From: Candidatus Daviesbacteria bacterium RIFCSPHIGHO2_12_FULL_37_16
GTDB lineage: Bacteria; Patescibacteriota; Microgenomatia; Daviesbacterales; UBA10151
Direction: 5' to 3'
DNA: 64,000 nucleotides
Assembly (NCBI GenBank): GCA_001776785.1
Contig: MFDF01000008.1
Coordinates: forward strand, 18,443-82,442
Under the pieces are notes generated by a model that was not told the origin of the DNA, did no database searches, and was given only the letters and a program-made list of their open reading frames with translations. Made by a program: the position numbers and the translations under genes. This document shows positions 1 to 64,000 of the stretch, one piece after another. Positions within the stretch are counted from its first letter, which is position 1, and each line of letters begins with the position of its first letter.

Positions 1-58
1 AAATCCAGGCCACTCTCACCACATCCATTATTTTTAGGGTTTATACAAGCTGCATCAA

Positions 59-742
59 ATGTCTAAAGGAAAATTAATTGTTATTGAGGGGACTGATGGT
101 GCAGGAAAAGGTACACAACTAAAAATATTAGAAGATAAATTAAAATCCCTCAAAATTAAATTTAAGGTGATAGACTTCCCAAGATACACAAATAATTTAT
201 ATGGAGAGCTTGTAGGCAGATTTCTAAAAGGGGAGTTTGGTCCCCTGGATCAGGTTGATCCCTACATTGCATCACTTGCTTATGCTGGAGACAGAATGCT
301 GGCAGGCCATGAAATTAAAAATTGGTTAGCTGATGGGCAGGTAGTAATTGCAAATAGGTATGTTCTTTCAAACAAAGCATATATGGCAGCCAGGCTTCCT
401 GAAAATGAAAGAAAAAAATATATTAACTGGCTGGAGAAATTAGAATATGGTTTAAATAAAGTCCCCAGGGAAGACTTAGTGATTTTTTTATATGTCCCAT
501 CAGAAATTGGTCAGGAAAATGTATTAAAAAAAGAAAAAAGGTCACACCTTGGTGATAAGAAAAGGGACATCATGGAAGAAGATTTAAACTTCCAAAAAAA
601 AGTTGCTCAAATTTATTTAGAGTTTGCCATTAAAGCCTCTAACTGGGCATTAATTGAATGCACAAGCAATGGAAAAATGAGATCTAAGCAAGAAATCCAT
701 GAGGAAATTCTAAAAATTTTAGAATCCAGAAGAATTATTTAA
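59..742 (+). CDS. tmk: thymidylate kinase
   Basis: N-terminal P-loop IEGTDGAGKGTQ and DR(Y/M) motif typical of dTMP kinase; size 227 aa. Confidence 0.9.
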   Translation: MSKGKLIVIEGTDGAGKGTQLKILEDKLKSLKIKFKVIDFPRYTNNLYGELVGRFLKGEFGPLDQVDPYIASLAYAGDRMLAGHEIKNWLADGQVVIANRYVLSNKAYMAARLPENERKKYINWLEKLEYGLNKVPREDLVIFLYVPSEIGQENVLKKEKRSHLGDKKRDIMEEDLNFQKKVAQIYLEFAIKASNWALIECTSNGKMRSKQEIHEEILKILESRRII

Positions 743-1760
743 ATTTTTTTAAAGTATGTTCTAATTTTTTCTGAAAATTGTCTGAGGAAATTCTTGCATC
801 TATATCCAGAGTTTCTGGATCATAAGCATCAGTTACTGCAAAAAGCCAGGATTTAATATCAGTTTTTTGGGATAAATGTTTTTGGTCTTTATCAGAATTG
901 GCCCAGACATCATTTGCATATATAACTATTTTTTGCAGGGGTAGCCTCAACCTTTGGGAAGCAATCATTCCCCACTCTCTGTCATGGTTGATATCAAGCT
1001 GGGCTCCCCCATAAGCATCTATTGCCCTGTGCAGATGATAAGAAGTAAAGCCTGTGGGATTTCCCTTCTTATCAAAGTTAATATAAAGCTGGTAGTTTTG
1101 ATAAACAGGCACAGCCCCGGCTGAACCTGAATGGTCAATATTTTGATAAATAAATGATGGAATGATTGCCCTTCTTGAGGTTGGAGAGTATCTTAATTCT
1201 TCAACAATTGATAAAAGTGTATCCTCTCTTTGGCTTTTTAACTCCAGATCCAAAATTTCAGGATTTTTTAAATAAAAGTTTATTAATTTCTCACCCTTCC
1301 AGGATAAAACTGCTAGAATAATTTCTGGATGATAAAGCTTGTAAGTTTGTTTAATTAAATCTATTAAATCACTCTTTTTACTAAAGTTAACTCTTTTTAA
1401 TTTTAAGTACTGTAAAAGTGAAATTACCCCCTTTAAATAGCCCCACCCAGAGTCATAATATCTTGACCTCCAGGCATATTTATAAGCATAAATATCCTGT
1501 TTGTGCTTTAAATATTCAGGAGGTTTATTTGACTCTTTTTTTACAAAATTATCCTGATACCAGTCATCCTCTGATTTACTCCAGTATGGATAGCTTTTTC
1601 TGTCATCCTGAGGCTCTGTAATTATAAAAGTTGCAGCTTTAATAGATCTGGATAAACCTCTCTGGCTTTTATACTCAGACCCGTTCTTTTTAATAGAATC
1701 CCAGGCCTTTTTTAGAACTGCATCTGCAGATTTGCCCTCAAATAAAAAACCTGTATTCAT
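735..1760 (-). CDS. thymidylate-synthase-fold protein lacking the catalytic cysteine (ThyA-like paralogue, function unknown)
   Basis: Motif-by-motif similarity to ThyA: N-term GSEYKSQRGLSRSIKAATF ~ GTQKNDRTGTGTLSIFG; SRRAIIPSFIY ~ SRRIIVSAWNV; HRAIDAYGG ~ QRSCDVFLG; the protein contains no Cys at all (ThyA nucleophile position reads VPVYQNYQLY). Confidence 0.5.
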   Translation of the reverse strand: MNTGFLFEGKSADAVLKKAWDSIKKNGSEYKSQRGLSRSIKAATFIITEPQDDRKSYPYWSKSEDDWYQDNFVKKESNKPPEYLKHKQDIYAYKYAWRSRYYDSGWGYLKGVISLLQYLKLKRVNFSKKSDLIDLIKQTYKLYHPEIILAVLSWKGEKLINFYLKNPEILDLELKSQREDTLLSIVEELRYSPTSRRAIIPSFIYQNIDHSGSAGAVPVYQNYQLYINFDKKGNPTGFTSYHLHRAIDAYGGAQLDINHDREWGMIASQRLRLPLQKIVIYANDVWANSDKDQKHLSQKTDIKSWLFAVTDAYDPETLDIDARISSDNFQKKLEHTLKKFK

Positions 1761-1762
1761 AA

Positions 1763-2416
1763 TTAATTTTTTGGAATTTGGGGCAGGGCAAATTTTTGTT
1801 TTAACTGTTTAATGTTCCCTTTAGCAATTAACTTTTCTTCTTTTTTGCTCTTCTCAGAAAGCCTGCCCACCATAATATCTTTTTTATGCCACCTTGATTG
1901 AACCACTTTTACAGGAGCAGATAAAGGATAAAATACCAGCTGACAAAACCTTTCACCAGGATAAATTCTGACTACCTGGTTTGAAGTGTTATTAGTAATT
2001 GGGATCAAAAGCCTGCCTTCATAACCTGCATCCACAATTCCTGACAGGTCAACAGACAGGCCTTTCCTGTTTATTGAAGATCTTGGGTATAAAACTGCCA
2101 TCAAATCATCAGGTAAAGAGACTTCCTCTAAAGTTGAAGCAACTACTGATTCTTTTGGCAAAAGGTCAAAAAATTGTCCATGCTCAAGCTCTATTAGTTC
2201 AAACCTGTCCCTTTCATCTAAATAATCTACTAAAAATGCTTCCCTGCCTTTTTCAGTCAGCCCCCAGACTTTAGGGACCATAAAACTATAACCAAGTCTT
2301 AAATCAATTGAGTGGGACTGGATCTGAAATTGGTCTATCTGGGGAGAAAATTTAAGTTTGCCAGATTTTAAATATTGTAAAATCTGATCCTTTACTAAAA
2401 TACCTGTTGAAACCAT
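1763..2416 (-). CDS. dcd: dCTP deaminase (possibly bifunctional dCTP deaminase/dUTPase)
   Basis: PRSSINRKGL...IVDAGYEG matches the dCTP deaminase/dUTPase jelly-roll motifs (GRSSLARLGL...IDPGWSG). Confidence 0.8.
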   Translation of the reverse strand: MVSTGILVKDQILQYLKSGKLKFSPQIDQFQIQSHSIDLRLGYSFMVPKVWGLTEKGREAFLVDYLDERDRFELIELEHGQFFDLLPKESVVASTLEEVSLPDDLMAVLYPRSSINRKGLSVDLSGIVDAGYEGRLLIPITNNTSNQVVRIYPGERFCQLVFYPLSAPVKVVQSRWHKKDIMVGRLSEKSKKEEKLIAKGNIKQLKQKFALPQIPKN

Positions 2417-2434
2417 AGTTTTTGTTATACCTTA

Positions 2435-3271
2435 CTACAATACAATCTGCAATCCTTTTATAGCCTCCATAGCTTTATATTGTGAATTTATTTGATCCAC
2501 AATTTCTGAAACTAAACTTACATCTCCTTTTTCTGCCCTTTCAAACCAGTTTACTTCTGCCTCTAAATTTATTTTTTTGTGGGTATTTTTTCTTTTAATA
2601 ATCTCCTTAGCTGCTTCGTAGTGGACCCCATAAATATGGGCATTAGAAATAGAGTGGGTATATTTTCCAACCTTCACCCCTAGTCTTGCTGCTAAAATCC
2701 TCTGTAAAAGTCCAAATCCTGCAGCATCATGGGGACACCCTAAAATCATATCATTAGACCTGACAATTAAATGAAGATGTAATTTTCCTCTAATAATATT
2801 AACTGTAAAAGTGTAAGGGCAGGGGATGTTAGCTTTTTTAAAAGTTGCAGAAAGCCCATCATTTGCAGGGTCCCACATCATGACAACTCCATGCCTTGAA
2901 GAGGGTTCTTTCTCAAGCATTTTTATTAAAAGTGCAATCTGGTCCCTGCCAAAGTGGTGTCTCCACCTATACCCATAAGCTGTTGATACAACCCCATCCA
3001 CATTTGTAAAATCATCCCAGATTTTAGTGAACTGATCTAAAAACTCACTAGGCCTTCTGGAACCCATTAAAAACCAAATCTGTTCTGCCACAAAAATTTT
3101 AACTGGAATTTTTCTCAAAGTTAGGATTGGAAAACCATCCTCTGGTTCTATTTCGATAGTTTTCCCTGGTAAAATTTTTACCTTATGATTAGTCCTCTCG
3201 TTTATCTCTTCATAGCCTGAATTCATGATATCTTTTAGGATTTTTTGATACTGCAAATCAAATTGGGTCAT
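2435..3271 (-). CDS. thyA: thymidylate synthase (ThyA family)
   Basis: SRRHGVVMMWDP, catalytic Cys in IPCPYTFTVNI, RSNDMILGCPHDAAGFGLL, and Asn in HSISNAHIY align with ThyA R126/R127, C146, R166-D169, N177 regions. Confidence 0.8.
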   Translation of the reverse strand: MTQFDLQYQKILKDIMNSGYEEINERTNHKVKILPGKTIEIEPEDGFPILTLRKIPVKIFVAEQIWFLMGSRRPSEFLDQFTKIWDDFTNVDGVVSTAYGYRWRHHFGRDQIALLIKMLEKEPSSRHGVVMMWDPANDGLSATFKKANIPCPYTFTVNIIRGKLHLHLIVRSNDMILGCPHDAAGFGLLQRILAARLGVKVGKYTHSISNAHIYGVHYEAAKEIIKRKNTHKKINLEAEVNWFERAEKGDVSLVSEIVDQINSQYKAMEAIKGLQIVL

Positions 3272-3329
3272 ATAGTGGATTGACTAAAGTGTAAAAGCAT
3301 ACTAAAACAAAAGGTATAACATTTTCAAT

Positions 3330-3896
3330 ATGAGCAAAATTTCAATTATTGCAGCTATGAGTAAAAACAGGGTTATTGGGACAAAAAATAAACTTCCATG
3401 GAATATCCCTGATGAATTAAAAAGGTTTAGGCAAATTACAGAAGGTCATCCAATAATCATGGGCAGAAAAACCCATGAATCCATTGGTAGGGTTTTACCC
3501 AATAGGCTAAACATTATTATCACAAGGGATGAAAATTATATTCGCAAGAATAATCTTGCTCATTATCAAACAAGATATAAAGTTGATGGTGTAATAATTG
3601 TCCATTCTTTGGAAGAAGCCATAAAAACTGCTAAGAATATATATCCTTCGGCTGCGCCCGCCTTTGGCGTGGCTGCGCCTCAGGATGACAAAAGTGAAAT
3701 CTTCATTATTGGGGGCGGGGAGATTTACAGACAGGCTTTACCCTTGGCAGATAAACTATATTTAACAGTAATAGATAAGAAATATGAAGGTGACACCTTC
3801 TTTCCAGACTATTCTGAGTTTAAAAAGGTGATAAAAGAAGAAAAAAAACAAACTGATGGTGGAGTTTCCTATACTCTTTTTGAACTTGAAAAATGA
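3330..3896 (+). CDS. folA: dihydrofolate reductase with two in-frame insertions
   Basis: IIAAMSKNRVIGTKNKLPWNIPDELKRF and IIMGRKTHESIG are classic DHFR motifs; extra loops NYIRKNNLAHYQTRYK and YPSAAPAFGVAAPQDDKS relative to E. coli DHFR. Confidence 0.85.
   Translation: MSKISIIAAMSKNRVIGTKNKLPWNIPDELKRFRQITEGHPIIMGRKTHESIGRVLPNRLNIIITRDENYIRKNNLAHYQTRYKVDGVIIVHSLEEAIKTAKNIYPSAAPAFGVAAPQDDKSEIFIIGGGEIYRQALPLADKLYLTVIDKKYEGDTFFPDYSEFKKVIKEEKKQTDGGVSYTLFELEK
3535..3580. repeat. short repeat, copy A (in frame within folA); 31-nt core near-identical to 17382-17415
   Basis: attatattcgcaagaataatcttgCtcattatc (A) vs atttatattcgcaagaataatcttgTtcattatc (B), followed by aaacaagatataa / aaaaaagatataa. 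Confidence 0.6.
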
Positions 3897-4264
3897 TATC
3901 TTGACCACCCCATAATTTTTCTGATAAGTTATTCTTAACTTCATGGCAAGGGAAATGAACGGAATTAGCCAGGATATTCAAAAGATAGAAACTTTCACTG
4001 ACCAACTTTCAACAAATAAGCATTATTCAGAAAAAGGGGGACACCAAGCTAGAGGTTTCTGGTGGAGAGATATCAGAAGAATCTATGGAGGGTCTACAGA
4101 TGTAACACCAAAAGATTTTAGCTGGATGCAGCGGAGAAAAATGCCGCGTAACCCAAGCGATGGCAAACATTGACTTTTAAGCCTAATTCCTGCTAATATA
4201 CCCAAATCACACATCTAGTATTTTAATTTCCTAAATTCATGATACTAGAGAGGTTTAAGGAAAT

Positions 4265-5209
4265 ATGGCAATTTCAACACCTTCAATGCAGGAGTTATTA
4301 ACAGCAGGTGTCCACTTTGGACACAAGATCTCCCGTGGCCACCCTAAGATGAAGCAATTTATCTATGGTGCAAGAGAAGGAGTGCATATTATTGATTTAG
4401 CCATGGCAGATGAAAAGTTAAAAGAAGCAGCAGAGGAAGCTTATAAGTTAGGAAAAGCTGGAAAAGTTTTATTAATTGTAGGTACAAAAAAACAAGCCCA
4501 GCAAAAAATAGAAAGCTTGGCTAAAGAAGCAAACTCCTTTTATTTAAACAAAAGGTGGGTTGGAGGGCTTTTGACAAATTTTGAAGAAATCAGAAAAAAT
4601 ATTAAAAAATTAAATGACTTAAAAATCCAGCAGGAAAAAGGAGAACTTTCAAGGTATACAAAAAAAGAACAGCTTTTAATCTCCAGAAAATTAACTAAAT
4701 TCATCTCAGAACTTGGAGGGATTGCAGATATGGATAAAATCCCTGATGCAATGTTTATTGTAGATGCAGTTTCAGATAAAACTGCAGTTGTAGAAGCCAA
4801 AAAAACAGGAGTAGAAGTTTTAGGCCTTTGTGACACAAATGCAGACCCATATTTTTTTGACTTCCCGGTCCCTGCAAATGATGATGGAATTAAATCAATA
4901 AACCTCATTTGTGACACAGTTTTGGGAGCATATGTAAAAGGCAAAAAATCCTCCTCCGCTCAAGCTACGGAGGACAAGGAAGCTGGAATAAAAGAAGAGT
5001 CGAAGGAGTCGGAAGGGACTGAAGAGCCGAAGGTCAAGAAAACTGGGGAAAAAGCAGGGGAGAAAAAATCTGAAAAAATAGAAGAAAAAACAGAAAATCC
5101 TGAAGAACCGGCACCAGCAGTTGATGCAGCAGTAGCCCATGAGACAGCTGCCCTAGAAGAAGAAGTAGAAAAAGTAGTTTTAGAGGAAAGTGAGAGGAAA
5201 ATAGAATAA
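4265..5209 (+). CDS. rpsB: 30S ribosomal protein S2 with acidic C-terminal extension
   Basis: MQELLTAGVHFGHKISRGHPKMKQFIYGAREGVHIIDL is the S2 signature; the Glu/Lys-rich tail contains a GC-rich hairpin repeat. Confidence 0.95.
   Translation: MAISTPSMQELLTAGVHFGHKISRGHPKMKQFIYGAREGVHIIDLAMADEKLKEAAEEAYKLGKAGKVLLIVGTKKQAQQKIESLAKEANSFYLNKRWVGGLLTNFEEIRKNIKKLNDLKIQQEKGELSRYTKKEQLLISRKLTKFISELGGIADMDKIPDAMFIVDAVSDKTAVVEAKKTGVEVLGLCDTNADPYFFDFPVPANDDGIKSINLICDTVLGAYVKGKKSSSAQATEDKEAGIKEESKESEGTEEPKVKKTGEKAGEKKSEKIEEKTENPEEPAPAVDAAVAHETAALEEEVEKVVLEESERKIE
4953..4975. repeat. GC-rich hairpin motif cctccgctcaagctacggaggac (copy in rpsB); related copy at 8388-8411
   Basis: TCCTCCG...CGGAGGA stem; 20/23 identical to cctccgctaaagctacggcaggac in the proS leader. 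Confidence 0.5.
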
Positions 5210-5319
5210 ACAAATTTTCAATTTAAAATTCGAAATTTGAAATGAATTTGAAATGTTTAAAAATTAAATCATTTAAAGTTTAGATTTCAATAAAAATTAA
5301 AAATTTTCAATTTAAAATT

Positions 5320-5775
5320 ATGAGCATATCAGTAGATGACATTAAAAAACTAAGAGAAGAGACAGGTGCAGGGATCGCAGACTGTAGAGAGGCTTTAGAA
5401 GAAGCAAAAGGAGATTTAGAAAAAGCAAAACAAGTTTTAAAGAAAAAGGGTTTGGATAAAGCAGGATCTAAATCTGACAGGGAAGTTAGGGCTGGGATTG
5501 TTGATGTTTACTCTCATGGGGGCAGGGTTGGGGTTATGGTTGAACTTTTGTGTGAAACAGACTTTGTTGCCCGCACTGATGATTTTAAAAATTTAGCCCA
5601 TGAGCTTTCACTGCAGATTGCCTCTATGAGACCTGACAGTGTATCAGATCTTTTAGAGCAGGAATATGTTAGGGACCCTTCCCTAAAAATAGATGATTTA
5701 ATAAAAGCTGCAGTTTTAAAACTTGGGGAAAATATCCAGGTTGGCAGGTTTGAAAGAATTGAGTTAGGGAAATAA
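5320..5775 (+). CDS. tsf: elongation factor Ts (short form)
   Basis: N-terminal UBA-like KKLREETGAGIADCREALEEAKGDLEKA and EF-Ts core; 151 aa as in CPR/short EF-Ts. Confidence 0.9.
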   Translation: MSISVDDIKKLREETGAGIADCREALEEAKGDLEKAKQVLKKKGLDKAGSKSDREVRAGIVDVYSHGGRVGVMVELLCETDFVARTDDFKNLAHELSLQIASMRPDSVSDLLEQEYVRDPSLKIDDLIKAAVLKLGENIQVGRFERIELGK

Positions 5776-5778
5776 TAA

Positions 5779-5888
5779 CCAAGAAACAAGATACAAGTGA
5801 GCAAAGCTCCTGCTAACGCAGTAACAAACAATTTTTTAATACTAAATATTTCAATTTGTTTGTATCTTGGTTATTGTATCTTGTAAAC
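5779..5888. repeat. inverted-repeat hairpin element (ccaagaaacaagatacaag ... tttgtttgtatcttgg ttattgtatc) directly after the tsf stop; probable terminator/REP-like element
   Basis: ~17/19 bp complementary arms; same arms recur at 19179-19245 and the right arm at 26071-26100. Confidence 0.6.
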
Positions 5889-5900
5889 TTAATTTAAGCT

Positions 5901-6455
5901 ATGGAACCTTTTATAACTGAAGTAAACCAAAAAATCTCCCAGGCAATTGAGCATTTGAAAAGAGAACTTTCAGGAATCAGGGCTGGGCGCGCAAACCCAA
6001 CACTATTGGAAGATATTCAAGTTTTGGCATATGGTTCACAGATGAAACTTATGGAAGTTGGTACTATCACAGCGCCCCAACCCTCACTTTTAACAGTCCA
6101 GGTTTGGGACCCGGGTATTATTAAAGATGTTGAAAAAGCAATTATGGAGGCGAACTTAGGTTTAAATCCATCAACAGAGGGTACTACCCTCAGGGTTCCA
6201 ATCCCGCCCTTATCTGAAGAAAGAAGGGTAGAATTTGTTAAACTTTCCCACCAAAAAGGGGAACAGTTCAAAGTTGAGATTAGACAAATCAGACAGGAGG
6301 CAAGGAGTGATTGGGACAGGCAAAAAGAGTCAGGAGAGATAGGTGAGGATGAGCTATTTAGGAGACAAAATATGCTCCAGGACCTGGTTGACAAATCCAC
6401 CAACTCAATTGACATAATGATTAAGCAAAAAGAAGAAGAATTAATGGAAATTTAA
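5901..6455 (+). CDS. frr: ribosome recycling factor
   Basis: LSGIRAGRANPTLLEDIQVLAYG...LNPSTEGTTLRVPIPPLSEERR is the RRF signature. Confidence 0.95.
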   Translation: MEPFITEVNQKISQAIEHLKRELSGIRAGRANPTLLEDIQVLAYGSQMKLMEVGTITAPQPSLLTVQVWDPGIIKDVEKAIMEANLGLNPSTEGTTLRVPIPPLSEERRVEFVKLSHQKGEQFKVEIRQIRQEARSDWDRQKESGEIGEDELFRRQNMLQDLVDKSTNSIDIMIKQKEEELMEI

Positions 6456-7585
6456 TGTTTATTTTAGTTTTTATAATTACTATCCTTATTTTAGTTGTTA
6501 TTCATGAACTTGGGCACTTTTTTGCTGCGAAAAAATTTAACATAAAAGTTTTAGAATTTGGGTTTGGGCTTCCACCCAGGGCCTGGGGCAAAAAAATTGG
6601 TGAAACAATCTGGAGTCTTAACTGGCTTCCTTTTGGAGGTTTTGTCAGGCTTTTGGGTGAAGATGAGGTGGATAAAGAAGTTTTAGACAATACCCGCTCT
6701 TTTGCAGCCCAGCCTGTCACTAAAAGGATGCTGGTTGTAGTAGCTGGGGTTGTAATGAATTTAATATTGGCCTGGCTTTTATTTTATATAGTTTTGGGAG
6801 CTCAAAACTTTAAAGCACAAGTCCCGCTTTTGTCTGACCATAAATTTGCAGGAGTCTCCCAAACTAATGAAAAAATTATCTTAATTGGGGATGTAGTTCC
6901 AAATTCTCCAGCCTCTCAGGCAGGTTTAAGCTCAGGGGAGCGGGTAATTGCAGTTGACAGTGAAGAAGTTTTAGATGCAAACCAGTTTATAGAAATTACA
7001 AAGCAAAAAGCAGGACAACCTATGCAGCTAACTGTTTCTGATATTGCAAAATCAGATCAAAGGATTTTAGAAATTACCCCTAGGGAAAATCCACCATCTG
7101 GAGAAGGCCCACTGGGGGTTTCACTTGGGACTTTTGAGATTGCTAATTTAGAATATAAAGAGCCATTGCAGATTGCACTGTCAGGGCCAATCCATTCCTA
7201 TAATTTAATAACTTATTCCTGGGAGATTTTAGCAAAAACTGTTTCATACTCTTTTGCTCAAAAAGATATAACCCCTGTTTCCCAAAATGTGGCAGGCCCA
7301 ATAGGGATTACCAATATAGTTAAAGAAATTTTAAGTGTCAAAAACCCTCTTATTCCATACTTAGACTTTATGGCAGCACTATCTTTGAACCTGGCCATAA
7401 TAAACATTCTTCCATTCCCTGGACTTGATGGAGGCAGGTTTTTCTTCCTGTTACTTGAGGCTATAACCAGGAAAAAAGCTCACCCAACAATAGAAAAATA
7501 TGTCCACACCATTGGCCTGGCCATTTTACTGGGATTAATATTTTTAGTAACTCTCTCAGACATCAAAAAACTCATCCCCCAATAG
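6455..7585 (+). CDS. rseP: RIP metalloprotease RseP (site-2 protease, M50 family) with PDZ domain
   Basis: HELGHFFAAKKF zinc motif, polytopic TM profile, central PDZ-like region, C-terminal LDGG motif. Confidence 0.85.
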   Translation: MFILVFIITILILVVIHELGHFFAAKKFNIKVLEFGFGLPPRAWGKKIGETIWSLNWLPFGGFVRLLGEDEVDKEVLDNTRSFAAQPVTKRMLVVVAGVVMNLILAWLLFYIVLGAQNFKAQVPLLSDHKFAGVSQTNEKIILIGDVVPNSPASQAGLSSGERVIAVDSEEVLDANQFIEITKQKAGQPMQLTVSDIAKSDQRILEITPRENPPSGEGPLGVSLGTFEIANLEYKEPLQIALSGPIHSYNLITYSWEILAKTVSYSFAQKDITPVSQNVAGPIGITNIVKEILSVKNPLIPYLDFMAALSLNLAIINILPFPGLDGGRFFFLLLEAITRKKAHPTIEKYVHTIGLAILLGLIFLVTLSDIKKLIPQ

Positions 7586-7654
7586 CTTACTATTCACATC
7601 TGTTTATAAGCTTCCACAGACTTAGAGTCCATAGATACTCATTTCTTATACAGC

Positions 7655-7688
7655 GTTACAATCAATAGCTATCGCAACTCATTGTAAC
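7655..7688. repeat. hairpin element gttacaat-caatagctatcgcaactc-attgtaac immediately upstream of the PaaX-like gene
   Basis: 8-bp perfect outer stem; loop aatagctatcgc shared with copies at 8253-8290 and 41146-41181. Confidence 0.55.
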
Positions 7689-7698
7689 AATAGTTGAA

Positions 7699-8268
7699 GT
7701 GGAGTATTCTGGTTCTATGGATAAGGTAACAACAAAAGATGTGCTTAAAGTTATTGCAGTAAGCGGAGTAGTCATAGGAAGTTTTGTAATTCCAGCATTG
7801 CCCATAGCTGCAGCATCTGCATTTAAGATATGGAAAAACTTTAACAGAAGGGATGTAGGCAGAATCCTAAAAAGACTTGAAAAACAACAAATGATTTCAG
7901 TCAAAGAAAATAATGGAAAAATATATATAGAAATTGCTGAAAAGGGTAAAAGAAGATTGTTAGAGTATGATTTTGAAAATATTGAGCTTAAATCTAAGAA
8001 AAGAGATGGAAAATGGAGATTAATAATTTTTGATATTCCAGAATATAAAAAAAGTGCAAGGGAAGTTTTCAGAAGAAAACTTAAACAGTTAGATATAATT
8101 CAACTCCAAAAAAGTGTATTTGCATCAGCTTTTTCCTGTAAAAATGAAATAGATTTCTTGTGTAACTTCTTAGAAATTTCAGATTATGTAACTTTGGTAT
8201 CTTTAAATAAAATAGAAAGAGGAGAACAACTTATCTTCAAAAAATATCATGATTGGGACAACGAATAG
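7699..8268 (+). CDS. membrane-anchored PaaX-like regulator family protein (winged helix + Cas2-like C-terminal domain)
   Basis: TM segment VIAVSGVVIGSFVIPALPIAAASAF; wing ILKRLEKQQMISVKENNGKIYIEIAEKGKRRL; C-terminal DGKWRLIIFDIPEYKKSAREVFRRKLKQLDIIQLQKSVF matches the PaaX_C / Cas2-like WhLvxfxIPE..R..R..LR..L...GF..LQ.SVW pattern; no CRISPR array nearby. Confidence 0.5.
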   Translation: MEYSGSMDKVTTKDVLKVIAVSGVVIGSFVIPALPIAAASAFKIWKNFNRRDVGRILKRLEKQQMISVKENNGKIYIEIAEKGKRRLLEYDFENIELKSKKRDGKWRLIIFDIPEYKKSAREVFRRKLKQLDIIQLQKSVFASAFSCKNEIDFLCNFLEISDYVTLVSLNKIERGEQLIFKKYHDWDNE

Positions 8269-8290
8269 CTATCGCTACTTAGTGTACCAA
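8253..8290. repeat. second copy of the aatagctatcgc-loop hairpin, overlapping the stop codon of the PaaX-like gene
   Basis: ttgggacaac-gaatagctatcgctactta-gtgtaccaa; loop nearly identical to 7661-7680. Confidence 0.5.
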
Positions 8291-8299
8291 AGCCATTTT

Positions 8300-8530
8300 A
8301 TATTTCAAACTTGAAACTTGAAATTTAATAACAGAATTTATTATAATCAATTCAAAGCTGTGAAAGAGTTTCCCGCTCTGGAGTCCGCCTCCGCTAAAGC
8401 TACGGCAGGACGAGCTGGGTGCGATAAGCATCCCCGGTTGAACCGTAAAAACTTAAATTGAGAAGTAATCAAGGTGGTACCACGAATGCACTTCGTCCTT
8501 GCAAGAGTGTAAGGAAGGAGTGCTTTTTTA
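8300..8530 (+). promoter_or_regulatory. putative T-box riboswitch leader of proS
   Basis: aatcaaGGTGGTACCacg resembles the T-box consensus AGGGUGGNACCGCG; followed by hairpin gcacttcgtccttgc...aaggaaggagtgc plus TTTTTT directly before the proS start; region is GC-rich relative to flanks. Confidence 0.5.
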
Positions 8531-10246
8531 ATGCTTTATTCAAAGTTATTTCCAAAAACAATTAAAGAAACACCTAAAGATGCTTCACTGACCTCCCATA
8601 AACTCCTTTACAGGGGTGGGTTTATCAGGGAATCAGCAGCAGGAAGATATTACTTGCTTCCACTTGGAATAAGGGTCCATCAAAAAATACAAAAAATCAT
8701 AAAAGAGGAGATGGATAAAACAGGAGCCCAGGAAATGGTAACTCCAGTTTTGCACCCTAAAGAACTCTGGAAAGAAACAAACAGAACTTCCTCAGTAGGT
8801 TTTGAGTTAATGAGCATAAAAGACAGAAATGAGATGGAGTTTGTTTTAGGTGGAACAGCAGAAGAAATGCTTGTAGATCTAGTTAGAAAATTCAAACTAA
8901 GTTATAGGGACCTGCCATTTAATCTTTATCAATTTTCCACAAAATTCAGGGATGAGTTAAGAGCTAGAGGAGGTCTTTTAAGGCTTAGAGAGTTCATGAT
9001 GAAAGATGCTTATTCTTTTGATGCAACAGAGGGTGATTTTAAAACTGAATATGAAAAAATGTCAAAGACTTATACAGAAATTTTTAATAGGATGGGTTTA
9101 AAAACAATTATTGTTGAATCTGACAATGGATACATTGGTGGGGAATACTGTCATGAGTTTGTAGTTGAATCAGAAGTTGGTGAAAGCAGATTTTTAATGA
9201 CAGAAGATGGTTCATATGCAGCACATGAAGATGTAGCTAAATTTAGCTTAGAAAGAAAAAATGTTTCTGAAAAAGAAAAACCTTTAGAAGAAGTAGAGGC
9301 AGTTAGAGGAACAACAATGGAGGATGGAGTTAAACTGCATAATCTGCCTCTTTGGCAGCAGATCAAAGATGTGTTATTTGTAGATGAAAAAGGCAGGTTT
9401 ATTTTAAGCATTATTAGGGGTGACTATGATGTTAATGAAACAAAGCTTTTACATCTAATTAAATCCTACCAATTAAGACATGCAACAGAAGAAGAGATAA
9501 GGGAAAAGATTCACTCTGAACCTGGATTTATTTCTCCTGTGGGAATTAAAGACATTATAGAAAAGGATGTTGAACTAATTATTGTTGCAGATGATTCACT
9601 AAGGACTGTTAAAAATGCTTATGGTGGTGCAAACAAAAAACACAGAGACCTTTTAAATATGAATATAGACAGAGACTATAAAGCAGACATAGAAGGGGAT
9701 ATTGCTTTAGCCAGGGAAGGGGACTTAGCAGCAGATGGGGGAGGAAAGTTAATAGCAAAAAAGGGAATTGAGGTTGGAAATATTTTCCAGCTTGGTTTTC
9801 ATTATTCTTCAAAGATGAAAGGTGCAAATTACATAGATAAAGATGGTAAAGAAAAACCTTATTATATGGGTTGTTATGGCATAGGCCTTGCCAGGACTTT
9901 GGCCACAGTAGTTGAAGTTTACAATGATGAAAAGGGCATTGTATGGCCAGAATCTGTAGCACCATATCAAGTTCACCTTGTTGGTTTAGACCTATCTGAC
10001 AAAGCTGTTTTGGAAAAAGCAGAACAAGTTTATAAAATTCTAACTTCTCATGGGATAGAAGTTTTATTTGATGACAGGATAGAGCCCTCTGCAGGTGAAA
10101 AGTTTGCAGATGCAGATTTGATAGGGATTCCTTATAGAGTAGTAATTTCTAAGAAAACCGGAGCAGAGATAGAAGTTAAAAAAAGGTCCCAAAAAGAGAC
10201 TGAATTTAAAAAATTAGAGGATCTGGTAAAATCTATCAAGGAATGA
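8531..10246 (+). CDS. proS: prolyl-tRNA synthetase
   Basis: Class II aaRS motifs (FRDELRARGGLLRLREFMMKDAYSFD), ProRS anticodon-binding C-terminus; 571 aa. Confidence 0.95.
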   Translation: MLYSKLFPKTIKETPKDASLTSHKLLYRGGFIRESAAGRYYLLPLGIRVHQKIQKIIKEEMDKTGAQEMVTPVLHPKELWKETNRTSSVGFELMSIKDRNEMEFVLGGTAEEMLVDLVRKFKLSYRDLPFNLYQFSTKFRDELRARGGLLRLREFMMKDAYSFDATEGDFKTEYEKMSKTYTEIFNRMGLKTIIVESDNGYIGGEYCHEFVVESEVGESRFLMTEDGSYAAHEDVAKFSLERKNVSEKEKPLEEVEAVRGTTMEDGVKLHNLPLWQQIKDVLFVDEKGRFILSIIRGDYDVNETKLLHLIKSYQLRHATEEEIREKIHSEPGFISPVGIKDIIEKDVELIIVADDSLRTVKNAYGGANKKHRDLLNMNIDRDYKADIEGDIALAREGDLAADGGGKLIAKKGIEVGNIFQLGFHYSSKMKGANYIDKDGKEKPYYMGCYGIGLARTLATVVEVYNDEKGIVWPESVAPYQVHLVGLDLSDKAVLEKAEQVYKILTSHGIEVLFDDRIEPSAGEKFADADLIGIPYRVVISKKTGAEIEVKKRSQKETEFKKLEDLVKSIKE

Positions 10247-10539
10247 AGGAAAATCCTTTTAGACTAAAAGAATTACAAACGTCAGATCTGCCCATATTTG
10301 AAACTGATAGAAGAGTGGCATATCGTGCAGAAGTCCCTGATAATCCAATTTGGGAATCTAACTCAATGCGTCTAATCAGGCTCTCAGCAATTTTTGGAAT
10401 TTACCCTCCAGCCACAAGTACTGAAGAATTTTTATACCATATTGCAGTCATGGGAGCTGAAACTGTGCAGCTTTTTAGGGATACCATGAGAGAAACTTTA
10501 GAGAAAATAGATTATGAACACCAAGTTAGAGGTAATTAA
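10243..10539 (+). CDS. hypothetical protein, translationally coupled to proS (ATGA overlap)
   Basis: ORF start overlaps the proS stop; no recognisable motif. Confidence 0.4.
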   Translation: MKENPFRLKELQTSDLPIFETDRRVAYRAEVPDNPIWESNSMRLIRLSAIFGIYPPATSTEEFLYHIAVMGAETVQLFRDTMRETLEKIDYEHQVRGN

Positions 10540-10697
10540 CAATCATTGATTTTAAAGCTATATCCTGGCTTAGATCAGCTTGTAAAAAGTATAAATCCCA
10601 GGGTGTCAAGCTAACACACGCCCGAGGTGGGTAATTATACAAGTCTGTAATTGATAATTTCTTACATTTTTGGTATTCTTACGCATTAGTAAAACAT

Positions 10698-11861
10698 ATG
10701 GCAGTTACTAAAAACATAATTAAACAGCCTAAAGCACAAGTTCAGGTACAAGTAACTATGCCCTGGGCAGATGTGGAGCCTAAATGGAATGAAACTCTGC
10801 AAAAAATGTCAGCTGAAGTTGAACTTGCAGGTTTTAGAAAAGGCACAGCCCCCCTTAACATGGTTGAACAGCAGCTTTCAACCAGGCTTTCAGATGAAGT
10901 TGTCAAAGTTATAATGCCACAAGCCTTAATTGAGGCCCTCCAGGGTACAAACATTGTCCCAATTGATTATCCTAAATATCAGTCCATCCAGTTTCAAAAA
11001 GGGACTGATTTGGTCTTCACAGCTCTTTTAACAGAGCGCCCGGCAGTCACTGTTGGTGAGTATAAAACTATAAAGGTTGCAAGGCCTGCACAAAAAACTA
11101 TCACAGATGAGGAAGTTGCAAAAGTTATAGATGATATCTTCAAAAGATGGAAGCTTAGACAACCTCAAACTCCAACTCCAGCTCAAAGTACACCAGTTCC
11201 TGCAGCGCCCCAATCTGGTGGAAGCTTAAGCTTTAATGCTCCAGCTGATACAACTCAGCCTGCCTCGCCTGACTCGCTTCGCGAAGCGAGCAGCGGTCAA
11301 GGCGGGCCTCAGGCAACTCCTGCTCAAGCAGCTGCTTCCCAAGCTCCAGATGATAACTTTGCTAAAGCAGTTGGGGCAAATTCACTGGAGGATCTAAAAA
11401 CTAAAATTAAAACAGACTTAGAAAATGAAGCAAAATATAATAATGAATTAGACTATGAAGAAGCAATCCTCCAGGAAGTAGAAAAAATAACCACAGTTGA
11501 TATCCCTGATATTTTAGTCTCAGATGAACTCTCAAGGATGATGCTTTCTTTACAAAGGAATGTGACAGACAGGGGACTTTTACTGGATGAATACCTAAAA
11601 TCCCAGGGCAAAACCCAGGAATCCTTAAAGAATGAGTGGAGGCCCCAGGCTGAAAAAAATGTCAGGATGGAGCTTGGGTTATCTGAGGTAGCCAGAGCTG
11701 AAAATGTAAATATCACAGACCAGGAACTCCAGGCTGAGATAGATAAAATCCAGGATAACAGGGTCAAATCCCAATTCAACTCCCAGGAACCAAGGTTGCA
11801 CCTAAGACACGCATTAAGACAAACAAAAACTCTTAACCTCCTAAAAACTTTAGTTAAGTAA
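10698..11861 (+). CDS. tig: trigger factor with a Pro/Ala/Gln-rich low-complexity insertion
   Basis: N-terminal ribosome-binding region with GFRKG(T) signature and PPIase/C-domain order; ~60-aa GC-rich insert 11160-11355. Confidence 0.85.
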   Translation: MAVTKNIIKQPKAQVQVQVTMPWADVEPKWNETLQKMSAEVELAGFRKGTAPLNMVEQQLSTRLSDEVVKVIMPQALIEALQGTNIVPIDYPKYQSIQFQKGTDLVFTALLTERPAVTVGEYKTIKVARPAQKTITDEEVAKVIDDIFKRWKLRQPQTPTPAQSTPVPAAPQSGGSLSFNAPADTTQPASPDSLREASSGQGGPQATPAQAAASQAPDDNFAKAVGANSLEDLKTKIKTDLENEAKYNNELDYEEAILQEVEKITTVDIPDILVSDELSRMMLSLQRNVTDRGLLLDEYLKSQGKTQESLKNEWRPQAEKNVRMELGLSEVARAENVNITDQELQAEIDKIQDNRVKSQFNSQEPRLHLRHALRQTKTLNLLKTLVK

Positions 11862-11862
11862 A

Positions 11863-12222
11863 ATGTTAACCCCTGAAGAATTTGCAGCATTTCCTAATCA
11901 GGAAGTTGATCATCCTGAAGCACAAACAATTCTTATGAATTACGCGATGATAATGGAAAAAAAGAAAGAAGGGTCAAAAGAACTTGCTGAGTTTCTAGGT
12001 ATGAAAGTCGCTTCATATACAGGATTTATTGGTAGAGCAATTAGTCCAGAGATCGATAGGCAAGAGGAATCGTTGCTAATGGTCTATTGGCCTCATGTTC
12101 ATAGAATTCAACAAGACCCTGCTTTATCAGAGTTATATAATCAATCACTTCAAGAAACATTTAGAAGGATGGGGGTTATCAAAAGAAAAGCCAGATTGAT
12201 GCATGAAGAAGGCCTCTACTAG
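11863..12222 (+). CDS. hypothetical protein, 2 nt downstream of tig (coupled)
   Basis: ORF only. Confidence 0.4.
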   Translation: MLTPEEFAAFPNQEVDHPEAQTILMNYAMIMEKKKEGSKELAEFLGMKVASYTGFIGRAISPEIDRQEESLLMVYWPHVHRIQQDPALSELYNQSLQETFRRMGVIKRKARLMHEEGLY

Positions 12223-12330
12223 ATTTTTGCTGAGCGAGCGCAGCGAGTCGAAGCATTTCCTATAACTTTTTCCATCTTTGCATTCAATGATATAAACAAA
12301 CCATTTCCACTTTTTCATTTTTGGCTGAGC

Positions 12331-12350
12331 CCTGCCTGCCGGCAGGCAGG
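12331..12350. repeat. perfect 20-nt GC palindrome cctgcctgccggcaggcagg in a GC-rich intergenic patch
   Basis: Self-complementary; flanked by duplicated frame tttt(g)gctgagc...gtcgaagc at 12228-12260 and 12318-12362. Confidence 0.6.
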
Positions 12351-12400
12351 TTGTCGAAGCCCTACCTCCATTTGACTTTTAAATATTAAACTCATAATAT

Positions 12401-12901
12401 TTGACTATGGCAGTTGAGAGTCCAGTTGAAAATCTTAGTAGTATAGTTAATCTTAGGAGCAAAAGAGGGAAGTTTTTTATGGCAGGTATGGCAATATTAT
12501 TTGCTACTTTGGGAGATTTGGTGATATCTTTAGAAAGTTCCCACTTAAGGGATGTGAATAGTCAGATTTCCTACCCTGTCTCAGATACTGAAGCAATGGA
12601 AGCTAGAAGTTATAAATCTTCTTTAGATACTCATATTTTGGATGCAGCATATTCCAAAGACTATGGAAGAATTACATTAATTGTGGAAGATCCCAAAACT
12701 ACCAAAACTACTGTTATTTTAGATCAGCTAAAAACTACAGATGAGCAAAGAAAAGCTAGAATAGCAGAAATTGAAGCTTCTCAGAAGAAAGCTATTGGAG
12801 ATTTGAGAATTCACAGAGCAGATTTAGATCTTGCTGCAGCTGGTCTTGGAACCCTTTTATGCTTAGGTGCTATGCTTGCCCCAATATCTAAACCAGCTTA
12901 A
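12401..12901 (+). CDS. hypothetical membrane protein
   Basis: TM segments near both ends; true start may be the internal Met (MAGMAILF). Confidence 0.35.
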   Translation: MTMAVESPVENLSSIVNLRSKRGKFFMAGMAILFATLGDLVISLESSHLRDVNSQISYPVSDTEAMEARSYKSSLDTHILDAAYSKDYGRITLIVEDPKTTKTTVILDQLKTTDEQRKARIAEIEASQKKAIGDLRIHRADLDLAAAGLGTLLCLGAMLAPISKPA

Positions 12902-13016
12902 TTTTTCCCCAAAATTGCCCAAAAAAGCCCTTAGTGGTACAATAGAGGGCAGTAAACCCAAATAAAGGAGGTGTTTTTTGCAATTTACCAATTCTTTGGT
13001 AGATTGAATATAAATT

Positions 13017-13217
13017 ATGTCTATTATAGTTAGAGCAACAGGCAATGATAATTCTGATGCTGTAATCAGGAAATTTCAAAAAAGAGTAGTCCTGGAAAAA
13101 GTTGTCCAGGAATACAGGGATATAATGTTTCATAAAAAGAACTCTGAAAAAAGAAAAGAGATGTTAGCAGAAAGAAGAAGAAAAATCAGAAGAGCACAAA
13201 GACTTGCCAACCAATAA
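13017..13217 (+). CDS. rpsU: 30S ribosomal protein S21
   Basis: IIVRATGNDNSDAVIRKFQKR...EKRKEMLAERRRKIRR resembles S21 (VKVRENEPFDVALRRFKR...). Confidence 0.8.
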   Translation: MSIIVRATGNDNSDAVIRKFQKRVVLEKVVQEYRDIMFHKKNSEKRKEMLAERRRKIRRAQRLANQ

Positions 13218-13304
13218 TTAAAGCTGATTAATGATTGAAGATTAAGGATTAAAGAGAAAAAGAAAAAATCATTAATCATTCTTCATTAATCTTTAATCAT
13301 CTCA

Positions 13305-13742
13305 ATGGAAACTAAAATTAAAGAGGATCTGAAACAAGCCCAGCTTAACCGCGATGAGATTCGCCTCTCCACTTTGCGTCTTCTTTTATCAGAAATAAAT
13401 AATTCTAAGATTCAAAAAGGCTCTGATCTAACAGATGATGAGATAACCTCTGTTGTCCAAAAAGAAGCAAAAAAAAGAAGGGAATCAGTTGAATCTTTCA
13501 AAAAAGGAGGGAGGGAAGACCTGGCCCAAAAAGAAGAGTCTGAACTTAAAATACTGGAAGCTTACATGCCTGCAGGTCTCTCAAATGAGGAGTTGACTAA
13601 ATTAGTTGAAGACTCTATAAATGAGTTAGGGGCAAATTCTTTGGCTGACATGGGCAAAGTAATGAGCTCGGTAATGGCAAAAGTTGCAGGCAGGGCAGAT
13701 GGTAGTATTGTAAGCAGTCTGGTTAAAGAAAAATTATCATGA
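13305..13742 (+). CDS. yqeY: GatB/YqeY domain protein
   Basis: LKQAQLNRDEIRLSTLRLLLSEI...KRRESVESFKKGGREDLAQKEESELKILEAYMP...DMGKVMSSVMAKVAGRADGSIVSSLVKEKL matches YqeY end to end. Confidence 0.85.
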   Translation: METKIKEDLKQAQLNRDEIRLSTLRLLLSEINNSKIQKGSDLTDDEITSVVQKEAKKRRESVESFKKGGREDLAQKEESELKILEAYMPAGLSNEELTKLVEDSINELGANSLADMGKVMSSVMAKVAGRADGSIVSSLVKEKLS

Positions 13743-14155
13743 TAAATATTATTGTCACTTCAGACCCAAGATACCAGGTAAATAAACTTGCTATCCAGGC
13801 CTCTGTGCTGGATATCCTAAAACGCAACAATGTTACAGGCAATATAGAAATTGGGGTCAATATTGTAGGGGATCGGAAGATGCATGAGGTTAACAAAAAG
13901 TATAGGGGAATTGATTCAACCACAAATATCCTGTCTTTTGCCCTGGAAGACCCTGTTTCTGCAAGTGGGCTGCAGCATGTTAGAAACCTGGGTTTTGTAA
14001 AATCACCTGATAAGATATTAAAACTTGGTGATATCCTGATTTCCTGGCCTGAACTTCAAAAAGATGCAGCTGCAGCAGGTGTTTCAACAGAGCAGCAGGC
14101 AAGGTATTTGGTAGAGCATGGGACTAAGCATTTGCTTGGGATTCACCACGACTAA
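13739..14155 (+). CDS. ybeY: endoribonuclease YbeY (rRNA maturation factor)
   Basis: TNILSFALEDP and HGTKHLLGIHHD (H-x3-H-x5-H) motifs. Confidence 0.85.
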   Translation: MINIIVTSDPRYQVNKLAIQASVLDILKRNNVTGNIEIGVNIVGDRKMHEVNKKYRGIDSTTNILSFALEDPVSASGLQHVRNLGFVKSPDKILKLGDILISWPELQKDAAAAGVSTEQQARYLVEHGTKHLLGIHHD

Positions 14156-14223
14156 GAAGTTATTACAAAAACCTTTAACTTATCTTGTAAGTTTTATATT
14201 TTTTTCATATATTATCTAAACCA

Positions 14224-15750
14224 ATGGTTTACTATCGTAAGTATCGGCCACAGACTCTTGATGAAATTATTGGCCAGGAGCATATTAAAAATGCCCTAAA
14301 AAAAGCCCATGAATCCAATAGGCTTTCCCATGCTTATCTTTTTGCAGGACCCAAAGGCTCTGGTAAAACCTCAACAGCCAGGATTTTAGCAAAAATGATA
14401 AATTGTGAAGTTGGAGGTCCCTGCAATAAATGCTCTACATGTCTCTCTATAACTGATGGAAGCAACCTTGACCTGATAGAAATAGATGCAGCTTCAAACA
14501 GGGGAATTGATGATATAAGGGAGCTTAGGGAAAAGATAAAGCTTGCCCCCACTTCTTCTAAGAAAAAAGTTTATATTATAGATGAAGTCCATATGCTCAC
14601 AACTGAAGCTTTTAATGCACTTTTAAAAACTCTGGAAGAACCACCTTCCCATGTTTTATTCATCTTAGCAACCACAGACCCACACAAAATCCCCCAAACT
14701 ATTTTATCCAGGGTTCAAAGGTTTGACTTCCAGGCTGCTAAAGAAGAAGAAATAATTGAATATTTAAAAAATGTAATAAAGATAGAAAAGTTAAAAATTA
14801 GTGATGAAGCCCTTAATTTGATTGCTAAAAAATCAGAGGGAAGTTTCAGGGATGGATTAAAAATTCTTGACCAGCTTGCCAGTTCAGGTAATGAAATAAC
14901 TCTTGAGGATGTTGAAAATATTTATAAATCAGGGAAATCTGAAGATTCAATTAAGCTTTTAAATTTTATTGCAGATGCTGATACAAAATCTGCTTTAGAA
15001 TTTGTCACAGAACTTTCAGAAAGAGGAATAAGTTTAAAAGAGTTTATAAATCAAACATTACATACACTAAGACTGCTTCTTTTAATAAAACATGACACTA
15101 AAAAAGATGAAAGTCTTTCTGGTCTTTCTCAAAAACTATCAAGTCCTCAAATTGTAAAAATTGTAAATTCGCTTGGTATCGCTTTAGAAAAAATGAAGTT
15201 TGTTTCAATTCCAACCCTGCCTCTTGAAATTGCAGTAGTGGAGAGCTGCCAGGAACAAGAGGTACCACGGGGGGAAAGGGTATCACAGGTACCACAGGGA
15301 GAAGAAAATAATATTGGAAATAAGCCCCGTGATACTCGTGATACTTCAAAACCCCGTGATATCTCCAATGAGCTGATTTCTCCAGCAATTCCTGCCCCCA
15401 TCTCAGATGCCCAGGAAATTATTATTATCAAAGACAAATGGGCCTATATTTTAGAAACTATAAAACCCTACAACTTTTCTTTGGAAGCACTTTTAAAACA
15501 GTCCAAAATAGTAAGTTTTGAATCAGAAACATTAATTTTAGAAGTACCTTATTCATTCCATAAGAGAATTTTAGAAGCTCCAAAATCAAGAGAACTTTTA
15601 GAGTCAGTTTTAGCAGAAGTTTTGGGAAAAAGCGCTAAAGTCTCAACAGTTTTGGGAACCAGGCCTGTTAGGGTAGAGGAATTAGCCAATGTAGAAGTAG
15701 CAGCTGATGATGAGATTATAAAAATTGCCTCAGAGATTTTTAATTCTTAA
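14224..15750 (+). CDS. dnaX: DNA polymerase III subunit gamma/tau
   Basis: YRPQTLDEIIGQEH, Walker A GPKGSGKTS, zinc module CNKCSTC, SRVQRFDF sensor; middle section holds a tandem PRDTRDTSKPRD repeat. Confidence 0.9.
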   Translation: MVYYRKYRPQTLDEIIGQEHIKNALKKAHESNRLSHAYLFAGPKGSGKTSTARILAKMINCEVGGPCNKCSTCLSITDGSNLDLIEIDAASNRGIDDIRELREKIKLAPTSSKKKVYIIDEVHMLTTEAFNALLKTLEEPPSHVLFILATTDPHKIPQTILSRVQRFDFQAAKEEEIIEYLKNVIKIEKLKISDEALNLIAKKSEGSFRDGLKILDQLASSGNEITLEDVENIYKSGKSEDSIKLLNFIADADTKSALEFVTELSERGISLKEFINQTLHTLRLLLLIKHDTKKDESLSGLSQKLSSPQIVKIVNSLGIALEKMKFVSIPTLPLEIAVVESCQEQEVPRGERVSQVPQGEENNIGNKPRDTRDTSKPRDISNELISPAIPAPISDAQEIIIIKDKWAYILETIKPYNFSLEALLKQSKIVSFESETLILEVPYSFHKRILEAPKSRELLESVLAEVLGKSAKVSTVLGTRPVRVEELANVEVAADDEIIKIASEIFNS

Positions 15751-16068
15751 AACCCTTGGAGTATAGTTTTCTGGAGTAATTTGTGGAGTAGTTCTCCTGC
15801 TGGAATTGCGGGTTTCCCATAATTTATTCATACCCGATTCTATATGTTCCAAACCTTCGAAAATTACATAACCCAAGACAACCATTACTCCTCCTGCAAC
15901 ATGTGCGCCTTGCCTTAAAGATTCTGGATTTGGGTGGGGAAGATTTAGTTCTAAGGGCATAAAAAACTCCGATTTTATACGGATTATTGTAATATATCTT
16001 ACACTTTTTAAATTGTCAAATCTCACCTCCTTGACAGAAAGGCTTCTTTTAAATAGCATGGTTACTCA

Positions 16069-17358
16069 ATGTCATCTAAAGTTTTTAAACTAATTGAAGA
16101 AGAGAAAAAAAGGCAGATAGAAGGTTTGGAAATGATCCCTTCAGAAAACTATGTATCAGTTGATGTTCTCAAAGCTTTGGGCTCAATTCTAACCAACAAA
16201 TACTCAGAAGGCTTCCCGGGCAGAAGATATTATGGTGGTAATGAAGTTATAGACAAAATTGAAAACTATGCTTCAGACTTAGCAAAAAAACTATTTAAAG
16301 TCCCCGTAGCTCTAGTCCAGCCTTACTCAGGTTCACCAGCTAACTTTGCAGCCACCATGGCAGTCTGTGAGCCTGGTGATGTAATAATGGGCCTTTCTCT
16401 CTCCTCAGGGGGGCATCTTACTCATGGGGCACACCTGAGTTTTTCTTCAATTTTTTACAAAGCTGTTAACTATTCAGTTGGTGCAGACTGGAAGATAGAT
16501 TTTGATGAATTGGAAAAACTGGCTATAAAACATAAACCCAAACTCATCTGGGCAGGCACCACAGCTTATCCTTTCAAACTGGATTATAAAAAGTTTAGGG
16601 ATATTGCAGACAAAGTTGGTGCTACAGTAGTTGCAGATATAGCCCATATCTCTGGATTAATAGTAGGAGGAGTGCATGATAGTCCTGTACCATATGTTGA
16701 GGTAATTACCACCACCACCCACAAGACCTTGAGGGGGCCCAGGGGAGCCATGATCATGGTGACTGATCTGGGTATGAAAAAAGATCCAGAGCTTAAGGCA
16801 AAGTTAGAAAGAGCAATCATTCCGGGGCTTCAGGGAGGTCCTCACAACCACCAGACTGCAGCAATAGCCATTTCACTAGAAGAAGCCTTAACCCCAGCCT
16901 TTAAAAAATATGCTTCCCAGGTGGTAAAAAATGCAGCAGTGTTAGCTAAAGAGTTAGGGACTGTTTCAGAAAACCATCTGGTTCTCTTAAGCCTGACAGA
17001 TTATGGTAAGGGCATGGGTTATCAAGCTCAATATGCTCTGGAAACTGCAGGAATTACTGTAAATAAAAATACTATCCCCAATGAACCCATTTCACCCTTT
17101 TATCCCTCAGGCATCAGGATGGGCACTCCAGCTCTGACCACAAGGGGGATGAAAGAAAAAGATATGATAAAAATTGCTTCCTGGATCAAAAGAGCTTTAG
17201 AAGAGATAAAAGGCTTAGATATTCCTGAGCAAAAAGAAGAAAGAGCTCAATATATAAAGGACACAAAGGTCTCTTTAGCCAAAAATAAAAACCTTTTAAA
17301 GATAAAAGAAGAAGTTAAGAATTTTGCTCTGAAATTTCCTGTGCCAGGGATAGATTAA
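16069..17358 (+). CDS. glyA: serine hydroxymethyltransferase
   Basis: MIPSENYVS, PLP site TTTTHKTLRGPRG. Confidence 0.95.
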   Translation: MSSKVFKLIEEEKKRQIEGLEMIPSENYVSVDVLKALGSILTNKYSEGFPGRRYYGGNEVIDKIENYASDLAKKLFKVPVALVQPYSGSPANFAATMAVCEPGDVIMGLSLSSGGHLTHGAHLSFSSIFYKAVNYSVGADWKIDFDELEKLAIKHKPKLIWAGTTAYPFKLDYKKFRDIADKVGATVVADIAHISGLIVGGVHDSPVPYVEVITTTTHKTLRGPRGAMIMVTDLGMKKDPELKAKLERAIIPGLQGGPHNHQTAAIAISLEEALTPAFKKYASQVVKNAAVLAKELGTVSENHLVLLSLTDYGKGMGYQAQYALETAGITVNKNTIPNEPISPFYPSGIRMGTPALTTRGMKEKDMIKIASWIKRALEEIKGLDIPEQKEERAQYIKDTKVSLAKNKNLLKIKEEVKNFALKFPVPGID

Positions 17359-17381
17359 GTCTTTAAAATTTATTCTTTATA

Positions 17382-17431
17382 ATTTATATTCGCAAGAATA
17401 ATCTTGTTCATTATCTTTAAAAAAGATATAA
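17382..17431. repeat. short repeat copy B (intergenic, glyA-ybaB), near-identical to folA-internal copy 3535-3580
   Basis: 31/32-nt identity. Confidence 0.6.
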
Positions 17432-17433
17432 TT

Positions 17434-17715
17434 ATGTCTATGGGAATAATGGACAGTATGAAACAGCTTGGGGATCTCAAAAAGATGAGAGACCAGGCTA
17501 TGGAAGTTCAAAAAAAGCTAGCTCTAATAAAAATTACAGTAGAACACAAAGGTGTAACTATTGTCATGACTGGTGATCAAAAAGTAGTCTCTATCTCAGG
17601 GGAAAATGATCTTGATAAAGTCACAGAAGCTGTTAATGAAGCATTAAAACAATCCCAAAAAGTTGCTGCAGAAGAGATGAGATCCTTAATGGGCGGTCAA
17701 ATCCCCGGAATGTAA
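17434..17715 (+). CDS. ybaB: nucleoid-associated protein YbaB/EbfC
   Basis: MKQLGDLKKMRDQAMEVQKKL...VTIVMTGDQKVVSISGEN; ATG at 17434 preferred over the TTG at 17404. Confidence 0.85.
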   Translation: MSMGIMDSMKQLGDLKKMRDQAMEVQKKLALIKITVEHKGVTIVMTGDQKVVSISGENDLDKVTEAVNEALKQSQKVAAEEMRSLMGGQIPGM

Positions 17716-17721
17716 CCAGAA

Positions 17722-18123
17722 TCAGTGATTAATGATTACTGATTTAGGATTAATGAATGTTTTGCTCTTTTTAATAAATCCCTGTAACAATTTATCAACT
17801 ATATTCGCTTGATCTGCTAAATTCATCATTGCCTCATTATTCAAATAACCAACATCTTTTGCAATTAAAATAAAGTTTTTCAATTCTGATAATGAGCCTT
17901 TTGATAAATAATAAAACTGAACCTTCTCTTTATAACCTTGCCTACCAAAACCTTCTGCAATATTAGCCGTTATAGAAGCTGCAGCTCTTCGCATCTGATC
18001 AGTAATAGAATAAGTTTCTTCCTTTGGAAAGTTCTTAGTAATTTTGTAAATCAAGATAACTAGTTTATGCCCTTCTTTCCAGACATTTAAATCAGTAAAA
18101 GTTTCAATTTTCCCATTCCTCAT
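17722..18123 (-). CDS. four-helix-bundle protein (TIGR02436-like, 23S rRNA intervening-sequence protein family)
   Basis: W..GHKLVILIYKITKNFPKEETYSITDQMRRAAASITANIAEGFGR...SLSEL pattern. Confidence 0.8.
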   Translation of the reverse strand: MRNGKIETFTDLNVWKEGHKLVILIYKITKNFPKEETYSITDQMRRAAASITANIAEGFGRQGYKEKVQFYYLSKGSLSELKNFILIAKDVGYLNNEAMMNLADQANIVDKLLQGFIKKSKTFINPKSVIINH

Positions 18124-18160
18124 ATTCTTTAATCAGTAATCTTCCATCTTTAATCTTAAA

Positions 18161-18658
18161 CTAAGGAGTTGCAGATGAAGATGCAGTTGATGGTTGAGCA
18201 GTTGGTGAACTGGTAGGTTCAGAAGTTGGCTCAGAAGTTGGGCTTGGTGTTGGAGTAGGACTCTCAGTTGGTGCAGGTGTAGGAGAGGGAGTTGGGCTGG
18301 TTGTTTTTACAGGTGCTTTTTTAGGTGCAGGGGTGGGAGTAGAGGTGGGTGTTGGGATTGGGGTAGAAGTTGGGAATGGGGAAGGCTGCGGTGTTGCTTC
18401 TACTGCTTCTCCAGCAACCTCAGGGTTTGGAAAAACTAAATTTTTTATAAACACTCCACCTGAGAAAACTATAACTACTAAAACCAAAATAAGTCCAGCT
18501 GTTAATTTGTTAAAATTCCTTAATCTTTCCACTTTTAACTCCTTATATACTAAATACTGTATACTATTGTCAAACAAATGGCCACAATTCCTAAAGTAGT
18601 AAGAGATCTTATTGATGCTTTTGAGAGGCTGCCTGGTATTGGTCCAAAAACAGCCCAA
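18161..18658 (-). CDS. membrane-anchored Pro/Thr-rich protein (start probably downstream of the annotated Met)
   Basis: TM helix then [11 protein letters not shown]... low complexity; the ORF 5' end overlaps the recR start, so a GTG/TTG internal start is likely. Confidence 0.35.
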
Positions 18659-19174
18659 AGGTTAACTTATTACCTTTTACATGCCCCAAAGGAAGAAGCA
18701 AAAGCTTTAGCAGAGTCTGCCCTGGCCCTAAAAGAAAAAACTGTCCTTTGCAGTGTTTGTTTTAATATCTCTGAAACTGACCCATGTGAAATAGAAACAG
18801 ACCCGCTCAGGGATAAATCTGTGATTGCAGTGGTTGAAGACCCTCTGGATATGCTTGCCTTAGAAAGAGCAAATTTTAAAGGGCTTTACCATGTTCTTCA
18901 TGGAGCAATCTCTCCTTTAGAAAACATAGGGCCAGAGGAACTGCACATTAGGGAACTGCTCCCAAGGTTAAAAGATGGGACTATAAAAGAGATAATTTTA
19001 GCAACTAACCCAACAATGGAAGGTGAAGCAACAGCCATGTATATAGATAGACTTATAAGACCACTTGGAGTAAAGGTTACAAGAATTGCCAGGGGACTGC
19101 CAGTAGGGGGAGATTTAGAATATGCAGATGAAACTACATTAAGCAGGGCGCTTGAAGGCCGCAAAGAGTATTAA
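18578..19174 (+). CDS. recR: recombination protein RecR
   Basis: Hh[13 protein letters not shown], zinc finger C-x2-C...C-x2-C, Toprim domain. Confidence 0.95.
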
Positions 19175-19178
19175 GTCT

Positions 19179-19245
19179 CCAAGAAACAAGATACAAGTAT
19201 CCAAATATAGTTTGTTTCTTGTATCTTGGACACTTGGTTATTATC
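19179..19245. repeat. inverted-repeat hairpin element (ccaagaaacaagatacaag-loop-cttgtttcttgtatcttgg + cttggttattatc) right after the recR stop
   Basis: Same arms as 5779-5888; 19-nt arms with 2 mismatches. Confidence 0.6.
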
Positions 19246-19253
19246 ATTAAGCT

Positions 19254-19688
19254 ATGGCTAATGGTTTAAGAGGACAAATTGCAGATACAGCTTATGAGAC
19301 TTTAGAAGAAATTCCAGCTGCAGTTGGGAAACCAGTCCAGGATGAAGTTGGTAAAATGATAGAAGTTGGTGTCCAAGCAATTCAAGGACAAACCACAGAT
19401 CCCCAAAAATTAGCCCAGCAGCAGGAACAGGCAGCTAAAAGTAAAAAAGATACAGAATTAAAAAGAAGAAAAGTTCAGGCCTGGTTAAATGAATTAAATA
19501 GGCAGCAGACTGCACTAAATCAGCAAAATCTAAAAAAACAGCAGGAAAAACAGGCACAATCCCAGGAAGAAAAACAAAAAAAAGAAGTTAAACAGTTTGA
19601 AGTTGTCCAAAAAAGACAAAACTTAATTGATGAAAATGTCAGGGCAAAACAAGCCAAAGCTGAAATTAAAAGAGGAGTAGGTGGATAA
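19254..19688 (+). CDS. hypothetical Gln/Lys-rich coiled-coil protein
   Basis: Compositional only. Confidence 0.35.
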   Translation: MANGLRGQIADTAYETLEEIPAAVGKPVQDEVGKMIEVGVQAIQGQTTDPQKLAQQQEQAAKSKKDTELKRRKVQAWLNELNRQQTALNQQNLKKQQEKQAQSQEEKQKKEVKQFEVVQKRQNLIDENVRAKQAKAEIKRGVGG

Positions 19689-19690
19689 TC

Positions 19691-20719
19691 TCAAATACCT
19701 AAGTTAGTTTTTAACATTTCCTGTAACTGACTTTCATTGTCAGCATCATTAAAAAGCTCAATTAGTCTATCACCTTCAATTGCAAAATCATCTAGTAATC
19801 TTTCAAAAGCTCTCAAGCTGTAAAATCTTAGGAACAAATCATTAAATTGCTGCCATCTTTTATCTCTTGTGCCAACTAGAATTTCTACTGAACTTGATCT
19901 CTGCTCGTCTTCTCTAGGACTAATACCGCAGAGTGAGTAGAAATAAGTTGGTAAATCATCCATTGAGGCAGTTAAGAACGACTCTTCAGAAACTGGGATA
20001 GGGTAAACCGTACTTGCTTCCCAATCTATTCCTTCAACATTTCCTCTTGGTGTAACCCAAAAGTTTTTTAATTGCGGATCAGAATGTCTGATACCGGAAG
20101 CGTGCAAATCAGCCAATAGAACAGCATTTCTGTGTATAAGCTGTTCAAAATATGTTTTGGCTAAGAATTCTCCTGTATGAAATTGTGACCAGGGTTCACT
20201 ATCTAATGTTTTAGTATCTGTTCTGGCAACCGATACCAAAAAGCCGGAATCTTCCTCTGAAATAAAGCAGATTGGGTGGACTGTCTTAAAGCCCCTATCT
20301 AATACTTTTAATGTATTTTTTATTTCTATTATACCTTTTGCCGTCTGCTTAAAAGGTTTAACTGCCACATTCAAAAGTTTAACTTCGCCTGTTTCGCTAT
20401 CTCTTATTTCAATAATTCCAAAAGAAACATTGTGTGCACTTCCACCTCGGACAAACCAATCTTGTTCTCCTCTTCTTTGACCAATCCTCAAAACCTGTCT
20501 GCCGGAAAATTCCGGAGCGAGAAAAACGCCATCCTTAAAATGGTTTCCTTCTGCAATATTAATTACATGCGAATTTTTTCTGAAGTGCTTTTGGACTGCT
20601 GCATTAGCATCTTTTAATACCGGGCTTGGATTTTTTTCCCAGTGTTTTATACTCTGTTTTTCTGCGTAAGGAGTAATTACATCTGGGGATGAAACAGGAC
20701 TAAGCAGTTCAGTCATCAT
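19691..20719 (-). CDS. protein-kinase-like fold protein (atypical), function unknown
   Basis: VAVKPFKQ (VAIK-like Lys), catalytic-loop-like HSDPQLKNFWV (cf. HRDLKPEN) and IDWE (DFG-like). Confidence 0.4.
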   Translation of the reverse strand: MMTELLSPVSSPDVITPYAEKQSIKHWEKNPSPVLKDANAAVQKHFRKNSHVINIAEGNHFKDGVFLAPEFSGRQVLRIGQRRGEQDWFVRGGSAHNVSFGIIEIRDSETGEVKLLNVAVKPFKQTAKGIIEIKNTLKVLDRGFKTVHPICFISEEDSGFLVSVARTDTKTLDSEPWSQFHTGEFLAKTYFEQLIHRNAVLLADLHASGIRHSDPQLKNFWVTPRGNVEGIDWEASTVYPIPVSEESFLTASMDDLPTYFYSLCGISPREDEQRSSSVEILVGTRDKRWQQFNDLFLRFYSLRAFERLLDDFAIEGDRLIELFNDADNESQLQEMLKTNLGI

Positions 20720-21369
20720 TTTATCTTATTTTTAAAACTTTGTTTAAGGATTTCTATTTGTGATTCATGAGGATGATTTGGATCCTGCCTTTTTAATTCA
20801 TCTAAAATCCTTTGAGAAACCTCGTCTAGTGTTATTTCTGTATCTAGGACATAAGGAGGTAGAAGTCTAATTAAATCTTTCTGGCCCTGGGTAAGAACTA
20901 AATCTGAAAGATGCAACTCTTTAGGAAGGGCATTTGTGGCTTTATAAATTTTTCCCAAGATTGCCCCGACTTCAGTCATGATTTCAAAGGCACCTAAATA
21001 GCTCTGGGTAAATCCCTGCTCTTTAAATTGCATGCCGTCAAGAGGTCTTGTATTATAGGGAATCTTTACTACCTCAATAAGACTACTGTCATTATAGCCA
21101 ACTGTTTCAAATGCCGGAACATTAGCTTTAACAAAAAGATCCTTAGGTAAAGTTTCATTTGTTGCTGGTTGAAAAAAAAGATATCTTTGATGTCCAAGTA
21201 CAACATCAACGCCTCTTCTGTTCCTGGTTAAATTATAACCAAAATTGATCTCTGTGCCCCCTCCTTCTAATAGCACTTCACGCAAGTCATTAATATCCCT
21301 ACTTGTTCTAACTGCGTTCTTTGCAAGCTCTTCATTTGACCCATTTTCTTCATGTTCTAATTCATTCAT
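20716..21369 (-). CDS. hypothetical protein, 4-nt overlap (operon) with the kinase-like gene
   Basis: ORF and operon context only. Confidence 0.35.
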   Translation of the reverse strand: MNELEHEENGSNEELAKNAVRTSRDINDLREVLLEGGGTEINFGYNLTRNRRGVDVVLGHQRYLFFQPATNETLPKDLFVKANVPAFETVGYNDSSLIEVVKIPYNTRPLDGMQFKEQGFTQSYLGAFEIMTEVGAILGKIYKATNALPKELHLSDLVLTQGQKDLIRLLPPYVLDTEITLDEVSQRILDELKRQDPNHPHESQIEILKQSFKNKIK

Positions 21370-21432
21370 GGAATTAATTATAGGCTATAATGTTTATTAT
21401 ATCAATAACCCTCCTTGGAATAGATATTATTC

Positions 21433-22812
21433 TTGAATATAATAAACTCAGTTTCATTTAATTATATGTTAAAAATATATAACTCTCTATCCAGAAAAGT
21501 TGAAGAATTTATTCCTCTAAACCCTCCTAAGGTTGGGGTCTATACCTGTGGTCCAACTGTTTATGACTTTCAGCATATTGGAAATTTCAGGACCATGATT
21601 TTTTCAGATATTCTTTTAAGAACTTTAATGGCCAATAATTTTGATGTTAAGTCAGTAAGGAATATAACAGACATAGATGACAAAATAATAAAAGCTGCAA
21701 AAGAAAAAAACTTAGGGATTGAAGAATTTAGCTCTGAATTTACAACTGCTTTTTTTAATGATTTAGGTAAGTTAAATATTCTCCCTGTAGATGTTTCCCC
21801 CAAAGCTACAGAACATGTTACTAAAATGGTCAAATATATAGAAGTTTTAATAAAAAAAGGTTTAGCTTATATAGAAGATGATGGATCTGTATATTTTGAT
21901 ATTTCTAAATTCCCAAATTATGGAAAACTCTCAGGGCTGGAAAAAAGGCAGTTAAAAACAGGGACCAGGATTTTGTCTGATGAATATTCAAAAGAAGATG
22001 TTCAAGACTTTGCTTTATGGAAATCAATTAGTCCTTCTGAGGTTGGATATGACTCTCCCTGGGGCAGGGGCAGGCCTGGCTGGCACATAGAGTGCTCAGT
22101 TATGAGCCAGGAATATTTAGGGGAGACTTTAGATATCCATGCAGGTGGGATAGACCTATTATTCCCCCATCATGAAAATGAAATTGCCCAATCAGAAGGG
22201 TATACAGGCAAACCCTTTGCTAATTTTTTTGTCCATGGAGAGCACTTATTAGTTGAAGGGGCAAAAATGAGCAAATCCTTAAAAAATTTTTATAAACTCT
22301 CAGATTTAGAAGATAAAGGTTTTGAACCCCTCTCCTACAGATATTTAGTTTTAACAGCCCACTACAGGGATAAACTAAATTTTACCTGGGAGTCTCTTCA
22401 AGCTGCCCAAAATGCTTTAAATAATTTAAGGGAAATAGTAAGAGGTTGGGATGAACCCAAAATAGGCTGTGCAGAGTTTGAGCAAAGGTTTATGCAAGCT
22501 ATTAACAATGATTTAAATACCCCAACTGCTTTGGCAGTAATGTGGGAAATGATAAAGTCTGATTATCCAGCTTCTGCAAAAGCTGCATCAATTTTAAAAA
22601 TGGACAAAGTTTTAGGTTTAAAATTTGATGGGTATGTTGGAAAGCAAATAGAAATCCCTGATAATGTTAAAAAATTAGTTGACCAAAGGGAAAATGTTAG
22701 AGAATCAGGAGATTTTGAACTTTCTGATAAGTTAAGAAAAGAAATTAAAGGTTTAGGATATGAGCTAGAAGATACTTCAAAGGGACCAAGAATTAAAAAG
22801 CTAATTACCTAA
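21433..22812 (+). CDS. cysS: cysteinyl-tRNA synthetase (probable start at the MLKIYNS Met)
   Basis: CGPTVYDFQHIGN (HIGH), KMSKS, zinc-binding residues. Confidence 0.9.
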   Translation: MNIINSVSFNYMLKIYNSLSRKVEEFIPLNPPKVGVYTCGPTVYDFQHIGNFRTMIFSDILLRTLMANNFDVKSVRNITDIDDKIIKAAKEKNLGIEEFSSEFTTAFFNDLGKLNILPVDVSPKATEHVTKMVKYIEVLIKKGLAYIEDDGSVYFDISKFPNYGKLSGLEKRQLKTGTRILSDEYSKEDVQDFALWKSISPSEVGYDSPWGRGRPGWHIECSVMSQEYLGETLDIHAGGIDLLFPHHENEIAQSEGYTGKPFANFFVHGEHLLVEGAKMSKSLKNFYKLSDLEDKGFEPLSYRYLVLTAHYRDKLNFTWESLQAAQNALNNLREIVRGWDEPKIGCAEFEQRFMQAINNDLNTPTALAVMWEMIKSDYPASAKAASILKMDKVLGLKFDGYVGKQIEIPDNVKKLVDQRENVRESGDFELSDKLRKEIKGLGYELEDTSKGPRIKKLIT

Positions 22813-22857
22813 TTCTTACTTGTTAGATTCTCAATTTGCGAGTATAATCCTCTTTTA

Positions 22858-23529
22858 GTGTCAGAAGTTATAACTATTGATGGTCCGACTTCTTCAGGGA
22901 AGTCTTCAGTGGGCCATCTTTTTTCTGCTAATATAGGTTTTCAGTTTATAGATACCGGCGCAATTTATCGGGCTGGATCCCTTTTCATCCTTGAAAATAA
23001 TCTAAGTACAGCTGATGAAAACGTATGTGCCAAAGTTTTTGAAAATTTAAATGTTGAATTCAAAGAAATTGATGGGTCCCAAAGAATTTTTCTGGATGGT
23101 AAAGATATAACTGAAAAACTCCACTTACCTCAAGTCACAAAAGTAGTTCCAATAATTGCAGCTTTCCCTAAAGTCAGGGAATTATCTAAAAAAATCCAAA
23201 GGAAAATTGGCAGTTTACAAAATACAGTTATGACAGGAAGGGATATTGGCACAGAAATTTTTCCTGACAGTAAACTCAAAATTTTTTTAACTGCATCTCC
23301 CGAGATTAGAGCAAAAAGAAGGTATGAACAGTTAAAACAAAAAGACTTAGATATTTCATATGAAAAAGTTTTAGAAGAGATGTTAAAAAGGGATGAAGCA
23401 GATTCCATCAGGGAGGCTTCTCCATTTAGAAAACCTGATGATGCAGTTGAAATTGATACAACAAATTTAACAACTAAGCAGACTGTAGAAAAGATGTTAG
23501 AATTATTTAAAGCCCGTGGATTATCTTAA
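22858..23529 (+). CDS. cmk: cytidylate kinase
   Basis: ITIDGPTSSGKSSVG P-loop, overall CMP kinase architecture. Confidence 0.9.
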   Translation: MSEVITIDGPTSSGKSSVGHLFSANIGFQFIDTGAIYRAGSLFILENNLSTADENVCAKVFENLNVEFKEIDGSQRIFLDGKDITEKLHLPQVTKVVPIIAAFPKVRELSKKIQRKIGSLQNTVMTGRDIGTEIFPDSKLKIFLTASPEIRAKRRYEQLKQKDLDISYEKVLEEMLKRDEADSIREASPFRKPDDAVEIDTTNLTTKQTVEKMLELFKARGLS

Positions 23530-24283
23530 CGCTATAATTTTGTCCATAGTTGAGGGAGCAACAGAATTTCTTCCGATTTCTTCAACTGGCCATTTAGTTT
23601 TAGCATCCAAAGTTTTAAATATCCCCCAGACAAATTTTATTAAAAGTTTTGAGATTTTTATTCAACTTGGTGCAATCCTGGCAGTAGTTTTTTTATATTG
23701 GCAAAAACTTATATATAATTTCAAACTTTGGAAAAATATTTTAATTGCTTTTATTCCAACTGCAATTGTAGGATTAGCTTTTTATGAAATAATTAAAAAC
23801 TATTTTATTGGGAATTTACAAATTACTCTTCTGGCACTTTTTTTAGGTGGTTTAATTTTAATCTTTGTAGATAAACTTCTAAAAGAAAAAGATTTTGATA
23901 GTTTAGAAAAACTAACTGTTAAACAATCTTTACTAATTGGACTGGCCCAATCTGTTTCTGTAATTCCAGGAGTCTCCAGGGCTGCTGCCACCATCATTGG
24001 CGGGCAATTTGCAGGGCTTAGTAAAAAAGCAGCTTTAGAATTTTCATTTCTTCTGGCAATCCCAACAATGTTTGCAGCCACTGGGTTGGATGTTATAAAA
24101 AGCAATTTTAACTTCTCTTTAACTGAGTGGTCCTATCTTTTTATTGGATTTATTGGATCATTTATAACAGCCCTTTTTGTTATAAAGTGGTTTATAAAGT
24201 TTGTTGAAAAAAATAACTTTTTCATATTTGGAGTTTACAGAATAATCTTAAGTATTTTATTCTGGTTTACCTTTTTAAGGTAG
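23516..24283 (+). CDS. uppP: undecaprenyl-diphosphate phosphatase
   Basis: GATEFLPISSTGHL and SRSG(A/T)TI-type motif (VSRAAATIIGG); 8 TM. Confidence 0.9.
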   Translation: MDYLNAIILSIVEGATEFLPISSTGHLVLASKVLNIPQTNFIKSFEIFIQLGAILAVVFLYWQKLIYNFKLWKNILIAFIPTAIVGLAFYEIIKNYFIGNLQITLLALFLGGLILIFVDKLLKEKDFDSLEKLTVKQSLLIGLAQSVSVIPGVSRAAATIIGGQFAGLSKKAALEFSFLLAIPTMFAATGLDVIKSNFNFSLTEWSYLFIGFIGSFITALFVIKWFIKFVEKNNFFIFGVYRIILSILFWFTFLR

Positions 24284-24319
24284 TTTAATTTTCTTAGGTG
24301 ATCTGATATCCTACCAAGC

Positions 24320-25585
24320 ATGTACAATATCCAAACTTTAAAAAATGGTTTAACTTTAATCACCATCCCAATGCCTCACCTGGATTCAGTCACAACTTTA
24401 GTTGCAGTTGGTGCAGGCAGTAGGTATGAAACCAAAAATATAAATGGCATCTCCCACTTTCTTGAACACATGTTTTTTAAAGGTTCCAGAAAATTCCCAA
24501 CAGCAGAACAGATTTCAACCTTAATAGATGGCCTGGGAGCAGTAAATAATGCAGCTACTTCAAAAGAATGGACTTATTATTGGATAAAGTCTGCCTCAAA
24601 GCATATTGAGCTTGCAAATGATGTTTTATCCTCAATGTTAAAAGAATCCCTTTTAGTTGAAGAAGAGATAGAGCGGGAAAAAGGGGTAATAATTGAGGAG
24701 TTAAGGATGTATAGGGATAATCCAGGTAGATATGTCTGGGAACTTTATGAAAGGCTGCAGTTTGGAGATCAGCCCTTAGGTTGGGATATTGGAGGGGATG
24801 AAGAAACTATAAAATCTTTAAATAGGGAAGAGTTTTTAAGTTATTTAGAATCTTTGTATTCCCCTGAGAATATGGTTTTAGTTTTAGCTGGTAAACTTCC
24901 TAAAGACCCAAAAGCATTTGCAGAAAAGTATTATTTGGATTTGCCAAAAAGGGATCAATATAAATTTAAGGAATTTAAAAAAACTAAACAGACAAAACCA
25001 AAAGTTAATGTTTTTTATAAAGCCACAGACCAGGCAAATTTAATTTTAGGGGTGGAGGGCTATCACAGAAATCATCCTAAAAGGTATGCAGCCAGGATTT
25101 TGGGTGCCATTTTGGGAGAAAGCATGTCCTCAAGGTTATTTATCCAGGTTAGGGAAAGAAGGGGATTAGCTTATCATATTAGTGCAGGCCATGAAGGTTT
25201 TGTGGACACAGGAACTTTTACAGTTTTTGCAGGGCTTAAATTAGAAAAAGTTTATGAAGGCTTAGAGGTTATAAAAGCAGAACTGGAACGGACAATTTTA
25301 GAAAAAGTCACAGAAGATGAATTAAAAAAAGCTAAAGAAATGTTAAGAGGGAGGCTTGCAATCAGGGAAGAATCAACCAACTTTTTAGCAGAACACTTTG
25401 GGGTGGAGTATGTTTTAGATAGGGAGTTAGAAGGGTTTGATGAGTATTTAAAAAAAATTGATAAAGTAACTGCAGAGCAGGTAAGGGATGTAGCTAAAGA
25501 ACTTTTTAAAAATGAAAGGTATAACCTTCAGGTAATAGCCCCAATAAAATCTACTGAAAAATTTGTTAGTATCCTAAATAGTTAA
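24320..25585 (+). CDS. M16-family zinc peptidase (insulinase/PqqL-like)
   Basis: Inverted zinc motif HFLEHMFFKGS. Confidence 0.85.
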   Translation: MYNIQTLKNGLTLITIPMPHLDSVTTLVAVGAGSRYETKNINGISHFLEHMFFKGSRKFPTAEQISTLIDGLGAVNNAATSKEWTYYWIKSASKHIELANDVLSSMLKESLLVEEEIEREKGVIIEELRMYRDNPGRYVWELYERLQFGDQPLGWDIGGDEETIKSLNREEFLSYLESLYSPENMVLVLAGKLPKDPKAFAEKYYLDLPKRDQYKFKEFKKTKQTKPKVNVFYKATDQANLILGVEGYHRNHPKRYAARILGAILGESMSSRLFIQVRERRGLAYHISAGHEGFVDTGTFTVFAGLKLEKVYEGLEVIKAELERTILEKVTEDELKKAKEMLRGRLAIREESTNFLAEHFGVEYVLDRELEGFDEYLKKIDKVTAEQVRDVAKELFKNERYNLQVIAPIKSTEKFVSILNS

Positions 25586-25606
25586 ATTTTTTAATACACT
25601 TAGATT

Positions 25607-26230
25607 ATGAACAAAAAACTGCAGCTTATTTTACTGGGAGTTTTTATACTGCTTGCAGTTTATGTAAAATCTAACTATATAGTAAGTACAGACCTTTTCA
25701 TAACCCAAACACTGCAAAATCTAAATTTTTTCTGGTTTGATTTATTAATGAAATTTATTTCCAAGTTGGGTTATCAAATAACATGGATAATTTCTCTTCT
25801 TGGAGCAGTATTATTTTTTATGCTTCTTAAAAAAAGAAAAGAAGCCTTAGTTATTTTCATGTCCATTTTAGGGGCATTATTTTTAAGCGAGTTTTTTAAA
25901 ATTATAATTGCCCGTCCAAGGCCAGATCCTAATTTAATCTATCAGTTTGAAAAATTAGCCAGGTTTGATTCATACCCGTCAGGACATATACTGTTTGCAA
26001 TTGGTTTTTATGGCTTTATTTTCTACTTGATTTACAAAAACCTCAAAAAAAGGCTTGCTTAAAAACTTATTACTTGTTTCTTGTATCTTGGTTATTATCC
26101 TGATGGGTTTTTCCAGGATTTATCTTGGGTCCCATTGGTTTTCAGATGTATTAGGAGCTTACATTTTAGGAATTTTATGGATTAATTTTATTATAAATCT
26201 GTACAAAAGGTTAAAAGTTTAGTTATACTA
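25607..26230 (+). pseudogene. PAP2-family phosphatase split by a frameshift at an A7 homopolymer (26046-26052); motifs 1-2 in frame 2, motif 3 in the next frame
   Basis: KIIIARPRP and YPSGH in the 25607-26062 ORF; SRIYLGSHWFSDVLGA (SRx5Hx3D) continues in the +1 frame to 26220; the junction lies inside the cttgtttcttgtatcttggttattatc repeat. Confidence 0.5.
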
Positions 26231-26235
26231 TTTTA

Positions 26236-26994
26236 ATGCAAAACCAGAATCTTCTGATTGCTAATACTGTTTCATTCCTGATTAAATCAATTATTTTTTT
26301 ACTTCTGATATTTCTCTACATTAAATTTGCAGGTCCAATCCCTTTTTCTGTAAATTCCACAACCACCTCTAAATCAGATGCCTTCTCTGTCACAGGTGAA
26401 GGTAAAGCAGATATCAAACCTGATTTTGGAACACTAAGGGTTGGTGTAACTGCAAATGCTCAAACAGTTGAAGCAGCTCAGTCTCAAATGAATACCTCTA
26501 TAAATAAAGTTACAGATGCACTAAAAAATGCTGGGATCGCCTCAGATGATATTCAAACTGAAAATTACAATGTAAACCCAAACTATGACTACACCTCTGG
26601 AACCCAAAAAATCACAGGCTACAATGCTAATACAAACTTAGTAATTAAAATAAGGGATATAAATAAGGCAAACCAAATTATAGATTTAACAACTCAAAAT
26701 GGAGCAAATCAATTAGGAGGGTTAACATTTGAAAATTTAGATAAATCAAAAGCAGAAGATGAGGCAAGGATAAAGGCAGTTGAAGATGCAAAGAAAAAAG
26801 CTTCCAGGGCTGCCCAGGCTGCAGGGTTTAGTTTAGGGAAATTAGTTAATTATCAGGAATCTTTTGGAGGCCAACCACCAATAATATATGCAGCAGACAG
26901 GGCACTTCCCCAATCAGGTGGAGGTGACACACAGGTAGAACCGGGAACCAATGAGATAGTTGTTAATGTCACATTAAGCTACGAAGTCCGATGA
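26236..26994 (+). CDS. SIMPL-domain (DUF541) secreted/membrane protein
   Basis: Pattern G..DIKPDFGTLRVGV...AQ...V...LK..GI...DIQT.NYNVNPNYDY.......ITGY; N-terminal TM anchor. Confidence 0.75.
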   Translation: MQNQNLLIANTVSFLIKSIIFLLLIFLYIKFAGPIPFSVNSTTTSKSDAFSVTGEGKADIKPDFGTLRVGVTANAQTVEAAQSQMNTSINKVTDALKNAGIASDDIQTENYNVNPNYDYTSGTQKITGYNANTNLVIKIRDINKANQIIDLTTQNGANQLGGLTFENLDKSKAEDEARIKAVEDAKKKASRAAQAAGFSLGKLVNYQESFGGQPPIIYAADRALPQSGGGDTQVEPGTNEIVVNVTLSYEVR

Positions 26995-27030
26995 CTTGAC
27001 ACAATGAAAAATGTTTGTTAGTTTAGAATT

Positions 27031-27591
27031 ATGGCAAATCTCATTGATGATGTTAAAAATGCTTTGAGTTCAGTCCTTACTGGTGCTGGAGATGTAGTCT
27101 CTGCTGCTCAGGATGTAGCTAGAGATAATGTCACCAAAGCTGTCCAGGGTGCAGGTGAAGTTGCAGTAGGAGGCATAGATGCAGTCTCCCAGGTTGTCAC
27201 AGGTGGAATAGATGCCCTCTCTTCTTCTGGAAGCTCCCTTACCCAGGGTGTGACAGGACTTGTAAGAGGTGCAGTAGATGGCGCAAAAGATGTAGGGGTA
27301 GATAGTGCAGAAGCTGCAGGAGAGGCAGCATCTACAGCAGTTAAAGAAGGATCAAAGGTTGGAGGAGATGTTGGAGAGGTAGCAGTCTCTGCTGTTGAAG
27401 GGGTAATTGGGGCTGCAGACGACATAGGTGCAGATGCTGGAAACTTAGCAAAAAGTGCAGTTTTAGGAGCACTTTCCGCAGCTGATGAGATAAGTTCAGA
27501 GGCAGGCAGTATAGTTAGGAAAGCATTACTAAATGCAATAGCCCTGCCCCATGATGTAATTGATGCACTCCTAACAGGTAAAACTGAGTGA
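27031..27591 (+). CDS. hypothetical Ala/Gly/Val-rich low-complexity protein
   Basis: Repetitive (V/A)xG(A/G)xD composition; local GC clearly above background. Confidence 0.35.
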   Translation: MANLIDDVKNALSSVLTGAGDVVSAAQDVARDNVTKAVQGAGEVAVGGIDAVSQVVTGGIDALSSSGSSLTQGVTGLVRGAVDGAKDVGVDSAEAAGEAASTAVKEGSKVGGDVGEVAVSAVEGVIGAADDIGADAGNLAKSAVLGALSAADEISSEAGSIVRKALLNAIALPHDVIDALLTGKTE

Positions 27592-27830
27592 AAGTCACAG
27601 TCTACTCAACAACTACTTGTCCTTTTTGCAGAATGCTCCGGGACTATCTTTATTCAAAAAGTATCCAATATGAAGATGTTTTACTTGAAGAACACCCTGA
27701 TAGGGTTGATGAGGCTGTATCCAACTCTGCTCACATGGGAGTCCCTGTGACTGTAGTTATAAATGATGATGGTTCTAAACAAACAGTAATAGGGTTTAAT
27801 AAAGAAAAACTGGATCAGATTTTCAAGTAA
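27588..27830 (+). CDS. glutaredoxin-like protein (NrdH/Grx family)
   Basis: CPFC active site, 80 aa thioredoxin fold. Confidence 0.75.
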   Translation: MKVTVYSTTTCPFCRMLRDYLYSKSIQYEDVLLEEHPDRVDEAVSNSAHMGVPVTVVINDDGSKQTVIGFNKEKLDQIFK

Positions 27831-28696
27831 TTTCCTAAAAGAATTATTCCTCCCAATAGTCCATTGTCATCTCCAAGTTTAGAAAACTCTATTTTAGGGG
27901 CCTTATAAATCTCTAATTTTTTTTGAGTGAATTTTACTAAAGGTTTAGTAAACTTTTCTCCAGCTTTAATTAAACTTCCCCCAATCACCAAAACATCAGG
28001 AGTCCACATAGTAATGACATTTACTAAACCTACAGAAACAGTTTCAGCATGTTCTTCCCAGATCCTCCCGTCTCCGCAGTTTTCTGGTTTTACCCCATAA
28101 GTTATCTCAAATGCACTCCCGGACCCTAAGCTTTCAAAACACCCCTTTTGCCCGCAGCCTGGCCAAAACCTGCCTTTGGGGTCTATAATCATATGCCCTG
28201 GTTCAAAAGGAGTGGCATGGTAGTCAACACTGCCATCAACTATTCTTGCTCCTCCAATCCCTGTGGATAAGGTTATATATGCAACTATTTTAGACTTTTT
28301 TCTTTTACTTGCTTCAGCTATCCCAGCCAGTGCTGCATCATTTTCTAAATAAACTTTTGTCCTAAGCCTTAGCTCAAGCTCTTTTCTTAAAAGATGCCCA
28401 GACCAGCTGGGCAGAGCAGGAACTTTAATTAAACTCCCTTTTTCATAATCAATCGGGCTGGCAGCTCCTACAGCAATGGAATGGGGAATATGGTGGTTTG
28501 TTAGCTCCTCGATCTTTTCCTCAATTAAATCTATCCCATCGTCATATTTTTTTGGAGTTAAAAAACTTACTTTTTTATCAATTTTCCTGCCATTTTTGGA
28601 AACTGCAATGCGGGTATTAGTACCACCAATATCAACAGACAGAAACATTATAAAAATAAGTTTACAACCTACTAACTTTTTTGTATAGTGAATCAA
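27815..28696 (-). CDS. ROK-family sugar kinase (glucokinase-like)
   Basis: LSVDIGGTNTRIA ATPase motif, ROK zinc motif PGCGQKGCFESLGSG. Confidence 0.75.
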   Translation of the reverse strand: MIHYTKKLVGCKLIFIMFLSVDIGGTNTRIAVSKNGRKIDKKVSFLTPKKYDDGIDLIEEKIEELTNHHIPHSIAVGAASPIDYEKGSLIKVPALPSWSGHLLRKELELRLRTKVYLENDAALAGIAEASKRKKSKIVAYITLSTGIGGARIVDGSVDYHATPFEPGHMIIDPKGRFWPGCGQKGCFESLGSGSAFEITYGVKPENCGDGRIWEEHAETVSVGLVNVITMWTPDVLVIGGSLIKAGEKFTKPLVKFTQKKLEIYKAPKIEFSKLGDDNGLLGGIILLGNYLKI

Positions 28697-29659
28697 GTGA
28701 AAATAGGTTACATTGGTTTAGGCAGAATGGGAAAAAACATGGTGCTCCGCTTACTGGAGCAGGGGATAGAAGTTGTAGCCTGGAATAGGTCACCTGAACC
28801 TATTGAAGATATAAAAAATCAAATATCAAAAAGTAAAAATACAGATCAAAAATTAAAAATTGCAAATGATCTTGAGGAATTAGTTAATAGTTTGGAAAAA
28901 CCTAGGGTAATTTGGCTGATGTTGCCTGCTGGCGGAGTCACTGACCAGTTTATTGGTAAATTACTTCCATTGTTATCTGCTGGGGATCTACTGATAGATG
29001 GTGCGAACTCTTTTTATAAAGACACACTAAGAAGATCCAGCGAATTATTAAAAAGCGGCATTCATTTTATGGATATTGGTGTTTCAGGTGGCCCTGCAGG
29101 TGCCCGCTCTGGAGCCTGTTTAATGATTGGTGGCTCCAGTGAAGATTTTGAAAAAATAAAAGATTTGGCAAAAGCTGCAGGAGCTCCTGGGGCTTATCAG
29201 CACCTGGGTGCTCAAGGCTCTGGCCATTTAGCTAAAATGGTCCATAATGCAATTGAATATGGAATGATGGAGTCTTTAGGAGAGGGTTTAGCAATATTAA
29301 AACACTCAGAGTTTAAATATGATTTCTCCAGGCTTTTAGATCTTTATAACCATAAATCAGTAATTGAATCAAGGCTGGTTGGTTGGGCCAAAGAAGCTTT
29401 TGATGAAGACCCAAATTTATCTGATATATCTTCAATAATTGGTTCTGGTGGTGCAGGGAAGGAAAGGATTAAAGCAGAAGGGGATTGGACTATCGAGCTT
29501 GCCCAAAAGTTAGGTGTTGATGCACCTTCAATAGAAGCTTCAATGAAAGTCAGGTCAGACTCCTCAAATGTTGAAGAATCCTCTCCCAATGGATTTAGAA
29601 ACAAAGTAGTGTCTGCCCTAAGGGGCAAATTTGGTGCTCATGCTGTTAAAAAATCCTAA
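28688..29659 (+). CDS. gnd: 6-phosphogluconate dehydrogenase, short (~300 aa) NAD(P)-binding form
   Basis: IGYIGLGRMGKNMV Rossmann motif, GVSGG, HLAKMVHNAIEYG. Confidence 0.8.
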   Translation: MNQVKIGYIGLGRMGKNMVLRLLEQGIEVVAWNRSPEPIEDIKNQISKSKNTDQKLKIANDLEELVNSLEKPRVIWLMLPAGGVTDQFIGKLLPLLSAGDLLIDGANSFYKDTLRRSSELLKSGIHFMDIGVSGGPAGARSGACLMIGGSSEDFEKIKDLAKAAGAPGAYQHLGAQGSGHLAKMVHNAIEYGMMESLGEGLAILKHSEFKYDFSRLLDLYNHKSVIESRLVGWAKEAFDEDPNLSDISSIIGSGGAGKERIKAEGDWTIELAQKLGVDAPSIEASMKVRSDSSNVEESSPNGFRNKVVSALRGKFGAHAVKKS

Positions 29660-29689
29660 TTCGTAGTAAAATTTCTCTGTTTAAAAATT

Positions 29690-30304
29690 ATGTCAGAAAC
29701 AGCAAACTCCAATCCTATTGATAAATTTTCTCCTGAAGAAATAGAAGCTATCCTGAAGCATAGAGCAAGGCTTTTAGCTATTAGAGGTGAGGACCCTGAG
29801 AGTGTAAAATTATCAGAAGAAGAACAGTCTAAAAAATTAGCAATGGGTAGGAAAAAGTTTCATAGGGTTCACGCAAAAATGGAATTTGATGATGAACATT
29901 TTCACCAAAGAAATGAGGAGTTAATAGCTTTTGCATCAGGATTTATTAAAAATAGTGCCAACAGAAATGAAAAAAAAATAAAAGGAAATTTATCCGAGTA
30001 CTTAATTTTACCAGTTAACAAAGATAATACAGGCTATTCTTTAAGAAGAAGTCTTATGCGTTACAAAGAAGGAGAAAGCGAAGGAGTAATCGTTTTGATA
30101 GAACAAATAATCATTCCAAATCCAGAATTTAAGATTATGATATCTTCTTATCTAGGTTATGGGGCATTTTATCAAAGGGGGGCCCTAGGTAAAACCCAGA
30201 CTTTGTCTGTTGACTTAACTAGAGATGATCCAACTACACATACATATGAGGCTTTGAGAGAGTTCACAAGGGTAGAACGAATACTAAATGATCTGAGAAA
30301 ATGA
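29690..30304 (+). CDS. hypothetical protein between gnd and zwf
   Basis: ORF only; operon position where pgl/opcA often sit. Confidence 0.4.
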   Translation: MSETANSNPIDKFSPEEIEAILKHRARLLAIRGEDPESVKLSEEEQSKKLAMGRKKFHRVHAKMEFDDEHFHQRNEELIAFASGFIKNSANRNEKKIKGNLSEYLILPVNKDNTGYSLRRSLMRYKEGESEGVIVLIEQIIIPNPEFKIMISSYLGYGAFYQRGALGKTQTLSVDLTRDDPTTHTYEALREFTRVERILNDLRK

Positions 30305-30308
30305 TTAC

Positions 30309-31781
30309 TTAGATCTTGCAATAAAGCATATTTGGTTCAATCCACTTTCTTTCATCTTTTTCTATCAACTCATCTGCCTCTTTTGGCCCCCAGCTGCCAG
30401 CCTGATACTTAAAGATTTTGCTTTTTGCATTAGACAAAGGATCCACAAAAGCCCATTGTGCTTCAACCTCAGATGCATCATTAAAAAAGGTCTGGTCTCC
30501 TCTTATAGCATCTGCAATTAGTCTTTCATATGGATCAGGGAAATAGTGGCTGTGTGGGTCTAGTTTGAAGCAAAACTCCATTACAGAAGGCTCCAGTTCA
30601 ATTTTGTGTCCAGGTTTTTTGGTTAAGACCTCCATAATTATCCCTTCATTTGGTTGGATTCTGTAAGTTAAATAATTTGGTTCCATACCTGACTTTAAAT
30701 TTTTAAAAAGCCTGTTCTCTGGAATCTTAAAAACTATAACTATTTCAGTTACAGTTTGTTTTAACTTTTTCCCTGCCCTTATATATACTGGTACATTTCT
30801 AAACCTGTCATTTTCAATAAAGGCCTTAAATGCATAAAAAGTGTCTGTTTGGGAATTTGCTTCAACATTTTCCTCATTTAGATATCCCTCATATTGTCCA
30901 AAAACAACTTCTTCAGGCAAAGGTTTTAAAGCTTGCAAGATTTTTAACCTCTCTTGTGTCACAGCCTGGTTACTAAACTGGCTTGGAGCATCCATTGTGG
31001 CAAAAGCCAGCATTTGCAGCTGGTGGTTTTGTCCAACATCCTTTAGAGCCCCAACTTTGTCATAATATCCCCCCCGCCTTCCTATCCCAAAATCCTCTGC
31101 AGCAGTAATCTGGATATGGTCTATATAATCTTTGTTAATTAAAGGTTCAAAAATCCCATTTCCAAACCTGAAAGTTAAAATATTTTGTAAAGTCTCTTTC
31201 CCTAAATAATGGTCTAACCTGTAAATCTGGTCTTCATTAAAATATTTTAGTAAAAGAGAGTTTAATTTTTTGGCAGACTCCAGATCACTTCCAATTGGTT
31301 TTTCAATCATTAACCTTACATAGCCACTTTCTTGTTTGTTTAGGTCAAACTTTTGCACATTCTCAAAAATATCTGCATAAAGGTCTGGGTATGTTGCCAA
31401 ATAAAAGATCCTGTTCTCACAAGGATGCCCATGTCCTGATAATTCATCTAAATAATCTTTAAGCTTTTGGTAAAACTTGGAATCATCTAAATTCCCATTA
31501 ACATAATGTAGCCTTTGGCAAAGGTCATTAAATACTTCCTCTTTTATTTCATGCTGGTGGTGGATATTTTCTGTATTTAAAACTTTCTTAAAATATTCTT
31601 TAAATTCCTCACTGCTCATTTCCTTCCTGGCTGTGCCAATAATTGTCATGCCCGGAGGTAAAAGCCCTTTTTCAGCCATGTCATAAAGTGCTGGAATAAG
31701 CTTAATTTGAGCTAAATTAGAAGTAATCCCAAAAATTATTAATGCAAAAGAGTCCATGAAGACTATTATAGCTATTGCCAA
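30309..31781 (-). CDS. zwf: glucose-6-phosphate 1-dehydrogenase
   Basis: IIFGITSNLAQIKLIPALY, IEKPIGSDLESA, DHYLGKE, RFGN motifs. Confidence 0.9.
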   Translation of the reverse strand: MAIAIIVFMDSFALIIFGITSNLAQIKLIPALYDMAEKGLLPPGMTIIGTARKEMSSEEFKEYFKKVLNTENIHHQHEIKEEVFNDLCQRLHYVNGNLDDSKFYQKLKDYLDELSGHGHPCENRIFYLATYPDLYADIFENVQKFDLNKQESGYVRLMIEKPIGSDLESAKKLNSLLLKYFNEDQIYRLDHYLGKETLQNILTFRFGNGIFEPLINKDYIDHIQITAAEDFGIGRRGGYYDKVGALKDVGQNHQLQMLAFATMDAPSQFSNQAVTQERLKILQALKPLPEEVVFGQYEGYLNEENVEANSQTDTFYAFKAFIENDRFRNVPVYIRAGKKLKQTVTEIVIVFKIPENRLFKNLKSGMEPNYLTYRIQPNEGIIMEVLTKKPGHKIELEPSVMEFCFKLDPHSHYFPDPYERLIADAIRGDQTFFNDASEVEAQWAFVDPLSNAKSKIFKYQAGSWGPKEADELIEKDERKWIEPNMLYCKI

Positions 31782-33118
31782 AAAAACTACAAATATGTCA
31801 AACTATTTTTGTGAGATTTAACTACTCTAATTCCCAGACTGATCCAAAAGACATAGAAAAAACTGCCAAAAAGTTAAAAGATTACATTAAGTTTTTAAAT
31901 AAAGTCGTAGAAGACAATGAGTATTCAAAAGATGAAGCCTCAATCATTCTGCCCTTTGATGATAACCTCCATGAAGAAATAAAAAGGTTGGTGTCTGTAA
32001 AATGTAATGACAGCCTAAAATATATAATTGATATAGGGATTGGAGGCTCAAATCTTGGTACAAAAGCAATTTATGACTCACTTTTAGGATTCTCAGACAT
32101 TTTAGAACCAGACAGGTTCCCTAAAATTATTTTTGCAGATACAGTAGACCCTGAGTTTTTAGAAAAAATTGGAAATTTTTTAAGAAGTATTTCATCTGGT
32201 AACGAAATCTTAATTAATGCTATCTCAAAATCTGGTACTACCACAGAAACAATAACAAACTTAGAAATAATTTTAGAAAATCTAAACATAGAAAATAAAT
32301 TCTCAAGGTTAGTTTTAACAACAGATGCAGGTTCAAAACTTGATGCTAGAGCCAAAGAGTTAGGGATCACTACCCTAAATATCCCTAAAACAGTTGGGGG
32401 CAGGTTTAGTGTTTTCTCCTCAGTAGGGCTCTTCCCACTTTTAGCCTCTGGAATAAACATAGACTTTTTATTAGATGGAGCCAGAAATATTATTCACAGG
32501 TCATTAAATGATGATACCCTCTCTAATCCTTCATTAATCTCAGCAATTATTCTCTACCATCAGCTGCAGAATGGAAAAATAATTTGTGATAACTTTTTCT
32601 TTCACCCTGAAATGGAATCAATTGGAAAATGGTACAGACAATTAATGGGTGAAAGCTTAGGTAAAGAAAAAGATTTAAAAGGGAGAACTGTAAACTCTGG
32701 TATTACCCCAACAGTTTCTTTGGGGTCAACAGACCTTCACTCAATGGCCCAGCTCTATTTTGGTGGTCCCAAAGACAAAGTTACAACCTTTGTCTATACT
32801 TCCCAGATTAATGGAAATCCCACTCTACCTCTAGATGGAGAATTTCAAAATCTTGTAGATGGAATCTCAGGTAAATCTGCATATGAGCTCATGTCTGCAA
32901 TTTATATGGGAGTAAAACAAACTTATATAAAGCGGGAAATCCCTTTTATGGAAGTTATCCTGGAAGATATCTCTGAAAAATCTTTAGGCCAATACCTCCA
33001 GTTTAAAATGATAGAGATGATGTATCTGGGAAAACTTTTAAATCTAAATACCTTTGACCAGCCAAATGTAGAAGAGTATAAAATTGAAACTAAAAAAATC
33101 TTAAATTCTTCAATGTAA
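31775..33118 (+). CDS. pgi: glucose-6-phosphate isomerase
   Basis: DIGIGGSNLG and GGRFSVFSSVG PGI signatures; start codon uncertain because it overlaps the zwf start. Confidence 0.85.
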   Translation: MPKKLQICQTIFVRFNYSNSQTDPKDIEKTAKKLKDYIKFLNKVVEDNEYSKDEASIILPFDDNLHEEIKRLVSVKCNDSLKYIIDIGIGGSNLGTKAIYDSLLGFSDILEPDRFPKIIFADTVDPEFLEKIGNFLRSISSGNEILINAISKSGTTTETITNLEIILENLNIENKFSRLVLTTDAGSKLDARAKELGITTLNIPKTVGGRFSVFSSVGLFPLLASGINIDFLLDGARNIIHRSLNDDTLSNPSLISAIILYHQLQNGKIICDNFFFHPEMESIGKWYRQLMGESLGKEKDLKGRTVNSGITPTVSLGSTDLHSMAQLYFGGPKDKVTTFVYTSQINGNPTLPLDGEFQNLVDGISGKSAYELMSAIYMGVKQTYIKREIPFMEVILEDISEKSLGQYLQFKMIEMMYLGKLLNLNTFDQPNVEEYKIETKKILNSSM

Positions 33119-33175
33119 GATATCTTACTGCAATTTTTATGCTATAGGATTATAATTTTCAAAAAATCAGGAGGG

Positions 33176-33832
33176 TTGAATATGGAAGGCAAAGATGGAG
33201 AGTATAACGATGGGAGAATTAAAAATTGTCTAACCTTACCTGGCGAAAAACTTCTGATAGCCAAAAGGCAGCATTGGTTTGTAATAATGGTCCCTTTGGT
33301 AATTTCAATAATACTAAATTTTGGATTAATAGCTATAGTTTCCTTTCTTTTTCTTATCTTTTTAAACTCAGTTGAGCTTTTAATCGCTGCAAGTCTTTTG
33401 ATTTCATCTATTTTTCTAACTGGTATAACAAAATTAATAGTAGATTGGTTTAACCATGTGTATGTTGTTACTAATAGAAAAATCTTAGAAGTAAATTATG
33501 CACCCCTATTCTCTGACGCATTAAGTGATTTATTACTTGATCAGGTTAGGACAATTGAAGTGGATATTAAAAAAGATAATATATTAAATCAACTATTTGA
33601 CATGGGTGATATCATTATCTCTTTTGATAGGCCATCAAAAGATAAGGTATTTGTTTTATCAAATATAAACAAACCAAGAGAATCAGGAATTTTTTTGGGA
33701 GATCAACTTGAGTCTGTTATGGAAAGTTCACCTGCAGGGTTTCAGAATAGTAAAAGTGATCACCCTTCAAAATTTACCCAGGATTATGTAGAGGAAAAAT
33801 ATATTGATGAAACTAAATACAGGAGGGTTTAG
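33176..33832 (+). CDS. membrane protein with bacterial PH (bPH_2/DUF304-like) domain
   Basis: GEKLLIAKRQHWFVI then two TM helices then VVTNRKILEV pattern. Confidence 0.5.
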   Translation: MNMEGKDGEYNDGRIKNCLTLPGEKLLIAKRQHWFVIMVPLVISIILNFGLIAIVSFLFLIFLNSVELLIAASLLISSIFLTGITKLIVDWFNHVYVVTNRKILEVNYAPLFSDALSDLLLDQVRTIEVDIKKDNILNQLFDMGDIIISFDRPSKDKVFVLSNINKPRESGIFLGDQLESVMESSPAGFQNSKSDHPSKFTQDYVEEKYIDETKYRRV

Positions 33833-33834
33833 AT

Positions 33835-34068
33835 ATGCAGGATATCAGATTAATTTTATTGACAATTTTTTTAATTCTTAATTTTTTAATTCTGGGATTT
33901 AATATCTTTTACAGGACTCAGGTTTTAAAATCTACTTATGAATTTGGAGCAATAATGCCTGGAGCTGTTAAAAGATTGTTATTAGCCAATATTCTACTGG
34001 TCATTTTAGGAATTATTTTTACAGCAATTTTCTTAATTAATGAATTGATATTCAGATTATTTAACTAA
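33835..34068 (+). CDS. small hypothetical membrane protein
   Basis: Two predicted TM helices, ORF only. Confidence 0.3.
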   Translation: MQDIRLILLTIFLILNFLILGFNIFYRTQVLKSTYEFGAIMPGAVKRLLLANILLVILGIIFTAIFLINELIFRLFN

Positions 34069-34446
34069 AAATCCCCTGAAAGTTTTAGTTGAAAAATATA
34101 AGGAGAGAAAAAATAAAAATGCCAGAATCTGGTTAACAGATGCATAAAGCTTTTCTGAAGTTGAAAAATAATCAACAGCAATAGTCTCAAATATAATAAA
34201 AGCTGACAGGGAGATAAAAAGGTTTATTAGTGATATCCACTTCTGCAAAGGATTAGTAAGCCCTGCAAAAAGGTCAACAGAAATAATCACAAAAATTGCA
34301 ATCCCTACTGGTACAACAATCAAATCCTTAAAAATTGGCAGGAATACAAGCATTAAAATTCCTGCAATGACAAAAATTACCCTGACTATATCCCCATAGT
34401 AGTGGGGAATTTTTTTATGCTTTTCCTCATCATCTGTTGGAAACAT
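34057..34446 (-). CDS. hypothetical membrane protein
   Basis: 3-4 TM helices. Confidence 0.35.
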   Translation of the reverse strand: MFPTDDEEKHKKIPHYYGDIVRVIFVIAGILMLVFLPIFKDLIVVPVGIAIFVIISVDLFAGLTNPLQKWISLINLFISLSAFIIFETIAVDYFSTSEKLYASVNQILAFLFFLSLYFSTKTFRGFLVK

Positions 34447-34451
34447 TTTTA

Positions 34452-34976
34452 TTACTCTCCTCCTTTTGCTTCACCTAATTTTTCAAGCTTACTTACAAGT
34501 TCCCTGTGTTCAAGCCCGCTAATATCAATTTTACTTTGTTTAACAGCAATCAGTCCCTGGATAATCCTTCTGGCCCTGACTGCATCCTTAGTCTTTAAGT
34601 TATCAACCTTAATATAAATTGGGTTTCTAACATTGCTTGAGTCTATTATCTCCAGTGTAGACAAAAAAGGGGTTGTTTGTACAGTCACATCTGTTATATC
34701 CCCAATTAAAACACTCCTGACGTGTTCAGTACCCATAAAAGTTTTACTGATTATGCTGACTTTATTCTCATCAATACACAAACAATCTGGAAAAAGATCA
34801 AAAGGGAAAACTGTTTTAACCCTGAAAAGCACATCCTGGGACCTTTCAACCAGCCCCTCCAGCTTCTCAAATTGTTTTTTCTGCTCCTCCTCGCTCTTTA
34901 TTTCTTCTTTAGCTTCTCTAATCTGACTTTGGGTAAACTCACCATCAAAAACAATCTGTCCTTTAGTTATTGGCAT
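34452..34976 (-). CDS. hypothetical protein
   Basis: ORF, close spacing with neighbours. Confidence 0.35.
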   Translation of the reverse strand: MPITKGQIVFDGEFTQSQIREAKEEIKSEEEQKKQFEKLEGLVERSQDVLFRVKTVFPFDLFPDCLCIDENKVSIISKTFMGTEHVRSVLIGDITDVTVQTTPFLSTLEIIDSSNVRNPIYIKVDNLKTKDAVRARRIIQGLIAVKQSKIDISGLEHRELVSKLEKLGEAKGGE

Positions 34977-35016
34977 AAGCTAATTATACAAAAAATTTAG
35001 ATGAGGGGATAGCTTC

Positions 35017-36183
35017 TTAAATTAATTTTTTACTTCTTAAGTCTTTGTAGAAAGAGTATCTTTCACTTATTAGCCCACCCAGCCCAAAAATTATTGCAAA
35101 AAGTCCTGCTACCCAGCCTAAGACTGGGATTGTAACCAGCGCTGCATAAATTATTAAGCCCACCACCAAAGCCCAAATAAGTGAAGTAGACTTGCCGCTT
35201 ATTGAAAATACTTTTTGACCTATAACCACTGCAATAATAATTTTTGAAAAGTAAATTAAAATTAAATATGAGGCAAGCAGTATAAAGGCTAAGGGGATAC
35301 CCACTACAGTTAAAAGCAGGATTATAAATAAAATTGGAGTCAAAATTAAAGAGATAAGTCCAACTAAAAAAGAATTCCCAGGTTTTTTAACAACTAAATC
35401 TACAGTCTTTTGGGTATAAATTGGTGCAAATTTAATAAGCAAAAACCCAATTATTAATGCAGAGATTAAAGTTATTATTTTATAAACTGCATAAAGCCCT
35501 ACAAAAAACTTAGCAATGTCTTCACCAGCCCGCCTGTTTGGGGCTTCTGATGGTGTAAACTTATTTGTTTTTCCTGAAAGCTGTGCACCTTGTTCAACTC
35601 TACCGTCATTTTGGCTCCAGTAATTTATATCACCCAATATTTGAGCTGAGGAAGCAATTGTCAGCTGTTCAACCCCTGCATAAACTGTTTTGCCAATTTT
35701 ATTTCCAATAATTAAATTACCTGCACCTGCTGTTAAGTCCCCTCCAATTTCTGAGTAAACGTTTAAATCTCCAGCGCCTGAAACTACATTGCCTGTGATT
35801 TTAGCTGTATCTGCTAAATTTACAGATCCTCCTGTAGCAGTTAAGTTTCTGCCAATAACCCCTGTTACAATTATCTCTCCCCCTGCAGCCCTGACATTTC
35901 CGGCAATATTTCCTCTTACCTGAACACTACCCCCTGCTACCAATAAATCACCATTGATAGTCCCATCTACAATAACCTTTCCTCCAGCCACATATGCATC
36001 GCCATTGACTGTTCCTGAAACTGTGACTGCTTCTCCTGCCCCAAAATAATCTGAATTTATAACTTTGTCTCTTTCTAAAATGATATTTTCCCCTGATTGA
36101 AGCTGGTCAAATGCAAGTAAGGTAGCTGGAACAAATAAAACTGACAGAAGCAGTAGTATTAAAAATACAGTCTTTTTAAACAT
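35017..36183 (-). CDS. signal peptide + bactofilin-like (polymer-forming, beta-helical G-x-V/I repeats) domain fused to a multi-TM C-terminal domain
   Basis: Repeats VSGTVNGDAYVAGGKVIVDGTINGDLLVAGGSVQVRGNIAGNVRAAGGEIIVTG...; C-terminal ~6 TM. Confidence 0.5.
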   Translation of the reverse strand: MFKKTVFLILLLLSVLFVPATLLAFDQLQSGENIILERDKVINSDYFGAGEAVTVSGTVNGDAYVAGGKVIVDGTINGDLLVAGGSVQVRGNIAGNVRAAGGEIIVTGVIGRNLTATGGSVNLADTAKITGNVVSGAGDLNVYSEIGGDLTAGAGNLIIGNKIGKTVYAGVEQLTIASSAQILGDINYWSQNDGRVEQGAQLSGKTNKFTPSEAPNRRAGEDIAKFFVGLYAVYKIITLISALIIGFLLIKFAPIYTQKTVDLVVKKPGNSFLVGLISLILTPILFIILLLTVVGIPLAFILLASYLILIYFSKIIIAVVIGQKVFSISGKSTSLIWALVVGLIIYAALVTIPVLGWVAGLFAIIFGLGGLISERYSFYKDLRSKKLI

Positions 36184-36228
36184 ACCTTTATCATAGTATA
36201 TTATACTAGTAAAAAGTAAGAAAGAGTT

Positions 36229-36711
36229 ATGAATGTTGAAGATGTTTTGAAATATGGAGATCTTACCCTTCTTAAATCACTTGAAGGGTTAAAAAATAAA
36301 GATCAGGAAAAAAAAGGTGCCTGTGGTGTCTGGTCAATAAAAGATGTCCTATCACACCTTACATCCTATGAAATAATGCTCTCAGATTTATTGGGCACTT
36401 TTTTAAATATTAAAGAACAATCTCCAACCTTGGATCTTCTGCAAAGCAGTGGGGGAGAATTTAATGATATTGAGGTAGGCAAAAGAGCAAACAAACCTTT
36501 TAGTGAGATTTTAAAAGAATATAAAAAAGCTCACTCCCAAGTTATGAAAAGAGCTAAACAGATTCCTGAAAAGATGTTATCAAAAAATGGGGCAATTCCC
36601 GGGTATGGAGATTACTATAGTTTAGAAGACTATATAGTATATAGAAATTATGGTCATAAAAGGGAACATTGTGCTCAAATTGTGGTCTTTAGGGATAATC
36701 TAAATTCTTAG
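36229..36711 (+). CDS. DinB_2 / ClbS-DfsB-like four-helix-bundle protein
   Basis: GVWSIKDVLSHLTSYE resembles the ClbS/DUF1706 and DinB_2 core. Confidence 0.45.
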   Translation: MNVEDVLKYGDLTLLKSLEGLKNKDQEKKGACGVWSIKDVLSHLTSYEIMLSDLLGTFLNIKEQSPTLDLLQSSGGEFNDIEVGKRANKPFSEILKEYKKAHSQVMKRAKQIPEKMLSKNGAIPGYGDYYSLEDYIVYRNYGHKREHCAQIVVFRDNLNS

Positions 36712-36980
36712 AGTTCAGCAAAACCGCCAGAGTCTTTAATAGTTGCTTCAATCTGTTTTAAATTTTGTTTAATAACGCTTTTTTCCTGGGTTAAGTTTGA
36801 TTTAAGGATCCCGCTGCAGTACATCTTCCACTCTTTTTCAGTTAATTTCTCTGCCTGGTCCAATACTTTAGCCCCGCCCCGGAGCCTGATGACTTTAACA
36901 ACAACTTTATGCCAAGCTTCTCTTTGCTTTTGTTTCTTAGGATTAACTGGTATTCTCACAAGTCCTCCTAAACTTGCCAA
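36708..36980 (-). CDS. hypothetical basic protein
   Basis: ORF only. Confidence 0.3.
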   Translation of the reverse strand: MASLGGLVRIPVNPKKQKQREAWHKVVVKVIRLRGGAKVLDQAEKLTEKEWKMYCSGILKSNLTQEKSVIKQNLKQIEATIKDSGGFAEL

Positions 36981-37098
36981 AATCTTTTTTATGAGCAGAC
37001 AGACAGAATAAATGAAGATTTCTAATTGCTAAGTATATCAGGTTTTAGGGTTAAATACAAATACTTGCACACTTTTATCTAAAAAGTATAATACCAGT

Positions 37099-37431
37099 AT
37101 GGCAGAGGATAAATTCCTAATTGAAGACATAAAAAAAGGTAATGGGGATGAAGTTCAAAGCGGAGATTATGTAATCATTCATTACAGTGGAACTCTAAAA
37201 GATGGAACAAAATTTGATTCATCTTATGAGCGGGGCTCCCCATTTAAAACAAGGATTGGAGTAGGGGCTGTGATAGATGGCTGGGACATGGGGGTTTTGG
37301 GGATGAAAGTTGGAGGCAAAAGAAAATTAATTATACCTGGAAAGCTTGCTTATGGAGACTCAGGAATCCCTGATGTTATCCCCCCAAATGCTACCTTGAT
37401 ATTTGAAGTAGAGTTACTGGGAATAGAATAG
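37099..37431 (+). CDS. FKBP-type peptidyl-prolyl cis-trans isomerase
   Basis: VIIHYSGTLKDGTKFDSSYERGSPFKTRIGVGAVIDGWDMGVLGMKVGGKRKLIIPGKLAYG. Confidence 0.9.
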   Translation: MAEDKFLIEDIKKGNGDEVQSGDYVIIHYSGTLKDGTKFDSSYERGSPFKTRIGVGAVIDGWDMGVLGMKVGGKRKLIIPGKLAYGDSGIPDVIPPNATLIFEVELLGIE

Positions 37432-37923
37432 CTAATTAAACTCTACTTTAAACTGATCTCCCTCTTTTATTTCTTTATCCAAAGCATTTTGATCTAATTG
37501 ACCATTTAAGAAAAATTTCAAACTCTGTGAAGCTGTATTACAAAAAGTCTGTCCTGTGCCAGTATATAAACACTCTTTAGTAACTTTCATGGGAGAGGGG
37601 AGTGTATCAAAAAAATTCTGCCAGGTAACCCCTGACTTTTTAACATGAACAATGCTTGGATCATCTGCAGTAAGAAAAACATCCTCAGACCTGTTGTGAT
37701 ACTTAGAATCTGTAAAAATTCTTTTTGTCCCATTTGTAGTTATAGAAAAAGTAGCTGTGAAATTTACATCCTGATCTTGGTTTGGTTGAGAACTCTGGAT
37801 AATTTGTGATTCTGAAGTTTGTTCTTGTTTAGTATTTTTTAACCCACCCTCAGCCACATAAAACAAAAAATAACCTGCTATTAAAAGGCTACCTATAATT
37901 ATAACTGGTAAAAAGTTTTTCAA
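37432..37923 (-). CDS. hypothetical membrane-anchored secreted protein
   Basis: N-terminal TM, Cys-containing C-terminus. Confidence 0.35.
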   Translation of the reverse strand: MKNFLPVIIIGSLLIAGYFLFYVAEGGLKNTKQEQTSESQIIQSSQPNQDQDVNFTATFSITTNGTKRIFTDSKYHNRSEDVFLTADDPSIVHVKKSGVTWQNFFDTLPSPMKVTKECLYTGTGQTFCNTASQSLKFFLNGQLDQNALDKEIKEGDQFKVEFN

Positions 37924-39086
37924 AGTTTTTCTGGATTAACTCTCAAAATTTTATCATCATCAGCTTGAGGATCACCCCTACCATCTTTATTAGAAGTTGT
38001 AATGTAAAGCATATTGTCTGGTCCCAAGATAACTTCTCTTATTCTTCCAAACTCTCCTTTAAAATGAGTAACTAATTTAGGACCTCCCTCAAATTTAACC
38101 TGGTATAATGCTTCTCCCCTTAAACCTCCAAAGAAAAATGAGTTTCTAAAAAAAGCTAACCCTGCAGGTGCCCAGGTATCAGTCCCACTATGCAGGATTG
38201 GGGGAGTCATACCTGTTTTTGTCTGGTCACCCTGAATCTCAGGCCAGCCATAATTTTTCCCAACCTCAATCTTATTAAACTCATCATTTCCAGTTCCAAG
38301 CCCTCCACCTGATGGCCCATGCTCAGTTTCCCAAAGCTGGCCATTACTATCCCAGGCAATCCCCTGAGGGTTTCTGTGCCCATATGAATAAACTGGAGAA
38401 TTAAATGGGTTTCCAGAAACAGGCTGTCCCTCATCTGTAACCCTTAATATTTTCCCAGCCAAAGAGCTTGTATCCTGGGAAAGTGATGGGTTTTGGGCAT
38501 CACCTGTTGTGATATATAAATTTTTATCTGAAAGAGAGCTTTGCTCATCAGGCCCAAATTTAACTCTTCCTCCATCATGAAAAATAGCCCCTGGAATTCC
38601 TTCAATAATAATTTTAGGTTCTGTAAGTTGGTTGTTTAAAAAACTATACCTGACTACTTTGTTTAAAGAATTATTTCCAGATGATGAATATGTGTAATAT
38701 AAATAAACAAATGGTTTGGTTGAGAAATCTGGGTGGAGTGCAATCCCATGTAAACCACTTTCACCAGTCTGCTTTACCTCAGAAATAGTTATAACTGGCT
38801 GAGACTGCAAAGTCCCATCATTTTCAACCAGCCTTACCCTCCCAGCCCTCTCTGTAACTAAAAGCCTTCCATCAGGCAAAAATGCAATTGCCCAGGGCAC
38901 CTCTAAATTTTTGGCAAAAACAGAAACTGCCTCGCCTTTACTTTTCTCATCAGCCTGCCCAATAGAAGGACCTGGCTGAGCTTTAGGGTTTAAAGATGGT
39001 GTTTTTATAGATCTGGAGTTATTAATAAACCAAAGTCCACCTAGAATTATTAGAACAACTAAAATTAATCCAAATAGTCTATTCAC
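37920..39086 (-). CDS. PQQ-dependent soluble sugar (aldose) dehydrogenase, beta-propeller (YliI/GSDH family)
   Basis: PDGRLLVTERAGRVRLV, LHGIALHPDF, six-blade propeller repeat pattern. Confidence 0.7.
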   Translation of the reverse strand: MNRLFGLILVVLIILGGLWFINNSRSIKTPSLNPKAQPGPSIGQADEKSKGEAVSVFAKNLEVPWAIAFLPDGRLLVTERAGRVRLVENDGTLQSQPVITISEVKQTGESGLHGIALHPDFSTKPFVYLYYTYSSSGNNSLNKVVRYSFLNNQLTEPKIIIEGIPGAIFHDGGRVKFGPDEQSSLSDKNLYITTGDAQNPSLSQDTSSLAGKILRVTDEGQPVSGNPFNSPVYSYGHRNPQGIAWDSNGQLWETEHGPSGGGLGTGNDEFNKIEVGKNYGWPEIQGDQTKTGMTPPILHSGTDTWAPAGLAFFRNSFFFGGLRGEALYQVKFEGGPKLVTHFKGEFGRIREVILGPDNMLYITTSNKDGRGDPQADDDKILRVNPEKL

Positions 39087-39209
39087 CTTATGTCCTATTA
39101 TACCAGCCTTTTTAAATGACCTAATAATAATTTATTCAATTCTTACAAAATTCATTATTTATTATTTACAAAACCTCCATATACTCAACCTTCTAAACAT
39201 TGAAGGGGG

Positions 39210-39404
39210 GTGAGAATAATGGCTAGAAACAAAAGTGATGAAGGTGAGGTTGACAAACCACAAAGGAGTGATGTTCCAGAGCAGGAAGGGATGGAGCAGG
39301 ATATAAACAAAGGTGAAAAAGGAGGACAGACTCAAACAGAAAAGCAGGGTGAACAGCAAAATGACCCCTGGCAGGTTGATGAAGGTTTCCTAAGTGGTGA
39401 TTAA
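39210..39404 (+). CDS. hypothetical small acidic protein
   Basis: RBS-like gggggtgagaa upstream; ORF only. Confidence 0.3.
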   Translation: MRIMARNKSDEGEVDKPQRSDVPEQEGMEQDINKGEKGGQTQTEKQGEQQNDPWQVDEGFLSGD

Positions 39405-39457
39405 ACCAGTTTAATATTAAAAATATATAGTGGGTAGGGTATAAAAGCCCTACCCGG

Positions 39458-40531
39458 CTAAATAAGATTTACCAGGTATGAACCAGTTGAGTTATACAAC
39501 TTGGCTTTATTATATTCTTCCTCTGCTTCTATTTCTTTTCCCTGTTCTTTAAAAATATCACCCCTTAACTTATAAAGTTCAGAATAAGCCCTGTTGTGAT
39601 AATTTAAAATTCTATCAGTTATTTCCAAAACTCTTTCATTGTTTCCCAATTTTCTGTAAGCTAAGACAGGTTCCAGCTGATACCACAAAGTTCTAAATGG
39701 TAAGCTATCTTCAACTTTTTCAAACTCAGAAACTGATTCCTGATAATCTCCAATATAATAAAATGCCACTGATAAATTAAACCTTGAATAAACATCATCT
39801 GGATTTTTTTGCAGTTCTTTTCTTGATAACTCTATTGCATATTCCCAGGATTTTTTAAAATCCAAATCTTCCCCCAAAATTTGCTCAGCCAATTTTTGTT
39901 TTTCTTTTGGAACTAAAACTAAATATTCATAGTTAAACTTTTTCCAAATCTCGTTAAACTCAAAAAAACTATATCTTAAATTTTTATTCTGCAATGAATC
40001 ATCCTGGATAAATTCATTTTCTGTATAACCTCTGATAATTCTGTAATGTCCAATATCCTCATTGGGTTTTGTCCAGGTCCTGACAATTACTGGTATGTCA
40101 TTTGCGATAAATTTTTTTAATAACTCCTCAGATCCATTTGGCCTGTGGTAAGTTAAAAGCCCCAAATTTTCTGCATATTTAGAAAGCTCTTCTAAGGTTA
40201 CAGATTTATCATCATTGTCACCACCAGGGATTTGATAGGGCCTTAAAGCCTGTCCAATCTCTGTCTGAGTTTTGCTAATGTTGTAGTAGGACAAAGCCAT
40301 GGACATTGCAGCAGGCCCGCAGTTATTAAAAGTTTGAAAAACATGGGTTTTAATTGGGATTTCATAAGAGTCTGGGACTATTAAAGGTTGGGGAGTAGGG
40401 GTAGGGATAAACTGGTTTACAGTTTCCAAAATAGGGTTTGCAGTTTTAATCTCTTTCTCTGAAAAAAACTGGTTTTGGTAATAAAAAAAGCCTGCAGCAA
40501 TTAAGATTATAAGTAAAATAATTTTAAGCAT
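39458..40531 (-). CDS. C39-like (peptidase_C39_2) cysteine peptidase domain fused to TPR repeats, N-terminal TM
   Basis: FNNCGPAAMSMALSYY ... GHYRIIRGY (Cys/His pair), C-terminal TPR-like YYIGDYQESV.../YRKLGNNERV. Confidence 0.5.
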   Translation of the reverse strand: MLKIILLIILIAAGFFYYQNQFFSEKEIKTANPILETVNQFIPTPTPQPLIVPDSYEIPIKTHVFQTFNNCGPAAMSMALSYYNISKTQTEIGQALRPYQIPGGDNDDKSVTLEELSKYAENLGLLTYHRPNGSEELLKKFIANDIPVIVRTWTKPNEDIGHYRIIRGYTENEFIQDDSLQNKNLRYSFFEFNEIWKKFNYEYLVLVPKEKQKLAEQILGEDLDFKKSWEYAIELSRKELQKNPDDVYSRFNLSVAFYYIGDYQESVSEFEKVEDSLPFRTLWYQLEPVLAYRKLGNNERVLEITDRILNYHNRAYSELYKLRGDIFKEQGKEIEAEEEYNKAKLYNSTGSYLVNLI

Positions 40532-40564
40532 TAGAGTATTTTAACATTTGGTAGAATATCTTTC

Positions 40565-41143
40565 ATGAAACTTACATTAACCTTATTTTCAATTTTATTA
40601 TTTTGCATTGGGATTTTATCTTTCCAGCAAAACTCTAAAAATAACCCCACAGTTTTATCTGCAACTGTAGAAGATAAATATTGGCTTTTACTTTATAGAA
40701 AATCTAATGTTGAGTACTTATATACAGGAGTACCTGGAGAAATAGAAAAATCTAATCTGGTAAAAACTTTTAAAGTAAAAACTGGAGTTCCAGGAGAAAA
40801 ACCAACTCCACTTCCCAAACTTTTAGGGAGAGAATATTGGGTTATTACAGAAAAACTTGATGCATCAGAAAACCCAGAAACTGCCCCTTACTTTTTAACT
40901 TTGAATATACCAGTGACTGAAGAGAAACCCTTCGGACCCACTCCATATGAAGAATGTTCTGGGCAGTGTGATTGGGAAATTCCTGGGGCATTTGGTTTAC
41001 ATGGAGTAAATGGAGATTTGAGTAAATTAGAAGATGAAGGTTCCTCAGGCTGCATTAGACATTCAGATGAAGACATTACATATTTATATAATTTTTTAAA
41101 CCCAGTTGATATGGAGATTAGATATTATATAGAAGATATTTAG
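40565..41143 (+). CDS. L,D-transpeptidase (YkuD domain)
   Basis: HGVNGDLSKLEDEGSSGCIRHSDEDI catalytic His/Cys motif. Confidence 0.75.
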   Translation: MKLTLTLFSILLFCIGILSFQQNSKNNPTVLSATVEDKYWLLLYRKSNVEYLYTGVPGEIEKSNLVKTFKVKTGVPGEKPTPLPKLLGREYWVITEKLDASENPETAPYFLTLNIPVTEEKPFGPTPYEECSGQCDWEIPGAFGLHGVNGDLSKLEDEGSSGCIRHSDEDITYLYNFLNPVDMEIRYYIEDI

Positions 41144-41145
41144 CT

Positions 41146-41181
41146 GGTGACAATCAATTGCTATAGCAATCCTTTGTCACC
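41146..41181. terminator. nested hairpin ggtgacaa-tcaattgctatagcaatcc-ttgtcacc between convergent genes (third copy of the aat(a/t)gctat(c/a)gcaa loop family)
   Basis: 8-bp outer stem plus inner perfect palindrome ttgctatagcaa. Confidence 0.55.
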
Positions 41182-41212
41182 AAGACTAAATATGAAATTA
41201 AAAATAATTACT

Positions 41213-41653
41213 TTATCCTAAATAACCCATTACCAAACCCATTAACATTAACCCAACTAGCTGGTAGCTTGTATCAATTCCCAAAAGTTGCCACTTATTT
41301 TTATTATCAGATCCAAAAATGGCATTTCCAGTTTGGGTTGGCATTACAAACCCAAGCCACATCCAAAATCCAGATGTTAATCCAGTTGTAACTCTATCCG
41401 TCCCAAAAAAAGCCATAGACATTATCATTACATGGTATAAAATATAAGCTGTTAAAAGTGAAACTACAAAAGTTAGTCCATAGAGTGGACCCATTTTTGC
41501 CTGTTCTGCTTTTAATTCAGATGAGTTAAGGCCTCTAAGTTTCATCCATGGTTTTCCCAAAAGTGAAGGTGAATACCACAAGAATCCTAAAACCATATAT
41601 GCTATTGCTGCAGCCAAAACTGATATATAATTTACTTCTATCAATCTAATCAC
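41213..41653 (-). CDS. hypothetical polytopic membrane protein (DUF1761-like)
   Basis: 4 TM helices, LGFLWYSP motif. Confidence 0.4.
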   Translation of the reverse strand: MIRLIEVNYISVLAAAIAYMVLGFLWYSPSLLGKPWMKLRGLNSSELKAEQAKMGPLYGLTFVVSLLTAYILYHVMIMSMAFFGTDRVTTGLTSGFWMWLGFVMPTQTGNAIFGSDNKNKWQLLGIDTSYQLVGLMLMGLVMGYLG

Positions 41654-41741
41654 CCCCTTCTGAGAATATTATTAACAGCTAACTTGATTTATACAAGTAT
41701 CAGCTTTTTCTCAGGAATTTATATATAATATGTAGCTTAAG

Positions 41742-42404
41742 GTGAGAATATTAGTGGTTGAGGATGAACACAAAATTGCAAATTCAATTAAAAAAGGTTT
41801 AGAACTTGAAAGTTTTGCAGTAGATGTAAGTTTTACAGGTTCTGAGGGGTTTGATTTGGCTTCATCTGAAGAGTATGACTTAATAATTTTAGATATTATG
41901 CTGCCAGGTTTAAGTGGATTAGAAATTTGTAAAAAATTAAGGAAAGAAAATATCCACACCCCAATATTAATGCTCACAGCCAGGGGGCAGGTTTCTGATA
42001 AAGTTGAAGGTTTAAACTCTGGGGCAGATGATTATTTAACAAAGCCTTTTGCTTTTGAAGAACTTTTAGCCAGGGTCAGGGCTCTGACCAGAAGGCCCAA
42101 AGGAAGTGTTGGGCAAGTTTTAAGCATTGAAAACCTGAGTTTAAATACACTAAATTTTGAAGTAAAAAGAGGAAAAAAACAGATAATGCTTTCTTCAAAA
42201 GAATATGCTCTTTTAGAATATCTGCTAAGACACCCAAACCAGGTTTTGAGTAAAGACCAGATTATAAACCATGTCTGGGATTATGAGTCAGATGTTTTAC
42301 CAAACACAGTTGAGGTTTATATTGGGTATTTAAGAGGTAAATTGGGAAAACCTGAGATAATAAAAACAGTCAGGGGATTTGGATATAAATTGGAAGGAAA
42401 ATAA
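41742..42404 (+). CDS. OmpR-family response regulator
   Basis: Receiver ILVVEDE...DLIILDIMLPGLSG...LMLTA plus winged-helix C-domain. Confidence 0.9.
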   Translation: MRILVVEDEHKIANSIKKGLELESFAVDVSFTGSEGFDLASSEEYDLIILDIMLPGLSGLEICKKLRKENIHTPILMLTARGQVSDKVEGLNSGADDYLTKPFAFEELLARVRALTRRPKGSVGQVLSIENLSLNTLNFEVKRGKKQIMLSSKEYALLEYLLRHPNQVLSKDQIINHVWDYESDVLPNTVEVYIGYLRGKLGKPEIIKTVRGFGYKLEGK

Positions 42405-43411
42405 TGTTTAACAATGCAAGGCTTAAATTAACAACCTGGTACTTGCTAATAATAATGCTGATTAGCATCTCATTTTCTTTTGCGATTTATGAAATCTTAA
42501 CTTTTGAATTAGACAGAGTTGAACATATGCAAAGGGCAAGACAAGAAAAATTTTCTCCAATTACTTTGCATCCCTTAAGGTCAATTGACCTGGAGGTTAT
42601 TGAAGAAACAAAAGATAGGTTAAAAATAAGGCTATTAATAATTAATTTGGGCATTCTAAGTTTTGCAGGCTTAGCAGGTTACTTTTTGGCAGGTAGGACT
42701 TTAAGGCCAATTAAAGAAATGGTTGATGAGCAAAACAGGTTCATTACAGATGCATCCCATGAACTGCGGACTCCACTAACCTCCCTAAAGTCTGAGATAG
42801 AGGTTAATTTAAGGGATAAAAAATTAAACTTATCTGATGCAAAAAAACTGCTGCAGTCTAATTTAGAAGAGGTTAATAACCTCCAGTACCTGTCTGATAA
42901 TTTAATAAAACTTTCCCAAAACCAGACAGTAAATAGGGATGAATTATTTGAAAAAGTATTATTAAAAGATGTTATTGATGAGGCAGTTAAGAAAGCGGAA
43001 AAGTTAGCAAATTTCAAAAATATCACGATCGTGAGAGAAATGAAACATTTTACAATAACAGGAGAGAGACAGAGCCTCATAGAGCTGTTTGTAATTTTAC
43101 TGGATAATGCAATTAAATATTCACCTAAAAACTCCAAAGTAATTATAAATTTGAGTAGACACCCGAGGGGTGGACGCTCAAACTTTGTGGAAATACAGGT
43201 TAAAGATCAGGGTATGGGTATTGCAAAAGAAGACATGCCTCATTTGTTTGACAGGTTTTACAGGGCTGATAAATCAAGAGGAAGTGCTGGTTATGGACTG
43301 GGTCTGTCTATTGCCAAACAGATTGTAGAAAAAAACAAGGGCAATATAAAAGTTGAGAGTGAAATCTCCAAAGGATCTACATTTACAGTATATCTTCCTG
43401 CAAAAGCCTAA
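42404..43411 (+). CDS. sensor histidine kinase
   Basis: HisKA H-box ASHELRTPLTS, HATPase N/G boxes (DNAIKYS, DQGMGI, GYGLGLSIAK). Confidence 0.9.
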   Translation: MFNNARLKLTTWYLLIIMLISISFSFAIYEILTFELDRVEHMQRARQEKFSPITLHPLRSIDLEVIEETKDRLKIRLLIINLGILSFAGLAGYFLAGRTLRPIKEMVDEQNRFITDASHELRTPLTSLKSEIEVNLRDKKLNLSDAKKLLQSNLEEVNNLQYLSDNLIKLSQNQTVNRDELFEKVLLKDVIDEAVKKAEKLANFKNITIVREMKHFTITGERQSLIELFVILLDNAIKYSPKNSKVIINLSRHPRGGRSNFVEIQVKDQGMGIAKEDMPHLFDRFYRADKSRGSAGYGLGLSIAKQIVEKNKGNIKVESEISKGSTFTVYLPAKA

Positions 43412-43537
43412 AATACTTCTAAGCATTTTTTCAGGTTAGTTTGTTTTAATAGCTATCAGTCATCAGCTTTCAGCTATCAGACCGATTCAAACAATATCTG
43501 ACAACTGAAGACTGACATCTGATGACTAGTATAGGAG

Positions 43538-44032
43538 GTGAGGAATATGAGAAAAAAAGTTATATTACCTGCAGCTTTGGGTATAAGCTTGATTGGAGGA
43601 ATTCTCTTTAGTGCCATGTCTGTAGGGGCCCAAACCCCATCAGAGGGAACCCAAACTATCATCCAAAGGATTGCCCAAAGGTTTAACTTAAATGAAACAG
43701 ATGTCCAGAAAGTCTTTGAAGAGCAAAGGGATGAACACCACGCCCAGATGAAGAAAAATCTGGAAGAAAAATTAACCCAGGCTGTCAAAGATGGCAAAAT
43801 AACAGAAGTCCAAAAAACTGCCATTTTAAATAAATTCTCAGAGATAAAAACTAACAAGCCTGATTTTAAAAACATGACTCCAGATCAGAGAAAACAGGCT
43901 ATGGACCAAAAAAAGACTGAGTTGGAAAACTGGGCTAAAGAAAATGGTTTATCTCTTGAAACATTACAGGAAGTTTTAGGACATGATGGAAGAGGCTTTG
44001 GACACAAAGGAATGATGTTCATGCAAAAGTAA
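43538..44032 (+). CDS. secreted helical protein adjacent to the two-component system (CpxP/Spy-like by position)
   Basis: Signal peptide, K/E-rich helices; homology not established. Confidence 0.35.
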   Translation: MRNMRKKVILPAALGISLIGGILFSAMSVGAQTPSEGTQTIIQRIAQRFNLNETDVQKVFEEQRDEHHAQMKKNLEEKLTQAVKDGKITEVQKTAILNKFSEIKTNKPDFKNMTPDQRKQAMDQKKTELENWAKENGLSLETLQEVLGHDGRGFGHKGMMFMQK

Positions 44033-44064
44033 AGTTATTGCTGCTCACTTAGTTCAAAGATAAC

Positions 44065-44088
44065 AGCTCCTGGGTGCACCCAGGAGCT
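44065..44088. terminator. perfect 24-nt palindrome agctcctgggtgcacccaggagct
   Basis: Self-complementary GC-rich hairpin after the 43538 gene; no T-run. Confidence 0.4.
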
Positions 44089-44138
44089 TAAGCTCTAAGC
44101 ATTTTCTCAGAGAAGTTGTGGTAAAATTTTAAAGCTTC

Positions 44139-45185
44139 ATGAAACCACTTCAAGTTTTTTTATTGTTGGGAATATTAATAATTGGTGGGTTTTTTGTTTA
44201 TTCAAATTATTCTAAAAGTCCTTCTTTGGTTGGTCAATTCATGCAGCCAGAGAATGATGGTGGACCAGCATCTGAGCCTCCTCATCCACTTTCTATAGAA
44301 AGCTTAAAGAATGGTGAATATCCTGGCTCAGATTTGGTAATAGAACAAACCCTGGATCCTGGAAGTAATTATTCAAGACAAATTGTTTCCTACAAATCTG
44401 AAGGTCTGAAAATCTATGCACTTTTAACTATCCCAAATGGAACCCCTCCAGCGGGTGGCTGGCCAATAATTATATTTAACCATGGTTACATTCCACCCAA
44501 GGAATATAGGACAACAGAAAGATATTTAGCTTACACAGATGCATTCTCAAGGGCAGGCTATGTTTTATTAAAGCCTGATTACAGAGGTCATGGAAACTCA
44601 GAAGGGGAAGCCACAGGAGGATATGGCACCAATGACTATTCTATAGATGTTCTAAATGCAGTCTCCTCTATCAAAAAATATTCTGGAGTTAATCCAGAAA
44701 AGATTGGCATGTGGGGACATTCTATGGGAGGAAGTGTCACTTTAAAAAATATGGTTGTAAGAAAAGATATAAAAGCTGGAGTGATTTGGGCTGGAGTGGT
44801 TGCATCTTACCCTGATTTAGTGGAAAGATGGAGGAGAAGGTCACCCCAACCCACTTTACCTGGAAATACTAATATGTCTGGTAGAAGTTCATGGAGGCAA
44901 AATTTAATTGCCCAATTTGGGGAACCTTCCCAAAATCCAGATTTTTGGGCAAAACTTTCTGCAAATTCTTATTTATCTGATATCTCAGGTCCTCTGCAGC
45001 TGCATCATGGAACCTCTGACTCTTCAGTCCCAATTGAGATGTCTGTGAAACTGGATGAACAGTTAAAAGCTGCTGGAAAAGAAGTGGAATATTTTGAATA
45101 CCCGGGAGATGACCACAATTTAGCCAACAATTTAGGAGTTGCCCTCCAAAGATCAGTTGCCTTCTTTGACAAATACCTAAAATAA
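44139..45185 (+). CDS. alpha/beta hydrolase (S9/dienelactone-hydrolase-like), N-terminal TM anchor
   Basis: GHSMGG nucleophile elbow, DYRGHGNSEGE, C-terminal D...H. Confidence 0.7.
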   Translation: MKPLQVFLLLGILIIGGFFVYSNYSKSPSLVGQFMQPENDGGPASEPPHPLSIESLKNGEYPGSDLVIEQTLDPGSNYSRQIVSYKSEGLKIYALLTIPNGTPPAGGWPIIIFNHGYIPPKEYRTTERYLAYTDAFSRAGYVLLKPDYRGHGNSEGEATGGYGTNDYSIDVLNAVSSIKKYSGVNPEKIGMWGHSMGGSVTLKNMVVRKDIKAGVIWAGVVASYPDLVERWRRRSPQPTLPGNTNMSGRSSWRQNLIAQFGEPSQNPDFWAKLSANSYLSDISGPLQLHHGTSDSSVPIEMSVKLDEQLKAAGKEVEYFEYPGDDHNLANNLGVALQRSVAFFDKYLK

Positions 45186-45208
45186 AAATCATTTGTATAA
45201 TTAAATAA

Positions 45209-46246
45209 ATGAAATCTTTTTTAATTTTCTCTTTCTTAGTAAGTTTTTTAGCCCTGGGAATCTATTTTTTAAAAGATAGCAATAAATCAAACCTTCAGCC
45301 AATAATCCAAAGTTCGCTAAAACTTAATTCCCCAGCTCCTTCACCTTTCCCATTTGAAGAGTTAACAATCCCTTTTTTAAGAAATAAAGAGTTCAAAAGC
45401 AGCTTAGGGGAGTTAAAACTGGTAAGCAGTAATGGTAATTACACAAGCTACCTGACTTCTTATACCTCAGATGGTCTAAAAATTAATGGGTTATTAACAA
45501 AACCCTCAGGAGAAATGCCCTCTGGTGGCTGGCCAGCAATAGTTTTTGTCCATGGATATATCCCTCCAAAAACTTACCAGACTTTGGAAAAATATACTAT
45601 GCATGTAAATTTTTTAGCCAGTAATGGGTTTGTGGTATTTAAAATAGATTTAAGAGGTCATGGTACCTCAGAAGGTGAAGCAGGTGGGGGATATTACTCA
45701 TCAGATTATATTGTGGATGTCTTAAATGCCAGGGCAGCTTTGCAAAATTCTGACTTTGTAAACAAAGTTGGTCTTTGGGGCCACTCAATGGCAGGAAATG
45801 TGGTGATGAGGGCTTTTGCAGCAAAACCAGAAATCCCAGCAGTTGTTATCTGGGCAGGTGCAGTTTACACCTATAAAGACCTGGCTGATTATGGAATTTC
45901 TGACAATAGCTACCAGCCCTTACCCTCTGATTCAGAAAGACAGAGAAAAAGGCAGGAACTTAGAAATCTGTATGGGGATGCCAAAGATGGAAATCCTTTC
46001 TGGAATTTAGTTGCACCCACTAATTATCTAAATGACCTAAAGGGTGCATTAAGTCTAAACCATGCTGTAAATGATGATGTGGTTTCTATAGAATACAGTA
46101 GGAATTTAAGCAGGCTATTAAATGATACTTTAGTTACCCACGAGCTTCATGAATACCCAAATGGGGGACATAATATAAATGGCTCAAGCTTTACTCAAGC
46201 CATGCAAAATACAGTAGAATTTTTTAAAAAATATTTATCTAACTAA
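45209..46246 (+). CDS. alpha/beta hydrolase, tandem paralogue of the preceding gene
   Basis: Same motifs (GHSMAG, DLRGHGTSEGE) and collinear similarity. Confidence 0.7.
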   Translation: MKSFLIFSFLVSFLALGIYFLKDSNKSNLQPIIQSSLKLNSPAPSPFPFEELTIPFLRNKEFKSSLGELKLVSSNGNYTSYLTSYTSDGLKINGLLTKPSGEMPSGGWPAIVFVHGYIPPKTYQTLEKYTMHVNFLASNGFVVFKIDLRGHGTSEGEAGGGYYSSDYIVDVLNARAALQNSDFVNKVGLWGHSMAGNVVMRAFAAKPEIPAVVIWAGAVYTYKDLADYGISDNSYQPLPSDSERQRKRQELRNLYGDAKDGNPFWNLVAPTNYLNDLKGALSLNHAVNDDVVSIEYSRNLSRLLNDTLVTHELHEYPNGGHNINGSSFTQAMQNTVEFFKKYLSN

Positions 46247-46879
46247 ATCTAACTGGATATTTCCATCACTATTGGGTTTTGGATCAAAGGAAATATAATA
46301 CATCAGCCCATATTGGTGGATAGCTCTTGCAATAGAACTCCTTATCCAGTCTGAGTCATAATCCTTAAGCTTAGCTTCTTCAAATAAATTATCAACTAAA
46401 TTATCAGGTAATGGTTGCAATAGCCTACCCGCATGATTGCTTGCGATAAGCTGCACACTTTTTTTATCTAGAATTAAAACTGAAAGTATTTTGCCATTTG
46501 CATGTTCAATATCAGCATCAGTAGGAAAGGTTGCTTTTATATGAGCTGTCTTTTCAGGTATTGGATGAGAATGGGCAACTATAATTTCATTTGCTCCAAT
46601 AGAATCTAAACCATGGGGAAAAAAATCGAAATGAATTGAATGATTTTCTCCACTTTTTATATCAGTTTTAAGCAGTTTATTGCCCTTTGTTGAAATTATA
46701 AATCCAAATTCTTTGTCAGTTTCGCCTGTTTTTTTAAGCACTTCTTCCCATAGCTCATATCCCAAAACCTCACCAGGTATAAGAATATCAGAATTAGGAA
46801 AAACTCTATCTTTATGGGTTAAATCAATTAATTCAGGTTTGCGTTCAAAAATTAGTCTCTCAGTTTCCTGTGAATCCAT
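46235..46879 (-). CDS. hypothetical protein with RadC-like JAB/MPN metal-binding motif
   Basis: EFGFI...IIVAHSHP...FPTDADIEHA resembles E...HNHPSG...PSxxD. Confidence 0.35.
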   Translation of the reverse strand: MDSQETERLIFERKPELIDLTHKDRVFPNSDILIPGEVLGYELWEEVLKKTGETDKEFGFIISTKGNKLLKTDIKSGENHSIHFDFFPHGLDSIGANEIIVAHSHPIPEKTAHIKATFPTDADIEHANGKILSVLILDKKSVQLIASNHAGRLLQPLPDNLVDNLFEEAKLKDYDSDWIRSSIARAIHQYGLMYYISFDPKPNSDGNIQLDLVR

Positions 46880-46899
46880 TGGTTAATTTTAGCAGATTG

Positions 46900-48198
46900 T
46901 TAAAAAGAATCTATAAAGGTCAAAGCAGTTCCAGTTTTTCCAGCTCTGCCTGTCCTGCCAATCCTGTGGATATAATCATCATAAGTTTCAGGAAGCTCAT
47001 AATTTATAACATGGCTTACCCCATCAATATCCAGTCCTCTTGAGGCCACATCTGTTGCCAGCAAAATTTTAATTTCATTTCTTTTAAAGCTTTCCAAAAC
47101 CCTTTTTCTGTAACCCATATTTTTATTTCCATGCAAAGCTCCTGTTTTAAAACCTCTCTCATTTAACTGTCTGTCTAATTTTTCTACTCCATGTTTTGTC
47201 CTGCCAAAGATTAAAACTTTATCAAACCCATCTTTAATTAAAAGATCATGTAAGATATCTAATTTCTTTAGTGGGTTTGATACCCTGACAACATCCTGGG
47301 TTACATTCTCAGAAGTCTCCTGAAGTTTTACAGAAACAGTTACAGGGTCTTTCACAAAAGCCCTAAGTATTTCATTAACTTTGGGTGGGATTGTAGCAGA
47401 GAAAAATAAAGATTGTCTAATTGTTGGTAACTGGGAGATAAAAAAATTAATGTCATGGATAAAACCTATATCTACCATTAAATCAACTTCATCAAGTACA
47501 AAGATAGAAAAATCCTCAAGCATTAAAACATCCCTTTTAATTAAGTCCTTAAGCCTGCCTGGAGTCCCAACTACAACATGGGGGTTTCTTTTAATTTCAT
47601 GGATCTGCCTGTACATATTAGCTCCACCTATTACTAAACAGGAATAAATCTTCATATCCCTGACAAAGCTTTTTAACTCTTCATTAATCTGGATTGCCAG
47701 TTCCTTAGTGGGGGCAATAATTATTGCATTCTGATTTCTGAATTTGAAAATTTTATCAACTATAGGAATTAAAAATGCAGCAGTTTTACCTGTACCTGTT
47801 GAAGCCAAACCTATTAAATCTTTCCCTTCTAAAATAGGTTCAATTGCCTGATCCTGGATTGGGGTGGGGGTAGTGTAACCCTTGCCCTGGATATTAAATT
47901 TTAATGGGTTTGAAATAGAAAAATCAGAAAAACTTTTATGCTCAGTTTCAGTTTGCACAAAAGCATTTTCTGAAGCTTTCTTAATAAAAATATTTGGGTC
48001 TCTGGTAGAAATTGTTTTAATTTTTCTGGGGAAATTATTCCTTCCTCTGGAAAAATTACCATTACTAAAACTGCCTCTATTAAAAGACCTCATTGAATTT
48101 CTGTTTTTTGAATATTGTTTATACATAATTTTGTTTGGATCTTCTTTTCCGCCAAAGCTAAAAAGCTGCGGAACAAGAAGATAAATTTTAAATCCCAA
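46900..48198 (-). CDS. DEAD-box ATP-dependent RNA helicase with RG/RN-rich N-terminus
   Basis: Q-motif, GTGKT, PTKELA, DEVD (DEAD variant), SAT, HRIGRTGRAG. Confidence 0.9.
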   Translation of the reverse strand: MGFKIYLLVPQLFSFGGKEDPNKIMYKQYSKNRNSMRSFNRGSFSNGNFSRGRNNFPRKIKTISTRDPNIFIKKASENAFVQTETEHKSFSDFSISNPLKFNIQGKGYTTPTPIQDQAIEPILEGKDLIGLASTGTGKTAAFLIPIVDKIFKFRNQNAIIIAPTKELAIQINEELKSFVRDMKIYSCLVIGGANMYRQIHEIKRNPHVVVGTPGRLKDLIKRDVLMLEDFSIFVLDEVDLMVDIGFIHDINFFISQLPTIRQSLFFSATIPPKVNEILRAFVKDPVTVSVKLQETSENVTQDVVRVSNPLKKLDILHDLLIKDGFDKVLIFGRTKHGVEKLDRQLNERGFKTGALHGNKNMGYRKRVLESFKRNEIKILLATDVASRGLDIDGVSHVINYELPETYDDYIHRIGRTGRAGKTGTALTFIDSF

Positions 48199-48381
48199 AA
48201 AACGGGATAAATTGAAAAAGAAAAACTAAAAAATGTGGATTGCTCCAAAAAACTTTAGGGAGCTAAAAAAAGAATTAACCCGAAGGTAAAAATATCTGAA
48301 TAGCTCAGATTCTAAATCAACTAAAAAGTAGTATAACACAACTGAATACAATAAGCAAACTCTATGGGATATAGACCTGAT

Positions 48382-49449
48382 TTACTCATAAAACCACATA
48401 TATTCAGGGTTTTCTACTTCTTTAATCTCAGGATCCCAGAGAAGCCACTTTCCGTCAATATTTCTTATCTCCCAAACTCCCTCAAAAAACTTGGTTTTAA
48501 TTTCATCTTCCACTAAATCTTTTGTGGAAAGTTTAACTTTAATATACCCTTCTTTATCGCCATTTTTAATGGAAATTACTGAGGTATCAAGATTGGATTC
48601 ATAGCCCTTTTTCCAGTTTTCAAATTTAAAATCCCCTTTATAATTATCAGATAAGAGTTCAAAAGCTTCTTCCATTTTTCTGATCTTTATATAGTTATAA
48701 AAAGCAGTTACAGCTTCCAGAGACCCCTTTTCAGGCTCAAAAGTGATAACTCTTACATCTTTTAAGGAGTCTTTGGATGTTGCCATATCTAGCCATTTTT
48801 GTTTGATAGACTCAGAAGTGATAGCCAGCCCCAGGCCTCCTGTGCCCGCAGTGTTTATTCCCATAACCTCTCCACAGATATTGATCATTGGCCCTCCTGA
48901 AACCCCTGGATTAAGTGTGGCATCAGTCTGGATATAATCTAAATTTGTATCTTTTTCATGCCTTCTTCCTGCAAGAGAACCTTTATTGACTGTAGATTCT
49001 CCAACTAAGCCTCCTCCAAAAGGGAATCCAATAGCTAAAAGTTCATCTGCAGGATTAAGTTTCTTACTATCACCCCATTTAACTTCAGGCAGTTTTCCAT
49101 TTATTTCCAAAAGTGCCAGGTCTGCATTTTTATCTCCCATTAAAACTTGGGCAGTTGCAAATTTATTATCAGGCATAATAATTTTGGGGCTTGGTTCAAA
49201 TTCAATAACATGAAAGTTGGTTAAAACTACATTTTCTTTGACTGCAAAGCCTGAACCCTCAGAAAAACCTCCCACAACCCGAACAACAGATTTTCTGATA
49301 TTTTCAATAGAATCTTTTTCATTGCATAAAATTAAACTCTTACCACCAAGTTTATTTTCAATTAAATTTAATCTTTTGCTGAGTTCAAAGTTTTGGTAAA
49401 CAAGAAAAGCTAGTATAGCTAAAAGCAAAAAGGGAAGTATCTTTTTCAC
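48382..49449 (-). CDS. S1-family (trypsin/HtrA-like) serine protease with non-PDZ C-terminal domain
   Basis: TNFHV (His), D, GVSGGPM (Ser) triad motifs; C-terminal ~120 aa without PDZ signature. Confidence 0.75.
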   Translation of the reverse strand: MKKILPFLLLAILAFLVYQNFELSKRLNLIENKLGGKSLILCNEKDSIENIRKSVVRVVGGFSEGSGFAVKENVVLTNFHVIEFEPSPKIIMPDNKFATAQVLMGDKNADLALLEINGKLPEVKWGDSKKLNPADELLAIGFPFGGGLVGESTVNKGSLAGRRHEKDTNLDYIQTDATLNPGVSGGPMINICGEVMGINTAGTGGLGLAITSESIKQKWLDMATSKDSLKDVRVITFEPEKGSLEAVTAFYNYIKIRKMEEAFELLSDNYKGDFKFENWKKGYESNLDTSVISIKNGDKEGYIKVKLSTKDLVEDEIKTKFFEGVWEIRNIDGKWLLWDPEIKEVENPEYMWFYE

Positions 49450-49536
49450 ACAACTATAATATCTGATTATAGGCCAAAATCAACGGGGAAATGTCATTTA
49501 ATTTTAAGAGATTTTATGTTTTAATATAGCCAGAAA

Positions 49537-49827
49537 ATGAAAGTTATTTTAAGACCCCATTTAAAAATCCGTCTTAAGGAAAGAAAGATTCCGCAAAAGT
49601 ACCCAGAGATAATAGTCATAAGTCCTGAAAATAAATATTTGGATACTGAAACTAACCATCAAATTGTTGTAAAAAAGCTTGTATATAATGAAAAACTGAG
49701 GCCAATGGTGGTTTCCTATGATATAATAGATTCTACTATACAAATTATAACTATTCATCCAATAAGTGAACAGGAAATTCAAAATAAATTAAATAGAAAA
49801 AGGTGGATTAAAAATGAAGAAAACTAA
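49537..49827 (+). CDS. DUF4258-like small protein (putative toxin-like partner)
   Basis: Size, HLKIRLKERKIP N-terminus, 14-nt overlap with a DUF2283-like gene. Confidence 0.45.
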   Translation: MKVILRPHLKIRLKERKIPQKYPEIIVISPENKYLDTETNHQIVVKKLVYNEKLRPMVVSYDIIDSTIQIITIHPISEQEIQNKLNRKRWIKNEEN

Positions 49828-50056
49828 TCAAAAAATATACTACGATAAGAAAACTGATGTGCTTTGGTTTAATATTAAGGGCGGTTTAGAAGAAGAATAC
49901 AAAGAAGTAGCTCCTGGAGTAAATCTAGAGTTGGATAAAAATGGAGAACTTTTGGGGATAGAAGTACTTAATGCTTCCAAAACTTTAGGTTCTAAACTAG
50001 GACTTAAAAGTGTAAAAGCTATTCAGTCTGGTGCAGTAGCCCATTCAATCAAATAA
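49814..50056 (+). CDS. DUF2283-family small protein (putative antitoxin-like partner)
   Basis: YYDKKTDVLWFNI...GVNLELDKNGELLGIEVLNAS pattern. Confidence 0.55.
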   Translation: MKKTNQKIYYDKKTDVLWFNIKGGLEEEYKEVAPGVNLELDKNGELLGIEVLNASKTLGSKLGLKSVKAIQSGAVAHSIK

Positions 50057-50122
50057 CTAAAAAGCCCTTCAGATCTATCACTTCCTTTAGCCTCAAATTG
50101 AGAGTACAATAGCTGCAATAAT

Positions 50123-50827
50123 TTGCAGCATATGAAAATACAAGACGACGTATTATCCTACAGAGAGATGTGTGGCATTGAGGGAGTTCAAACCCTTCAA
50201 AGAGGAATGAATTTTAGATTAAATCCTAACTATTCTGTAATTTTAATGTCTCAAAGATCAAACGCACCATATCAAGATAAAATTCACGATGATGGAATAA
50301 CAATTGAATATGAGGGGCATGATGTCTCAAGACAAAGTTATCAACACAACCCAAAAGATGAAGATCAACCTTCTACACTACCTTCTGGGAAATTAACTCA
50401 AAACGGATTATTTATAAAAGCAGCAGAAGAATACAAAGCAAATAAAAGGGAAGGTGAACCAGTAAAAGTTTATGAAAAAATTATGGACGGGGTTTGGTCA
50501 TTGAAAGGGATATTTGAACTTGCAGATTACAAAATAGTTCATGATGGCAAAAGAAATGTCTTTAGATTTATTTTAAATCTTACAAACGAATCAATAATAG
50601 GCGAAACTAAAACAATTGAAATATCTCATACAAGATTAATCCCAACAGAAGTTAAAAAAGAAGTTTGGAAAAGAGATAAAGGCCAATGTGTTTTATGTAG
50701 TGATACCAAAAACCTACATTTTGATCATGATTTACCCTATTCAAAGGGAGGAACAAGCTTAAGTGTTAAAAATGTTAGACTTCTTTGTATGAAACACAAC
50801 CTCCAAAAATCAGGAAAAATTGAATGA
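50123..50827 (+). CDS. SRA(YDG)-like domain fused to HNH nuclease; candidate type IV modification-dependent restriction endonuclease
   Basis: N-domain YSVILMSQRSNAPYQDKIHDDGITIEYEGHD resembles the SRA core (SIVLSGGYEDDEDHGD.LIYTGQGG); C-terminal CVLCSDTKNLHFDHDLPYSKGG...NVRLLCMKHN HNH motif. Confidence 0.5.
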   Translation: MQHMKIQDDVLSYREMCGIEGVQTLQRGMNFRLNPNYSVILMSQRSNAPYQDKIHDDGITIEYEGHDVSRQSYQHNPKDEDQPSTLPSGKLTQNGLFIKAAEEYKANKREGEPVKVYEKIMDGVWSLKGIFELADYKIVHDGKRNVFRFILNLTNESIIGETKTIEISHTRLIPTEVKKEVWKRDKGQCVLCSDTKNLHFDHDLPYSKGGTSLSVKNVRLLCMKHNLQKSGKIE

Positions 50828-50834
50828 ATAAATT

Positions 50835-51116
50835 GTGAAAATATCTGTTTCTGCTAAACCTAAGAGTAAAAAGGAGTTTATTAAAAAGCTCAAAGATTTT
50901 TCTTATTCTGTTGCTGTAAAAGAAGAAGCAAAGGAGGGAAGGGCTAATGAGGCTGTTATTAAAGCTCTCTCAGAATATTTTAATATTCCCAAATCTGAAA
51001 TTAAAATTGTTACAGGACTTTCATTTAAACAAAAAATCATAGAACTTCCTTTAACTGAAAAAGAAATAAAAGAAATTGAAGATTCAAAAATATTGCAGCC
51101 TAGACTAATTCCCTAA
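50835..51116 (+). CDS. DUF167 (YggU-like) protein
   Basis: ISVSAKPKSKKEFI...VAVKEEAKEGRANEAVIKALSEYF...IKIVTGLSFKQK. Confidence 0.7.
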   Translation: MKISVSAKPKSKKEFIKKLKDFSYSVAVKEEAKEGRANEAVIKALSEYFNIPKSEIKIVTGLSFKQKIIELPLTEKEIKEIEDSKILQPRLIP

Positions 51117-51788
51117 GGATTTTAAGCAGGCTGCTTTGGCTGAGGCATCTGTGATCTGATCACAGATTGATGCATCTAGCTTTGGCATAGGACCTGTTCC
51201 AGTTCCCTGAACCTTTTTTAAAAGCTCTGACATATCTGTGAAAGTCACATTTGTAGGTACTGTAAATTTAGAATTGTCCACACTCCAGTTTTTGCAGTTC
51301 ATATCAACTTCTTTGTTTAAATCAGCACTTTGGGGCGCTCCTGCAGGAGCAGAAGGAATTGGCTGGTTAGGATCTATTGTAATTTTTGTCCCCTGGTTTG
51401 AAGCATCAGTCCAGACATAAGCTGTATTATTCTCATTTATCATATGGCTCATCAGCTCTTTATTATCAACTTTGGTTGTAAAATCCCCTCTGACTTTAGT
51501 CCCTGCAACATAAACTGTCCCAGAACCTGACCCTTCTGGATAAGATATAGAACAAGTCACATTTTTACCCTGTTTTAATAAACTCTGGATTGTCCCTTTA
51601 TTTGCTGAAGACTCAGGAAGTTGTTGTTCTTCTTGTTGTGTCACAGTCTGCTGAGTCTGACTTTCACCTCTATTTAGCTGCAATAAAGCCACTACCCCAA
51701 TGACTGCTAAAACTACTACTATAGCTGTAACTATTGCTGTCTGCCTGTTCATTAGCCACAAGTATACCCTATATTTTTCTAAAAGCAA
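51105..51788 (-). CDS. hypothetical membrane-anchored secreted protein
   Basis: TM anchor, Q-rich linker, Cys-containing domain. Confidence 0.35.
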   Translation of the reverse strand: MLLEKYRVYLWLMNRQTAIVTAIVVVLAVIGVVALLQLNRGESQTQQTVTQQEEQQLPESSANKGTIQSLLKQGKNVTCSISYPEGSGSGTVYVAGTKVRGDFTTKVDNKELMSHMINENNTAYVWTDASNQGTKITIDPNQPIPSAPAGAPQSADLNKEVDMNCKNWSVDNSKFTVPTNVTFTDMSELLKKVQGTGTGPMPKLDASICDQITDASAKAACLKSLGN

Positions 51789-51829
51789 GAATTACCTAAA
51801 AGTAGTTTACTTATCCTTAAATTTCTGCA

Positions 51830-52069
51830 ATGATGGAAAAAGGATCTATCCCAAAAAAGGGGGTGAGATGTATGAAAATGCTTGGCACACTGGCAATGAT
51901 TTTGGTGGTAGTAGGTGCTCTAAATTGGGGCATGGTAGGACTATTAAATCTCAATTTAGTAACTGCACTTTTTGGTGAGGGATCAACTCTTACTATGGTT
52001 GTCTATTCACTGGTTGGATTATCTGGACTTTATGTTGCAGCAACTGTACTGCCCAAACAGATGCAGTAG
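51830..52069 (+). CDS. DUF378-family small membrane protein (likely start at the MKMLGTL Met)
   Basis: VGALNWGMVGL...VVYSLVGLSGLY signature. Confidence 0.65.
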   Translation: MMEKGSIPKKGVRCMKMLGTLAMILVVVGALNWGMVGLLNLNLVTALFGEGSTLTMVVYSLVGLSGLYVAATVLPKQMQ

Positions 52070-52136
52070 TAATTATTTGTTAGGCTGCCCAAAACTTTTT
52101 GGACAGCCAATAGAGATAATTAAAACCCAGCCTGAA

Positions 52137-52397
52137 CTATCCCTCTTTCTCAACAGCAATTGTGCACTCAGAAACTAAAGCAATTATTGTCCCAATTGCT
52201 GCCAGTGGGGGAAGCACAACTGCACCTATTACCCCAACTGTCAGGGGAAACTCAGCAATGACTTTTCCCTCTTTACTTTTTATGGTTATCTTTCTGATAT
52301 TACCCTCTTGGACTAACTCCCTTAACTTTTTTAAAATATCCTCACCAGAAACTTTAAACTCTTCTGTCCTTGTTTTCTTTTTAGCCATACTATTCAC
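52137..52397 (-). CDS. DUF4342-family protein
   Basis: EEFKVSGEDILKKLRELVQEGNIRKITIKSKEGKVIAEFPLTVGVIGAVVLPPLAAIGTIIALVSECTI. Confidence 0.6.
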   Translation of the reverse strand: MNSMAKKKTRTEEFKVSGEDILKKLRELVQEGNIRKITIKSKEGKVIAEFPLTVGVIGAVVLPPLAAIGTIIALVSECTIAVEKEG

Positions 52398-52809
52398 CTC
52401 CTACCTTCTCTCTAATTGTTGAATGGTCTGGATATTCACTTTCAGTTGGGTAATGGATGTCTTTAAACTTTTCAATCTCTTCAAAAATCCTCTCAAACCC
52501 TAAATTGATACATTCATCAATAGTCCTGCCCTTAAAATGGACATAAAGCCTGTTTTTATCAAGCCTGAAAGTAATTGAACCCTCATAAAAAGCCAATGAA
52601 GGCTTTTTATCTGAATAAGTTTTATGGGAGTGGGGATGGGTCCTTTGGGGATGATACTTATCAGTATTTCTTTTTAGTGTTAACCTGAAAACAATTAAAT
52701 CACTCTCAACATGAGGCAGGGCCTTAACAATCTTTTCTAAATTTGCCTGGATATGTTTGTGGTTATCTTCTGAAAGTTCACAATTTTTGCAAGTTATCTT
52801 AAGAATCAT
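52390..52809 (-). CDS. HPF/RaiA-like ribosome hibernation factor with an inserted His/Pro-rich loop
   Basis: ILKITCKNCELSEDNHKHIQANLEKIVK ... SDLIVFRLTLKRN pattern of the YfiA/HPF fold. Confidence 0.45.
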   Translation of the reverse strand: MILKITCKNCELSEDNHKHIQANLEKIVKALPHVESDLIVFRLTLKRNTDKYHPQRTHPHSHKTYSDKKPSLAFYEGSITFRLDKNRLYVHFKGRTIDECINLGFERIFEEIEKFKDIHYPTESEYPDHSTIREKVGGE

Positions 52810-53503
52810 ATTCTCTAAATCCCTCCTTAAAGTTATGGCTTAAATATTTTTTAAACCAATCTGATGCATGCTCTGCAGCTTTTTCCAAAGTACCTGTTTC
52901 TTCAAAAAGATGGGTTGCATTTGGGATAATCTCCAGCTTCTTGGTAGTAATTATAGCCTGGTAAGCCTGCCTGTTTAGGTCCAGCACCTCTGGGTCTTCT
53001 TCCCCAACAATGAGCAAAGTGGGGGATTTAACCTTAGCTAATTCATCCATTGCCAGATCAGGCCTGCCTCCTCTTGAAACTACTGCCCTAATGTCTGACC
53101 CAACCCTGGCTGCAGCATTCAGTGCAGCTGCAGCACCTGTTGATGCTCCAAAATACCCAAGCTTCAACCCCTTTAAATGGGGCTGCTTTCTAATCCAGCT
53201 GGTTGCTTTTATTAGCCTTTCAGTCAGGAGTTCAATCTCAAACCTCATAGCATAATCTAAATCCTCCTCTTCAGTTAAAAGGTCAAAAAGCAGAGTTGCC
53301 ACCCTTGAGCGCCTTAAAACTTCTGCCACAAAATTATTCCTGGGACTATGCCTGCCGCTGCCGCTCCCATGGGCAAACAAAACTATCCCTCTTGGGTTGT
53401 GGGGAATCCTTAAAACCCCTTCCACAGACACCCCATTAACAGGAATAGTGACTGTGCTCCTTACATCTTTATTATCTTTTGGCACATCTAAATTTTTAAC
53501 CAT
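52799..53503 (-). CDS. dienelactone-hydrolase-family alpha/beta hydrolase
   Basis: FAHGSGSGRHSPRN...GYFGASTGAAAAL nucleophile region. Confidence 0.65.
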   Translation of the reverse strand: MVKNLDVPKDNKDVRSTVTIPVNGVSVEGVLRIPHNPRGIVLFAHGSGSGRHSPRNNFVAEVLRRSRVATLLFDLLTEEEDLDYAMRFEIELLTERLIKATSWIRKQPHLKGLKLGYFGASTGAAAALNAAARVGSDIRAVVSRGGRPDLAMDELAKVKSPTLLIVGEEDPEVLDLNRQAYQAIITTKKLEIIPNATHLFEETGTLEKAAEHASDWFKKYLSHNFKEGFREYDS

Positions 53504-53511
53504 ATGTCTCC

Positions 53512-54477
53512 TTACAAAAGCGGCTCTTCAGGTTCTGCTATTTCCACCTTTTTTGCCTCTCTGTAAACCCTTTTTATCTCCTTCCTGATTTTTTTAAGAT
53601 GATGGGAATATTCTATAAGCAATGGTCCAACAGAGATAACCTCTATTTCCTTTAAATTTAAGGAATAGACTGTTGGTATAGAATCTGTGCAGTAAATTTT
53701 TTTAACATTTAAGTTAAAAAGCTGCTTCCAACTGCTTCCACTAAATTGCCCATGGGTAACAAATATATAGATATTCTTAGCTCCTGCAGATTTTAAAACC
53801 CTTGAGCACTCAACAAGTGTCCCCCCTGTATCTAAAATATCATCAATAACCACCACATTCTTGCTAACTTGGCCATACAAAATTGAACTTATACCCCCGG
53901 GGGTCCTTTCTTTCTTCATAAAAGCAATTTCAACTTCTCCTCCATACTCCTCAATTACTTTACGGGTCCTTTCCATGGCCCCCTCATCAGGTGCAACAAA
54001 GGTTGGGTTTTTAAGCTTAAGCTTCTTAATTTCTTTAGCAAAAAGTTTTGCAGGGGACAGGTCATATATGGGAATTGAGAAGAGGCTCTCTGCTTTGTGG
54101 CTATGTAAATCTATGGTTATTATTTCACTAATATATGAACTTCTCATTAAGGCGCCAACGCATGCAGCAGCCAGGCTCTCGCCCTTTTTTTCTTTATCCT
54201 GCCTGGCATATGCAAGATAGGGGAGTATCACGCTTACTTTTGATGCGCCCTCTTTTTTTAGTGTATGGGCAAGCAGCAGAAATGCTAGAAGCTGTTCATC
54301 AGGGGGCGCAATTGTACCCAGTATCAGACAATCCTTATCCTCTACACTGGTATCTACTTTCACAAAAAGCTCCAGGTTGGGAAACCTTCCGGCGCTAAAA
54401 TCCCCCAGCCTGCTTTCTGGTAAATCCTTTAGGTATTTAACTAAATATTTATACTGCTTGAATGGGAATATGACCAT
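53512..54477 (-). CDS. prs: ribose-phosphate pyrophosphokinase
   Basis: DLHS, PRPP-binding VVIDDILDTGGTL. Confidence 0.9.
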   Translation of the reverse strand: MVIFPFKQYKYLVKYLKDLPESRLGDFSAGRFPNLELFVKVDTSVEDKDCLILGTIAPPDEQLLAFLLLAHTLKKEGASKVSVILPYLAYARQDKEKKGESLAAACVGALMRSSYISEIITIDLHSHKAESLFSIPIYDLSPAKLFAKEIKKLKLKNPTFVAPDEGAMERTRKVIEEYGGEVEIAFMKKERTPGGISSILYGQVSKNVVVIDDILDTGGTLVECSRVLKSAGAKNIYIFVTHGQFSGSSWKQLFNLNVKKIYCTDSIPTVYSLNLKEIEVISVGPLLIEYSHHLKKIRKEIKRVYREAKKVEIAEPEEPLL

Positions 54478-55111
54478 ACCCTTTAACCTTCTTCATGATT
54501 TTAACAACATCACTATCTTCAACTGTGGAAAAATCCCGGTAATATGCACCAATTGCACCCAAAAAATCTTCTTCTAAACTTACTGCTTTGACTTCTACTC
54601 CTTCTTTTTCAAGTTCTTCAGCTATGTCTACAGGTGCAACTGGTACTGCTACAATTATCTTTTTAGGGAAATAATGGAGTTTAAGCTCTGAGACTGCAGC
54701 TTTAACAGTGAAGCCTGTTGCTATCCCATCATCAACTAAAATTGCTACTTTCCCCCTGCATGGTATTGGTTTCCTGCCTGATAAATAAACTTCCCGCCTT
54801 CTGCGCGCTTCTAACTGTTGTTTGTAGCCCTCCTCTTTTAAATACTCCTCATCAATACCCAATACTTCATCCTTATTCAAAATAGAATGACCGTTTTCAG
54901 CAACAGCCCCAATTGCATACTCTGGAGAATATGGATGCCTAATTTTCCTGGTGATAATTAAATCAAGCGGAGCATTTAAGGCTTTGGCAACTTCTGCCCC
55001 CACTACAACACCTCCTCTTGGAAGTGCATAAACTACAACCTCCCCACCCCCATATTTTTTTAAAAGTTTTGCAAGTTTCTTCCCTGCCTCAACCCTGTCT
55101 CTAAAAATCAT
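54449..55111 (-). CDS. type I phosphoribosyltransferase-domain protein (COG1926-like)
   Basis: ILVDDGIATGFT PRPP motif. Confidence 0.7.
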   Translation of the reverse strand: MIFRDRVEAGKKLAKLLKKYGGGEVVVYALPRGGVVVGAEVAKALNAPLDLIITRKIRHPYSPEYAIGAVAENGHSILNKDEVLGIDEEYLKEEGYKQQLEARRRREVYLSGRKPIPCRGKVAILVDDGIATGFTVKAAVSELKLHYFPKKIIVAVPVAPVDIAEELEKEGVEVKAVSLEEDFLGAIGAYYRDFSTVEDSDVVKIMKKVKGYGHIPIQAV

Positions 55112-55129
55112 TTTCTCATCCTCATACCT

Positions 55130-55546
55130 TTAAACTGTCTTCACCTCAATCTTTTTAGGCTTTGATGGAGCAGTTTTTTTAAAAACTATATGCATCATAC
55201 CATCTTTGTAAGTAGCTTCTGGTGTAGTTTTTGGGTTGACATCGGTTGGGACTGACACCCTGTATGAGAAAGAACTTGTTGCTTTTCTGTAATATTTCTT
55301 CTCTTTTTCTTCTTCTTTAGCCTCCCCGCTGACATGGAGGATACCATTATCAAAGGTTACCTCAATCTTTTTGGGGTCAATTCCGGGTAGTGCAGCATCA
55401 ATGTAAAAATTCTTATTATCCTCAGAGACAGATAGCCCGCTTGGAATTGTGTCCAATCTTGTTTCCTCCAGCAAATCTTCCATTACAGAGGGCATTCTCA
55501 AAGTTGGAAATGTCCAGAAATTTCTTGGGATTAAACCATTTGGCAT
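55130..55546 (-). CDS. Hsp20/alpha-crystallin small heat-shock protein
   Basis: ACD core FYIDAALPGIDPKKIEVTFDNGILHVSGE...SFSYRVSVP. Confidence 0.85.
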   Translation of the reverse strand: MPNGLIPRNFWTFPTLRMPSVMEDLLEETRLDTIPSGLSVSEDNKNFYIDAALPGIDPKKIEVTFDNGILHVSGEAKEEEKEKKYYRKATSSFSYRVSVPTDVNPKTTPEATYKDGMMHIVFKKTAPSKPKKIEVKTV

Positions 55547-55579
55547 ATTTTTTCACCTCCTTTTCTGCAGCTTAAATTT

Positions 55580-55897
55580 TTATGCTGCCATATAGCCTCT
55601 CTGATGTCTTTCTGACTCCTGTTCCCTGTGGGCAAAGTTGTTATATAAAGCGACTGTGCCATAGGTAACTATCCAGGTTAAGACAGTTAGAGAGATAAAA
55701 CCCCAAACAAATGAACCAAAAGTCATTGCACTTGTAGCCCTGACTGCTTCTAAACTAAGGGTATGTACCCAAGCTTGAACAATTCCCACTATGAAATCAG
55801 GAACTATTAAACTTAAGGATGCACAAACAACATAAAGGATTACCACCGCAGTGGTCACTGCATTAGCTGCTGCTATTGGTCTTATCATTTTTCTCAC
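55580..55897 (-). CDS. hypothetical membrane protein
   Basis: 3 TM helices. Confidence 0.35.
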   Translation of the reverse strand: MRKMIRPIAAANAVTTAVVILYVVCASLSLIVPDFIVGIVQAWVHTLSLEAVRATSAMTFGSFVWGFISLTVLTWIVTYGTVALYNNFAHREQESERHQRGYMAA

Positions 55898-55969
55898 CCC
55901 CTCAACTGTATCCTTTTGTATTATCTCTCCTGGCTGTAAGTTTTTTCAGTGATTTGCATCAGAAAATTG

Positions 55970-55985
55970 TGTGATTTGAGTCACA
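55970..55985. promoter_or_regulatory. perfect Crp-type site TGTGA-tttgag-TCACA upstream of the crp/fnr gene
   Basis: Exact TGTGA-N6-TCACA ~38 nt upstream of the 56023 start. Confidence 0.6.
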
Positions 55986-56022
55986 CTGGTAAGACAAAAA
56001 GGATTAGAGTAAAATACTTCTG

Positions 56023-56676
56023 ATGGATTTGGATATCAAGCAAAAACTTGAAAATTTTTTCAAGCAGTATAAAAATCAAAAATATAGAAAAGGGGAAATT
56101 TTAGTCAGGGCGGATGATAATCCCTCTGGAGTATTTTATTTAATAAATGGGGTTGTCAGAAGATATTCAATTTCCCCGGCTGGTGAAGAACTGACCCTAA
56201 ACATTTACAGGCCGGTTTCTTTTTTCCCAATGGATTGGGCAATAAACCAAACCTCAAGCACTCATTATTATGAAGCTATGACTACTGCAGAAGTTTATAG
56301 GGCTCCAAGGGATGAAGTGTTGAAATTTATATCTGATAAACCAGATATTTTGCTGGATTTATTATCAAGGATTTACCATGGGCTGGATGGTTTTATGATG
56401 AGGATGGAGTACTTAATGGCTGGTAATGCCCAGGCCAGGTTGATTACAGAAGTTTTGATTTATGCCAGGCGTTTTGGAAAACCAAATGGTAAGGCTATTC
56501 TAATTGATCTAAAACTGACAGAGAAAGATTTAGCCTCACAATCCGGCATAGCCCGGGAGACTGTCAGCCGTGAATTACAAAAACTTAAGGGTAAAAATTT
56601 GATAAGTTTCAAAAGCAATCAATTAATTGTTAAGGATATAAAAAGACTGGAACAAGAGTTATTCGGCAGCCAGTGA
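56023..56676 (+). CDS. Crp/Fnr-family transcriptional regulator
   Basis: cNMP-binding beta-roll and C-terminal HTH ARETVSRELQKL. Confidence 0.85.
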   Translation: MDLDIKQKLENFFKQYKNQKYRKGEILVRADDNPSGVFYLINGVVRRYSISPAGEELTLNIYRPVSFFPMDWAINQTSSTHYYEAMTTAEVYRAPRDEVLKFISDKPDILLDLLSRIYHGLDGFMMRMEYLMAGNAQARLITEVLIYARRFGKPNGKAILIDLKLTEKDLASQSGIARETVSRELQKLKGKNLISFKSNQLIVKDIKRLEQELFGSQ

Positions 56677-57063
56677 AGGCAGCATGGAGGAACGGACTCT
56701 GGTAATTACTTCATCAGTCGGTATAATTCTACTGCGAAGCAGGAGCTTTTGCTCATTCCTTTTCTTTATGTTGTTGGGAAGGCCGGTGGGAAGTAAATAA
56801 CCCTGCCAGCAGCCAATGCCAACAGACAATTCTAGATGCCAGGTATTTGTAATGCTTGGCTCTTCAATAACTTTATATAGTCTGTATTTACCTAAAGCCA
56901 GAATATAGTCAGCACTATGCTGTTTATGAGATGTGACTAAAATCTCTCCAATGCCTTCAGCGTTAACCCAGGCATATATTCCCCTTTGATCCAAAAAAAG
57001 GATCTTTGTTAAATGTCTAGTTTCTATTAACCTATAATCACCACTTCTTAAAAGCTTAATCAT
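56659..57063 (-). CDS. hypothetical protein
   Basis: ORF; two Crp-type sites lie 34-90 nt upstream of its start. Confidence 0.3.
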   Translation of the reverse strand: MIKLLRSGDYRLIETRHLTKILFLDQRGIYAWVNAEGIGEILVTSHKQHSADYILALGKYRLYKVIEEPSITNTWHLELSVGIGCWQGYLLPTGLPNNIKKRNEQKLLLRSRIIPTDEVITRVRSSMLPSLAAE

Positions 57064-57096
57064 ATAGAAATTATGGCAGGTTTATTCTTTATAGGC

Positions 57097-57112
57097 TGTG
57101 ACAGATATCACA
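57097..57112. promoter_or_regulatory. perfect Crp-type site TGTGA-cagata-TCACA
   Basis: Exact match to TGTGA-N6-TCACA. Confidence 0.6.
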
Positions 57113-57134
57113 TCAAAAATTGATTATGATCAAA

Positions 57135-57150
57135 TGTGATTTAGATCACA
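57135..57150. promoter_or_regulatory. perfect Crp-type site TGTGA-tttaga-TCACA
   Basis: Exact match; centre-to-centre 38 nt from the previous site. Confidence 0.6.
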
Positions 57151-57277
57151 AAAATTTATTGACCAAAAACACTGAAATACCTGAAAGAGTAGTATAAAGT
57201 TATTTTAAGGTTTGGGGCAGGCAAAGACAAAGTTGCGGCCCTGCCCCACAACTGAGTTTAAATATGGGAGGTGAAAA

Positions 57278-57370
57278 ATGAAAACCATAAAGATCTTAAA
57301 AGAATTAATGGAAGAGATGGAAGCGGTTATAGACCAATTATTACTACTTCTTAAAGCACCAGTAATTTAA
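57278..57370 (+). CDS. candidate 30-aa micro-protein MKTIKILKELMEEMEAVIDQLLLLLKAPVI
   Basis: Strong RBS gggaggtgaaaa-ATG; preceded by hairpin tggggcagg...cctgcccca (57223-57250); not in the ORF track because <60 aa. Confidence 0.25.
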   Translation: MKTIKILKELMEEMEAVIDQLLLLLKAPVI

Positions 57371-57379
57371 AGGAGGGAT

Positions 57380-57532
57380 ATGGAAATTATATTATTAGTT
57401 TTATTTATAATAACTGGAATCATATTGGCACTTATTCAGATTTATCTTCAAACTAAAAGGCATCCTCATCCAATGACCAAAAAAGAAAAAGATGAGTTTA
57501 TGTTCAATAATATTATATTATTAAGAAGGTGA
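57380..57532 (+). CDS. candidate 50-aa single-TM micro-protein
   Basis: RBS aggaggg-ATG; TM helix IILLVLFIITGIILALIQIYL; stop overlaps the GTG start of the next ORF (GTGA). Confidence 0.25.
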   Translation: MEIILLVLFIITGIILALIQIYLQTKRHPHPMTKKEKDEFMFNNIILLRR

Positions 57533-57867
57533 ACAAACAAAAATTTCTCTACTGGGCTCCAAGGGTTTTGTCAATTGGAATGATCCTATTCTTAGGGCTT
57601 TTTGCACTTGATGTATTCACACCTGGCCAGCCTATACTTTATATGATAGGAGGTTTTTTAATACACCTTATCCCAAATTATATCCTGGCAATTGCCCTTT
57701 TTATTGCCTGGAAATTTGAATTATTAGGAGGGATAATTTTTGTACTTCTTGCCATAATTATGTCATTATTTTTCAGAAACCCGCTGCCTGTAAATTTAAT
57801 GCTCTTTGGCCCAATCATGCTTATAGGAATTTTGTTCTTGGTGCACAATTATTATTACAGAAGATGA
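57529..57867 (+). CDS. hypothetical membrane protein (GTG start)
   Basis: 4 TM helices. Confidence 0.4.
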   Translation: MNKQKFLYWAPRVLSIGMILFLGLFALDVFTPGQPILYMIGGFLIHLIPNYILAIALFIAWKFELLGGIIFVLLAIIMSLFFRNPLPVNLMLFGPIMLIGILFLVHNYYYRR

Positions 57868-57868
57868 T

Positions 57869-58330
57869 TTATACCTTCAAAAAGTAGCCTACTAACAGCC
57901 CAATTGAAGTAGCAACTGCACCAATTATAAAAAGCTCAATAGCAGACCTTAGAGGTTTGTGTTCTACTACTTTTCCTTTAATATACCCAACTAAAAATAG
58001 TCCAATAAATGCAAAAATAATGGATAAAATCCTGGCATCTGACTGGTTAAATAAAATAACCGGGACAATTGGAATTAGTCCTGCTAAAAGATAGCTGAAA
58101 AACATGATTAGTGCACCCAAAATTAAAGAGTCAGTGTGTTTGCCTGTTTTGTCCATCTGATGGACAGCTTTCTCGGATGAGTATTGCCCTGCAGCCATAG
58201 AAGTAGCCTCAACTGCAACTGCCACAAAAGCAGCTAAAACAACAATCTCTTTTTGGGAAACCCCTGCAGAAAATCCCCACCACCACCCCTGTTGTAGACA
58301 CAAGCCCATCCTGCAGCCCAAATAGCGCAC
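57869..58330 (-). CDS. VIT1/CCC1-family (DUF125) membrane protein, N-terminus short or alternative start
   Basis: EATSMAAGQYSSEKAV matches the VIT-family SMAaGEYvSV motif; C-terminal TM pair. Confidence 0.55.
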   Translation of the reverse strand: MRYLGCRMGLCLQQGWWWGFSAGVSQKEIVVLAAFVAVAVEATSMAAGQYSSEKAVHQMDKTGKHTDSLILGALIMFFSYLLAGLIPIVPVILFNQSDARILSIIFAFIGLFLVGYIKGKVVEHKPLRSAIELFIIGAVATSIGLLVGYFLKV

Positions 58331-58464
58331 TCCTCAAATAATCCTCATGAATATGAAGCATCATTCAATTATAGATTATTTAGTTTCAGTGTAAAACACC
58401 TTCCCGCATCCGGTATGAGAAGCTACCAGCTTCTCCCCAAGTATCTCTGTGTTAACATTAATTA

Positions 58465-59280
58465 ATGCCTCAAAAAGGATTTACCAGTTTAGCAGTAATA
58501 TTAATTTTCCTGGTTTTTTTATCAGCTTCAGCATTTTTACTGTTAAGAGTACCTTCTAAGAATAAGGAAAGTATTCAGTCTTCACCTACCCAAAGTGAAA
58601 CCCGTAAAGCTGAGAATCCACAAATTGTCCAGAATTCAGGTGAACCACCACTCAAACTCAAAAGCATTGGAATAAACCTGGACTATTATGACCCTAAAAC
58701 AGGAAAAGCTGGGGATTTTGAATTTACCAAGCAAAAACTTGAATTTAACAGGCTGTTTATGGGTTATGGTTTTGTAATCCCCGGGAATATGTCTTCTACT
58801 AATCAGGATAAATCAAATCCACAGCCTACTTTTATTTTACCTCTGGGTACTCCTGTCAGGTCTTTGGTGGATGGAGTAGTTGCTAATATACCGGCTATCT
58901 GGAGTGGAGATGTTTCTATTCAGATCACTACAGATGGAAAATTGCAAAAATGGGTTTATGAAACAGAACATGTTATCAATCCAAAAGTTAAAGTTGGAGA
59001 CAAAGTAAAAGCCGGAGACATTATTGCTGAGGTCAGTAATTTCGACAAAGGAGCACCCAAGGGATATGGGGCTGTGGAAATTGGAATTTTACATGGGGGA
59101 GGGGAAGGGCCTCCAGAGCATGTTTGTCCGTTTTTATATCTGGACCCTTCTATCAAAGAAGAAACTCTTAAAAAAATTACTGCCCTTTTTAAATCCTGGG
59201 AAGATTATACTGGGGATCAAACACTTTATAATGAAACTATTACTCCAGGCTGCCTCACTCAAGACCCAATAGATGGATAA
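58465..59280 (+). CDS. hypothetical secreted protein (weak M23-peptidase-like resemblance)
   Basis: Signal anchor; GDKVKAGDIIAEV...HGGGEGPPEH. Confidence 0.3.
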   Translation: MPQKGFTSLAVILIFLVFLSASAFLLLRVPSKNKESIQSSPTQSETRKAENPQIVQNSGEPPLKLKSIGINLDYYDPKTGKAGDFEFTKQKLEFNRLFMGYGFVIPGNMSSTNQDKSNPQPTFILPLGTPVRSLVDGVVANIPAIWSGDVSIQITTDGKLQKWVYETEHVINPKVKVGDKVKAGDIIAEVSNFDKGAPKGYGAVEIGILHGGGEGPPEHVCPFLYLDPSIKEETLKKITALFKSWEDYTGDQTLYNETITPGCLTQDPIDG

Positions 59281-59299
59281 AATAACTCCAATGGGCAGT

Positions 59300-60485
59300 T
59301 ATATCTACTAAATCATTTAAGGGATGCAAAAGATGAGATACATCGGTAACACTCCTGAGGTAGAATTTTTACCCAGGGAGGTGATTACAGATGAAAAAGA
59401 TCAGGTATCTCCTGCAACCCAAATTAGATCCTAAAATACCAGATAAATGGACTTTTTTAAGGAAATTTGCCAAGAAACAAATTAGTGAAAAAGCTCAGCT
59501 AAAGCTGGAATGGATAATTTTCTACCATACATCCTCAGGTAAAAATGCCAAAGCTACAGCAATGCATTTTGGTATATCCAGAAAAACATTACATAAGTGG
59601 CTTAGTAGATTTGATGAAATTCACTTAAAGAGTTTAGAAGAGTACTCTAGAGCACCCAGACATGTTAGACACAGGCAAATTGATCTTTGGGAAAGAGGCA
59701 GGATTACTAAATTAAGGAAGAAACACCTAAAGTATGGCAAGATGAAACTGCAAAGAAGATACTTAAAAGTTTATGGTGAATATATCTCTTCCTGGAAGAT
59801 CCAAAAAGTAATTGAAGAGGGTAATCTCTACCCAGACAAACAAGCAGCCAAAAAAGCAAGGGAAAAGAAAAACAGGCATAAAGGACAGGCTAAAAAGAGG
59901 ATTACCCAGTTTCAAAAGAAAGAAATTACTAACTACCTTTGGCATGTAGATACAGTTTTGTTAACCATGAGTTCTGGAGGGTACAGATACCTTTTAACTG
60001 CAATTGATGAAGTTTCTAAACTAGCCTACTCCAGACTCTACACTACTCATTCATCAAAACAAGCTAAAGACTTTCTTTTAAGGCTTAATTACTTAACTGA
60101 TCAAAGAATCATCAATTTACATCATGATAATGGCTCAGAGTTTAAAAAAGACTTTGAAAAGGCTTGTGAAGAACTTAAACTGCCCCAGTGGTACTCCAGA
60201 CCACATACACCTAAAGATAATCCAGTCTTAGAAAGGTTTAACAGAACTATCCAGGAAGAATTTACTAACTTTTGGGATGTTAATCCTATGGATGTGGAAG
60301 ACTTTAACTTACAGCTTTTAGACTGGTTAATTGAATACAACTCCATTAGGCCTCATCAAACCCTTGATTACCAGACTCCTTTAGAATATATTGATACCCA
60401 TACCTTAGAAAAAGTGTCACCTATGTACTCATCCAGTACAAGGGATTGACAATTTATCCTAAAGTGATAGTCTAAACTTATAGTT
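59300..60485 (+). mobile_element. putative IS481-family insertion sequence; terminal inverted repeats only weakly recognisable
   Basis: Possible imperfect IRs ctaaatcatttaagggat (left, ~59311) vs atcctaaagtgatag (right, ~60460-60475); ~13/16 match. Confidence 0.35.
59391..60449 (+). CDS. IS481-like DDE transposase (rve integrase core)
   Basis: N-terminal HTH FGISRKTLHKWLSRFDE; HVDTV...D, HHDNGSEF, RPHTPKDNPVLERFNRTIQEEF (DDE motif). Confidence 0.8.
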   Translation: MKKIRYLLQPKLDPKIPDKWTFLRKFAKKQISEKAQLKLEWIIFYHTSSGKNAKATAMHFGISRKTLHKWLSRFDEIHLKSLEEYSRAPRHVRHRQIDLWERGRITKLRKKHLKYGKMKLQRRYLKVYGEYISSWKIQKVIEEGNLYPDKQAAKKAREKKNRHKGQAKKRITQFQKKEITNYLWHVDTVLLTMSSGGYRYLLTAIDEVSKLAYSRLYTTHSSKQAKDFLLRLNYLTDQRIINLHHDNGSEFKKDFEKACEELKLPQWYSRPHTPKDNPVLERFNRTIQEEFTNFWDVNPMDVEDFNLQLLDWLIEYNSIRPHQTLDYQTPLEYIDTHTLEKVSPMYSSSTRD

Positions 60486-61106
60486 ATGGATAAAATAACT
60501 CCAACTGTTATTGCAGCCTTTGTTATAGGTGCACTCCTGGGTTATTTTGCATTTAACCAGTTTTCATCCTCTCCTAAAACTCAAACTTCATCAACAGAAC
60601 AGGCAAGTACTATGTCTTCTGCCCAGCCAGGCAGTCCTGTGGACAAAGTCCAGCAGGCCCTGTCTGCTGCACCAGAAACAGTTGCATTAAATGCAACAGT
60701 TTTAGATTTTCCAGAAAAAGCAGGGGCTGAAATGACAGAGTTAAAAAAGGGCACAAATGACTGGACCTGTCTTCCTGATTACCCAGCCTCTCCAGGTATT
60801 GACCCAATGTGTTTAGACAAACAGGGGATGGTCTGGCTCAATGCCTATATTTCCCAACAGCCACCTAACTTAACCCAGGCAGGCTTGGCTTACATGCTCC
60901 AGGGTGGAAGTGATGCCTCAAACACTGATCCTTTTGCAGAAAAACCCACTGAAGGGGAAGACTGGATTACCTCACCTTCACACACCATGGTTTTCCCAGT
61001 TGGGAAGCTTGACCAGACAGTTTATTCAACTGACCCCAAAAATGGAGGTCCCTGGATTATGTGGGTAGGCACTCCATATGAGCACCTGATGGTTCCTGTT
61101 AAGTAA
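60486..61106 (+). CDS. hypothetical secreted protein
   Basis: Signal anchor; GC above local background. Confidence 0.35.
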   Translation: MDKITPTVIAAFVIGALLGYFAFNQFSSSPKTQTSSTEQASTMSSAQPGSPVDKVQQALSAAPETVALNATVLDFPEKAGAEMTELKKGTNDWTCLPDYPASPGIDPMCLDKQGMVWLNAYISQQPPNLTQAGLAYMLQGGSDASNTDPFAEKPTEGEDWITSPSHTMVFPVGKLDQTVYSTDPKNGGPWIMWVGTPYEHLMVPVK

Positions 61107-61200
61107 AACCTTCTTTAAGATAATTACTCTTTTCTTATTGATATTTTACTCATTTTTTGTCATTTATCAGATATAGTATATAAACTTAATTAAAAGGGAG

Positions 61201-61956
61201 GTGAAAAATATGAATATTAAAAAATTTTTAGCCTCCACAACTATCTCAGGAGCAGTATTGCTTAATTTAGCAACACCAATCCTTGCAGCACCACCAGTAT
61301 TATTTGGAGATGTAACAATAGTAGCTGGAGGTAATCCAGGAAATGCAGCGAGTTTAGTATCTGATGTAACCTTAACTAATGGTTACTCAGGTGTCACATT
61401 TACATTGCCTGATGATACTGCATGGGCAGATTTAGATACAGTTTCAACTGATTATAATGTTACAGATGACAACTGTGGAGGTGGTTCTCCCAGATTCCAA
61501 ATAAAAGTTGATACTGACAATGATGGGATATCAAATGGAAACGTACACGTAGCTATTGGACCTTCACCTTCATTTACAGGTTGTTTGCCAGGATGGCAGT
61601 CAACAGGAAATGTTATAGGTAACGAAGATGCTGGAAGATATGACTACAGTGCATTTGGTGGTTCCCCATTCACAACTTACTCTAATGCACCAGCAAGTGT
61701 ATTAGCTGGAGAAGTAATTTCTGTACAGCTAGTGGTTGATGGTTCATGGAGTGTAGCTGCAACAGGTGGAGATGGAGAGCAAACAGTGCTTGTGGACAAT
61801 GTCTTGGTTAATGCTGATTTGCATACATTTGAACCTAACACACCAGCAAGTAAAGATGCTTGTAAAAAAGGTGGTTGGGATAGTTTAGAGGATGCTGATG
61901 GCAATCCATTTAAGAATCAGGGACAGTGTGTTGCTTACTTTAACCATAATAATTAA
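61201..61956 (+). CDS. hypothetical secreted protein
   Basis: Signal peptide ending LAAPP; strong RBS aagggaggtgaaaaat. Confidence 0.35.
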   Translation: MKNMNIKKFLASTTISGAVLLNLATPILAAPPVLFGDVTIVAGGNPGNAASLVSDVTLTNGYSGVTFTLPDDTAWADLDTVSTDYNVTDDNCGGGSPRFQIKVDTDNDGISNGNVHVAIGPSPSFTGCLPGWQSTGNVIGNEDAGRYDYSAFGGSPFTTYSNAPASVLAGEVISVQLVVDGSWSVAATGGDGEQTVLVDNVLVNADLHTFEPNTPASKDACKKGGWDSLEDADGNPFKNQGQCVAYFNHNN

Positions 61957-61985
61957 TGGTTAAATAGAAGCTTAACTTAAAACAG

Positions 61986-62022
61986 CCCATCGGGTGAAAA
62001 ATCCGGTGGGTTGTGGGTTTTT
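61986..62022 (+). terminator. rho-independent terminator
   Basis: cccatcgg-gtgaaaaat-ccggtggg hairpin followed by ttgtgggttttt. Confidence 0.6.
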
Positions 62023-62048
62023 ATAAAAAAGAGGGGAGGTGAATATTA

Positions 62049-62333
62049 ATGCAATTTAAAAAATTTATAGCAGGAGCAGCTATTACAGCTGCAGCTTTGG
62101 GATCTATGGCAGCACCAGCTTTTGCAGAACGTCCCGCATACGGTGAGCAGCCTGGATATTCAAAGGCTTCAGATTGCGGTTCTGCTCATGGCTCATTTGC
62201 ATATTTTGATGGAGACACTAACCTTGGTGTAAAAAGCCTTGGACCAGGTACTCCTGTGTACCATGGTGGCGCAACCGGACAGGAACCAGGAGCAACTGGT
62301 TACAATAACTCGCATACTGACTGTCAGTCGTAA
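62049..62333 (+). CDS. hypothetical small secreted protein
   Basis: Signal peptide ...APAFA; RBS gaggggaggtgaata. Confidence 0.35.
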   Translation: MQFKKFIAGAAITAAALGSMAAPAFAERPAYGEQPGYSKASDCGSAHGSFAYFDGDTNLGVKSLGPGTPVYHGGATGQEPGATGYNNSHTDCQS

Positions 62334-62357
62334 TAGAAATGTGTTGAGTTTTAAAAC

Positions 62358-62393
62358 AGCCCAAAGGGAGAAATCCCGGAGGGTTGTTTTTTT
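62358..62393 (+). terminator. probable rho-independent terminator, paralogous in sequence to 61986-62022
   Basis: aaacagccca...gaaatccc.g.gggttgttttttt shares the frame of the previous terminator. Confidence 0.45.
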
Positions 62394-62431
62394 GCAGCAC
62401 GGTTTTTGCTAAAATACTTACAAAGACTTTT

Positions 62432-62716
62432 ATGGCTAAATATTGGTCTAAAAAGGTTACAGAGGAAAGTAATGCCCTGGATTTAGAAGAGGGTGTTTTT
62501 AAGTTTAAAAACCCTAAAAAAATTGCACTGTCTTTAAAAAAATCAGCAGAGGCAAGTACTAGAAAAAAGGCCCATCCATTCCAATCAGCAATGAGCATGC
62601 TTAACTTCTATATTAATAGAGCTGGTGAAAATTTAGACCCCACTCAAAAAGAAATTTTGGAAAAAGCTAAGATAGAGTTGCGCAAACTCTTCAAAAAAGC
62701 CCCCAAATCTGGCTAA
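62432..62716 (+). CDS. DUF3175-family protein
   Basis: MAKYWSKKVTEESNALDLEEGVF...IALSLKKSAEAS.RKKAHPFQSAMSMLNFYINRAGENL...ILEKAKIELRKLF closely follows the DUF3175 consensus. Confidence 0.75.
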   Translation: MAKYWSKKVTEESNALDLEEGVFKFKNPKKIALSLKKSAEASTRKKAHPFQSAMSMLNFYINRAGENLDPTQKEILEKAKIELRKLFKKAPKSG

Positions 62717-62787
62717 TCTCCCCCAAAAGTCCTAAAATTTGAAGCTGGCGAAAATTTCAAGCTTCGCCTATAATTTGCTTTAAATTT

Positions 62788-63459
62788 ATGAAAGTTGATA
62801 TCAACTCTAAACTCAATGCTCTTTGTAAAAAAGACCACCCTACTGAAAGCGAAGTTGTGCATATTATGGTATTGATAAGAAAATATTTAGAATATCCAGA
62901 TATGGAAATGAACCAGAAATTTCTGGCTTTGAAATTTTTTTGCGATTGGAGTTTGCATATTGCTATTGAATACTCTATTCCAGCTATGGAAATCCTAGTT
63001 AAACTTAATGATACGATAGTAAGACTTAAGCAAACCCCAGACAATGATCTTCTAATGAAAGAAATAACTAAAGTAGTTTCATTTCCTGTACTCAAGGAGC
63101 AGCTCCACAAATTTCTATCATCAATAGGAATTAATGATAAGTTTACAACAGTAACTATAAATTGGTTAAATTTCCTTGAAAAATATATTGAAGTAATCCG
63201 TGATCAAGTTATCGCTTTTCCAGAAGAAATGAGTCCTAGAAATCGGTATTTTAGAATGTTGAAACCCTACTATGATCAAATTAGATCAAATCCTATAAAA
63301 GAGGGATGTTGGACAATTGGACTTTCACTTTCTTACATGAATGAAAGTTTCTTTAAGGGCAAAAATATACCGTCTCAAAATTCATTATTCTGTTTAATCT
63401 TATATGCTAGTGATACGACCAAGATTATTATCCCACTTGCAAAACAAGAGCTACTATAG
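62788..63459 (+). CDS. hypothetical protein
   Basis: ORF only. Confidence 0.3.
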   Translation: MKVDINSKLNALCKKDHPTESEVVHIMVLIRKYLEYPDMEMNQKFLALKFFCDWSLHIAIEYSIPAMEILVKLNDTIVRLKQTPDNDLLMKEITKVVSFPVLKEQLHKFLSSIGINDKFTTVTINWLNFLEKYIEVIRDQVIAFPEEMSPRNRYFRMLKPYYDQIRSNPIKEGCWTIGLSLSYMNESFFKGKNIPSQNSLFCLILYASDTTKIIIPLAKQELL

Positions 63460-63495
63460 CTTCTTAGCCTCAAAAATGCTAGTATCAGCATAATT

Positions 63496-63984
63496 ATGGA
63501 TGCTACTAACTCAGCCTTGATAAATGTTTTGGGTTTTGGGACTGAAGAGTTTACCCGCGAGATTATTCAAGTTATTTCGCGATATATGGAAGCTTTTATC
63601 TTGGGTGGACTTGTAACTCTTGTGATAACTGGATTAGTAAAAGAGTTTTTTGAGAATAGGAAATATCATAAAGATGAAAAGAGAAAATGGGCTAATGAGG
63701 TGATAGCAATAGTGAATGAGGGTAACAGTTGCAATTACAAAACACAACCTGGAGACAGTAGACATATTAATTTTGTAGCCACACAACTTGAAGCGTATGA
63801 TTCTCAGATGCCTTCTAAGCTACGAACTCACCTCTTATTATGGTTAAGAATAGCATTTGCATTTTCCAATAAACCAAAAGGTATGCATTGGAAAGAGGAT
63901 GAGAAACTTCTCATTGAGGATCAGAATGAGATTACAAAACTTTCTGATGATTTAATTGGAGCGGCACATAAATTAAAGAAATAG
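63496..63984 (+). CDS. hypothetical protein with one TM helix
   Basis: ORF only. Confidence 0.3.
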   Translation: MDATNSALINVLGFGTEEFTREIIQVISRYMEAFILGGLVTLVITGLVKEFFENRKYHKDEKRKWANEVIAIVNEGNSCNYKTQPGDSRHINFVATQLEAYDSQMPSKLRTHLLLWLRIAFAFSNKPKGMHWKEDEKLLIEDQNEITKLSDDLIGAAHKLKK

Positions 63985-64000
63985 ATCGCTGTTTTTAGGA

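Follow-up and report, generated by a model that had tools for sequence, protein, structure and literature searches.

The window, a 64,000-nucleotide stretch of DNA from Candidatus Daviesbacteria bacterium RIFCSPHIGHO2_12_FULL_37_16, contains a cluster of five genes that a first-pass annotation had described as a canonical thymidylate cluster (Table 1). All five ORFs were confirmed, and Pfam supports four of them; the exception encodes a 341-aa protein, publicly annotated as “hypothetical protein” (UniProt A0A1F5K4A4, EKD91261.1), which we refer to as X341, and its family as X. The genes for ThyA, the DCD-fold protein, and X341 form an operon from which folA diverges, while tmk and X341 are convergent and overlap by 8 bp at their 3′ ends. 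The position of tmk beside X is conserved in related loci, and folA lies within the same cluster in most of them. Such clusters have also taken in Nuc_deoxyrib_tr-like, MazG, and Nudix genes. A promoter and terminator scan gave counts no higher than in shuffled sequence.

Table 1. Genes and features of the cluster, in positions of the window.
Feature	Position	Strand	Basis or remark
tmk (dTMP-kinase family)	59..742	+	PF02223 Thymidylate_kin, 74.8 bits
X341, Cys-free ThyA-fold protein, 341 aa	735..1760	-	Microgenomates group
X341 former ThyA active-site core, codons 218-260	981..1109	-	HMM alignment to solved ThyAs
X341 R196-R197 codons, motif SRRA	1170..1175	-	Alignment; counterpart of R126-R127 in E. 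coli ThyA, which reach across the dimer to bind phosphate
X341 helical insertion, codons ~104-178, four helices, invariant H144	1227..1451	-	Model secondary structure; tentative boundaries
DCD-fold gene annotated as dCTP deaminase	1763..2416	-	Pfam DCD, 110.9 bits; also NCBIfam
Asp-type ThyA homolog, 278 aa	2435..3271	-	Thymidylat_synt, 179.1 bits
folA (dihydrofolate reductase)	3330..3896	+	PF00186 DHFR_1, 173.8 bits

The reported likeness of X341 to ThyA holds at the level of profiles and structure, but not for the single sequence. As a single sequence, X341 had no match in Pfam at E ≤ 1, none to PF00383, and none in PHROGs, and a phmmer search of the PDB returned only a chance match (E = 1.8). 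The best NCBIfam match had E = 2.5e-4; TIGR03283 scored 20.6 bits, below its curated cutoff of 174.55, in a match that covers residues 10-231 of X341 but just 138 profile positions. Pairwise BLASTP against the neighboring ThyA was not significant (E = 0.37; local match AYKYAWRSRY vs AYGYRWRHHF), and we therefore rejected a recent duplication of the adjacent gene. HMM alignment, the structural model, and residue counts in 69 sequences together uphold the ThyA-fold assignment and the loss of the nucleophile: X341 has the ThyA alpha/beta fold and belongs to a small branch of the thymidylate synthase/dCMP hydroxymethylase superfamily that has diverged strongly. The top structural match was 9iqc. 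BFVD matches were limited to ordinary viral ThyA and hydroxymethylases, and no X relative was found in a scan of 2.9 million viral contigs. Neither a Cys-less ThyA paralog nor a ThyA-fold deaminase came up in our literature search.

X341 indeed contains zero cysteines, but this count is not significant in itself. With a Cys frequency of 0.54% in long ORFs of this genome, the absence of Cys from 341 aa is not unusual (P ~0.16). The telling point is that the equivalent of the nucleophile Cys146 is never Cys among 69 distinct X-family sequences: position 219 is Val in 41, Pro in 22, Ala in five, and Ser in one. In the HMM alignment to solved ThyAs, P218-V219-Y220 of X341 corresponds to P145-C146-H147 of E. 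coli ThyA, H242 and H244 to L163 and Q165, R245 to R166, D248 to D169, D256 to N177, and H259 and D260 to S180 and Y181.

Much of the substrate-binding apparatus appears intact. The phosphate-binding arginines R21, R126′, R127′, and R166 of ThyA have counterparts in R34 (56/69; equated with R21 by N-terminal motif alignment only), R196 (63/69), R197 (62/69), and R245 (65/69), so that X341 retains a putative clamp (R34, R196′/R197′, and R245) for a pyrimidine deoxynucleoside 5′-monophosphate. X341 also has equivalents of G173 and the Y94-x3-W-R helix, with Y93/Y95 in the Y94 region, and D248, equivalent to the pterin ligand D169, is Asp in 64/69 and conserved in the main clade. The base-facing side differs from ThyA: Tyr220, His242, His259, and Asp260 (each 67/69), together with His244 (64/69), constitute a new near-invariant polar set at positions predicted to replace the ThyA residues facing the C4/N3 edge of the base. 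The L143 position holds Ala or Gly (Ala in X341), and R98 is found in 68/69. The insertion of ~75 aa, defined relative to a minimal ThyA core, carries a His144 shared by all 69. Overall, conservation in the family is highest at the pocket residues. Instead of Asn177, X341 has Asp256 (Asp in 67 and Glu in two of the 69). According to passages of PMC8670742 and PMC13326640 that cite Hardy & Nalivaika 1992 and Liu & Santi 1992, Asp at this position is an established determinant for cytosine. By analogy, this Asp makes a cytosine nucleotide the likely ligand of X.

The description of the cluster as canonical fails twice, at the two genes upstream of X341. The 278-aa ThyA does carry the nucleophile (C151) and retains D174 (= D169), E63 (= E58), and Y99 (= Y94). 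The dUMP-specific Asn and the Arg pair ascribed to it, however, are not borne out by the alignments: Asp182 occupies the E. coli N177 position (RSNDMILGCPHD vs RSADIFLGVPFN), and SRH, with H127 at R127, stands in place of the pair, alongside N148 at L143 and P152 at H147. The same Asp-type signature occurs in 120/120 nearest homologs, and it predicts that the Asp-type ThyA would methylate dCMP. A cellular route through a dCMP methylase and a 5-methyl-dCMP deaminase was not found in the literature searched. In alignment with 2qlp, 4xjc, and 1xs4, Pro139 of the “dcd” product falls at the catalytic Glu of dCTP deaminases (E138 in E. coli and E129 in M. tuberculosis). The motif was found in 64 cluster DCDs, and every one of them has this Pro. 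Judging by this residue, the DCD-fold protein is probably a dCTP/dUTP pyrophosphatase and not a deaminase.

To survey related loci, we used the Asp-type ThyA as anchor, with 6–8 kb visible around each gene. Among 74 distinct loci, 57 include a PF00383 ComEB-like deaminase, seven include X, none has both, and 10 have neither; all 10 are on contigs that end within 2 kb on one side or both. When both flanks extend ≥2.5 kb (34 distinct loci), the counts are 30 with the deaminase, four with X, and none with both or neither (Fisher p = 2.2e-5). Loci found through X contained no deaminase, whether sought at E < 0.01 or by motif, and no CDA-type deaminase was found in our 64-kb window. The gene orders correspond as well: thyA-X-dcd (L029) vs thyA-deaminase-dcd (L019, L016, and L020), and thyA-dcd-X-tmk vs thyA-dcd-deaminase...tmk. 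Thus, X and the ComEB-like deaminase share one operon slot and are mutually exclusive. A weak NJ tree of ThyA scatters the X loci over at least three positions; most form one clade, so the complementary pattern is phylogenetically clustered. Given the 6–8 kb visible per locus, a CDA deaminase could lie elsewhere in X-bearing genomes.

A sister subfamily, X′, occurs in a different setting. X′ genes adjoin ThyX or a canonical Asn-type ThyA with DRR, plus DHFR and SHMT, and neither dcd nor a deaminase was seen in the visible X′ neighborhoods. In two loci (L099 and L100), X′ lies between DHFR and SHMT, with no ThyA or ThyX in the 9 kb available. Some X′ members have lost phosphate-binding arginines. 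A dUMP-supplying step would also be compatible with this setting.

Because of its complementary distribution with the ComEB-like deaminase, we propose, with a little less than even confidence, that X is a non-homologous, Cys-free replacement for a (5-methyl-)dCMP deaminase of the ComEB-like zinc type. X would carry out cytosine deamination at the mononucleotide level for the thymidylate operon, converting dCMP to dUMP, or 5-methyl-dCMP to dTMP if the Asp-type ThyA methylates dCMP. His242, His244, His259, and Asp260 are placed near C4 by sequence equivalence to ThyA; water activated by this cluster, possibly metal-bound, would attack C4, while Asp256 would shuttle protons to N3/N4. The conservation of D248 in the main clade is not explained by deamination, and the arginines lost in some X′ members also count against this reading. 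The first-pass annotation had offered two options for X341: that it partners or regulates ThyA without catalysis of its own, or that it modifies pyrimidines by different chemistry. We favor the second, in more specific form, because conservation in the family peaks at the pocket and X is exclusive with a CDA-fold deaminase in the same slot; an obligate partnership is weakened by the ThyAs that have no X and by X′ beside ThyX.

We know of no hydrolytic deaminase with a ThyA fold. It would be a long shot, but X could be the first, completing a “methylate-first” thymidylate pathway in CPR bacteria. Here, the Glu-less DCD-fold pyrophosphatase would convert dCTP to dCMP, the Asp-type ThyA would methylate dCMP to 5-methyl-dCMP with folate recycled by DHFR, X (or the ComEB-like deaminase in most lineages) would deaminate 5-methyl-dCMP to dTMP, and Tmk would phosphorylate dTMP to dTDP. 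dUMP would never be an intermediate.

Could X instead be a non-catalytic pseudoenzyme that either binds nucleotide as a regulatory subunit or pairs with the Asp-type ThyA in a heterodimer? Enzymes of the ThyA fold are obligate dimers in which the R126′/R127′ pair is shared, and X341, which has lost the nucleophile, retains SRR next to a ThyA with SRH. X might then donate Arg196-Arg197 to the ThyA site, making half-of-the-sites reactivity permanent. X and thyA are overlapping or directly adjacent in three loci (L003, L014, and L034), suggesting translational coupling. However, the Asp-type ThyA with SRH/SRQ is present in ~57 loci without X, so neither this enzyme nor its R127 substitution depends on X; we downgraded the obligate ThyA:X heterodimer because X is absent beside most Asp-type ThyAs. 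X′, moreover, adjoins ThyX, which has an unrelated fold, or a canonical ThyA with its own DRR. An old active site that is the most conserved region and has gained invariant His, Asp, and Tyr is atypical of a purely structural subunit, and a pseudoenzyme leaves the exclusivity with the CDA deaminase unexplained. Altogether, we consider a non-catalytic role unlikely.

It is more doubtful still that X is a Cys-independent C5-modifying enzyme, a methylase or hydroxylase dependent on folate or flavin and working ThyX-like with no enzyme nucleophile; X would then hydroxylate nucleotides or serve as an alternative thymidylate synthase. D248, Y93/Y95, and the phosphate clamp are kept, and the place of X′ between DHFR and SHMT in L099/L100 is where a thymidylate synthase would be expected. 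Yet flavin-dependent 5-hydroxy-dCMP (5hodCMP) synthases, to which 9iqc belongs, keep Cys146 and have diagnostic D169N and L143E (PMC13326640). X has no Cys, Asp at 169 (D248), and Ala/Gly at 143, and X341 was rejected as a 5hodCMP synthase on these grounds, despite the structural match. Where the visible context suffices, a Cys-bearing ThyA or a ThyX always accompanies X or X′. X relatives are absent from the viral contigs, glycosyltransferase or other hypermodification genes were not found nearby, and the exclusivity with the deaminase would again be unexplained.

Equally improbable is another pyrimidine-nucleotide hydrolase or binder (a dNMP N-glycosidase, a 5′-nucleotidase, or a sanitizer removing modified dCMP), with the X/deaminase anticorrelation reflecting lineage history and not shared function: recruitment of nucleotide-processing genes such as MazG and Nudix to these clusters and the single ThyA clade holding most X loci would fit, but a one-or-other, never-neither pattern in the same slot of 34 well-flanked loci is hard to obtain from history alone, and the Asp at N177 with the C4-side His/Asp cluster points to the base edge, not to the glycosidic bond or phosphate.

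The ThyA fold is among the best-studied enzyme scaffolds, and to our knowledge every characterized member uses the Cys146 nucleophile. A conserved Cys-free branch that seems to have taken over the job of an unrelated zinc deaminase would add new chemistry to this fold and would be a clear non-orthologous gene displacement inside a core pathway. The route to dTMP in CPR bacteria is itself in question because the “ThyA” has a cytosine-type Asp and the “dCTP deaminase” has no catalytic Glu; both may be mis-annotated. Where metabolic reconstructions of Patescibacteria treat “thyA + dcd” as a standard pathway, they may need revision.

Among known systems, ThyA (EC 2.1.1.45, PF00303) resembles X in the equivalents of R21, R126′/R127′, R166, D169, G173, and the Y94-x3-W-R helix, and in its thymidylate operon setting with DHFR and Tmk. 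Unlike ThyA, X has Val/Pro/Ala at Cys146, Tyr for His147, Asp for Asn177, His for Gln165, and the helical insertion, and it reaches no Pfam threshold. The phage 5hodCMP synthases (PDB 9iqc, RB69 gp48, and DLP3 gp80) share the Asp at N177, whereas X is chromosomal in CPR bacteria. The dCMP/CMP hydroxymethylases (T4 gp42, PDB 6l18; MilA, PDB 5jnh) share both the ThyA fold and this Asp, but they use a Cys nucleophile with methylene-THF and have an acidic residue at L143; of the signature Cys, Asp at N177, and acidic L143, X has the Asp only. The ComEB/DCTD-type dCMP deaminases (PF00383) have an unrelated fold, the CDA fold, to which X does not belong: X is about twice as long and has neither the H(C)AE nor the PCxxC zinc motif. 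Nevertheless, X occupies their operon slot in a strictly complementary distribution and is predicted to carry out the same step, a likeness that is a functional analogy only.

After the five genes at the start of the window come rpsB, tsf, frr, and a gene for an M50 protease. Three of the five, thyA, dcd, and the gene for a 341-aa protein that we refer to as X, lie on the minus strand with gaps of 18 and 2 nt, a spacing that can be read as one operon. Each of their three products exactly matches a deposited Microgenomates-group (CPR) protein, and the public entries for X (EKD91261.1, OGE16815.1, UniProt A0A1F5K4A4) give no other name than "hypothetical protein." X and tmk share 8 bp in the window; several relatives instead have a small conserved ORF (83–96 aa, no Pfam family) between the two genes. 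At 188 aa, the DHFR is longer than its Pfam model of 159 positions, with an internal insertion around residues 105–125 (SAAPAFGVAAPQDDKSE) that is not in typical bacterial FolA.

Features of the window and of related loci (L numbers) from other genomes and metagenomes
Feature	Locus	Coordinates	Strand	Assignment or arrangement
tmk	window	59-742	+	Pfam + NCBIfam
X, 341-aa ORF	window	735-1760	-	annotated "hypothetical protein"
DCD-fold gene	window	1763-2416	-	Pfam + NCBIfam
DCD Pro139 codon	window	2000-2002	-
ThyA homologue, 278 aa	window	2435-3271	-	Pfam + NCBIfam
folA	window	3330-3896	+	Pfam + NCBIfam (DHFR)
Small ORF between X and tmk	L001	7153-7404
Small ORF between X and tmk	L002	1921-2172
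Small ORF between X and tmk	L004	7085-7375
Deaminase or Nuc_deoxyrib_tr fusion	L022	7482-8393
Deaminase or Nuc_deoxyrib_tr fusion	L024	3928-4827
Deaminase or Nuc_deoxyrib_tr fusion	L003	7316-9046
Split ThyA-family gene, second folA	L041	8642-10097
X'	L099	1661-4462		DHFR-X'-SHMT
X'	L100			DHFR-X'-SHMT
X'	L101	124-2882		ThyX-X'-SHMT
X'	L102	1313-5280		canonical Asn-type ThyA-DHFR-X'-SHMT
P0072 and ThyA-family gene	L105	588-2899

The first-pass annotation described X as a ThyA-fold protein without cysteine, and this holds: none of its 341 residues is a cysteine, and a profile of 41 family sequences matches solved ThyAs (E = 2.4e-5) across the C-terminal half. The likeness to ThyA noted by eye is thus borne out for the family profile but not for the single sequence, which had no Pfam, PHROG, or PDB sequence match and no significant pairwise BLASTP similarity to the neighbouring ThyA. 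The top NCBIfam match of X is an archaeal ThyA model (E = 2.5e-4), and about 75 residues (roughly 104–178) form a helical insertion. The lack of cysteine is weak evidence alone because, with cysteine at 0.54% of residues in the long ORFs of this genome, the probability of finding none in X is ~0.16.

Conservation was counted over 69 distinct family sequences, with equivalences to E. coli ThyA taken from an HMM-to-PDB alignment. At the nucleophile position the family has Val (41), Pro (22), Ala (5), or Ser (1) and never Cys (0/69), while the D256 position is Asp in 67 sequences and Glu in two. H242, H259, D260, and Y220 are each kept in 67, H244 in 64, and R98 and D103 in 68; W60, Y68, Y95, and H144 are invariant. 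These counts indicate that X still has the phosphate clamp and a base reader of the cytosine type and has lost the C6-attack machinery. The pocket side that faces O4/N3 in ThyA, which there holds the E58-H147-N177 water network, appears in X to carry a new invariant set of His, Asp, and Tyr. (ThyA H147 and N177 are discussed in PMC8670742.) As judged from the alignment, this is not the relaxed decay expected for a dead enzyme.

Residues of X and their E. coli ThyA equivalents
X	E. coli ThyA	Basis
S-R196-R197-A	S-R126-R127	HMM-to-PDB alignment
P218-V219-Y220-Q-N-Y-Q224	P145-C146-H147-A-F-F-Q151	HMM-to-PDB alignment
H242-L-H244-R245-A-I-D248	L163-Y-Q165-R166-S-C-D169	HMM-to-PDB alignment
G252	G173	HMM-to-PDB alignment
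D256	N177	HMM-to-PDB alignment
H259-D260	S180-Y181	HMM-to-PDB alignment
Q-R34-G	D-R21-T	more tentative
Y93-K-Y-A-W-R98	Y94-G-K-Q-W-R99	more tentative

The 278-aa ThyA had been taken as canonical, which is correct for its nucleophile (C151) but not for the dUMP-specific Asn, replaced by Asp182 at N177, or for the Arg pair, broken by His127 at R127. It keeps the equivalents of E58, Y94, D169, H207, and Y209 and has Asn148 at L143 and Pro152 at H147. The signature P[HFMSA]D, SR[HQ], N[VI]PCP is common to 120/120 nearest homologues, and this Asp-type group, with 2,171 matches at E < 1e-40, is large and spread across the CPR. The substitution N177D is the classic one for changing the substrate from dUMP to dCMP (Hardy & Nalivaika 1992; Liu & Santi 1992, as cited in PMC8670742 and PMC13326640). 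Both citing papers also give positions 177 and 147 as the best separators, in metagenomes, of ThyAs that modify cytosine from ordinary ones. On the N177D rule as published, the 278-aa protein should prefer dCMP. Despite this cytosine-type signature, it is the only ThyA of the operon and is paired with the DHFR. Downstream of the main cluster in one deaminase-type locus (L041), a second ThyA-family gene, split in two ORFs, is followed by a second folA.

The neighbouring DCD-fold protein, annotated as a dCTP deaminase and initially regarded as a canonical dcd product, does not bear out that label. It scores above the dCTP-deaminase model cutoff (109.8 bits vs 92.8), but Pro139 replaces the catalytic Glu, aligning with E138 of E. 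coli Dcd and E129 of M. tuberculosis Dcd (LLIPITN vs ITLELSN). Pro occupies this position in 64/64 cluster DCDs with a readable motif. Because the catalytic Glu is missing, we do not count it as a deaminase candidate; motifs III and IV presumably resemble those of dUTPase (E. coli Dut), and pyrophosphatase activity on dCTP/dUTP seems more probable for this protein than deamination.

All X loci with enough flank contain an Asp-type thyA, folA, a dcd-like gene, and X, usually with tmk as well, and this gene set is constant down to 35% identity in X; X and thyA overlap or abut in three loci (L003, L014, L034). We also fetched 80 metagenome loci anchored on Asp-type ThyA rather than X and clustered all neighbouring ORFs. 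One ORF family occurred in 48 of these loci, and X was absent from all 48. Members of this ORF family (~160–180 aa) have HAE and PCxxC motifs, match PF00383 (dCMP_cyt_deam_1, 46.7 bits), and have ComEB as their nearest NCBIfam model. Scored by HMM, the 74 distinct ThyA-anchored loci included 57 with the deaminase only, seven with X only, none with both, and 10 with neither, all 10 having <2 kb on at least one side. When both flanks had to reach at least 2.5 kb, 34 loci were left, 30 with the deaminase only and four with X only, with none in either other class (Fisher p = 2.2e-5). Most X loci group in a single clade of the NJ tree of ThyAs, on which they fall at at least three places, and this tree is weak, so the effective sample is smaller than these counts. 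X-anchored loci yielded no deaminase, whether by motif or with the threshold relaxed to E < 0.01, and no CDA-type deaminase was found within the 64-kb window. Either gene can take the same three positions. The first is the interval from thyA to dcd, filled by X in L029 and by the deaminase in L016, L019, and L020; the second lies after dcd and ahead of tmk, and the third immediately upstream of thyA.

Some cluster deaminases carry a fused C-terminal domain that, judged by eye and from its likeness to the PF05014 genes in L003, resembles nucleoside 2-deoxyribosyltransferase. A Nuc_deoxyrib_tr-Tmk fusion occurs in one cluster. These clusters can also include genes for MazG, Nudix, SHMT, and FolD.

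Every cluster offers a single candidate for the deaminase, which is X in some and the ComEB-like protein in the others. The simplest account, which we hold tentatively, is that X performs the deamination step of its cluster as an analogue of the ComEB-like deaminase. Such an enzyme would clamp a pyrimidine dNMP through the retained phosphate clamp and read cytosine through Asp256; it would have no means of C6 attack and would have gained the invariant His/Asp on the C4/N3 side. In the classical order its substrate would be dCMP. Should the Asp-type ThyA methylate dCMP, with the neighbouring DHFR recycling the DHF it forms, the substrate would instead be 5-methyl-dCMP. This second order, with methylation of dCMP before deamination, is speculative; it would explain the deaminase in every cluster, the DCD without deamination, and the Asp in ThyA.

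A divergent sister subfamily, X', has partly lost the phosphate arginines and keeps H242, D256, H259, and D260. The visible parts of its four loci (L099–L102) contain no dcd or CDA deaminase, and the 9 kb available for L099 and L100 show no thymidylate synthase. Three of the four loci have X' and SHMT translationally coupled. Since X' occurs with ThyX or canonical ThyA, the X family seems tied to thymidylate synthesis with any synthase type, which counts against a specific ThyA-partner role; these contexts are compatible with a step supplying a pyrimidine substrate. X keeps SRR where ThyA has SRH, which is suggestive of a heterodimer partner of ThyA, or a pseudoenzyme, but SRH/SRQ is universal in Asp-type ThyAs, the majority of which have no X, and together with the X' contexts this makes such a role unlikely. 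Less probable again is a Cys-independent C5 enzyme, flavin- or folate-dependent: the match of X to 9iqc, an Asp still present at the D169 position, and the gene order DHFR-X'-SHMT point that way, but X lacks the 5hodCMP-synthase signature (D169N, Cys146, L143E), and a bona fide thymidylate synthase co-occurs with X wherever enough context is visible. We give equally little credence to X being another nucleotide hydrolase whose exclusivity with the deaminase is a lineage artefact.

The X family is small, with 54 representatives (E ≤ 1e-3) among 1.84 billion cluster representatives and 11 loci among 185,579 species genomes, the latter in MAGs labelled Woesebacteria, Daviesbacteria, Parcubacteria, and Saccharibacteria. 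One high-GC lineage with X (L017) looks non-CPR judging by its neighbouring genes, and no relatives were found in the 2.9 million viral contigs scanned. P0072 (312 aa), more divergent than any other X-like protein, is encoded beside, and divergently from, an unusually long (414 aa) ThyA-family gene. A 408-aa phage protein (BFVD A0A8S5MQL3), named for a CMP/dCMP-deaminase domain, also matches the ThyA-fold model and could be a naturally occurring fusion of a ThyA fold with a deaminase. Our literature search found no description of a Cys-less ThyA-fold protein like X or of a ThyA-fold deaminase. X lacks the residues that define ThyA, the hydroxymethylases, the 5hodCMP synthases, and the CDA deaminases, and for this reason belongs to none of them. 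It is a new, uncharacterised Cys-free variant of the ThyA/dCMP-hydroxymethylase fold.

Follow-up and report, generated by a model that had tools for sequence, protein, structure and literature searches.

Repeats that colonise genes in frame were previously known in Rickettsia, Coxiella and a small number of further groups. RPE-1, a Rickettsia palindromic element reportedly described by Ogata and colleagues in 2000, is said to measure about 100-150 bp, to number dozens of copies in a Rickettsia genome and to lie in frame in coding genes, where it is tolerated at the protein surface and translated as an extra peptide. The two elements described below resemble it in these last respects, but they are only 39 and 48 nt long and occur in two copies and one copy, respectively, in the 64 kb examined.

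Di Nocera et al. 2013 (PMC3733652) assigned RPE-4 and RPE-6 of Rickettsia conorii to the superfamily of CGTC-tagged REP sequences, whose members can occur in frame within genes. These units combine a terminal tetranucleotide CGTC, often altered to TGTC or CCTC, with a stem of 8-9 bp having complementary A-T pairs at positions one and two, a loop of 4-5 nt (families with other loop lengths were noted) and a short unpaired tail, mostly CCA. They are dispersed in many copies per genome, have no transposase gene linked to them, and encode peptides listed in the supplement of that paper as VIPAKAGI, ...AGMT and ...RMT (PMC3733652). In contrast, the REPINs (Bertels and Rainey; PMC8049555, PMC5581495) carry a GTAG tag, are extragenic and are tied to a RAYT gene.

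The DNA analysed here, hereafter the window, is a stretch of 64,000 nt from the metagenome-derived genome of a groundwater member of the Daviesbacteria, within the candidate phyla radiation (CPR). The folA gene (3330-3896, plus strand; from the ORF listing) encodes a dihydrofolate reductase (DHFR) of 188 aa and lies next to the divergently oriented thyA (2435-3271, minus strand; ORF listing, Pfam Thymidylat_synt, E = 1.3e-52). The folA product matched Pfam DHFR_1 (PF00186) with E = 2.9e-51 and 173.8 bits against a cut-off of 25, the AlphaFold2 model had a mean pLDDT of 87.6, and the top Foldseek matches of this model were DHFR structures (TM about 0.89, E = 1.7e-20).

The sequence-only reading of this DNA had proposed that the protein carries two extra loops relative to canonical DHFR. 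Alignment with homologues and with E. coli DHFR made both loops apparent and identified them as lineage-restricted insertions, not canonical DHFR features; the phmmer alignments with PDB proteins were likewise broken up around both. The bounds first given for the two loops had to be corrected to 3537-3575 (insert 1) and 3643-3690 (insert 2). Both inserts are in frame, the closest orthologue contains neither, and both are modelled as surface loops of a confidently predicted DHFR fold, in agreement with the earlier expectation (pLDDT, Foldseek). An insertion of RPE type is characterised by an in-frame position in a conserved protein, by its absence from orthologues and by a location at the protein surface, and both inserts, in surface loops modelled with low confidence, agree with this.

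Insert 2 (3643-3690, plus strand) is a hairpin of 48 nt, ATCCTTCG...CTCAGGATGACA, which corresponds to residues 105-121 in the connection between helix E and strand E; the 10-residue blocks over it had mean pLDDT values of 79 and 62. The stretch 3642-3689 has a GC content of 67% (0.675) against a window mean of 36% and is the first-listed 30-nt GC island. Its fold was computed at -24.8 kcal/mol for the plus strand (z = -3.3) and -26.4 for the minus strand (z = -4.1). On the minus strand, 3643-3690 starts with TGTCATCC, that is, as a TGTC-tagged REP. The stem, ATCCTGAG / CGAAGGAT, comprises 8 positions, of which A-T and then T-A come first, with 6 Watson-Crick pairs and a tandem G/A mismatch. 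The direct repeat that had been pointed out in this GC-rich loop, GGCTGCGCC (plus strand, 3650-3658 and 3671-3679), occurs in the window only at 3650 and 3671, where 0.04 occurrences were expected; the two copies are spaced by 21 nt around a mini-hairpin CGCC-TTT-GGCG. The stretch 3650-3679 that they delimit is the expanded middle of the REP unit: in place of a loop of 4-5 nt there are 29 nt, with a further hairpin and the 21-nt duplication. The tail is ATA (minus strand ...AAGGATATAT) and not CCA-like.

Insert 2 shares with the CGTC REP superfamily, which includes Neisseria dRS3, the TGTC tag, the AT-starting stem (ATCCT.../...AGGAT) and the GC-rich hairpin, as well as relatives found as single units and as inverted pairs and the possibility of an in-frame intragenic position. 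It departs from the superfamily by its structured 29-nt middle, the two G/A stem mismatches, the lack of a CCA-like tail, its single copy in the 64 kb examined, and a CPR host, which is not among the five phyla given in the text of PMC3733652 as hosts of CGTC repeats. Judged by its nucleotide sequence, insert 2 fits this superfamily, including RPE-4 and RPE-6 of Rickettsia; it would be a single unit of the CGTC/TGTC-tagged REP class, with its loop expanded by the internal duplication of 21 nt. The likeness to Rickettsia palindromic elements proposed earlier therefore stands for the GC-rich insert, with its tag, stem and hairpin, and falls for the AT-rich insert 1, which has no CGTC/TGTC tag and is of low copy number.

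The insert 2 unit is single-copy in the window and, outside DHFR genes, in about 240 kb of fetched CPR loci. A second CTCAGGATGAC at 1602-1612 (minus strand, in a 341-aa ORF) has an AT-rich context and no hairpin, and was set aside as a chance match. Because the unit is single-copy in the window, its character as a family rests on other contigs and not on this genome. In a scan of a viral collection, the pair of insert 2 termini was found in at least 171 copies from at least 120 environmental loci, and at least 35 of the 120 loci listed hold 2-6 copies. Among the 171 matches listed, the tag was TGTC in 142 and CGTC in 28, and an inverted partner accompanied 37 copies. Also among the matches listed, the commonest form was ATCCTTCGCTGCGCTCAGGATGACA, the tail was mostly CTC or CTT, and the commonest relatives had loops of 5 nt (CTGCG, CTCCG, CTTCG), CTGCG taking the place of the expanded middle seen in the window.

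The loop that carries insert 2 holds related units in the DHFRs of many CPR lineages, with a patchy distribution, as singles or inverted pairs and in differing frames. In loci L023 and L024 the DHFR loop has the same termini as insert 2 and its DNA ends in CTCAGGATGACA, and in L146 and L147 it ends in the variants CCAGAATGACA and CCAGCATGACA, which are read in another frame (ARMT/ASMT vs QDD); the tag of L147 is CGTCATTCTGG. The inverted hairpin pairs of L024, L146 and L147 resemble the REP doublets of REPINs, but the insert 2 class differs from these by its CGTC/TGTC tag and, according to PMC3733652, by the lack of association with a transposase. In addition, several unrelated GC-rich repeat classes were found in this loop (VIASEAKQS, VIPAKAGI, FAKASADK, SPLEGEGLGG and VSKVS types). 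REP-encoded peptides from the supplement of PMC3733652, such as VIPAKAGI and ...RMT, listed there for Rickettsia and Coxiella, recur in it as well, for example in homologue P0075. As the connection between helix E and strand E has been occupied repeatedly by GC-rich repeat classes, it appears to be a tolerant landing place for such repeats.

Insert 1 (3537-3575, plus strand) is a segment of 39 nt that encodes 13 aa, residues 70-82 (YIRKNNLAHYQTR), in the CD loop between strands C and D; residues 72-80 had pLDDT values below 50 in the AlphaFold2 model. TATA stands at its start and again directly after its end, so that its limits can be shifted by up to 4 nt. In the closest relative (P0002, locus L012) the empty site reads gaaaat|tacaaagtt. 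In the alignment, 22 of 23 sequences lack insert 1, the sole other carrier being P0001, a 99%-identical variant, and among 120 homologues it is unique to this species.

It had also been noted that a 31-nt stretch of this loop recurs in the glyA-ybaB spacer, and this recurrence was confirmed: the 31-mer TATATTCGCAAGAATAATCTTGCTCATTATC is exact at 3537-3567 and has one mismatch at 17385-17415. No further match was present in the window at up to 3 mismatches, and none was expected (100 shuffles). The two sites form the sole long near-identical direct repeat of the window (D9, 35 nt, 94%). Beyond the 31-mer the similarity is interrupted by a gap of 3 nt and then resumes (AAACAAGATATAA vs AAAAAAGATATAA). 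The 32-nt conserved core, TTATATTCGCAAGAATAATCTTGCTCATTATC, lies at 3536-3567 (plus strand), differs from 17384-17415 at one position and contains the hairpin GCAAGA-ATAA-TCTTGC at 3544-3559; at least 5 genomes contribute to the 7 copies in alignment A2 of this core. Neither the 39-nt nor the 42-nt copy ends in inverted repeats; each has only the internal 6-bp hairpin and a second small one.

The second copy is a 42-nt element (17385-17426, plus strand; core 17384-17415), flanked by TATAATT at 17378-17384 and 17427-17433, directly upstream of ybaB/ebfC (17440-17715, plus strand; ORF listing). Of two ATG codons, the one at 17440 (MGIMDS...) is the probable start of ybaB and the one at 17434 an alternative; YbaB homologues, of 91-92 aa, begin with MG(I/L)MD and carry Pfam YbaB_DNA_bd. 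Read from the sequence, the likely -10 box of ybaB is the TATAAT at 17427-17432 (plus strand), and TTGTTC, inside the element at 17404-17409 (plus strand), stands 17 nt upstream of it. TATAAT also precedes the ybaB ATG by 6-9 nt in L019, L021 and L022. These two hexamers are a candidate ybaB promoter, whose -35 region the element would overlap; the consensus promoter scan did not report TTGTTC-17-TATAAT at ybaB, TTGTTC matching TTGACA at only 3 of 6 positions. The relative L021 has an orthologous core copy upstream of ybaB, though the gene further upstream differs, and L019 and L022 have none. The tail AAA(C/A)AAGA is common only to the two window copies and is found neither in L021 nor in the copies at tRNA loci.

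The earlier suggestion of a dispersed family for the 31-nt unit found no support in these searches. The core is present in 2 copies in the window and in 1 copy per genome in both real matches of a scan of species-representative genomes, and the viral-collection scan gave no match. The other 2 of the 4 genome-scan matches, in L009 (Lachnospiraceae) and L011 (Bacteroidales), have unrelated surroundings and are probably due to chance, though the one in L009 extends over 26 nt. The metagenome scan for the core was incomplete, as it missed L005, and the pattern searches retrieved exact core copies only, which inflates its apparent conservation. Insert 1 thus appears to contain a low-copy conserved element and not a high-copy dispersed repeat; the repetition looks like an ectopic copy of the ybaB-upstream sequence.

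The folA copy most likely derives from this genome's own copy upstream of ybaB. Since L021 has the element at the orthologous place despite a different upstream gene, the ybaB-upstream copy would be the older one. The element of about 42 nt would have been copied to a AATTATAAA site, with junctions formed by AAT and TATAA, which are common to donor and target. Read in the frame of folA, the 42-nt version contains a TAA stop; exactly 3 nt (TTT) are missing from the copy in folA, and the stop is gone. Templated (microhomology-mediated) insertion of ectopic sequence is a general mechanism of repair and replication, and either microhomology-templated repair or replication template switching may have operated here. 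As in such events, insert 1 reproduces a short sequence that lies 13.8 kb away, and its junctions fall on identities of 3 nt and 5 nt between donor and target. Unlike an arbitrary donor, however, this one is conserved across genomes and also found at tRNA-Ile junctions. The donor could also have been a third copy elsewhere, and as an alternative mechanism a small element may have inserted at TATA and duplicated its target. Once in place, insert 1 would be translated as a disordered 13-residue loop, presumably neutral for the enzyme. Taken together, the two inserts are probably unrelated segments, one coming from the ybaB element and the other being a single CGTC/TGTC REP unit; both may persist because their length is a multiple of three, the frame used contains no stop, and they lie in DHFR surface loops.

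Three other accounts of the inserts have to be weighed against this one. The source being a metagenome-derived genome, chimeric reads or faulty binning could have created the inserts, or folA could be a pseudogene. However, 23 contigs from the independent ENA, JGI and Logan assemblies encode the identical 188-aa protein, so that the inserts are not an assembly artefact; the frame is intact, the residues invariant among DHFR homologues are retained, the DHFR fold is predicted with confidence and thyA adjoins folA, which together make this account scarcely credible. For insert 2, it can be argued that a repeat entered the DHFR only once, in an early CPR ancestor, was vertically inherited and often lost or remodelled, and survives here in decayed form. 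All lineages have the insertion at the same point, 2-4 codons before E(I/V)F, L024, L146 and L147 have full inverted pairs where the window has a single right-hand unit, and 64 of 114 homologues exceed the modal length of 18 at this segment by at least 4 residues. Nevertheless, the peptide signature, present in 23 of 121 DHFRs, changed state 17 times on a neighbour-joining tree, and the nearest relatives of the query (P0002-P0004, P0008, P0010) are without it and have short loops. The reading of the same terminal DNA in different frames and the several unrelated repeat classes in one loop also speak against a single origin, as does the window unit itself, which outside its duplication is the commonest form of unrelated contigs plus two extra bases only; we therefore hold common descent from one such insertion to be unlikely. 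As for insert 1, it may have been kept as a signal, namely an internal promoter, operator or RNA structure regulating folA or the downstream 76-aa ORF and rpsB. It does copy a promoter-proximal element, with a TTGCTC hexamer, TATAAA 14 nt downstream and a conserved hairpin. Yet the spacing of the hexamers is 14 nt and not 17, the consensus promoter scan reported nothing inside insert 1, the fold of the core hairpin is weak (-8.2 kcal/mol, z = -2.1) and the closest relative does without the insert in an unchanged gene order. A regulatory role is highly improbable on these grounds.

A mobile origin of insert 1 comes to mind from a different set of loci. In several other CPR genomes, the reverse-complemented core adjoins split, nested tRNA-Ile(UAU) genes at their 3' half; it ends exactly at the 3'-half junction (TATAAGG...) in L008/L014/L016/L018, L010/L017, L013 and L015, and a complete inner tRNA-Ile(tat) lies inside the split genes. 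Insert 1 and the ybaB copy may accordingly be forms, without cargo, of a small mobile or intron-like unit with T|TATA|A as its insertion site. The full form of this unit, of about 130 nt, would carry tRNA-Ile(UAU) and enter the resident tRNA-Ile(UAU) at its anticodon loop (CTTATAA), giving nested tRNA genes. TATA is found on both sides at the tRNA-Ile, folA and ybaB sites, the left end of the window copies, TCTTG(C/T)T, resembles TCTTGCTCAT, the left end of the L010 and L008 units, and L015 has an intact tRNA-Ile of GGATCCG type where L010 and L008 have split ones. With TATA present at each kind of site, the anticodon loop of tRNA-Ile among them, a site-specific mobile element fits as well as microhomology repair does. 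On the other hand, the TATA at ybaB is the -10 box and the TATAA in folA consists of native codons, so that the apparent duplications can be explained as native sequence and may be an AT-rich coincidence. Furthermore, copies are few, with 1 per genome among the genomes scanned and 0 in the viral collection, terminal inverted repeats are absent from the units, neither a transposase nor an endonuclease was identified, the left part of the L021 copy is unlike the left end of the unit, and conservation is overstated by the exact-copy searches. We consider a mobile origin of the two window copies rather doubtful. The more specific proposal, that the core is the conserved end of an undescribed CPR insertion unit which targets TTATAA-like sites and brings its own tRNA-Ile(UAU) to replace the resident gene it destroys, with the folA and ybaB copies being cargo-less, is likewise unlikely. 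If it were true, the ybaB promoter would have recruited one cargo-less copy as its -35 region, and the other would be translated as a DHFR loop.

The core copies in the window are not linked to tRNA genes, since ARAGORN finds no tRNA there. Rfam at gathering thresholds gave nothing in the window and ordinary tRNAs only in the related tRNA loci. The predicted fold of the tRNA intervening sequence is an anticodon stem extended by the pairing of its ends; no canonical bulge-helix-bulge motif could be drawn by hand, and an intron of archaeal type was rejected. No splicing endonuclease is known in the hosts of the nested tRNA-Ile loci. The arrangement recalls the archaeal split and intron-containing tRNA genes (PMC4090602) in that the anticodon loop is interrupted by a sequence that includes the core, but here the host is bacterial and the intervening sequence holds a complete second tRNA-Ile gene. 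Literature searches returned no description of tRNA-Ile UAU introns in Patescibacteria, of the repeat peptides or DNA words, or of palindromic in-frame repeats in CPR bacteria. Insert 1 also drew attention to this puzzling set of nested tRNA-Ile(UAU) genes, which merits a separate study.

In-frame repeat insertion is a known phenomenon, extended here to a new lineage; it does not constitute a new kind of system. The colonisation of essential genes by in-frame hairpin repeats now reaches to CPR bacteria. Insert 1 offers a clean case in which a coding region received a copy of a promoter-proximal element and only the variant without an in-frame stop survived. The single DHFR surface connection that holds insert 2, repeatedly filled by several repeat classes, provides a natural map of tolerance for 10-40 extra residues. 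These observations also call for caution, as translated repeats may account for many of the lineage-specific loops and small hypothetical proteins annotated in CPR genomes.

The folA gene of the window (3330-3896; dihydrofolate reductase (DHFR), Pfam DHFR_1, E = 2.9e-51) adjoins thyA in divergent orientation and carries two in-frame inserts, an AT-rich one of 39 nt (insert 1, 3537-3575) and a GC-rich hairpin element of 48 nt (insert 2, 3643-3690), the latter being the first-listed GC island of a window with 36% GC. The sequence-only reading had described both correctly, and its coordinates are slightly adjusted here. Since 23 contigs that belong to separate assemblies of ENA, JGI and Logan encode an identical 188-aa DHFR, folA with both inserts is real and fixed in the species. 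A 76-aa ORF without Pfam match lies between folA and rpsB (3943-4173, plus strand); its position and length (76-77 aa) are kept in all same-species contigs and in L012, the locus of the related DHFR P0002.

The proposal that insert 1 is a lineage-restricted insertion was borne out when the DHFR was aligned with 22 homologues and the E. coli enzyme: the 13 residues YIRKNNLAHYQTR (70-82) were found only in the query and in one 99%-identical variant. In the closest relative, P0002, a protein of 163 aa that was 74% identical in the search and is 85% identical when aligned columns alone are counted, gene order is as in the window and the insert 1 site is empty in the DNA (gaaaat/tacaaagtt). This segment has the modal length in 96 of 114 parsable homologues. 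For loop 2, the helix E-strand E connection, the claimed extra length was confirmed, but the length of this connection varies across DHFRs of the candidate phyla radiation (CPR), 64 of 114 exceeding the modal 18 residues by at least 4.

An AlphaFold2 model built with a 68-sequence alignment gave a confident DHFR fold (mean pLDDT 87.6, pTM 0.84), matched by solved DHFRs at a TM of about 0.89, with the inserts in surface loops, as had been anticipated. Residues 72-80 of insert 1 have a pLDDT below 50, and the 10-residue blocks that span insert 2 average 79 and 62. Sequence matches to DHFRs of the PDB fall into two stretches, broken around the inserts. By alignment to E. coli DHFR and its structure, insert 1 belongs to the CD loop, insert 2 to the helix E-strand E connection, and the two are part of the adenosine-binding subdomain, distant from the active site.

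The reported similarity of insert 1 to the ybaB upstream region was confirmed. The 31-mer at 3537-3567 is repeated at 17385-17415 with one mismatch, and no other long direct repeat in the window is near-identical; further occurrences of the 31-mer were found neither in the window, at up to 3 mismatches, nor in 100 shuffles. Past a 3-nt gap, the similarity of the two copies resumes (AAACAAGATATAA in folA, AAAAAAGATATAA upstream of ybaB). Proteins recorded for Candidatus Daviesbacteria bacterium GW2011_GWA1_36_8 and for the groundwater bin ACD_30 are identical to the window YbaB, which identifies the source of the window as a CPR bacterium of the Microgenomates. In L021, a locus whose YbaB is 90% identical, the element TTATATTCACAAGAATAATCTTGCTCATTATCT occupies the same place upstream of ybaB, followed by a differing 12-nt tail, TATAAT and the start codon, and the gene upstream of it is not glyA. 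No element was found upstream of ybaB in two other relatives, L019 and L022. As the element keeps its place in L021 despite the different upstream gene, the ybaB-upstream copy is most likely older than the folA copy.

A perfect TATAAT stands 6-9 nt before the ybaB ATG, without Shine-Dalgarno sequence, in all four genomes (window 17427-17442, L019, L021 and L022), which suggests that the ybaB mRNA is leaderless or nearly so; the true start probably lies 6 nt after the annotated one at 17434. Both in the window and in L021, a TTG(T/C)TC hexamer is provided by the element 17 nt upstream of TATAAT, and the two hexamers together are the predicted ybaB promoter, a pair not listed by a consensus promoter scan. 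Downstream of ybaB is a 133-aa ORF (17722-18123, minus strand), with a 133-aa ORF in the same position in L021; the window ORF appears to resemble the four-helix-bundle proteins that intervening sequences of 23S rRNA often encode.

The tail AAA(C/A)AAGA is common to the folA copy and the window ybaB copy, and occurs in no other copy of the alignment (A2). On the simplest reading, the element upstream of ybaB in this same genome would have been copied into folA. The junctions of the folA copy coincide with AAT and TATAA, found in donor and target alike. In the folA frame, the 42-nt version would give ...CAT TAT CTT TAA..., and the folA copy, with exactly three bases (TTT) fewer, reads ...CAT TAT CAA ACA AGA; judging from the reading frame, only the stop-free variant survived there. 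Such a copy could have arisen by microhomology-templated repair or template switching, or else insert 1 may be a small site-specific element inserting at TATA. The element is flanked by TATA at folA, at ybaB and in tRNA anticodon loops, and this TATA is native at each site: at folA it is a codon pair, at ybaB the -10 box, and in the tRNA genes the anticodon loop. Templated copying and a TATA-site element both fit these data and are not separable by them.

Outside the window, each species being represented by one genome, a scan with a 22-nt part of the insert 1 core (3536-3567) returned four matches, two of them meaningful, and a metagenome scan returned six, all at tRNA-Ile loci. The metagenome scan was not exhaustive, as it missed L005 (JGI contig Ga0209541_10018246), which carries the pattern, so that absences are weak evidence. 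No core was found in the viral collection. The tRNA-Ile matches indicate that several CPR genomes have conserved the core, each with about one copy, so that it is not a high-copy dispersed repeat. In a Lachnospiraceae MAG (JAZNLG010000282.1, L009 2007-2032), an uninterrupted run of 26 bases, ATTCGCAAGAATAATCTTGCTCATTA, agrees fully with the core and so exceeds the 22-nt search pattern; the setting, immediately downstream of a gene for 210 aa (2131-2763, minus strand), is unrelated and GC-richer, and the match is probably due to chance.

Read in reverse complement (GATAATGAGCAAGATTATTCTTGCGAA), the core stops exactly where the 3' half of tRNA-Ile(UAU) starts (TATAAGG...). In these loci, an intervening sequence splits the tRNA-Ile(UAU) in its anticodon loop, at CT/TATA/A, and holds a complete second tRNA-Ile(tat). 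They were found in Candidatus Curtissbacteria (L008, 5840-6250, and three identical JGI contigs), in L010 (6538-6733) and L017, in L015 (4650-4990, minus strand, on an 858-kb contig) and, as a partial locus, on the 1,020-nt contig L013. Pairing of the outer halves is preserved (acceptor GGATCCG/CGGATCC), and the inner tRNA has a leader complementary to its trailer (TCTTGCTC and GAGCAAGA); the composite has a predicted fold of -80.5 kcal/mol (z = -5.3). In L008 and L015 there are also inserted hairpins and one more 3' half, an orphan. The literature was found to contain no account of such an arrangement, and these nested genes with the core at their junction are the most novel thread of the analysis, although outside the window.

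Insert 2 folds into a hairpin of -24.8 kcal/mol in the sense and -26.4 kcal/mol in the antisense orientation (z = -3.3 and -4.1), with a stem closed by ATCCT/AGGAT and a middle expanded by a direct duplication of 21 nt, which surrounds the mini-hairpin CGCC-TTT-GGCG. The direct repeat GGCTGCGCC noticed earlier occurs in the window at 3650 and 3671 only. Related units were found in loop 2 of other DHFR genes, as GATCCTGAAAC...GAGCTCAGGATGACA in L023, as an inverted pair GTCATTCTGAGCAAAGCGAAGAATCT followed by AGATCCTTCC...CTCTCAGGATGAC in L024, and as inverted pairs ending in ...CCAGAATGACA and ...CCAGCATGACA in L146 and L147. These last ends are translated as ARMT and ASMT, one frame off the QDD of the window, so the conserved entity is the DNA and not the peptide. 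When a viral-contig collection was scanned for ATCCTTCG, 5-35 nt, CTCAGGATGAC, at least 120 loci with at least 171 copies were obtained in their 1.09 Mb, for a chance expectation, roughly estimated, of about a dozen in the whole collection. Among the loci listed, 35 carry 2-6 copies; among the copies listed, GATGAC is followed by A in 142 and by G in 28, giving TGTC and CGTC tags on the other strand, and an inverted partner lies near 37. Apart from its internal duplication, insert 2 has two bases more than the commonest form among the matches listed, ATCCTTCGCTGCGCTCAGGATGACA.

Di Nocera et al. (2013; PMC3733652) described a superfamily of palindromic repeats with a terminal CGTC, often TGTC, tag, stems of 8-9 bp whose first two pairs are A-T, short tails, and loops 4-5 nt long, often arranged as inverted dimers and without associated transposase. 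The Rickettsia palindromic elements (RPEs) RPE-4 and RPE-6 of Rickettsia conorii are assigned to it, and intragenic in-frame members are listed, with encoded peptides such as VIPAKAGI, VIPACAGMT and WIPAFVRMT in the supplement (PMC3733652). CPR DHFRs show VVIPAKAGIQ (P0075), ...ARMT..., ...ASMT... and ...FAMT... in loop 2. Insert 2 agrees with the superfamily in tag and stem but departs from it in loop length and tails, and may be described, from its sequence, as a TGTC-tagged member with an expanded loop, no numbered family being claimed. The likeness to RPEs suggested for both inserts thus holds for the GC-rich insert 2, which works similarly, but not in kind for the AT-rich insert 1, whose core is present at about one copy per genome.

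In a neighbour-joining tree, weakly resolved, which was built from 121 DHFRs after masking of the loop columns, the peptide signature was present in 23 and required 17 state changes; the nearest neighbours of the query (P0002, P0003, P0004, P0008 and P0010) are without it. This pattern supports repeated gain and loss at a seemingly tolerant loop 2 site, without giving a precise number of events. Other lineages carry other GC-rich repeat classes in loop 2 (VIASEAKQS, FAKASADK, SPLEGEGLGG and VSKVS types), which we assign tentatively by peptide pattern, only the VIPAKAGI and ...RMT types being backed by the published repeats.

Further repetitive segments were observed in the window. The gene for trigger factor (10698-11861, plus strand) has at 11253-11332 a stretch of 66% GC, which contains the perfect palindrome CTCGCTTCGCGAAGCGAG in frame, inside a low-complexity segment ...TQPASPDSLREASSGQGGPQ...; by its appearance, this would be a further repeat inserted and translated, from a different class. 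The intergenic GC-rich islands at 8365-8437 and 12318-12369, the latter with a 20-nt perfect palindrome, CCTGCCTGCCGGCAGGCAGG, are hairpin repeats of other classes in this AT-rich genome. The dnaX gene (14224-15750) has a repetitive segment at 15245-15330, VPRGERVSQVPQGEE...KPRDTRDTSKPRD, whose type of reverse-strand translation (VSKVS / FDTS) is also seen in loop 2 of the DHFRs P0005, P0031 and P0034.

No evidence of a function in folA was found for insert 1 or insert 2, and the best view of the two is that DHFR tolerates them as passengers in its surface loops. No account of such in-frame repeats in CPR was found in the literature: the phenomenon is of a known kind, and its CPR instance is new.

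What the first reader, a model, noticed from the sequence alone, without database searches (positions are those of the whole stretch)
4950..15420. GC-rich palindromic mini-elements scattered in coding and non-coding DNA of an AT-rich genome
Short GC-rich, self-complementary sequences appear in several places. (1) The rpsB C-terminal extension contains cctccgctcaagctacggaggac at 4953-4975, and the proS leader contains a 20/23-identical copy at 8388-8411. (2) The tig insertion region has gactcgcttcgcgaagcgagc (about 11270-11290), whose central 12 nt gcttcgcgaagc is a perfect palindrome. (3) The 12228-12362 intergenic region has two copies of the frame gctgagc...gtcgaagc, one of which carries the perfect 20-nt palindrome cctgcctgccggcaggcagg. 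(4) dnaX 15240-15420 holds tandem ccccgtgatactcgtgatacttcaaaaccccgtgatatctcc. When these fall inside genes they are in frame and encode Ala/Pro/Ser/Gln-rich linkers in housekeeping proteins S2, trigger factor and DnaX. This suggests a family of small GC-rich repetitive or possibly mobile hairpin elements tolerated in frame.
Basis: seen in the sequence. Interest (0 to 1): 0.5.

Follow-up and report, generated by a model that had tools for sequence, protein, structure and literature searches.

The report
Palindromic repeat elements inserted inside genes
Several unrelated families of small hairpin-forming repeats sit in frame inside essential genes (S2, DHFR, trigger factor, DnaX, topoisomerase I) and inside a T-box riboswitch of a tiny groundwater CPR bacterium; this is the Rickettsia-style "palindromic element in genes" phenomenon, apparently not yet described for this phylum.

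Summary
CpG is extremely depleted in this genome (o/e 0.17), yet 32 of 356 CpGs lie in 373 nt of these elements.

They are not one family. I see at least four kinds:
- **The "A" hairpin.** It occurs in the rpsB tail and in T-box Stem I. Relatives carry it in tig and at another T-box site.
- **A 20-nt palindrome.** It is nested in one hairpin here and lies in frame in ybaB of a relative.
- **The dnaX "tandem".** It is the right arm of a ~101-nt inverted repeat built from 9-nt units. Two more in-frame copies lie in topA, with one arm read in a different frame.

[quoted passage not shown] The window's own such gene has an ORF-less miniature. Orthologues lack the inserts.

Best reading: selfish or neutral palindromic repeats, of the REP / Rickettsia palindromic element (RPE) kind and the rRNA intervening-sequence (IVS) kind, tolerated in permissive linkers. 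Ongoing mobility and the transposition mechanism are not shown. This is a new member or variant of known kinds.

The parts
3639..3689 (-). In-frame GC-rich hairpin in folA (FolA residues 104-117, IYPSAAPAFGVAAP, plus QDD). On the minus strand it reads tTGTC-ATCCTGAG-GCGCAGC[CACGCCAAAGGCGG]GCGCAGC-CGAAGGAT. That is a (C/T)GTC-tagged REP-like hairpin with a nested small hairpin or duplication.
   Evidence: It is absent from all 7 orthologous folA genes. It folds at -24.8 kcal/mol, z -2.9. It matches the GTCATCCTGAG..CGAAGGAT elements of L011, L067, L001 and L003. At least 155 copies occur in IMG/VR. FolA residues 73-119 correspond to only 17 residues of DHFR 3jw3.
3531..3578 (+). AT-rich in-frame insert in folA (residues 71-83, IRKNNLAHYQTRY), containing the small hairpin GCAAGA-ATAA-TCTTGC. 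A second copy lies in the glyA-ybaB spacer at 17384-17415.
   Evidence: 94-97% identical over 32-35 nt. Absent from all folA orthologues. Coordinates.
4947..4979 (-). 'A' hairpin in the C-terminal extension of ribosomal protein S2 (residues 229-237, SSSAQATED). The minus strand reads TGTC-CTCCG-TAGCTTGAG-CGGAG.
   Evidence: 22 of 24 identical to the T-box copy. 29 of 33 identical to a copy in the tig linker of another species, L006 641-673, in the same reading frame. It lies just after the Pfam S2 domain, which ends at residue 226. DNA-fold z-score -3.7 to -4.3.
8351..8530 (+). T-box leader of proS. It has an ultrashort Stem I with the specifier CCC (Pro) in the terminal loop UUUCCCG, the T-box sequence GGUGGUACCACG, and a terminator followed by a U-run.
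   Evidence: Rfam RF00230 at E 5e-6 and 39.7 bits, below the gathering score of 93. The leader is conserved upstream of proS in relatives.
8383..8413 (-). 'A' hairpin inserted in the 3' strand of T-box Stem I. The minus strand reads CGTC-CTGCCG-TAGCTTTAG-CGGAGG.
   Evidence: The orthologous leaders of L011, L016 and L022 run ...GCTCCRGA|GCTGG... with nothing at this point. L010 and L002 carry other GC hairpins at the same point. L022 carries an A-like hairpin at a different point, just before the antiterminator.
11258..11315 (.). 'B' composite hairpin in the trigger-factor linker (residues 189-206, ASPDSLREASSGQGGPQA). It contains the 18-nt perfect palindrome 11273-11290 and 7 CpGs.
   Evidence: The 18-aa insert is absent from all 25 aligned tig orthologues that cover the linker. 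It folds at -29.6 kcal/mol, z -3.05. It is the only copy in the window. The half-site CTCGCTTCGCGA recurs in tandem GATGAC-type repeats of L024.
12229..12254 (+). 'C1' intergenic hairpin with the frame GCTGAG-CG...-CGAAGC, whose helix contains a tandem G.A/A.G. It is a degenerate relative of the CTGAGCG..CGAAG REP-like hairpins, lacking both the tag and the AT pair.
   Evidence: It lies 6 nt after the orf119 stop codon.
12324..12360 (+). 'C2' has the same frame but carries the nested 20-nt perfect palindrome CCTGCCTGCCGGCAGGCAGG (12331-12350).
   Evidence: The same palindrome is nested in a GTCATTGCGAG...GCAATC hairpin in L024. It also lies in frame in ybaB of L026 (LPAGQAG), where the window's ybaB has nothing.
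15259..15365 (+). 'D' element in the DnaX linker (residues 347-380). It is a ~101-nt inverted repeat. Each arm holds four 9-nt units (GTAYCACRG / CYGTGRTAC) around a ~27-nt loop.
   Evidence: Fold result. Two further copies, 82-88% identical, lie in topA of the same genome. The left arm is translated in a different frame in DnaX than in TopA, restored by a 1-nt indel in the loop. No such cluster exists in the 27 syntenic Daviesbacteria loci. It falls in the hypervariable DnaX linker.
13212..13305 (.). AT-rich ORF-less hairpin in the rpsU-yqeY spacer. Its arms are arrays of GATTAAWGA units. It is the miniature counterpart of the inverted arrays flanking the IVP gene at 17712-18168.
   Evidence: Its two arms align with the two flanks of the IVP gene, with 20 invariant columns (family D18). 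Fold result.
17712..18168 (-). [quoted passage not shown]
   Evidence: Pfam E 4e-37. Flanks shown. All 7 PF05635 gene contexts inspected in the fetched loci are flanked by inverted arrays of short lineage-specific units, although the match found for the window's own gene was only a 7-nt seed. The L087 gene carries D-type units.

Best explanation
The window comes from a Daviesbacteria-like (CPR / Microgenomates) genome. It carries copies of several unrelated families of small palindromic repeat elements, which I read as selfish or neutral DNA.

**Families**
1. REP-like hairpins of the (C/T)GTC-tagged kind. The folA insert belongs here, and C1/C2 are degenerate relatives.
2. The 'A' hairpin, with core CCG-N-AGC-TTTA-GCG-N-AGG and a CGTC or TGTC head. 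It is probably a variant of family 1.
3. Very small perfect palindromes that nest inside other hairpins (CCTGCCTGCCGGCAGGCAGG). The tig composite may belong here.
4. The 'D' element, about 101 nt, built from two inverted arrays of four 9-nt units.

**How I think they arose and persist**
- Copies arose by insertion or duplication at the DNA level.
- Selection left in genes only those copies that keep the reading frame, contain no stop codon, and fall in permissive places. These places are the S2 C-terminal tail, two DHFR surface segments, the trigger-factor linker that replaces the PPIase domain, the DnaX linker and two TopA hot spots.
- There they are simply translated into Ala/Pro/Ser/Gly/Thr/Arg/Asp-rich peptides.
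- In the proS T-box the hairpin sits at a point of Stem I that tolerates an extra arm.

**Origin of D**
[quoted passage not shown] This is the architecture of rRNA intervening sequences (IVS).

**Shown versus inferred**
- Shown: repetition, hairpin potential, in-frame status, empty orthologous sites, and cross-species copies in other contexts.
- Inferred: insertion as the process, neutrality, and the transposition machinery. The machinery is unknown; I propose it acts in trans on single-stranded hairpins, as proposed for REPs.
- Inferred: the CpG richness of the elements in a genome with CpG o/e 0.17 implies the copies are young or are being homogenised.
For: **Repetition beyond chance.**

**A family.**
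- rpsB versus T-box: 22 of 24.
- rpsB versus the L006 tig copy: 29 of 33, in the same frame.
- A-like sequence in the tig linkers of L008, L009 and L019.
- T-box leaders: empty at the site in L011, L016 and L022. L022 has an A-like copy at another site. L010 carries the same core in the opposite orientation at the window's site.

**REP-like family.**
- The folA insert equals the GTCATCCTGAG..CGAAGGAT hairpins of L001, L003, L011 and L067.
- At least 155 copies occur in 120 IMG/VR loci, against roughly 3 expected by my own estimate.
- L003 shows typical intergenic inverted pairs.
- Canonical TGTC-ATTCCCGC-GAAG-GCGGGAAT-CCA lies in frame in TopA of a relative.
- The same frame and peptide appears in the QRPTase-like gene of L067 (DPSASPQDD) and in the DnaX linkers of L016 and L020.
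- The definition of the kind, and the precedent for in-frame copies enriched in replication and repair genes, come from PMC3733652.

**Nested palindrome.** The window's C2, L024 and L026 ybaB.

**D element.**
- Three in-frame copies in dnaX and topA, with a frame switch between copies.
- The TopA inserts are residues 99-135 and 423-456 relative to E. coli TopA.
- The closest TopA orthologue, P0002, and seven others are empty at site 2.
- D-type arrays occur in many other low-GC groundwater contigs. Some are intergenic with A-run and T-run flanks. Others are in frame in RadA, SecA, MreC, a GT2 glycosyltransferase and a phosphoesterase.
- D-type arrays flank the PF05635 gene of L087.
- The window's own PF05635 gene and its ORF-less miniature share arms.

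**Insert status in other genes.**
Against: - No presence/absence polymorphism was found among 18 near-identical population contigs. Nothing shows current mobility.
- No target-site duplication could be defined.
- No transposase is associated with any family. The window encodes only an rve integrase, and no Y1/HUH enzyme was seen.
- The tig element B has no second copy in about 760 kb of related sequence.
- C1 and C2 lack the tag and the AT pair of the REP-like kind.
- The C1 match to L027 folA is largely native coding sequence plus a local 9-nt duplication. This shows such sequences can also arise locally.
- The L002, L010 and window T-box hairpins sit at the same point. They could therefore be an inherited structural arm rather than independent insertions.
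- Only about 84 kb of this genome was seen, so copy number per genome is unknown.
Confidence: 0.7

Rival explanations
1. Host-selected structures. On this view the hairpins are kept because they do something for the cell. They might act as mRNA pause or RNase III sites tuning expression of dnaX, topA, tig or folA, as terminators or stabilisers in spacers, or as a functional extra arm of the proS T-box.
For: Intergenic D copies in other contigs have A-run and T-run flanks like bidirectional intrinsic terminators (L046, L051, L052, L056, L067, L072). Three lineages have a hairpin at the same T-box position. Stems are strong, at -25 to -45 kcal/mol. IVS stems are RNase III substrates in other bacteria (PMC4990558).
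Against: Orthologous genes and leaders work without the hairpins. Different, unrelated elements occupy the same permissive sites in different lineages, which points to tolerance rather than a specific function. Intragenic copies lack the U-run. No Rfam family matches.
Confidence: 0.15
2. Local de novo generation rather than transposition. On this view template switching, quasi-palindrome correction and slippage create and perfect palindromes and 9-nt arrays in place, in low-complexity linkers.
For: The palindromes are perfect with no loop (18 and 20 nt). The folA insert contains an internal duplication, GCGCAGC twice. L027 folA shows a 9-nt tandem duplication that creates a C1-like sequence inside native coding DNA. 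The D arms are tandem 9-mers with degenerate units.
Against: Near-identical sequences of 24-100 nt occur in unrelated genes, in non-coding leaders and in different species. One arm of D is read in two frames. Arms are shared between a gene-bearing cassette and its ORF-less miniatures. Local processes may reshape copies but do not explain their dispersal.
Confidence: 0.1
3. Ordinary lineage-specific low-complexity linker sequence, whose similarities are chance or codon-usage effects.
For: All intragenic copies lie in regions that are hypervariable and compositionally biased in every relative. Part of the C1 to L027 similarity is native coding sequence.
Against: Shuffle controls give 0 expected matches. 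The copies in the T-box leader and in spacers are non-coding. CpG clustering is 3 observed against 0.01 expected. The D copies are 82-88% identical over about 100 nt in unrelated proteins.
Confidence: 0.04
4. The inserts are removed from expression. They would be excised from the mRNA, or bypassed by the ribosome as with the byp elements of Magnusiomyces mitochondria or T4 gene 60. A related idea is that the dnaX hairpin drives programmed frameshifting to make a gamma subunit.
For: Stable hairpins lie inside ORFs. dnaX is the classical frameshift gene (established knowledge for E. coli).
Against: Every intragenic copy examined keeps the frame and lacks stop codons. This would be unnecessary if the copies were skipped. 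The only A-run upstream of the dnaX hairpin (15188-15193) is not an X XXY YYZ heptamer in the zero frame, and it lies about 70 nt from the stem (read).
Confidence: 0.01

Closest known systems
CGTC-tagged REPs (Di Nocera, De Gregorio & Rocco 2013, PMC3733652). The group includes Rickettsia RPE-4 and RPE-6 and Neisseria dRS3.
   Same: They share an unpaired (C/T)GTC head and a stem whose first two positions are A and T. Stems are 8-9 bp and loops 4-5 nt. Copies form head-to-head pairs in spacers. Occasional in-frame intragenic copies encode 10-30 residues, often in replication or repair genes. No dedicated transposase is known. The window's folA insert fits this, as do many hairpins in relatives, including a textbook TGTC-ATTCCCGC-GAAG-GCGGGAAT-CCA copy in a relative's TopA.
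   Different: The host phylum (CPR) is not among the phyla listed in that paper's text as read here. The commonest subfamily here (ATCCTGAG-CGNAG-CGAAGGAT) has a tandem G.A/A.G inside the stem and a CTC tail rather than CCA. The window's copy has its loop expanded by a nested hairpin. C1, C2 and A lack the AT pair.
Rickettsia palindromic elements, RPE-1 type (Ogata et al. 2000; from my own knowledge, and cited in PMC3733652)
   Same: They are ~100-150-nt palindromic repeats inserted in frame in many unrelated, often essential genes. They are translated, located on protein surfaces, and their mechanism is unknown. The D element behaves the same way: three in-frame copies in dnaX and topA, and more in RadA, SecA and MreC of other CPR contigs.
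   Different: There is no sequence relationship. D is built from tandem 9-nt units. It also occurs as terminator-like intergenic hairpins and as the flanks of a PF05635 gene.
23S rRNA intervening sequences carrying an S23p ORF (Coxiella, Leptospira; PMC4990558)
   Same: A small four-helix-bundle protein gene (PF05635) is bounded by terminal inverted repeats that form a long stem. All 7 such gene contexts inspected in the fetched loci have this layout.
   Different: Here the cassettes lie between protein-coding genes, not in 23S rRNA. The arms are arrays of 7-9-nt units. ORF-less miniatures exist, and some of these sit in frame inside genes. RNase III excision has not been tested.
MITEs and REPINs (for example Correia, Nezha, REPIN/RAYT; PMC10969869, PMC3116915)
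   Same: They are short, non-autonomous, structured repeats with inverted termini, dispersed through the genome.
   Different: No target-site duplication, no cognate transposase and no RAYT could be identified. Several of the elements here are only 20-30 nt long.
GC clusters of yeast mitochondrial DNA (from my own knowledge)
   Same: They are GC-rich palindromic mini-elements in a very AT-rich genome. They sometimes lie in frame in coding sequence and often nest inside one another.
   Different: They are organellar and unrelated in sequence. This comparison rests on memory only.

Membership tests
CGTC-tagged REP (PMC3733652) | Unpaired CGTC head (TGTC or CCTC allowed) at one end | tested here: met
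   The folA insert has TGTC on the minus strand at 3690-3687. The A copies have CGTC (T-box) and TGTC (rpsB) on the minus strand. In IMG/VR copies the base before GTC is mostly T. C1 and C2 have no tag.
CGTC-tagged REP (PMC3733652) | Stem of 8-9 bp whose first two positions are complementary A and T | tested here: met
   The folA insert reads AT-CCTGAG...CGAAGG-AT, with 8 positions including a tandem G.A/A.G. The feature is not met by A (stem CTSCCG), C1, C2 or B.
CGTC-tagged REP (PMC3733652) | Loop of 4-5 nt | tested here: not met
   Canonical relatives have 5-nt loops (CGCAG, CGAAG, CGGAG). The window's folA copy has about 33 nt between the stem halves because of a nested hairpin or duplication. 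The A copies have 9-nt loops.
CGTC-tagged REP (PMC3733652) | Short unpaired tail, mostly CCA | tested here: not met
   The tail is CTC/CTN in the ATCCTGAG subfamily and ATA in the folA copy. CCA tails are seen in L056 and in the P0053 TopA copy.
CGTC-tagged REP (PMC3733652) | Many copies per genome, often as head-to-head pairs in spacers | tested here: inconclusive
   Pairs are seen in the relative L003. The 64-kb window has only one tagged copy plus two degenerate ones. The whole genome was not available.
Rickettsia palindromic elements (RPE) | Sequence membership in RPE-1 to RPE-8 families | not tested
   No RPE consensus sequences were available in the tools. No Rfam hit was found. The behaviour (in frame, palindromic, multi-copy) matches, but family membership is not claimed.
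23S rRNA intervening sequence (IVS) with S23p ORF | PF05635 ORF bounded by terminal inverted repeats that form a long stem | tested here: met
   The window cassette 17712-18168 and 6 other PF05635 gene contexts show this layout. The D element and 13212-13305 have the arms but no ORF.
23S rRNA intervening sequence (IVS) with S23p ORF | Located in a 23S rRNA helix (9, 25 or 45) | tested here: not met
   All cassettes and miniatures seen lie between or inside protein-coding genes. No rRNA is present in the window.
23S rRNA intervening sequence (IVS) with S23p ORF | Excision of the stem-loop by RNase III | not testable with these tools
MITE | Terminal inverted repeats and small size (about 50-500 bp) | tested here: met
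   D has termini GAGTACCACG...CGTGGTACTC and is about 101 nt long.
MITE | Target-site duplication and a cognate autonomous element encoding a transposase | tested here: inconclusive
   The flanks AGAG/CTCT extend the palindrome rather than forming direct repeats. The only gene found between matching arms is PF05635, which is not a known transposase.
REP/RAYT (REPIN) system | GTAG head and an associated Y1 (IS200/IS605-like) transposase gene flanked by the repeats | tested here: not met
   The heads are (C/T)GTC, not GTAG. No Y1_Tnp domain appears among the genes annotated across the window and its flanks. The rest of the genome was not seen.
T-box leader (RF00230) | T-box sequence with antiterminator and terminator, upstream of an aaRS gene, with a matching specifier codon | tested here: met
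   GGUGGUACCACG, a terminator with U6, and CCC in the Stem I loop lie upstream of proS. The Rfam score of 39.7 bits is below the gathering score of 93, consistent with a reduced Stem I.

The most novel reading that the evidence does not exclude
Genes for the 23S-rRNA-intervening-sequence protein (S23p / PF05635), bounded by inverted arrays of 7-9-nt units, may be a distinct class of mobile cassette in CPR bacteria.

On this reading the cassettes spawn ORF-less miniature hairpins. These colonise spacers, where they look like terminators, and also essential genes, where they are read through in frame. That would tie the long-unexplained rRNA 'intervening sequences' to an RPE-like genome-wide phenomenon. 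It would also hint that the four-helix-bundle protein takes part in their propagation.
Probability: 0.3. Interest if true: 0.7.

Novelty: new variant of a known kind. Interest (0 to 1): 0.55.

Why it matters
In-frame palindromic repeats are a textbook curiosity of Rickettsia and a few other bacteria. Finding the same behaviour in a CPR genome of about 1 Mb shows the phenomenon is not a quirk of one lineage. Here at least seven in-frame copies sit in five housekeeping genes within about 84 kb, and one more sits inside a riboswitch.

**Practical consequences**
- These inserts inflate and diversify 'linker' regions of marker proteins used for CPR phylogeny.
- They generate spurious small ORFs.
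- They can break assemblies.

**Questions it makes testable**
- The contrast between CpG-rich elements and a genome with CpG o/e 0.17 offers an internal clock for how fast such elements arrive and decay.
- The link between the 9-mer-array hairpins and S23p/IVS-type cassettes gives a concrete, testable lead on where at least one such family comes from. That question is still open for RPEs and rRNA intervening sequences.

Tried and rejected
**Searches that found nothing**
- Rfam, at gathering thresholds over the whole window and at E-value thresholds over 3000-16000. Only a sub-threshold T-box hit appeared, plus spurious miRNA hits on the AT-rich hairpin.
- A protein-database search with the 44-residue D peptide found no candidates.
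- An IMG/VR scan for the D 19-mer gave 0 hits.
- Literature searches for palindromic elements, MITEs or REPs in CPR or Patescibacteria, and for PF05635 cassettes as mobile elements, found nothing relevant.

**Looking for filled and empty alleles**
- All 18 contigs of the same population carry every element they cover.
- No closer relative than about 71-77% TopA identity exists in the protein database.

**Ideas considered and dropped**
- The D 9-mers as a DNA-uptake-type signal. Single units are not visibly over-represented outside the clusters: 24 in 64 kb, near my own rough expectation of about 23.
- The D units as DnaA boxes or PaaX operators. They resemble TTATCCACA and TGATTCGYGWT only with indels, and that comparison rests on memory.
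- A programmed dnaX frameshift. There is no slippery heptamer in frame near the stem.
- The C1 match to L027 folA as evidence of mobility. It was downgraded because that stretch is native coding sequence in three species.
- A possible CpG-decayed A copy in the window's own tig (about 11315-11345). The alignment was too weak to claim.

Full report
**Context**

The window is 36% GC and encodes folA, rpsB, tsf, frr, rseP, a PaaX-like gene, proS, tig, rpsU, yqeY, ybaB... and dnaX in a conserved order. Pfam confirms the gene identities. The order matches 27 related loci from Candidatus Daviesbacteria-type MAGs (Tig 56-67% identical, plus one partial hit). The same DNA, at least 98.9% identical and mostly at least 99.9%, occurs in many Rifle groundwater assemblies. 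One source names the bin 'Woesebacteria GW2011_GWB1_38_5b'.

CpG is extremely depleted here, at o/e 0.17. The related loci show 0.33-1.05.

**Checking the observation**

All four items are present.

- **rpsB and T-box.** The core CCTCCGCTNAAGCTACGG occurs exactly twice, at 4953 and 8388, against 0 in shuffles. With one gap the two copies match at 22 of 24.
- **tig.** The palindrome is 18 nt and perfect (11273-11290), inside a -29.6 kcal/mol hairpin.
- **The intergenic frames.** GCTGAGC..GTCGAAGC occurs twice against 0 expected.
- **dnaX.** The 'tandem' is one arm of a -45 kcal/mol inverted repeat.
- **CpG clustering.** Clusters of at least 5 CpG per 40 nt number 3, against 0.01 in shuffles.
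- **CpG share.** The elements hold 32 of the 356 CpGs in 373 nt.

**Are they insertions?**

- **Trigger factor.** The 18-residue stretch encoded by the hairpin is absent from every aligned orthologue.
- **FolA.** It has two window-specific inserts, of 13 and 14 residues. Against solved DHFR structures, residues 73-119 correspond to 17 residues.
- **DnaX.** The element lies in the hypervariable linker, and none of 27 syntenic loci has such a cluster.
- **proS leader.** It is a T-box (Rfam E 5e-6) with a very short Stem I and a CCC specifier.
- **The T-box insertion point.** The leaders of L011, L016 and L022 run straight through the point where the window has 31 extra bases. L002 and L010 have other GC hairpins at that point. 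L022 has an A-like hairpin elsewhere in the leader.

**Families**

*REP-like hairpins.*
- On its minus strand the folA insert reads TGTC-ATCCTGAG-...-CGAAGGAT.
- The same hairpin with a 5-7-nt loop occurs in L001, L003, L011 and L067.
- It also occurs at least 155 times in 120 IMG/VR loci of widely varying GC.
- Variants with other stems occur in the relatives (GTCATTGCGAG...GCAATC, GTCATTCCCGC-GGAA-GCGGGAATCCA). They typically form inverted pairs in spacers.
- This matches the published definition of CGTC-tagged REPs. That group includes Rickettsia RPE-4 and RPE-6 and is known to occur in frame in genes, often replication and repair genes (PMC3733652).
- C1 and C2 share the CTGAGCG..CGAAG core but lack the tag and the AT pair.

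*The A hairpin.* It carries a CGTC or TGTC head on its minus strand and a conserved core.
- It recurs, in the same reading frame, in the tig linker of L006 (29 of 33 to the rpsB copy).
- Looser matches occur in the tig linkers of L008, L009 and L019.
- A-like sequence also occurs in RecR of L027.

*The nested palindrome.* The 20-nt palindrome of C2 is found nested in a tagged hairpin in L024. It also lies in frame in YbaB of L026, where it adds LPAGQAG that the window's YbaB lacks.

*The tig element B.* It has no second copy in the material seen.

**The D element**

- A megablast of population contigs against the window revealed a second copy 4 kb upstream of the window, in topA. topA in fact holds two copies.
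- The three copies are 82-88% identical over about 100 nt, with termini GAGTACCACG...CGTGGTACTC.
- Each arm consists of four 9-nt units.
- The left arm is read as TTGGTGITGTTG in TopA but as VPRGERVSQVPQ in DnaX. A 1-nt loop indel restores the shared GNKPRDTRDTS frame. The conservation is therefore at nucleotide level.
- Against E. coli TopA the copies are clean insertions at residues 99-135 and 423-456.
- Among 28 Daviesbacteria TopA orthologues these two positions are hypervariable. Eight, including the closest (P0002), are empty at site 2.
- The other TopA orthologues carry other elements there:
  - a head-to-head pair of canonical TGTC-tagged REPs (P0053);
  - a D variant with GTATCAA units (P0008, site 1);
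  - another unit-array hairpin (P0008, site 2).
- A metagenome scan for a D 19-mer found D-type arrays in many low-GC groundwater contigs.
- Some of those copies are intergenic with A-run and T-run flanks. Others are in frame in RadA, SecA, MreC, a glycosyltransferase and a phosphoesterase.

**Origin of D**

- The window has its own PF05635 gene (17722-18123, minus strand). It is flanked by inverted arrays of an AT-rich unit, GATTAAWGA.
- An ORF-less hairpin with the same arms sits at 13212-13305.
- All seven PF05635 gene contexts inspected in the fetched loci are bounded by inverted arrays of short, lineage-specific units.
- This is the architecture described for the S23p-encoding intervening sequences of 23S rRNA (PMC4990558). 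Here, however, the cassettes lie outside rRNA.
- I therefore read D as an ORF-less miniature of such a cassette.

**How it most likely works**

*Shown:*
- repeated, hairpin-forming elements defined at nucleotide level;
- empty orthologous sites;
- copies in unrelated contexts and species;
- strict preservation of reading frame inside genes.

*Inferred:*
- The copies arose by insertion.
- Only in-frame, stop-free copies in permissive segments survived, and these are translated.
- Their CpG richness in a strongly CpG-depleted genome means they are young or are being homogenised.

*Unknown:* the machinery. No transposase is associated with any family, no target duplication is visible, and no polymorphism was found within the population. 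By analogy with REPs I favour action in trans on single-stranded hairpins. This is the weakest step of the argument.

**Rivals**

- **Host-selected RNA functions.** These could be terminators, RNase III or pause sites, or a useful T-box arm. They cannot be excluded for individual copies. They do not explain why different elements occupy the same permissive sites, or why orthologues do without them.
- **Local palindrome genesis.** Template switching probably reshapes copies, as the folA internal duplication and the L027 example suggest. It does not explain their dispersal.
- **Chance or ordinary linker sequence.** This is excluded for all elements except possibly the tig one.
- **Skipping or frameshifting.** This is made unlikely by universal frame preservation and by the lack of a slippery site.

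**Novelty and verdict**

Intragenic REPs and RPEs are known, and the tagged hairpin family is cosmopolitan. The full-text library searched held no description of them in CPR bacteria, of a copy inside a T-box, or of PF05635 cassettes with ORF-less miniatures that enter genes.

I rate this a new variant of a known kind, of moderate interest.

Noticed in passing
whole window: CpG is extremely depleted, at o/e 0.17 (GpC 1.13). This is much lower than in 27 related loci (0.33-1.05). Further CpG clusters lie at 4132-4159, 20503-20528 and 63556-63581, the last being CGCGA..TCGCG. The cause is unknown; it could be CpG methylation or restriction avoidance.
   Followed up: partly
window 7658-7690, 8258-8290, 41145-41182: A PaaX_M-like gene (7699-8268) is bracketed by 33-nt direct repeats (ACAAYSAATAGCTATCGCWACT...). 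A third, palindromic copy lies at about 41150. In most relatives the gene is absent from this position between rseP and proS, so it may be an inserted cassette.
   Followed up: no
window 5772-5880, 19187-19228, 26072-26098; also 5210-5320 and 8290-8330: Further AT-rich spacer hairpins are built from short tandem units. Some use CAAGAWACAAG units; for example the tsf-frr spacer folds at -31 kcal/mol, z -4.65. Others use TTGAAAY units. Most intergenic spacers in this region seem to hold such 'unit-array' hairpins.
   Followed up: partly
window 3531-3571 and 17384-17415: A 32-35-nt AT-rich repeat is shared between an in-frame folA insert and the glyA-ybaB spacer. The spacer copy looks like a TTGTTC-17-TATAAT promoter preceded by a small hairpin.
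   Followed up: partly
window 20180-20233: A 54-nt in-frame indel polymorphism lies in an unknown ORF (19691-20719, minus strand). One population assembly (L038, GCA_000991895.1) lacks these bases.
   Followed up: no
L043 13470 (corresponds to window 3529): Assembly LBUZ01000004.1 diverges from the window exactly at the edge of the AT-rich folA insert and continues into unrelated genes. This is either an assembly chimera or a rearrangement at a repeat.
   Followed up: partly
window 10698-11861 and relatives: Trigger factor in this clade has only the N- and C-terminal domains. The PPIase domain is replaced by a low-complexity linker of very variable length (proteins of 335-397 residues).
   Followed up: partly
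TopA orthologues P0001-P0096 (alignment A5); L212, L213: Daviesbacteria TopA has at least three hypervariable sites filled with different in-frame repeat elements in different lineages. Peptides such as DSRLRGND, VILGRSP..ARMTG and PRSGEAI..ARND are translations of tagged REP hairpins. One protein starts with a REP-derived N-terminal extension (EILRYTQNDK).
   Followed up: partly
window 44065-44088, 39432-39455, 29109-29139, 53109-53134: Other perfect GC-rich hairpins are present, including a 24-nt perfect palindrome (AGCTCCTGGGTGCACCCAGGAGCT) in a spacer. They were not assigned to any family.
   Followed up: no
window 59391-60449: An rve-type (DDE) integrase gene is the only transposase-like gene seen in the window.
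   Followed up: no
L022 13849-13912; L016 and L020 dnaX linkers: The DnaX linkers of relatives hold other repeats. L022 has tandem GGTCAG-type units. L016 and L020 have CTCAGGATGACAA remnants (peptides PDQDDK, AQDDK, SLIVQNDK). The linker is therefore a general landing zone for such elements.
   Followed up: partly
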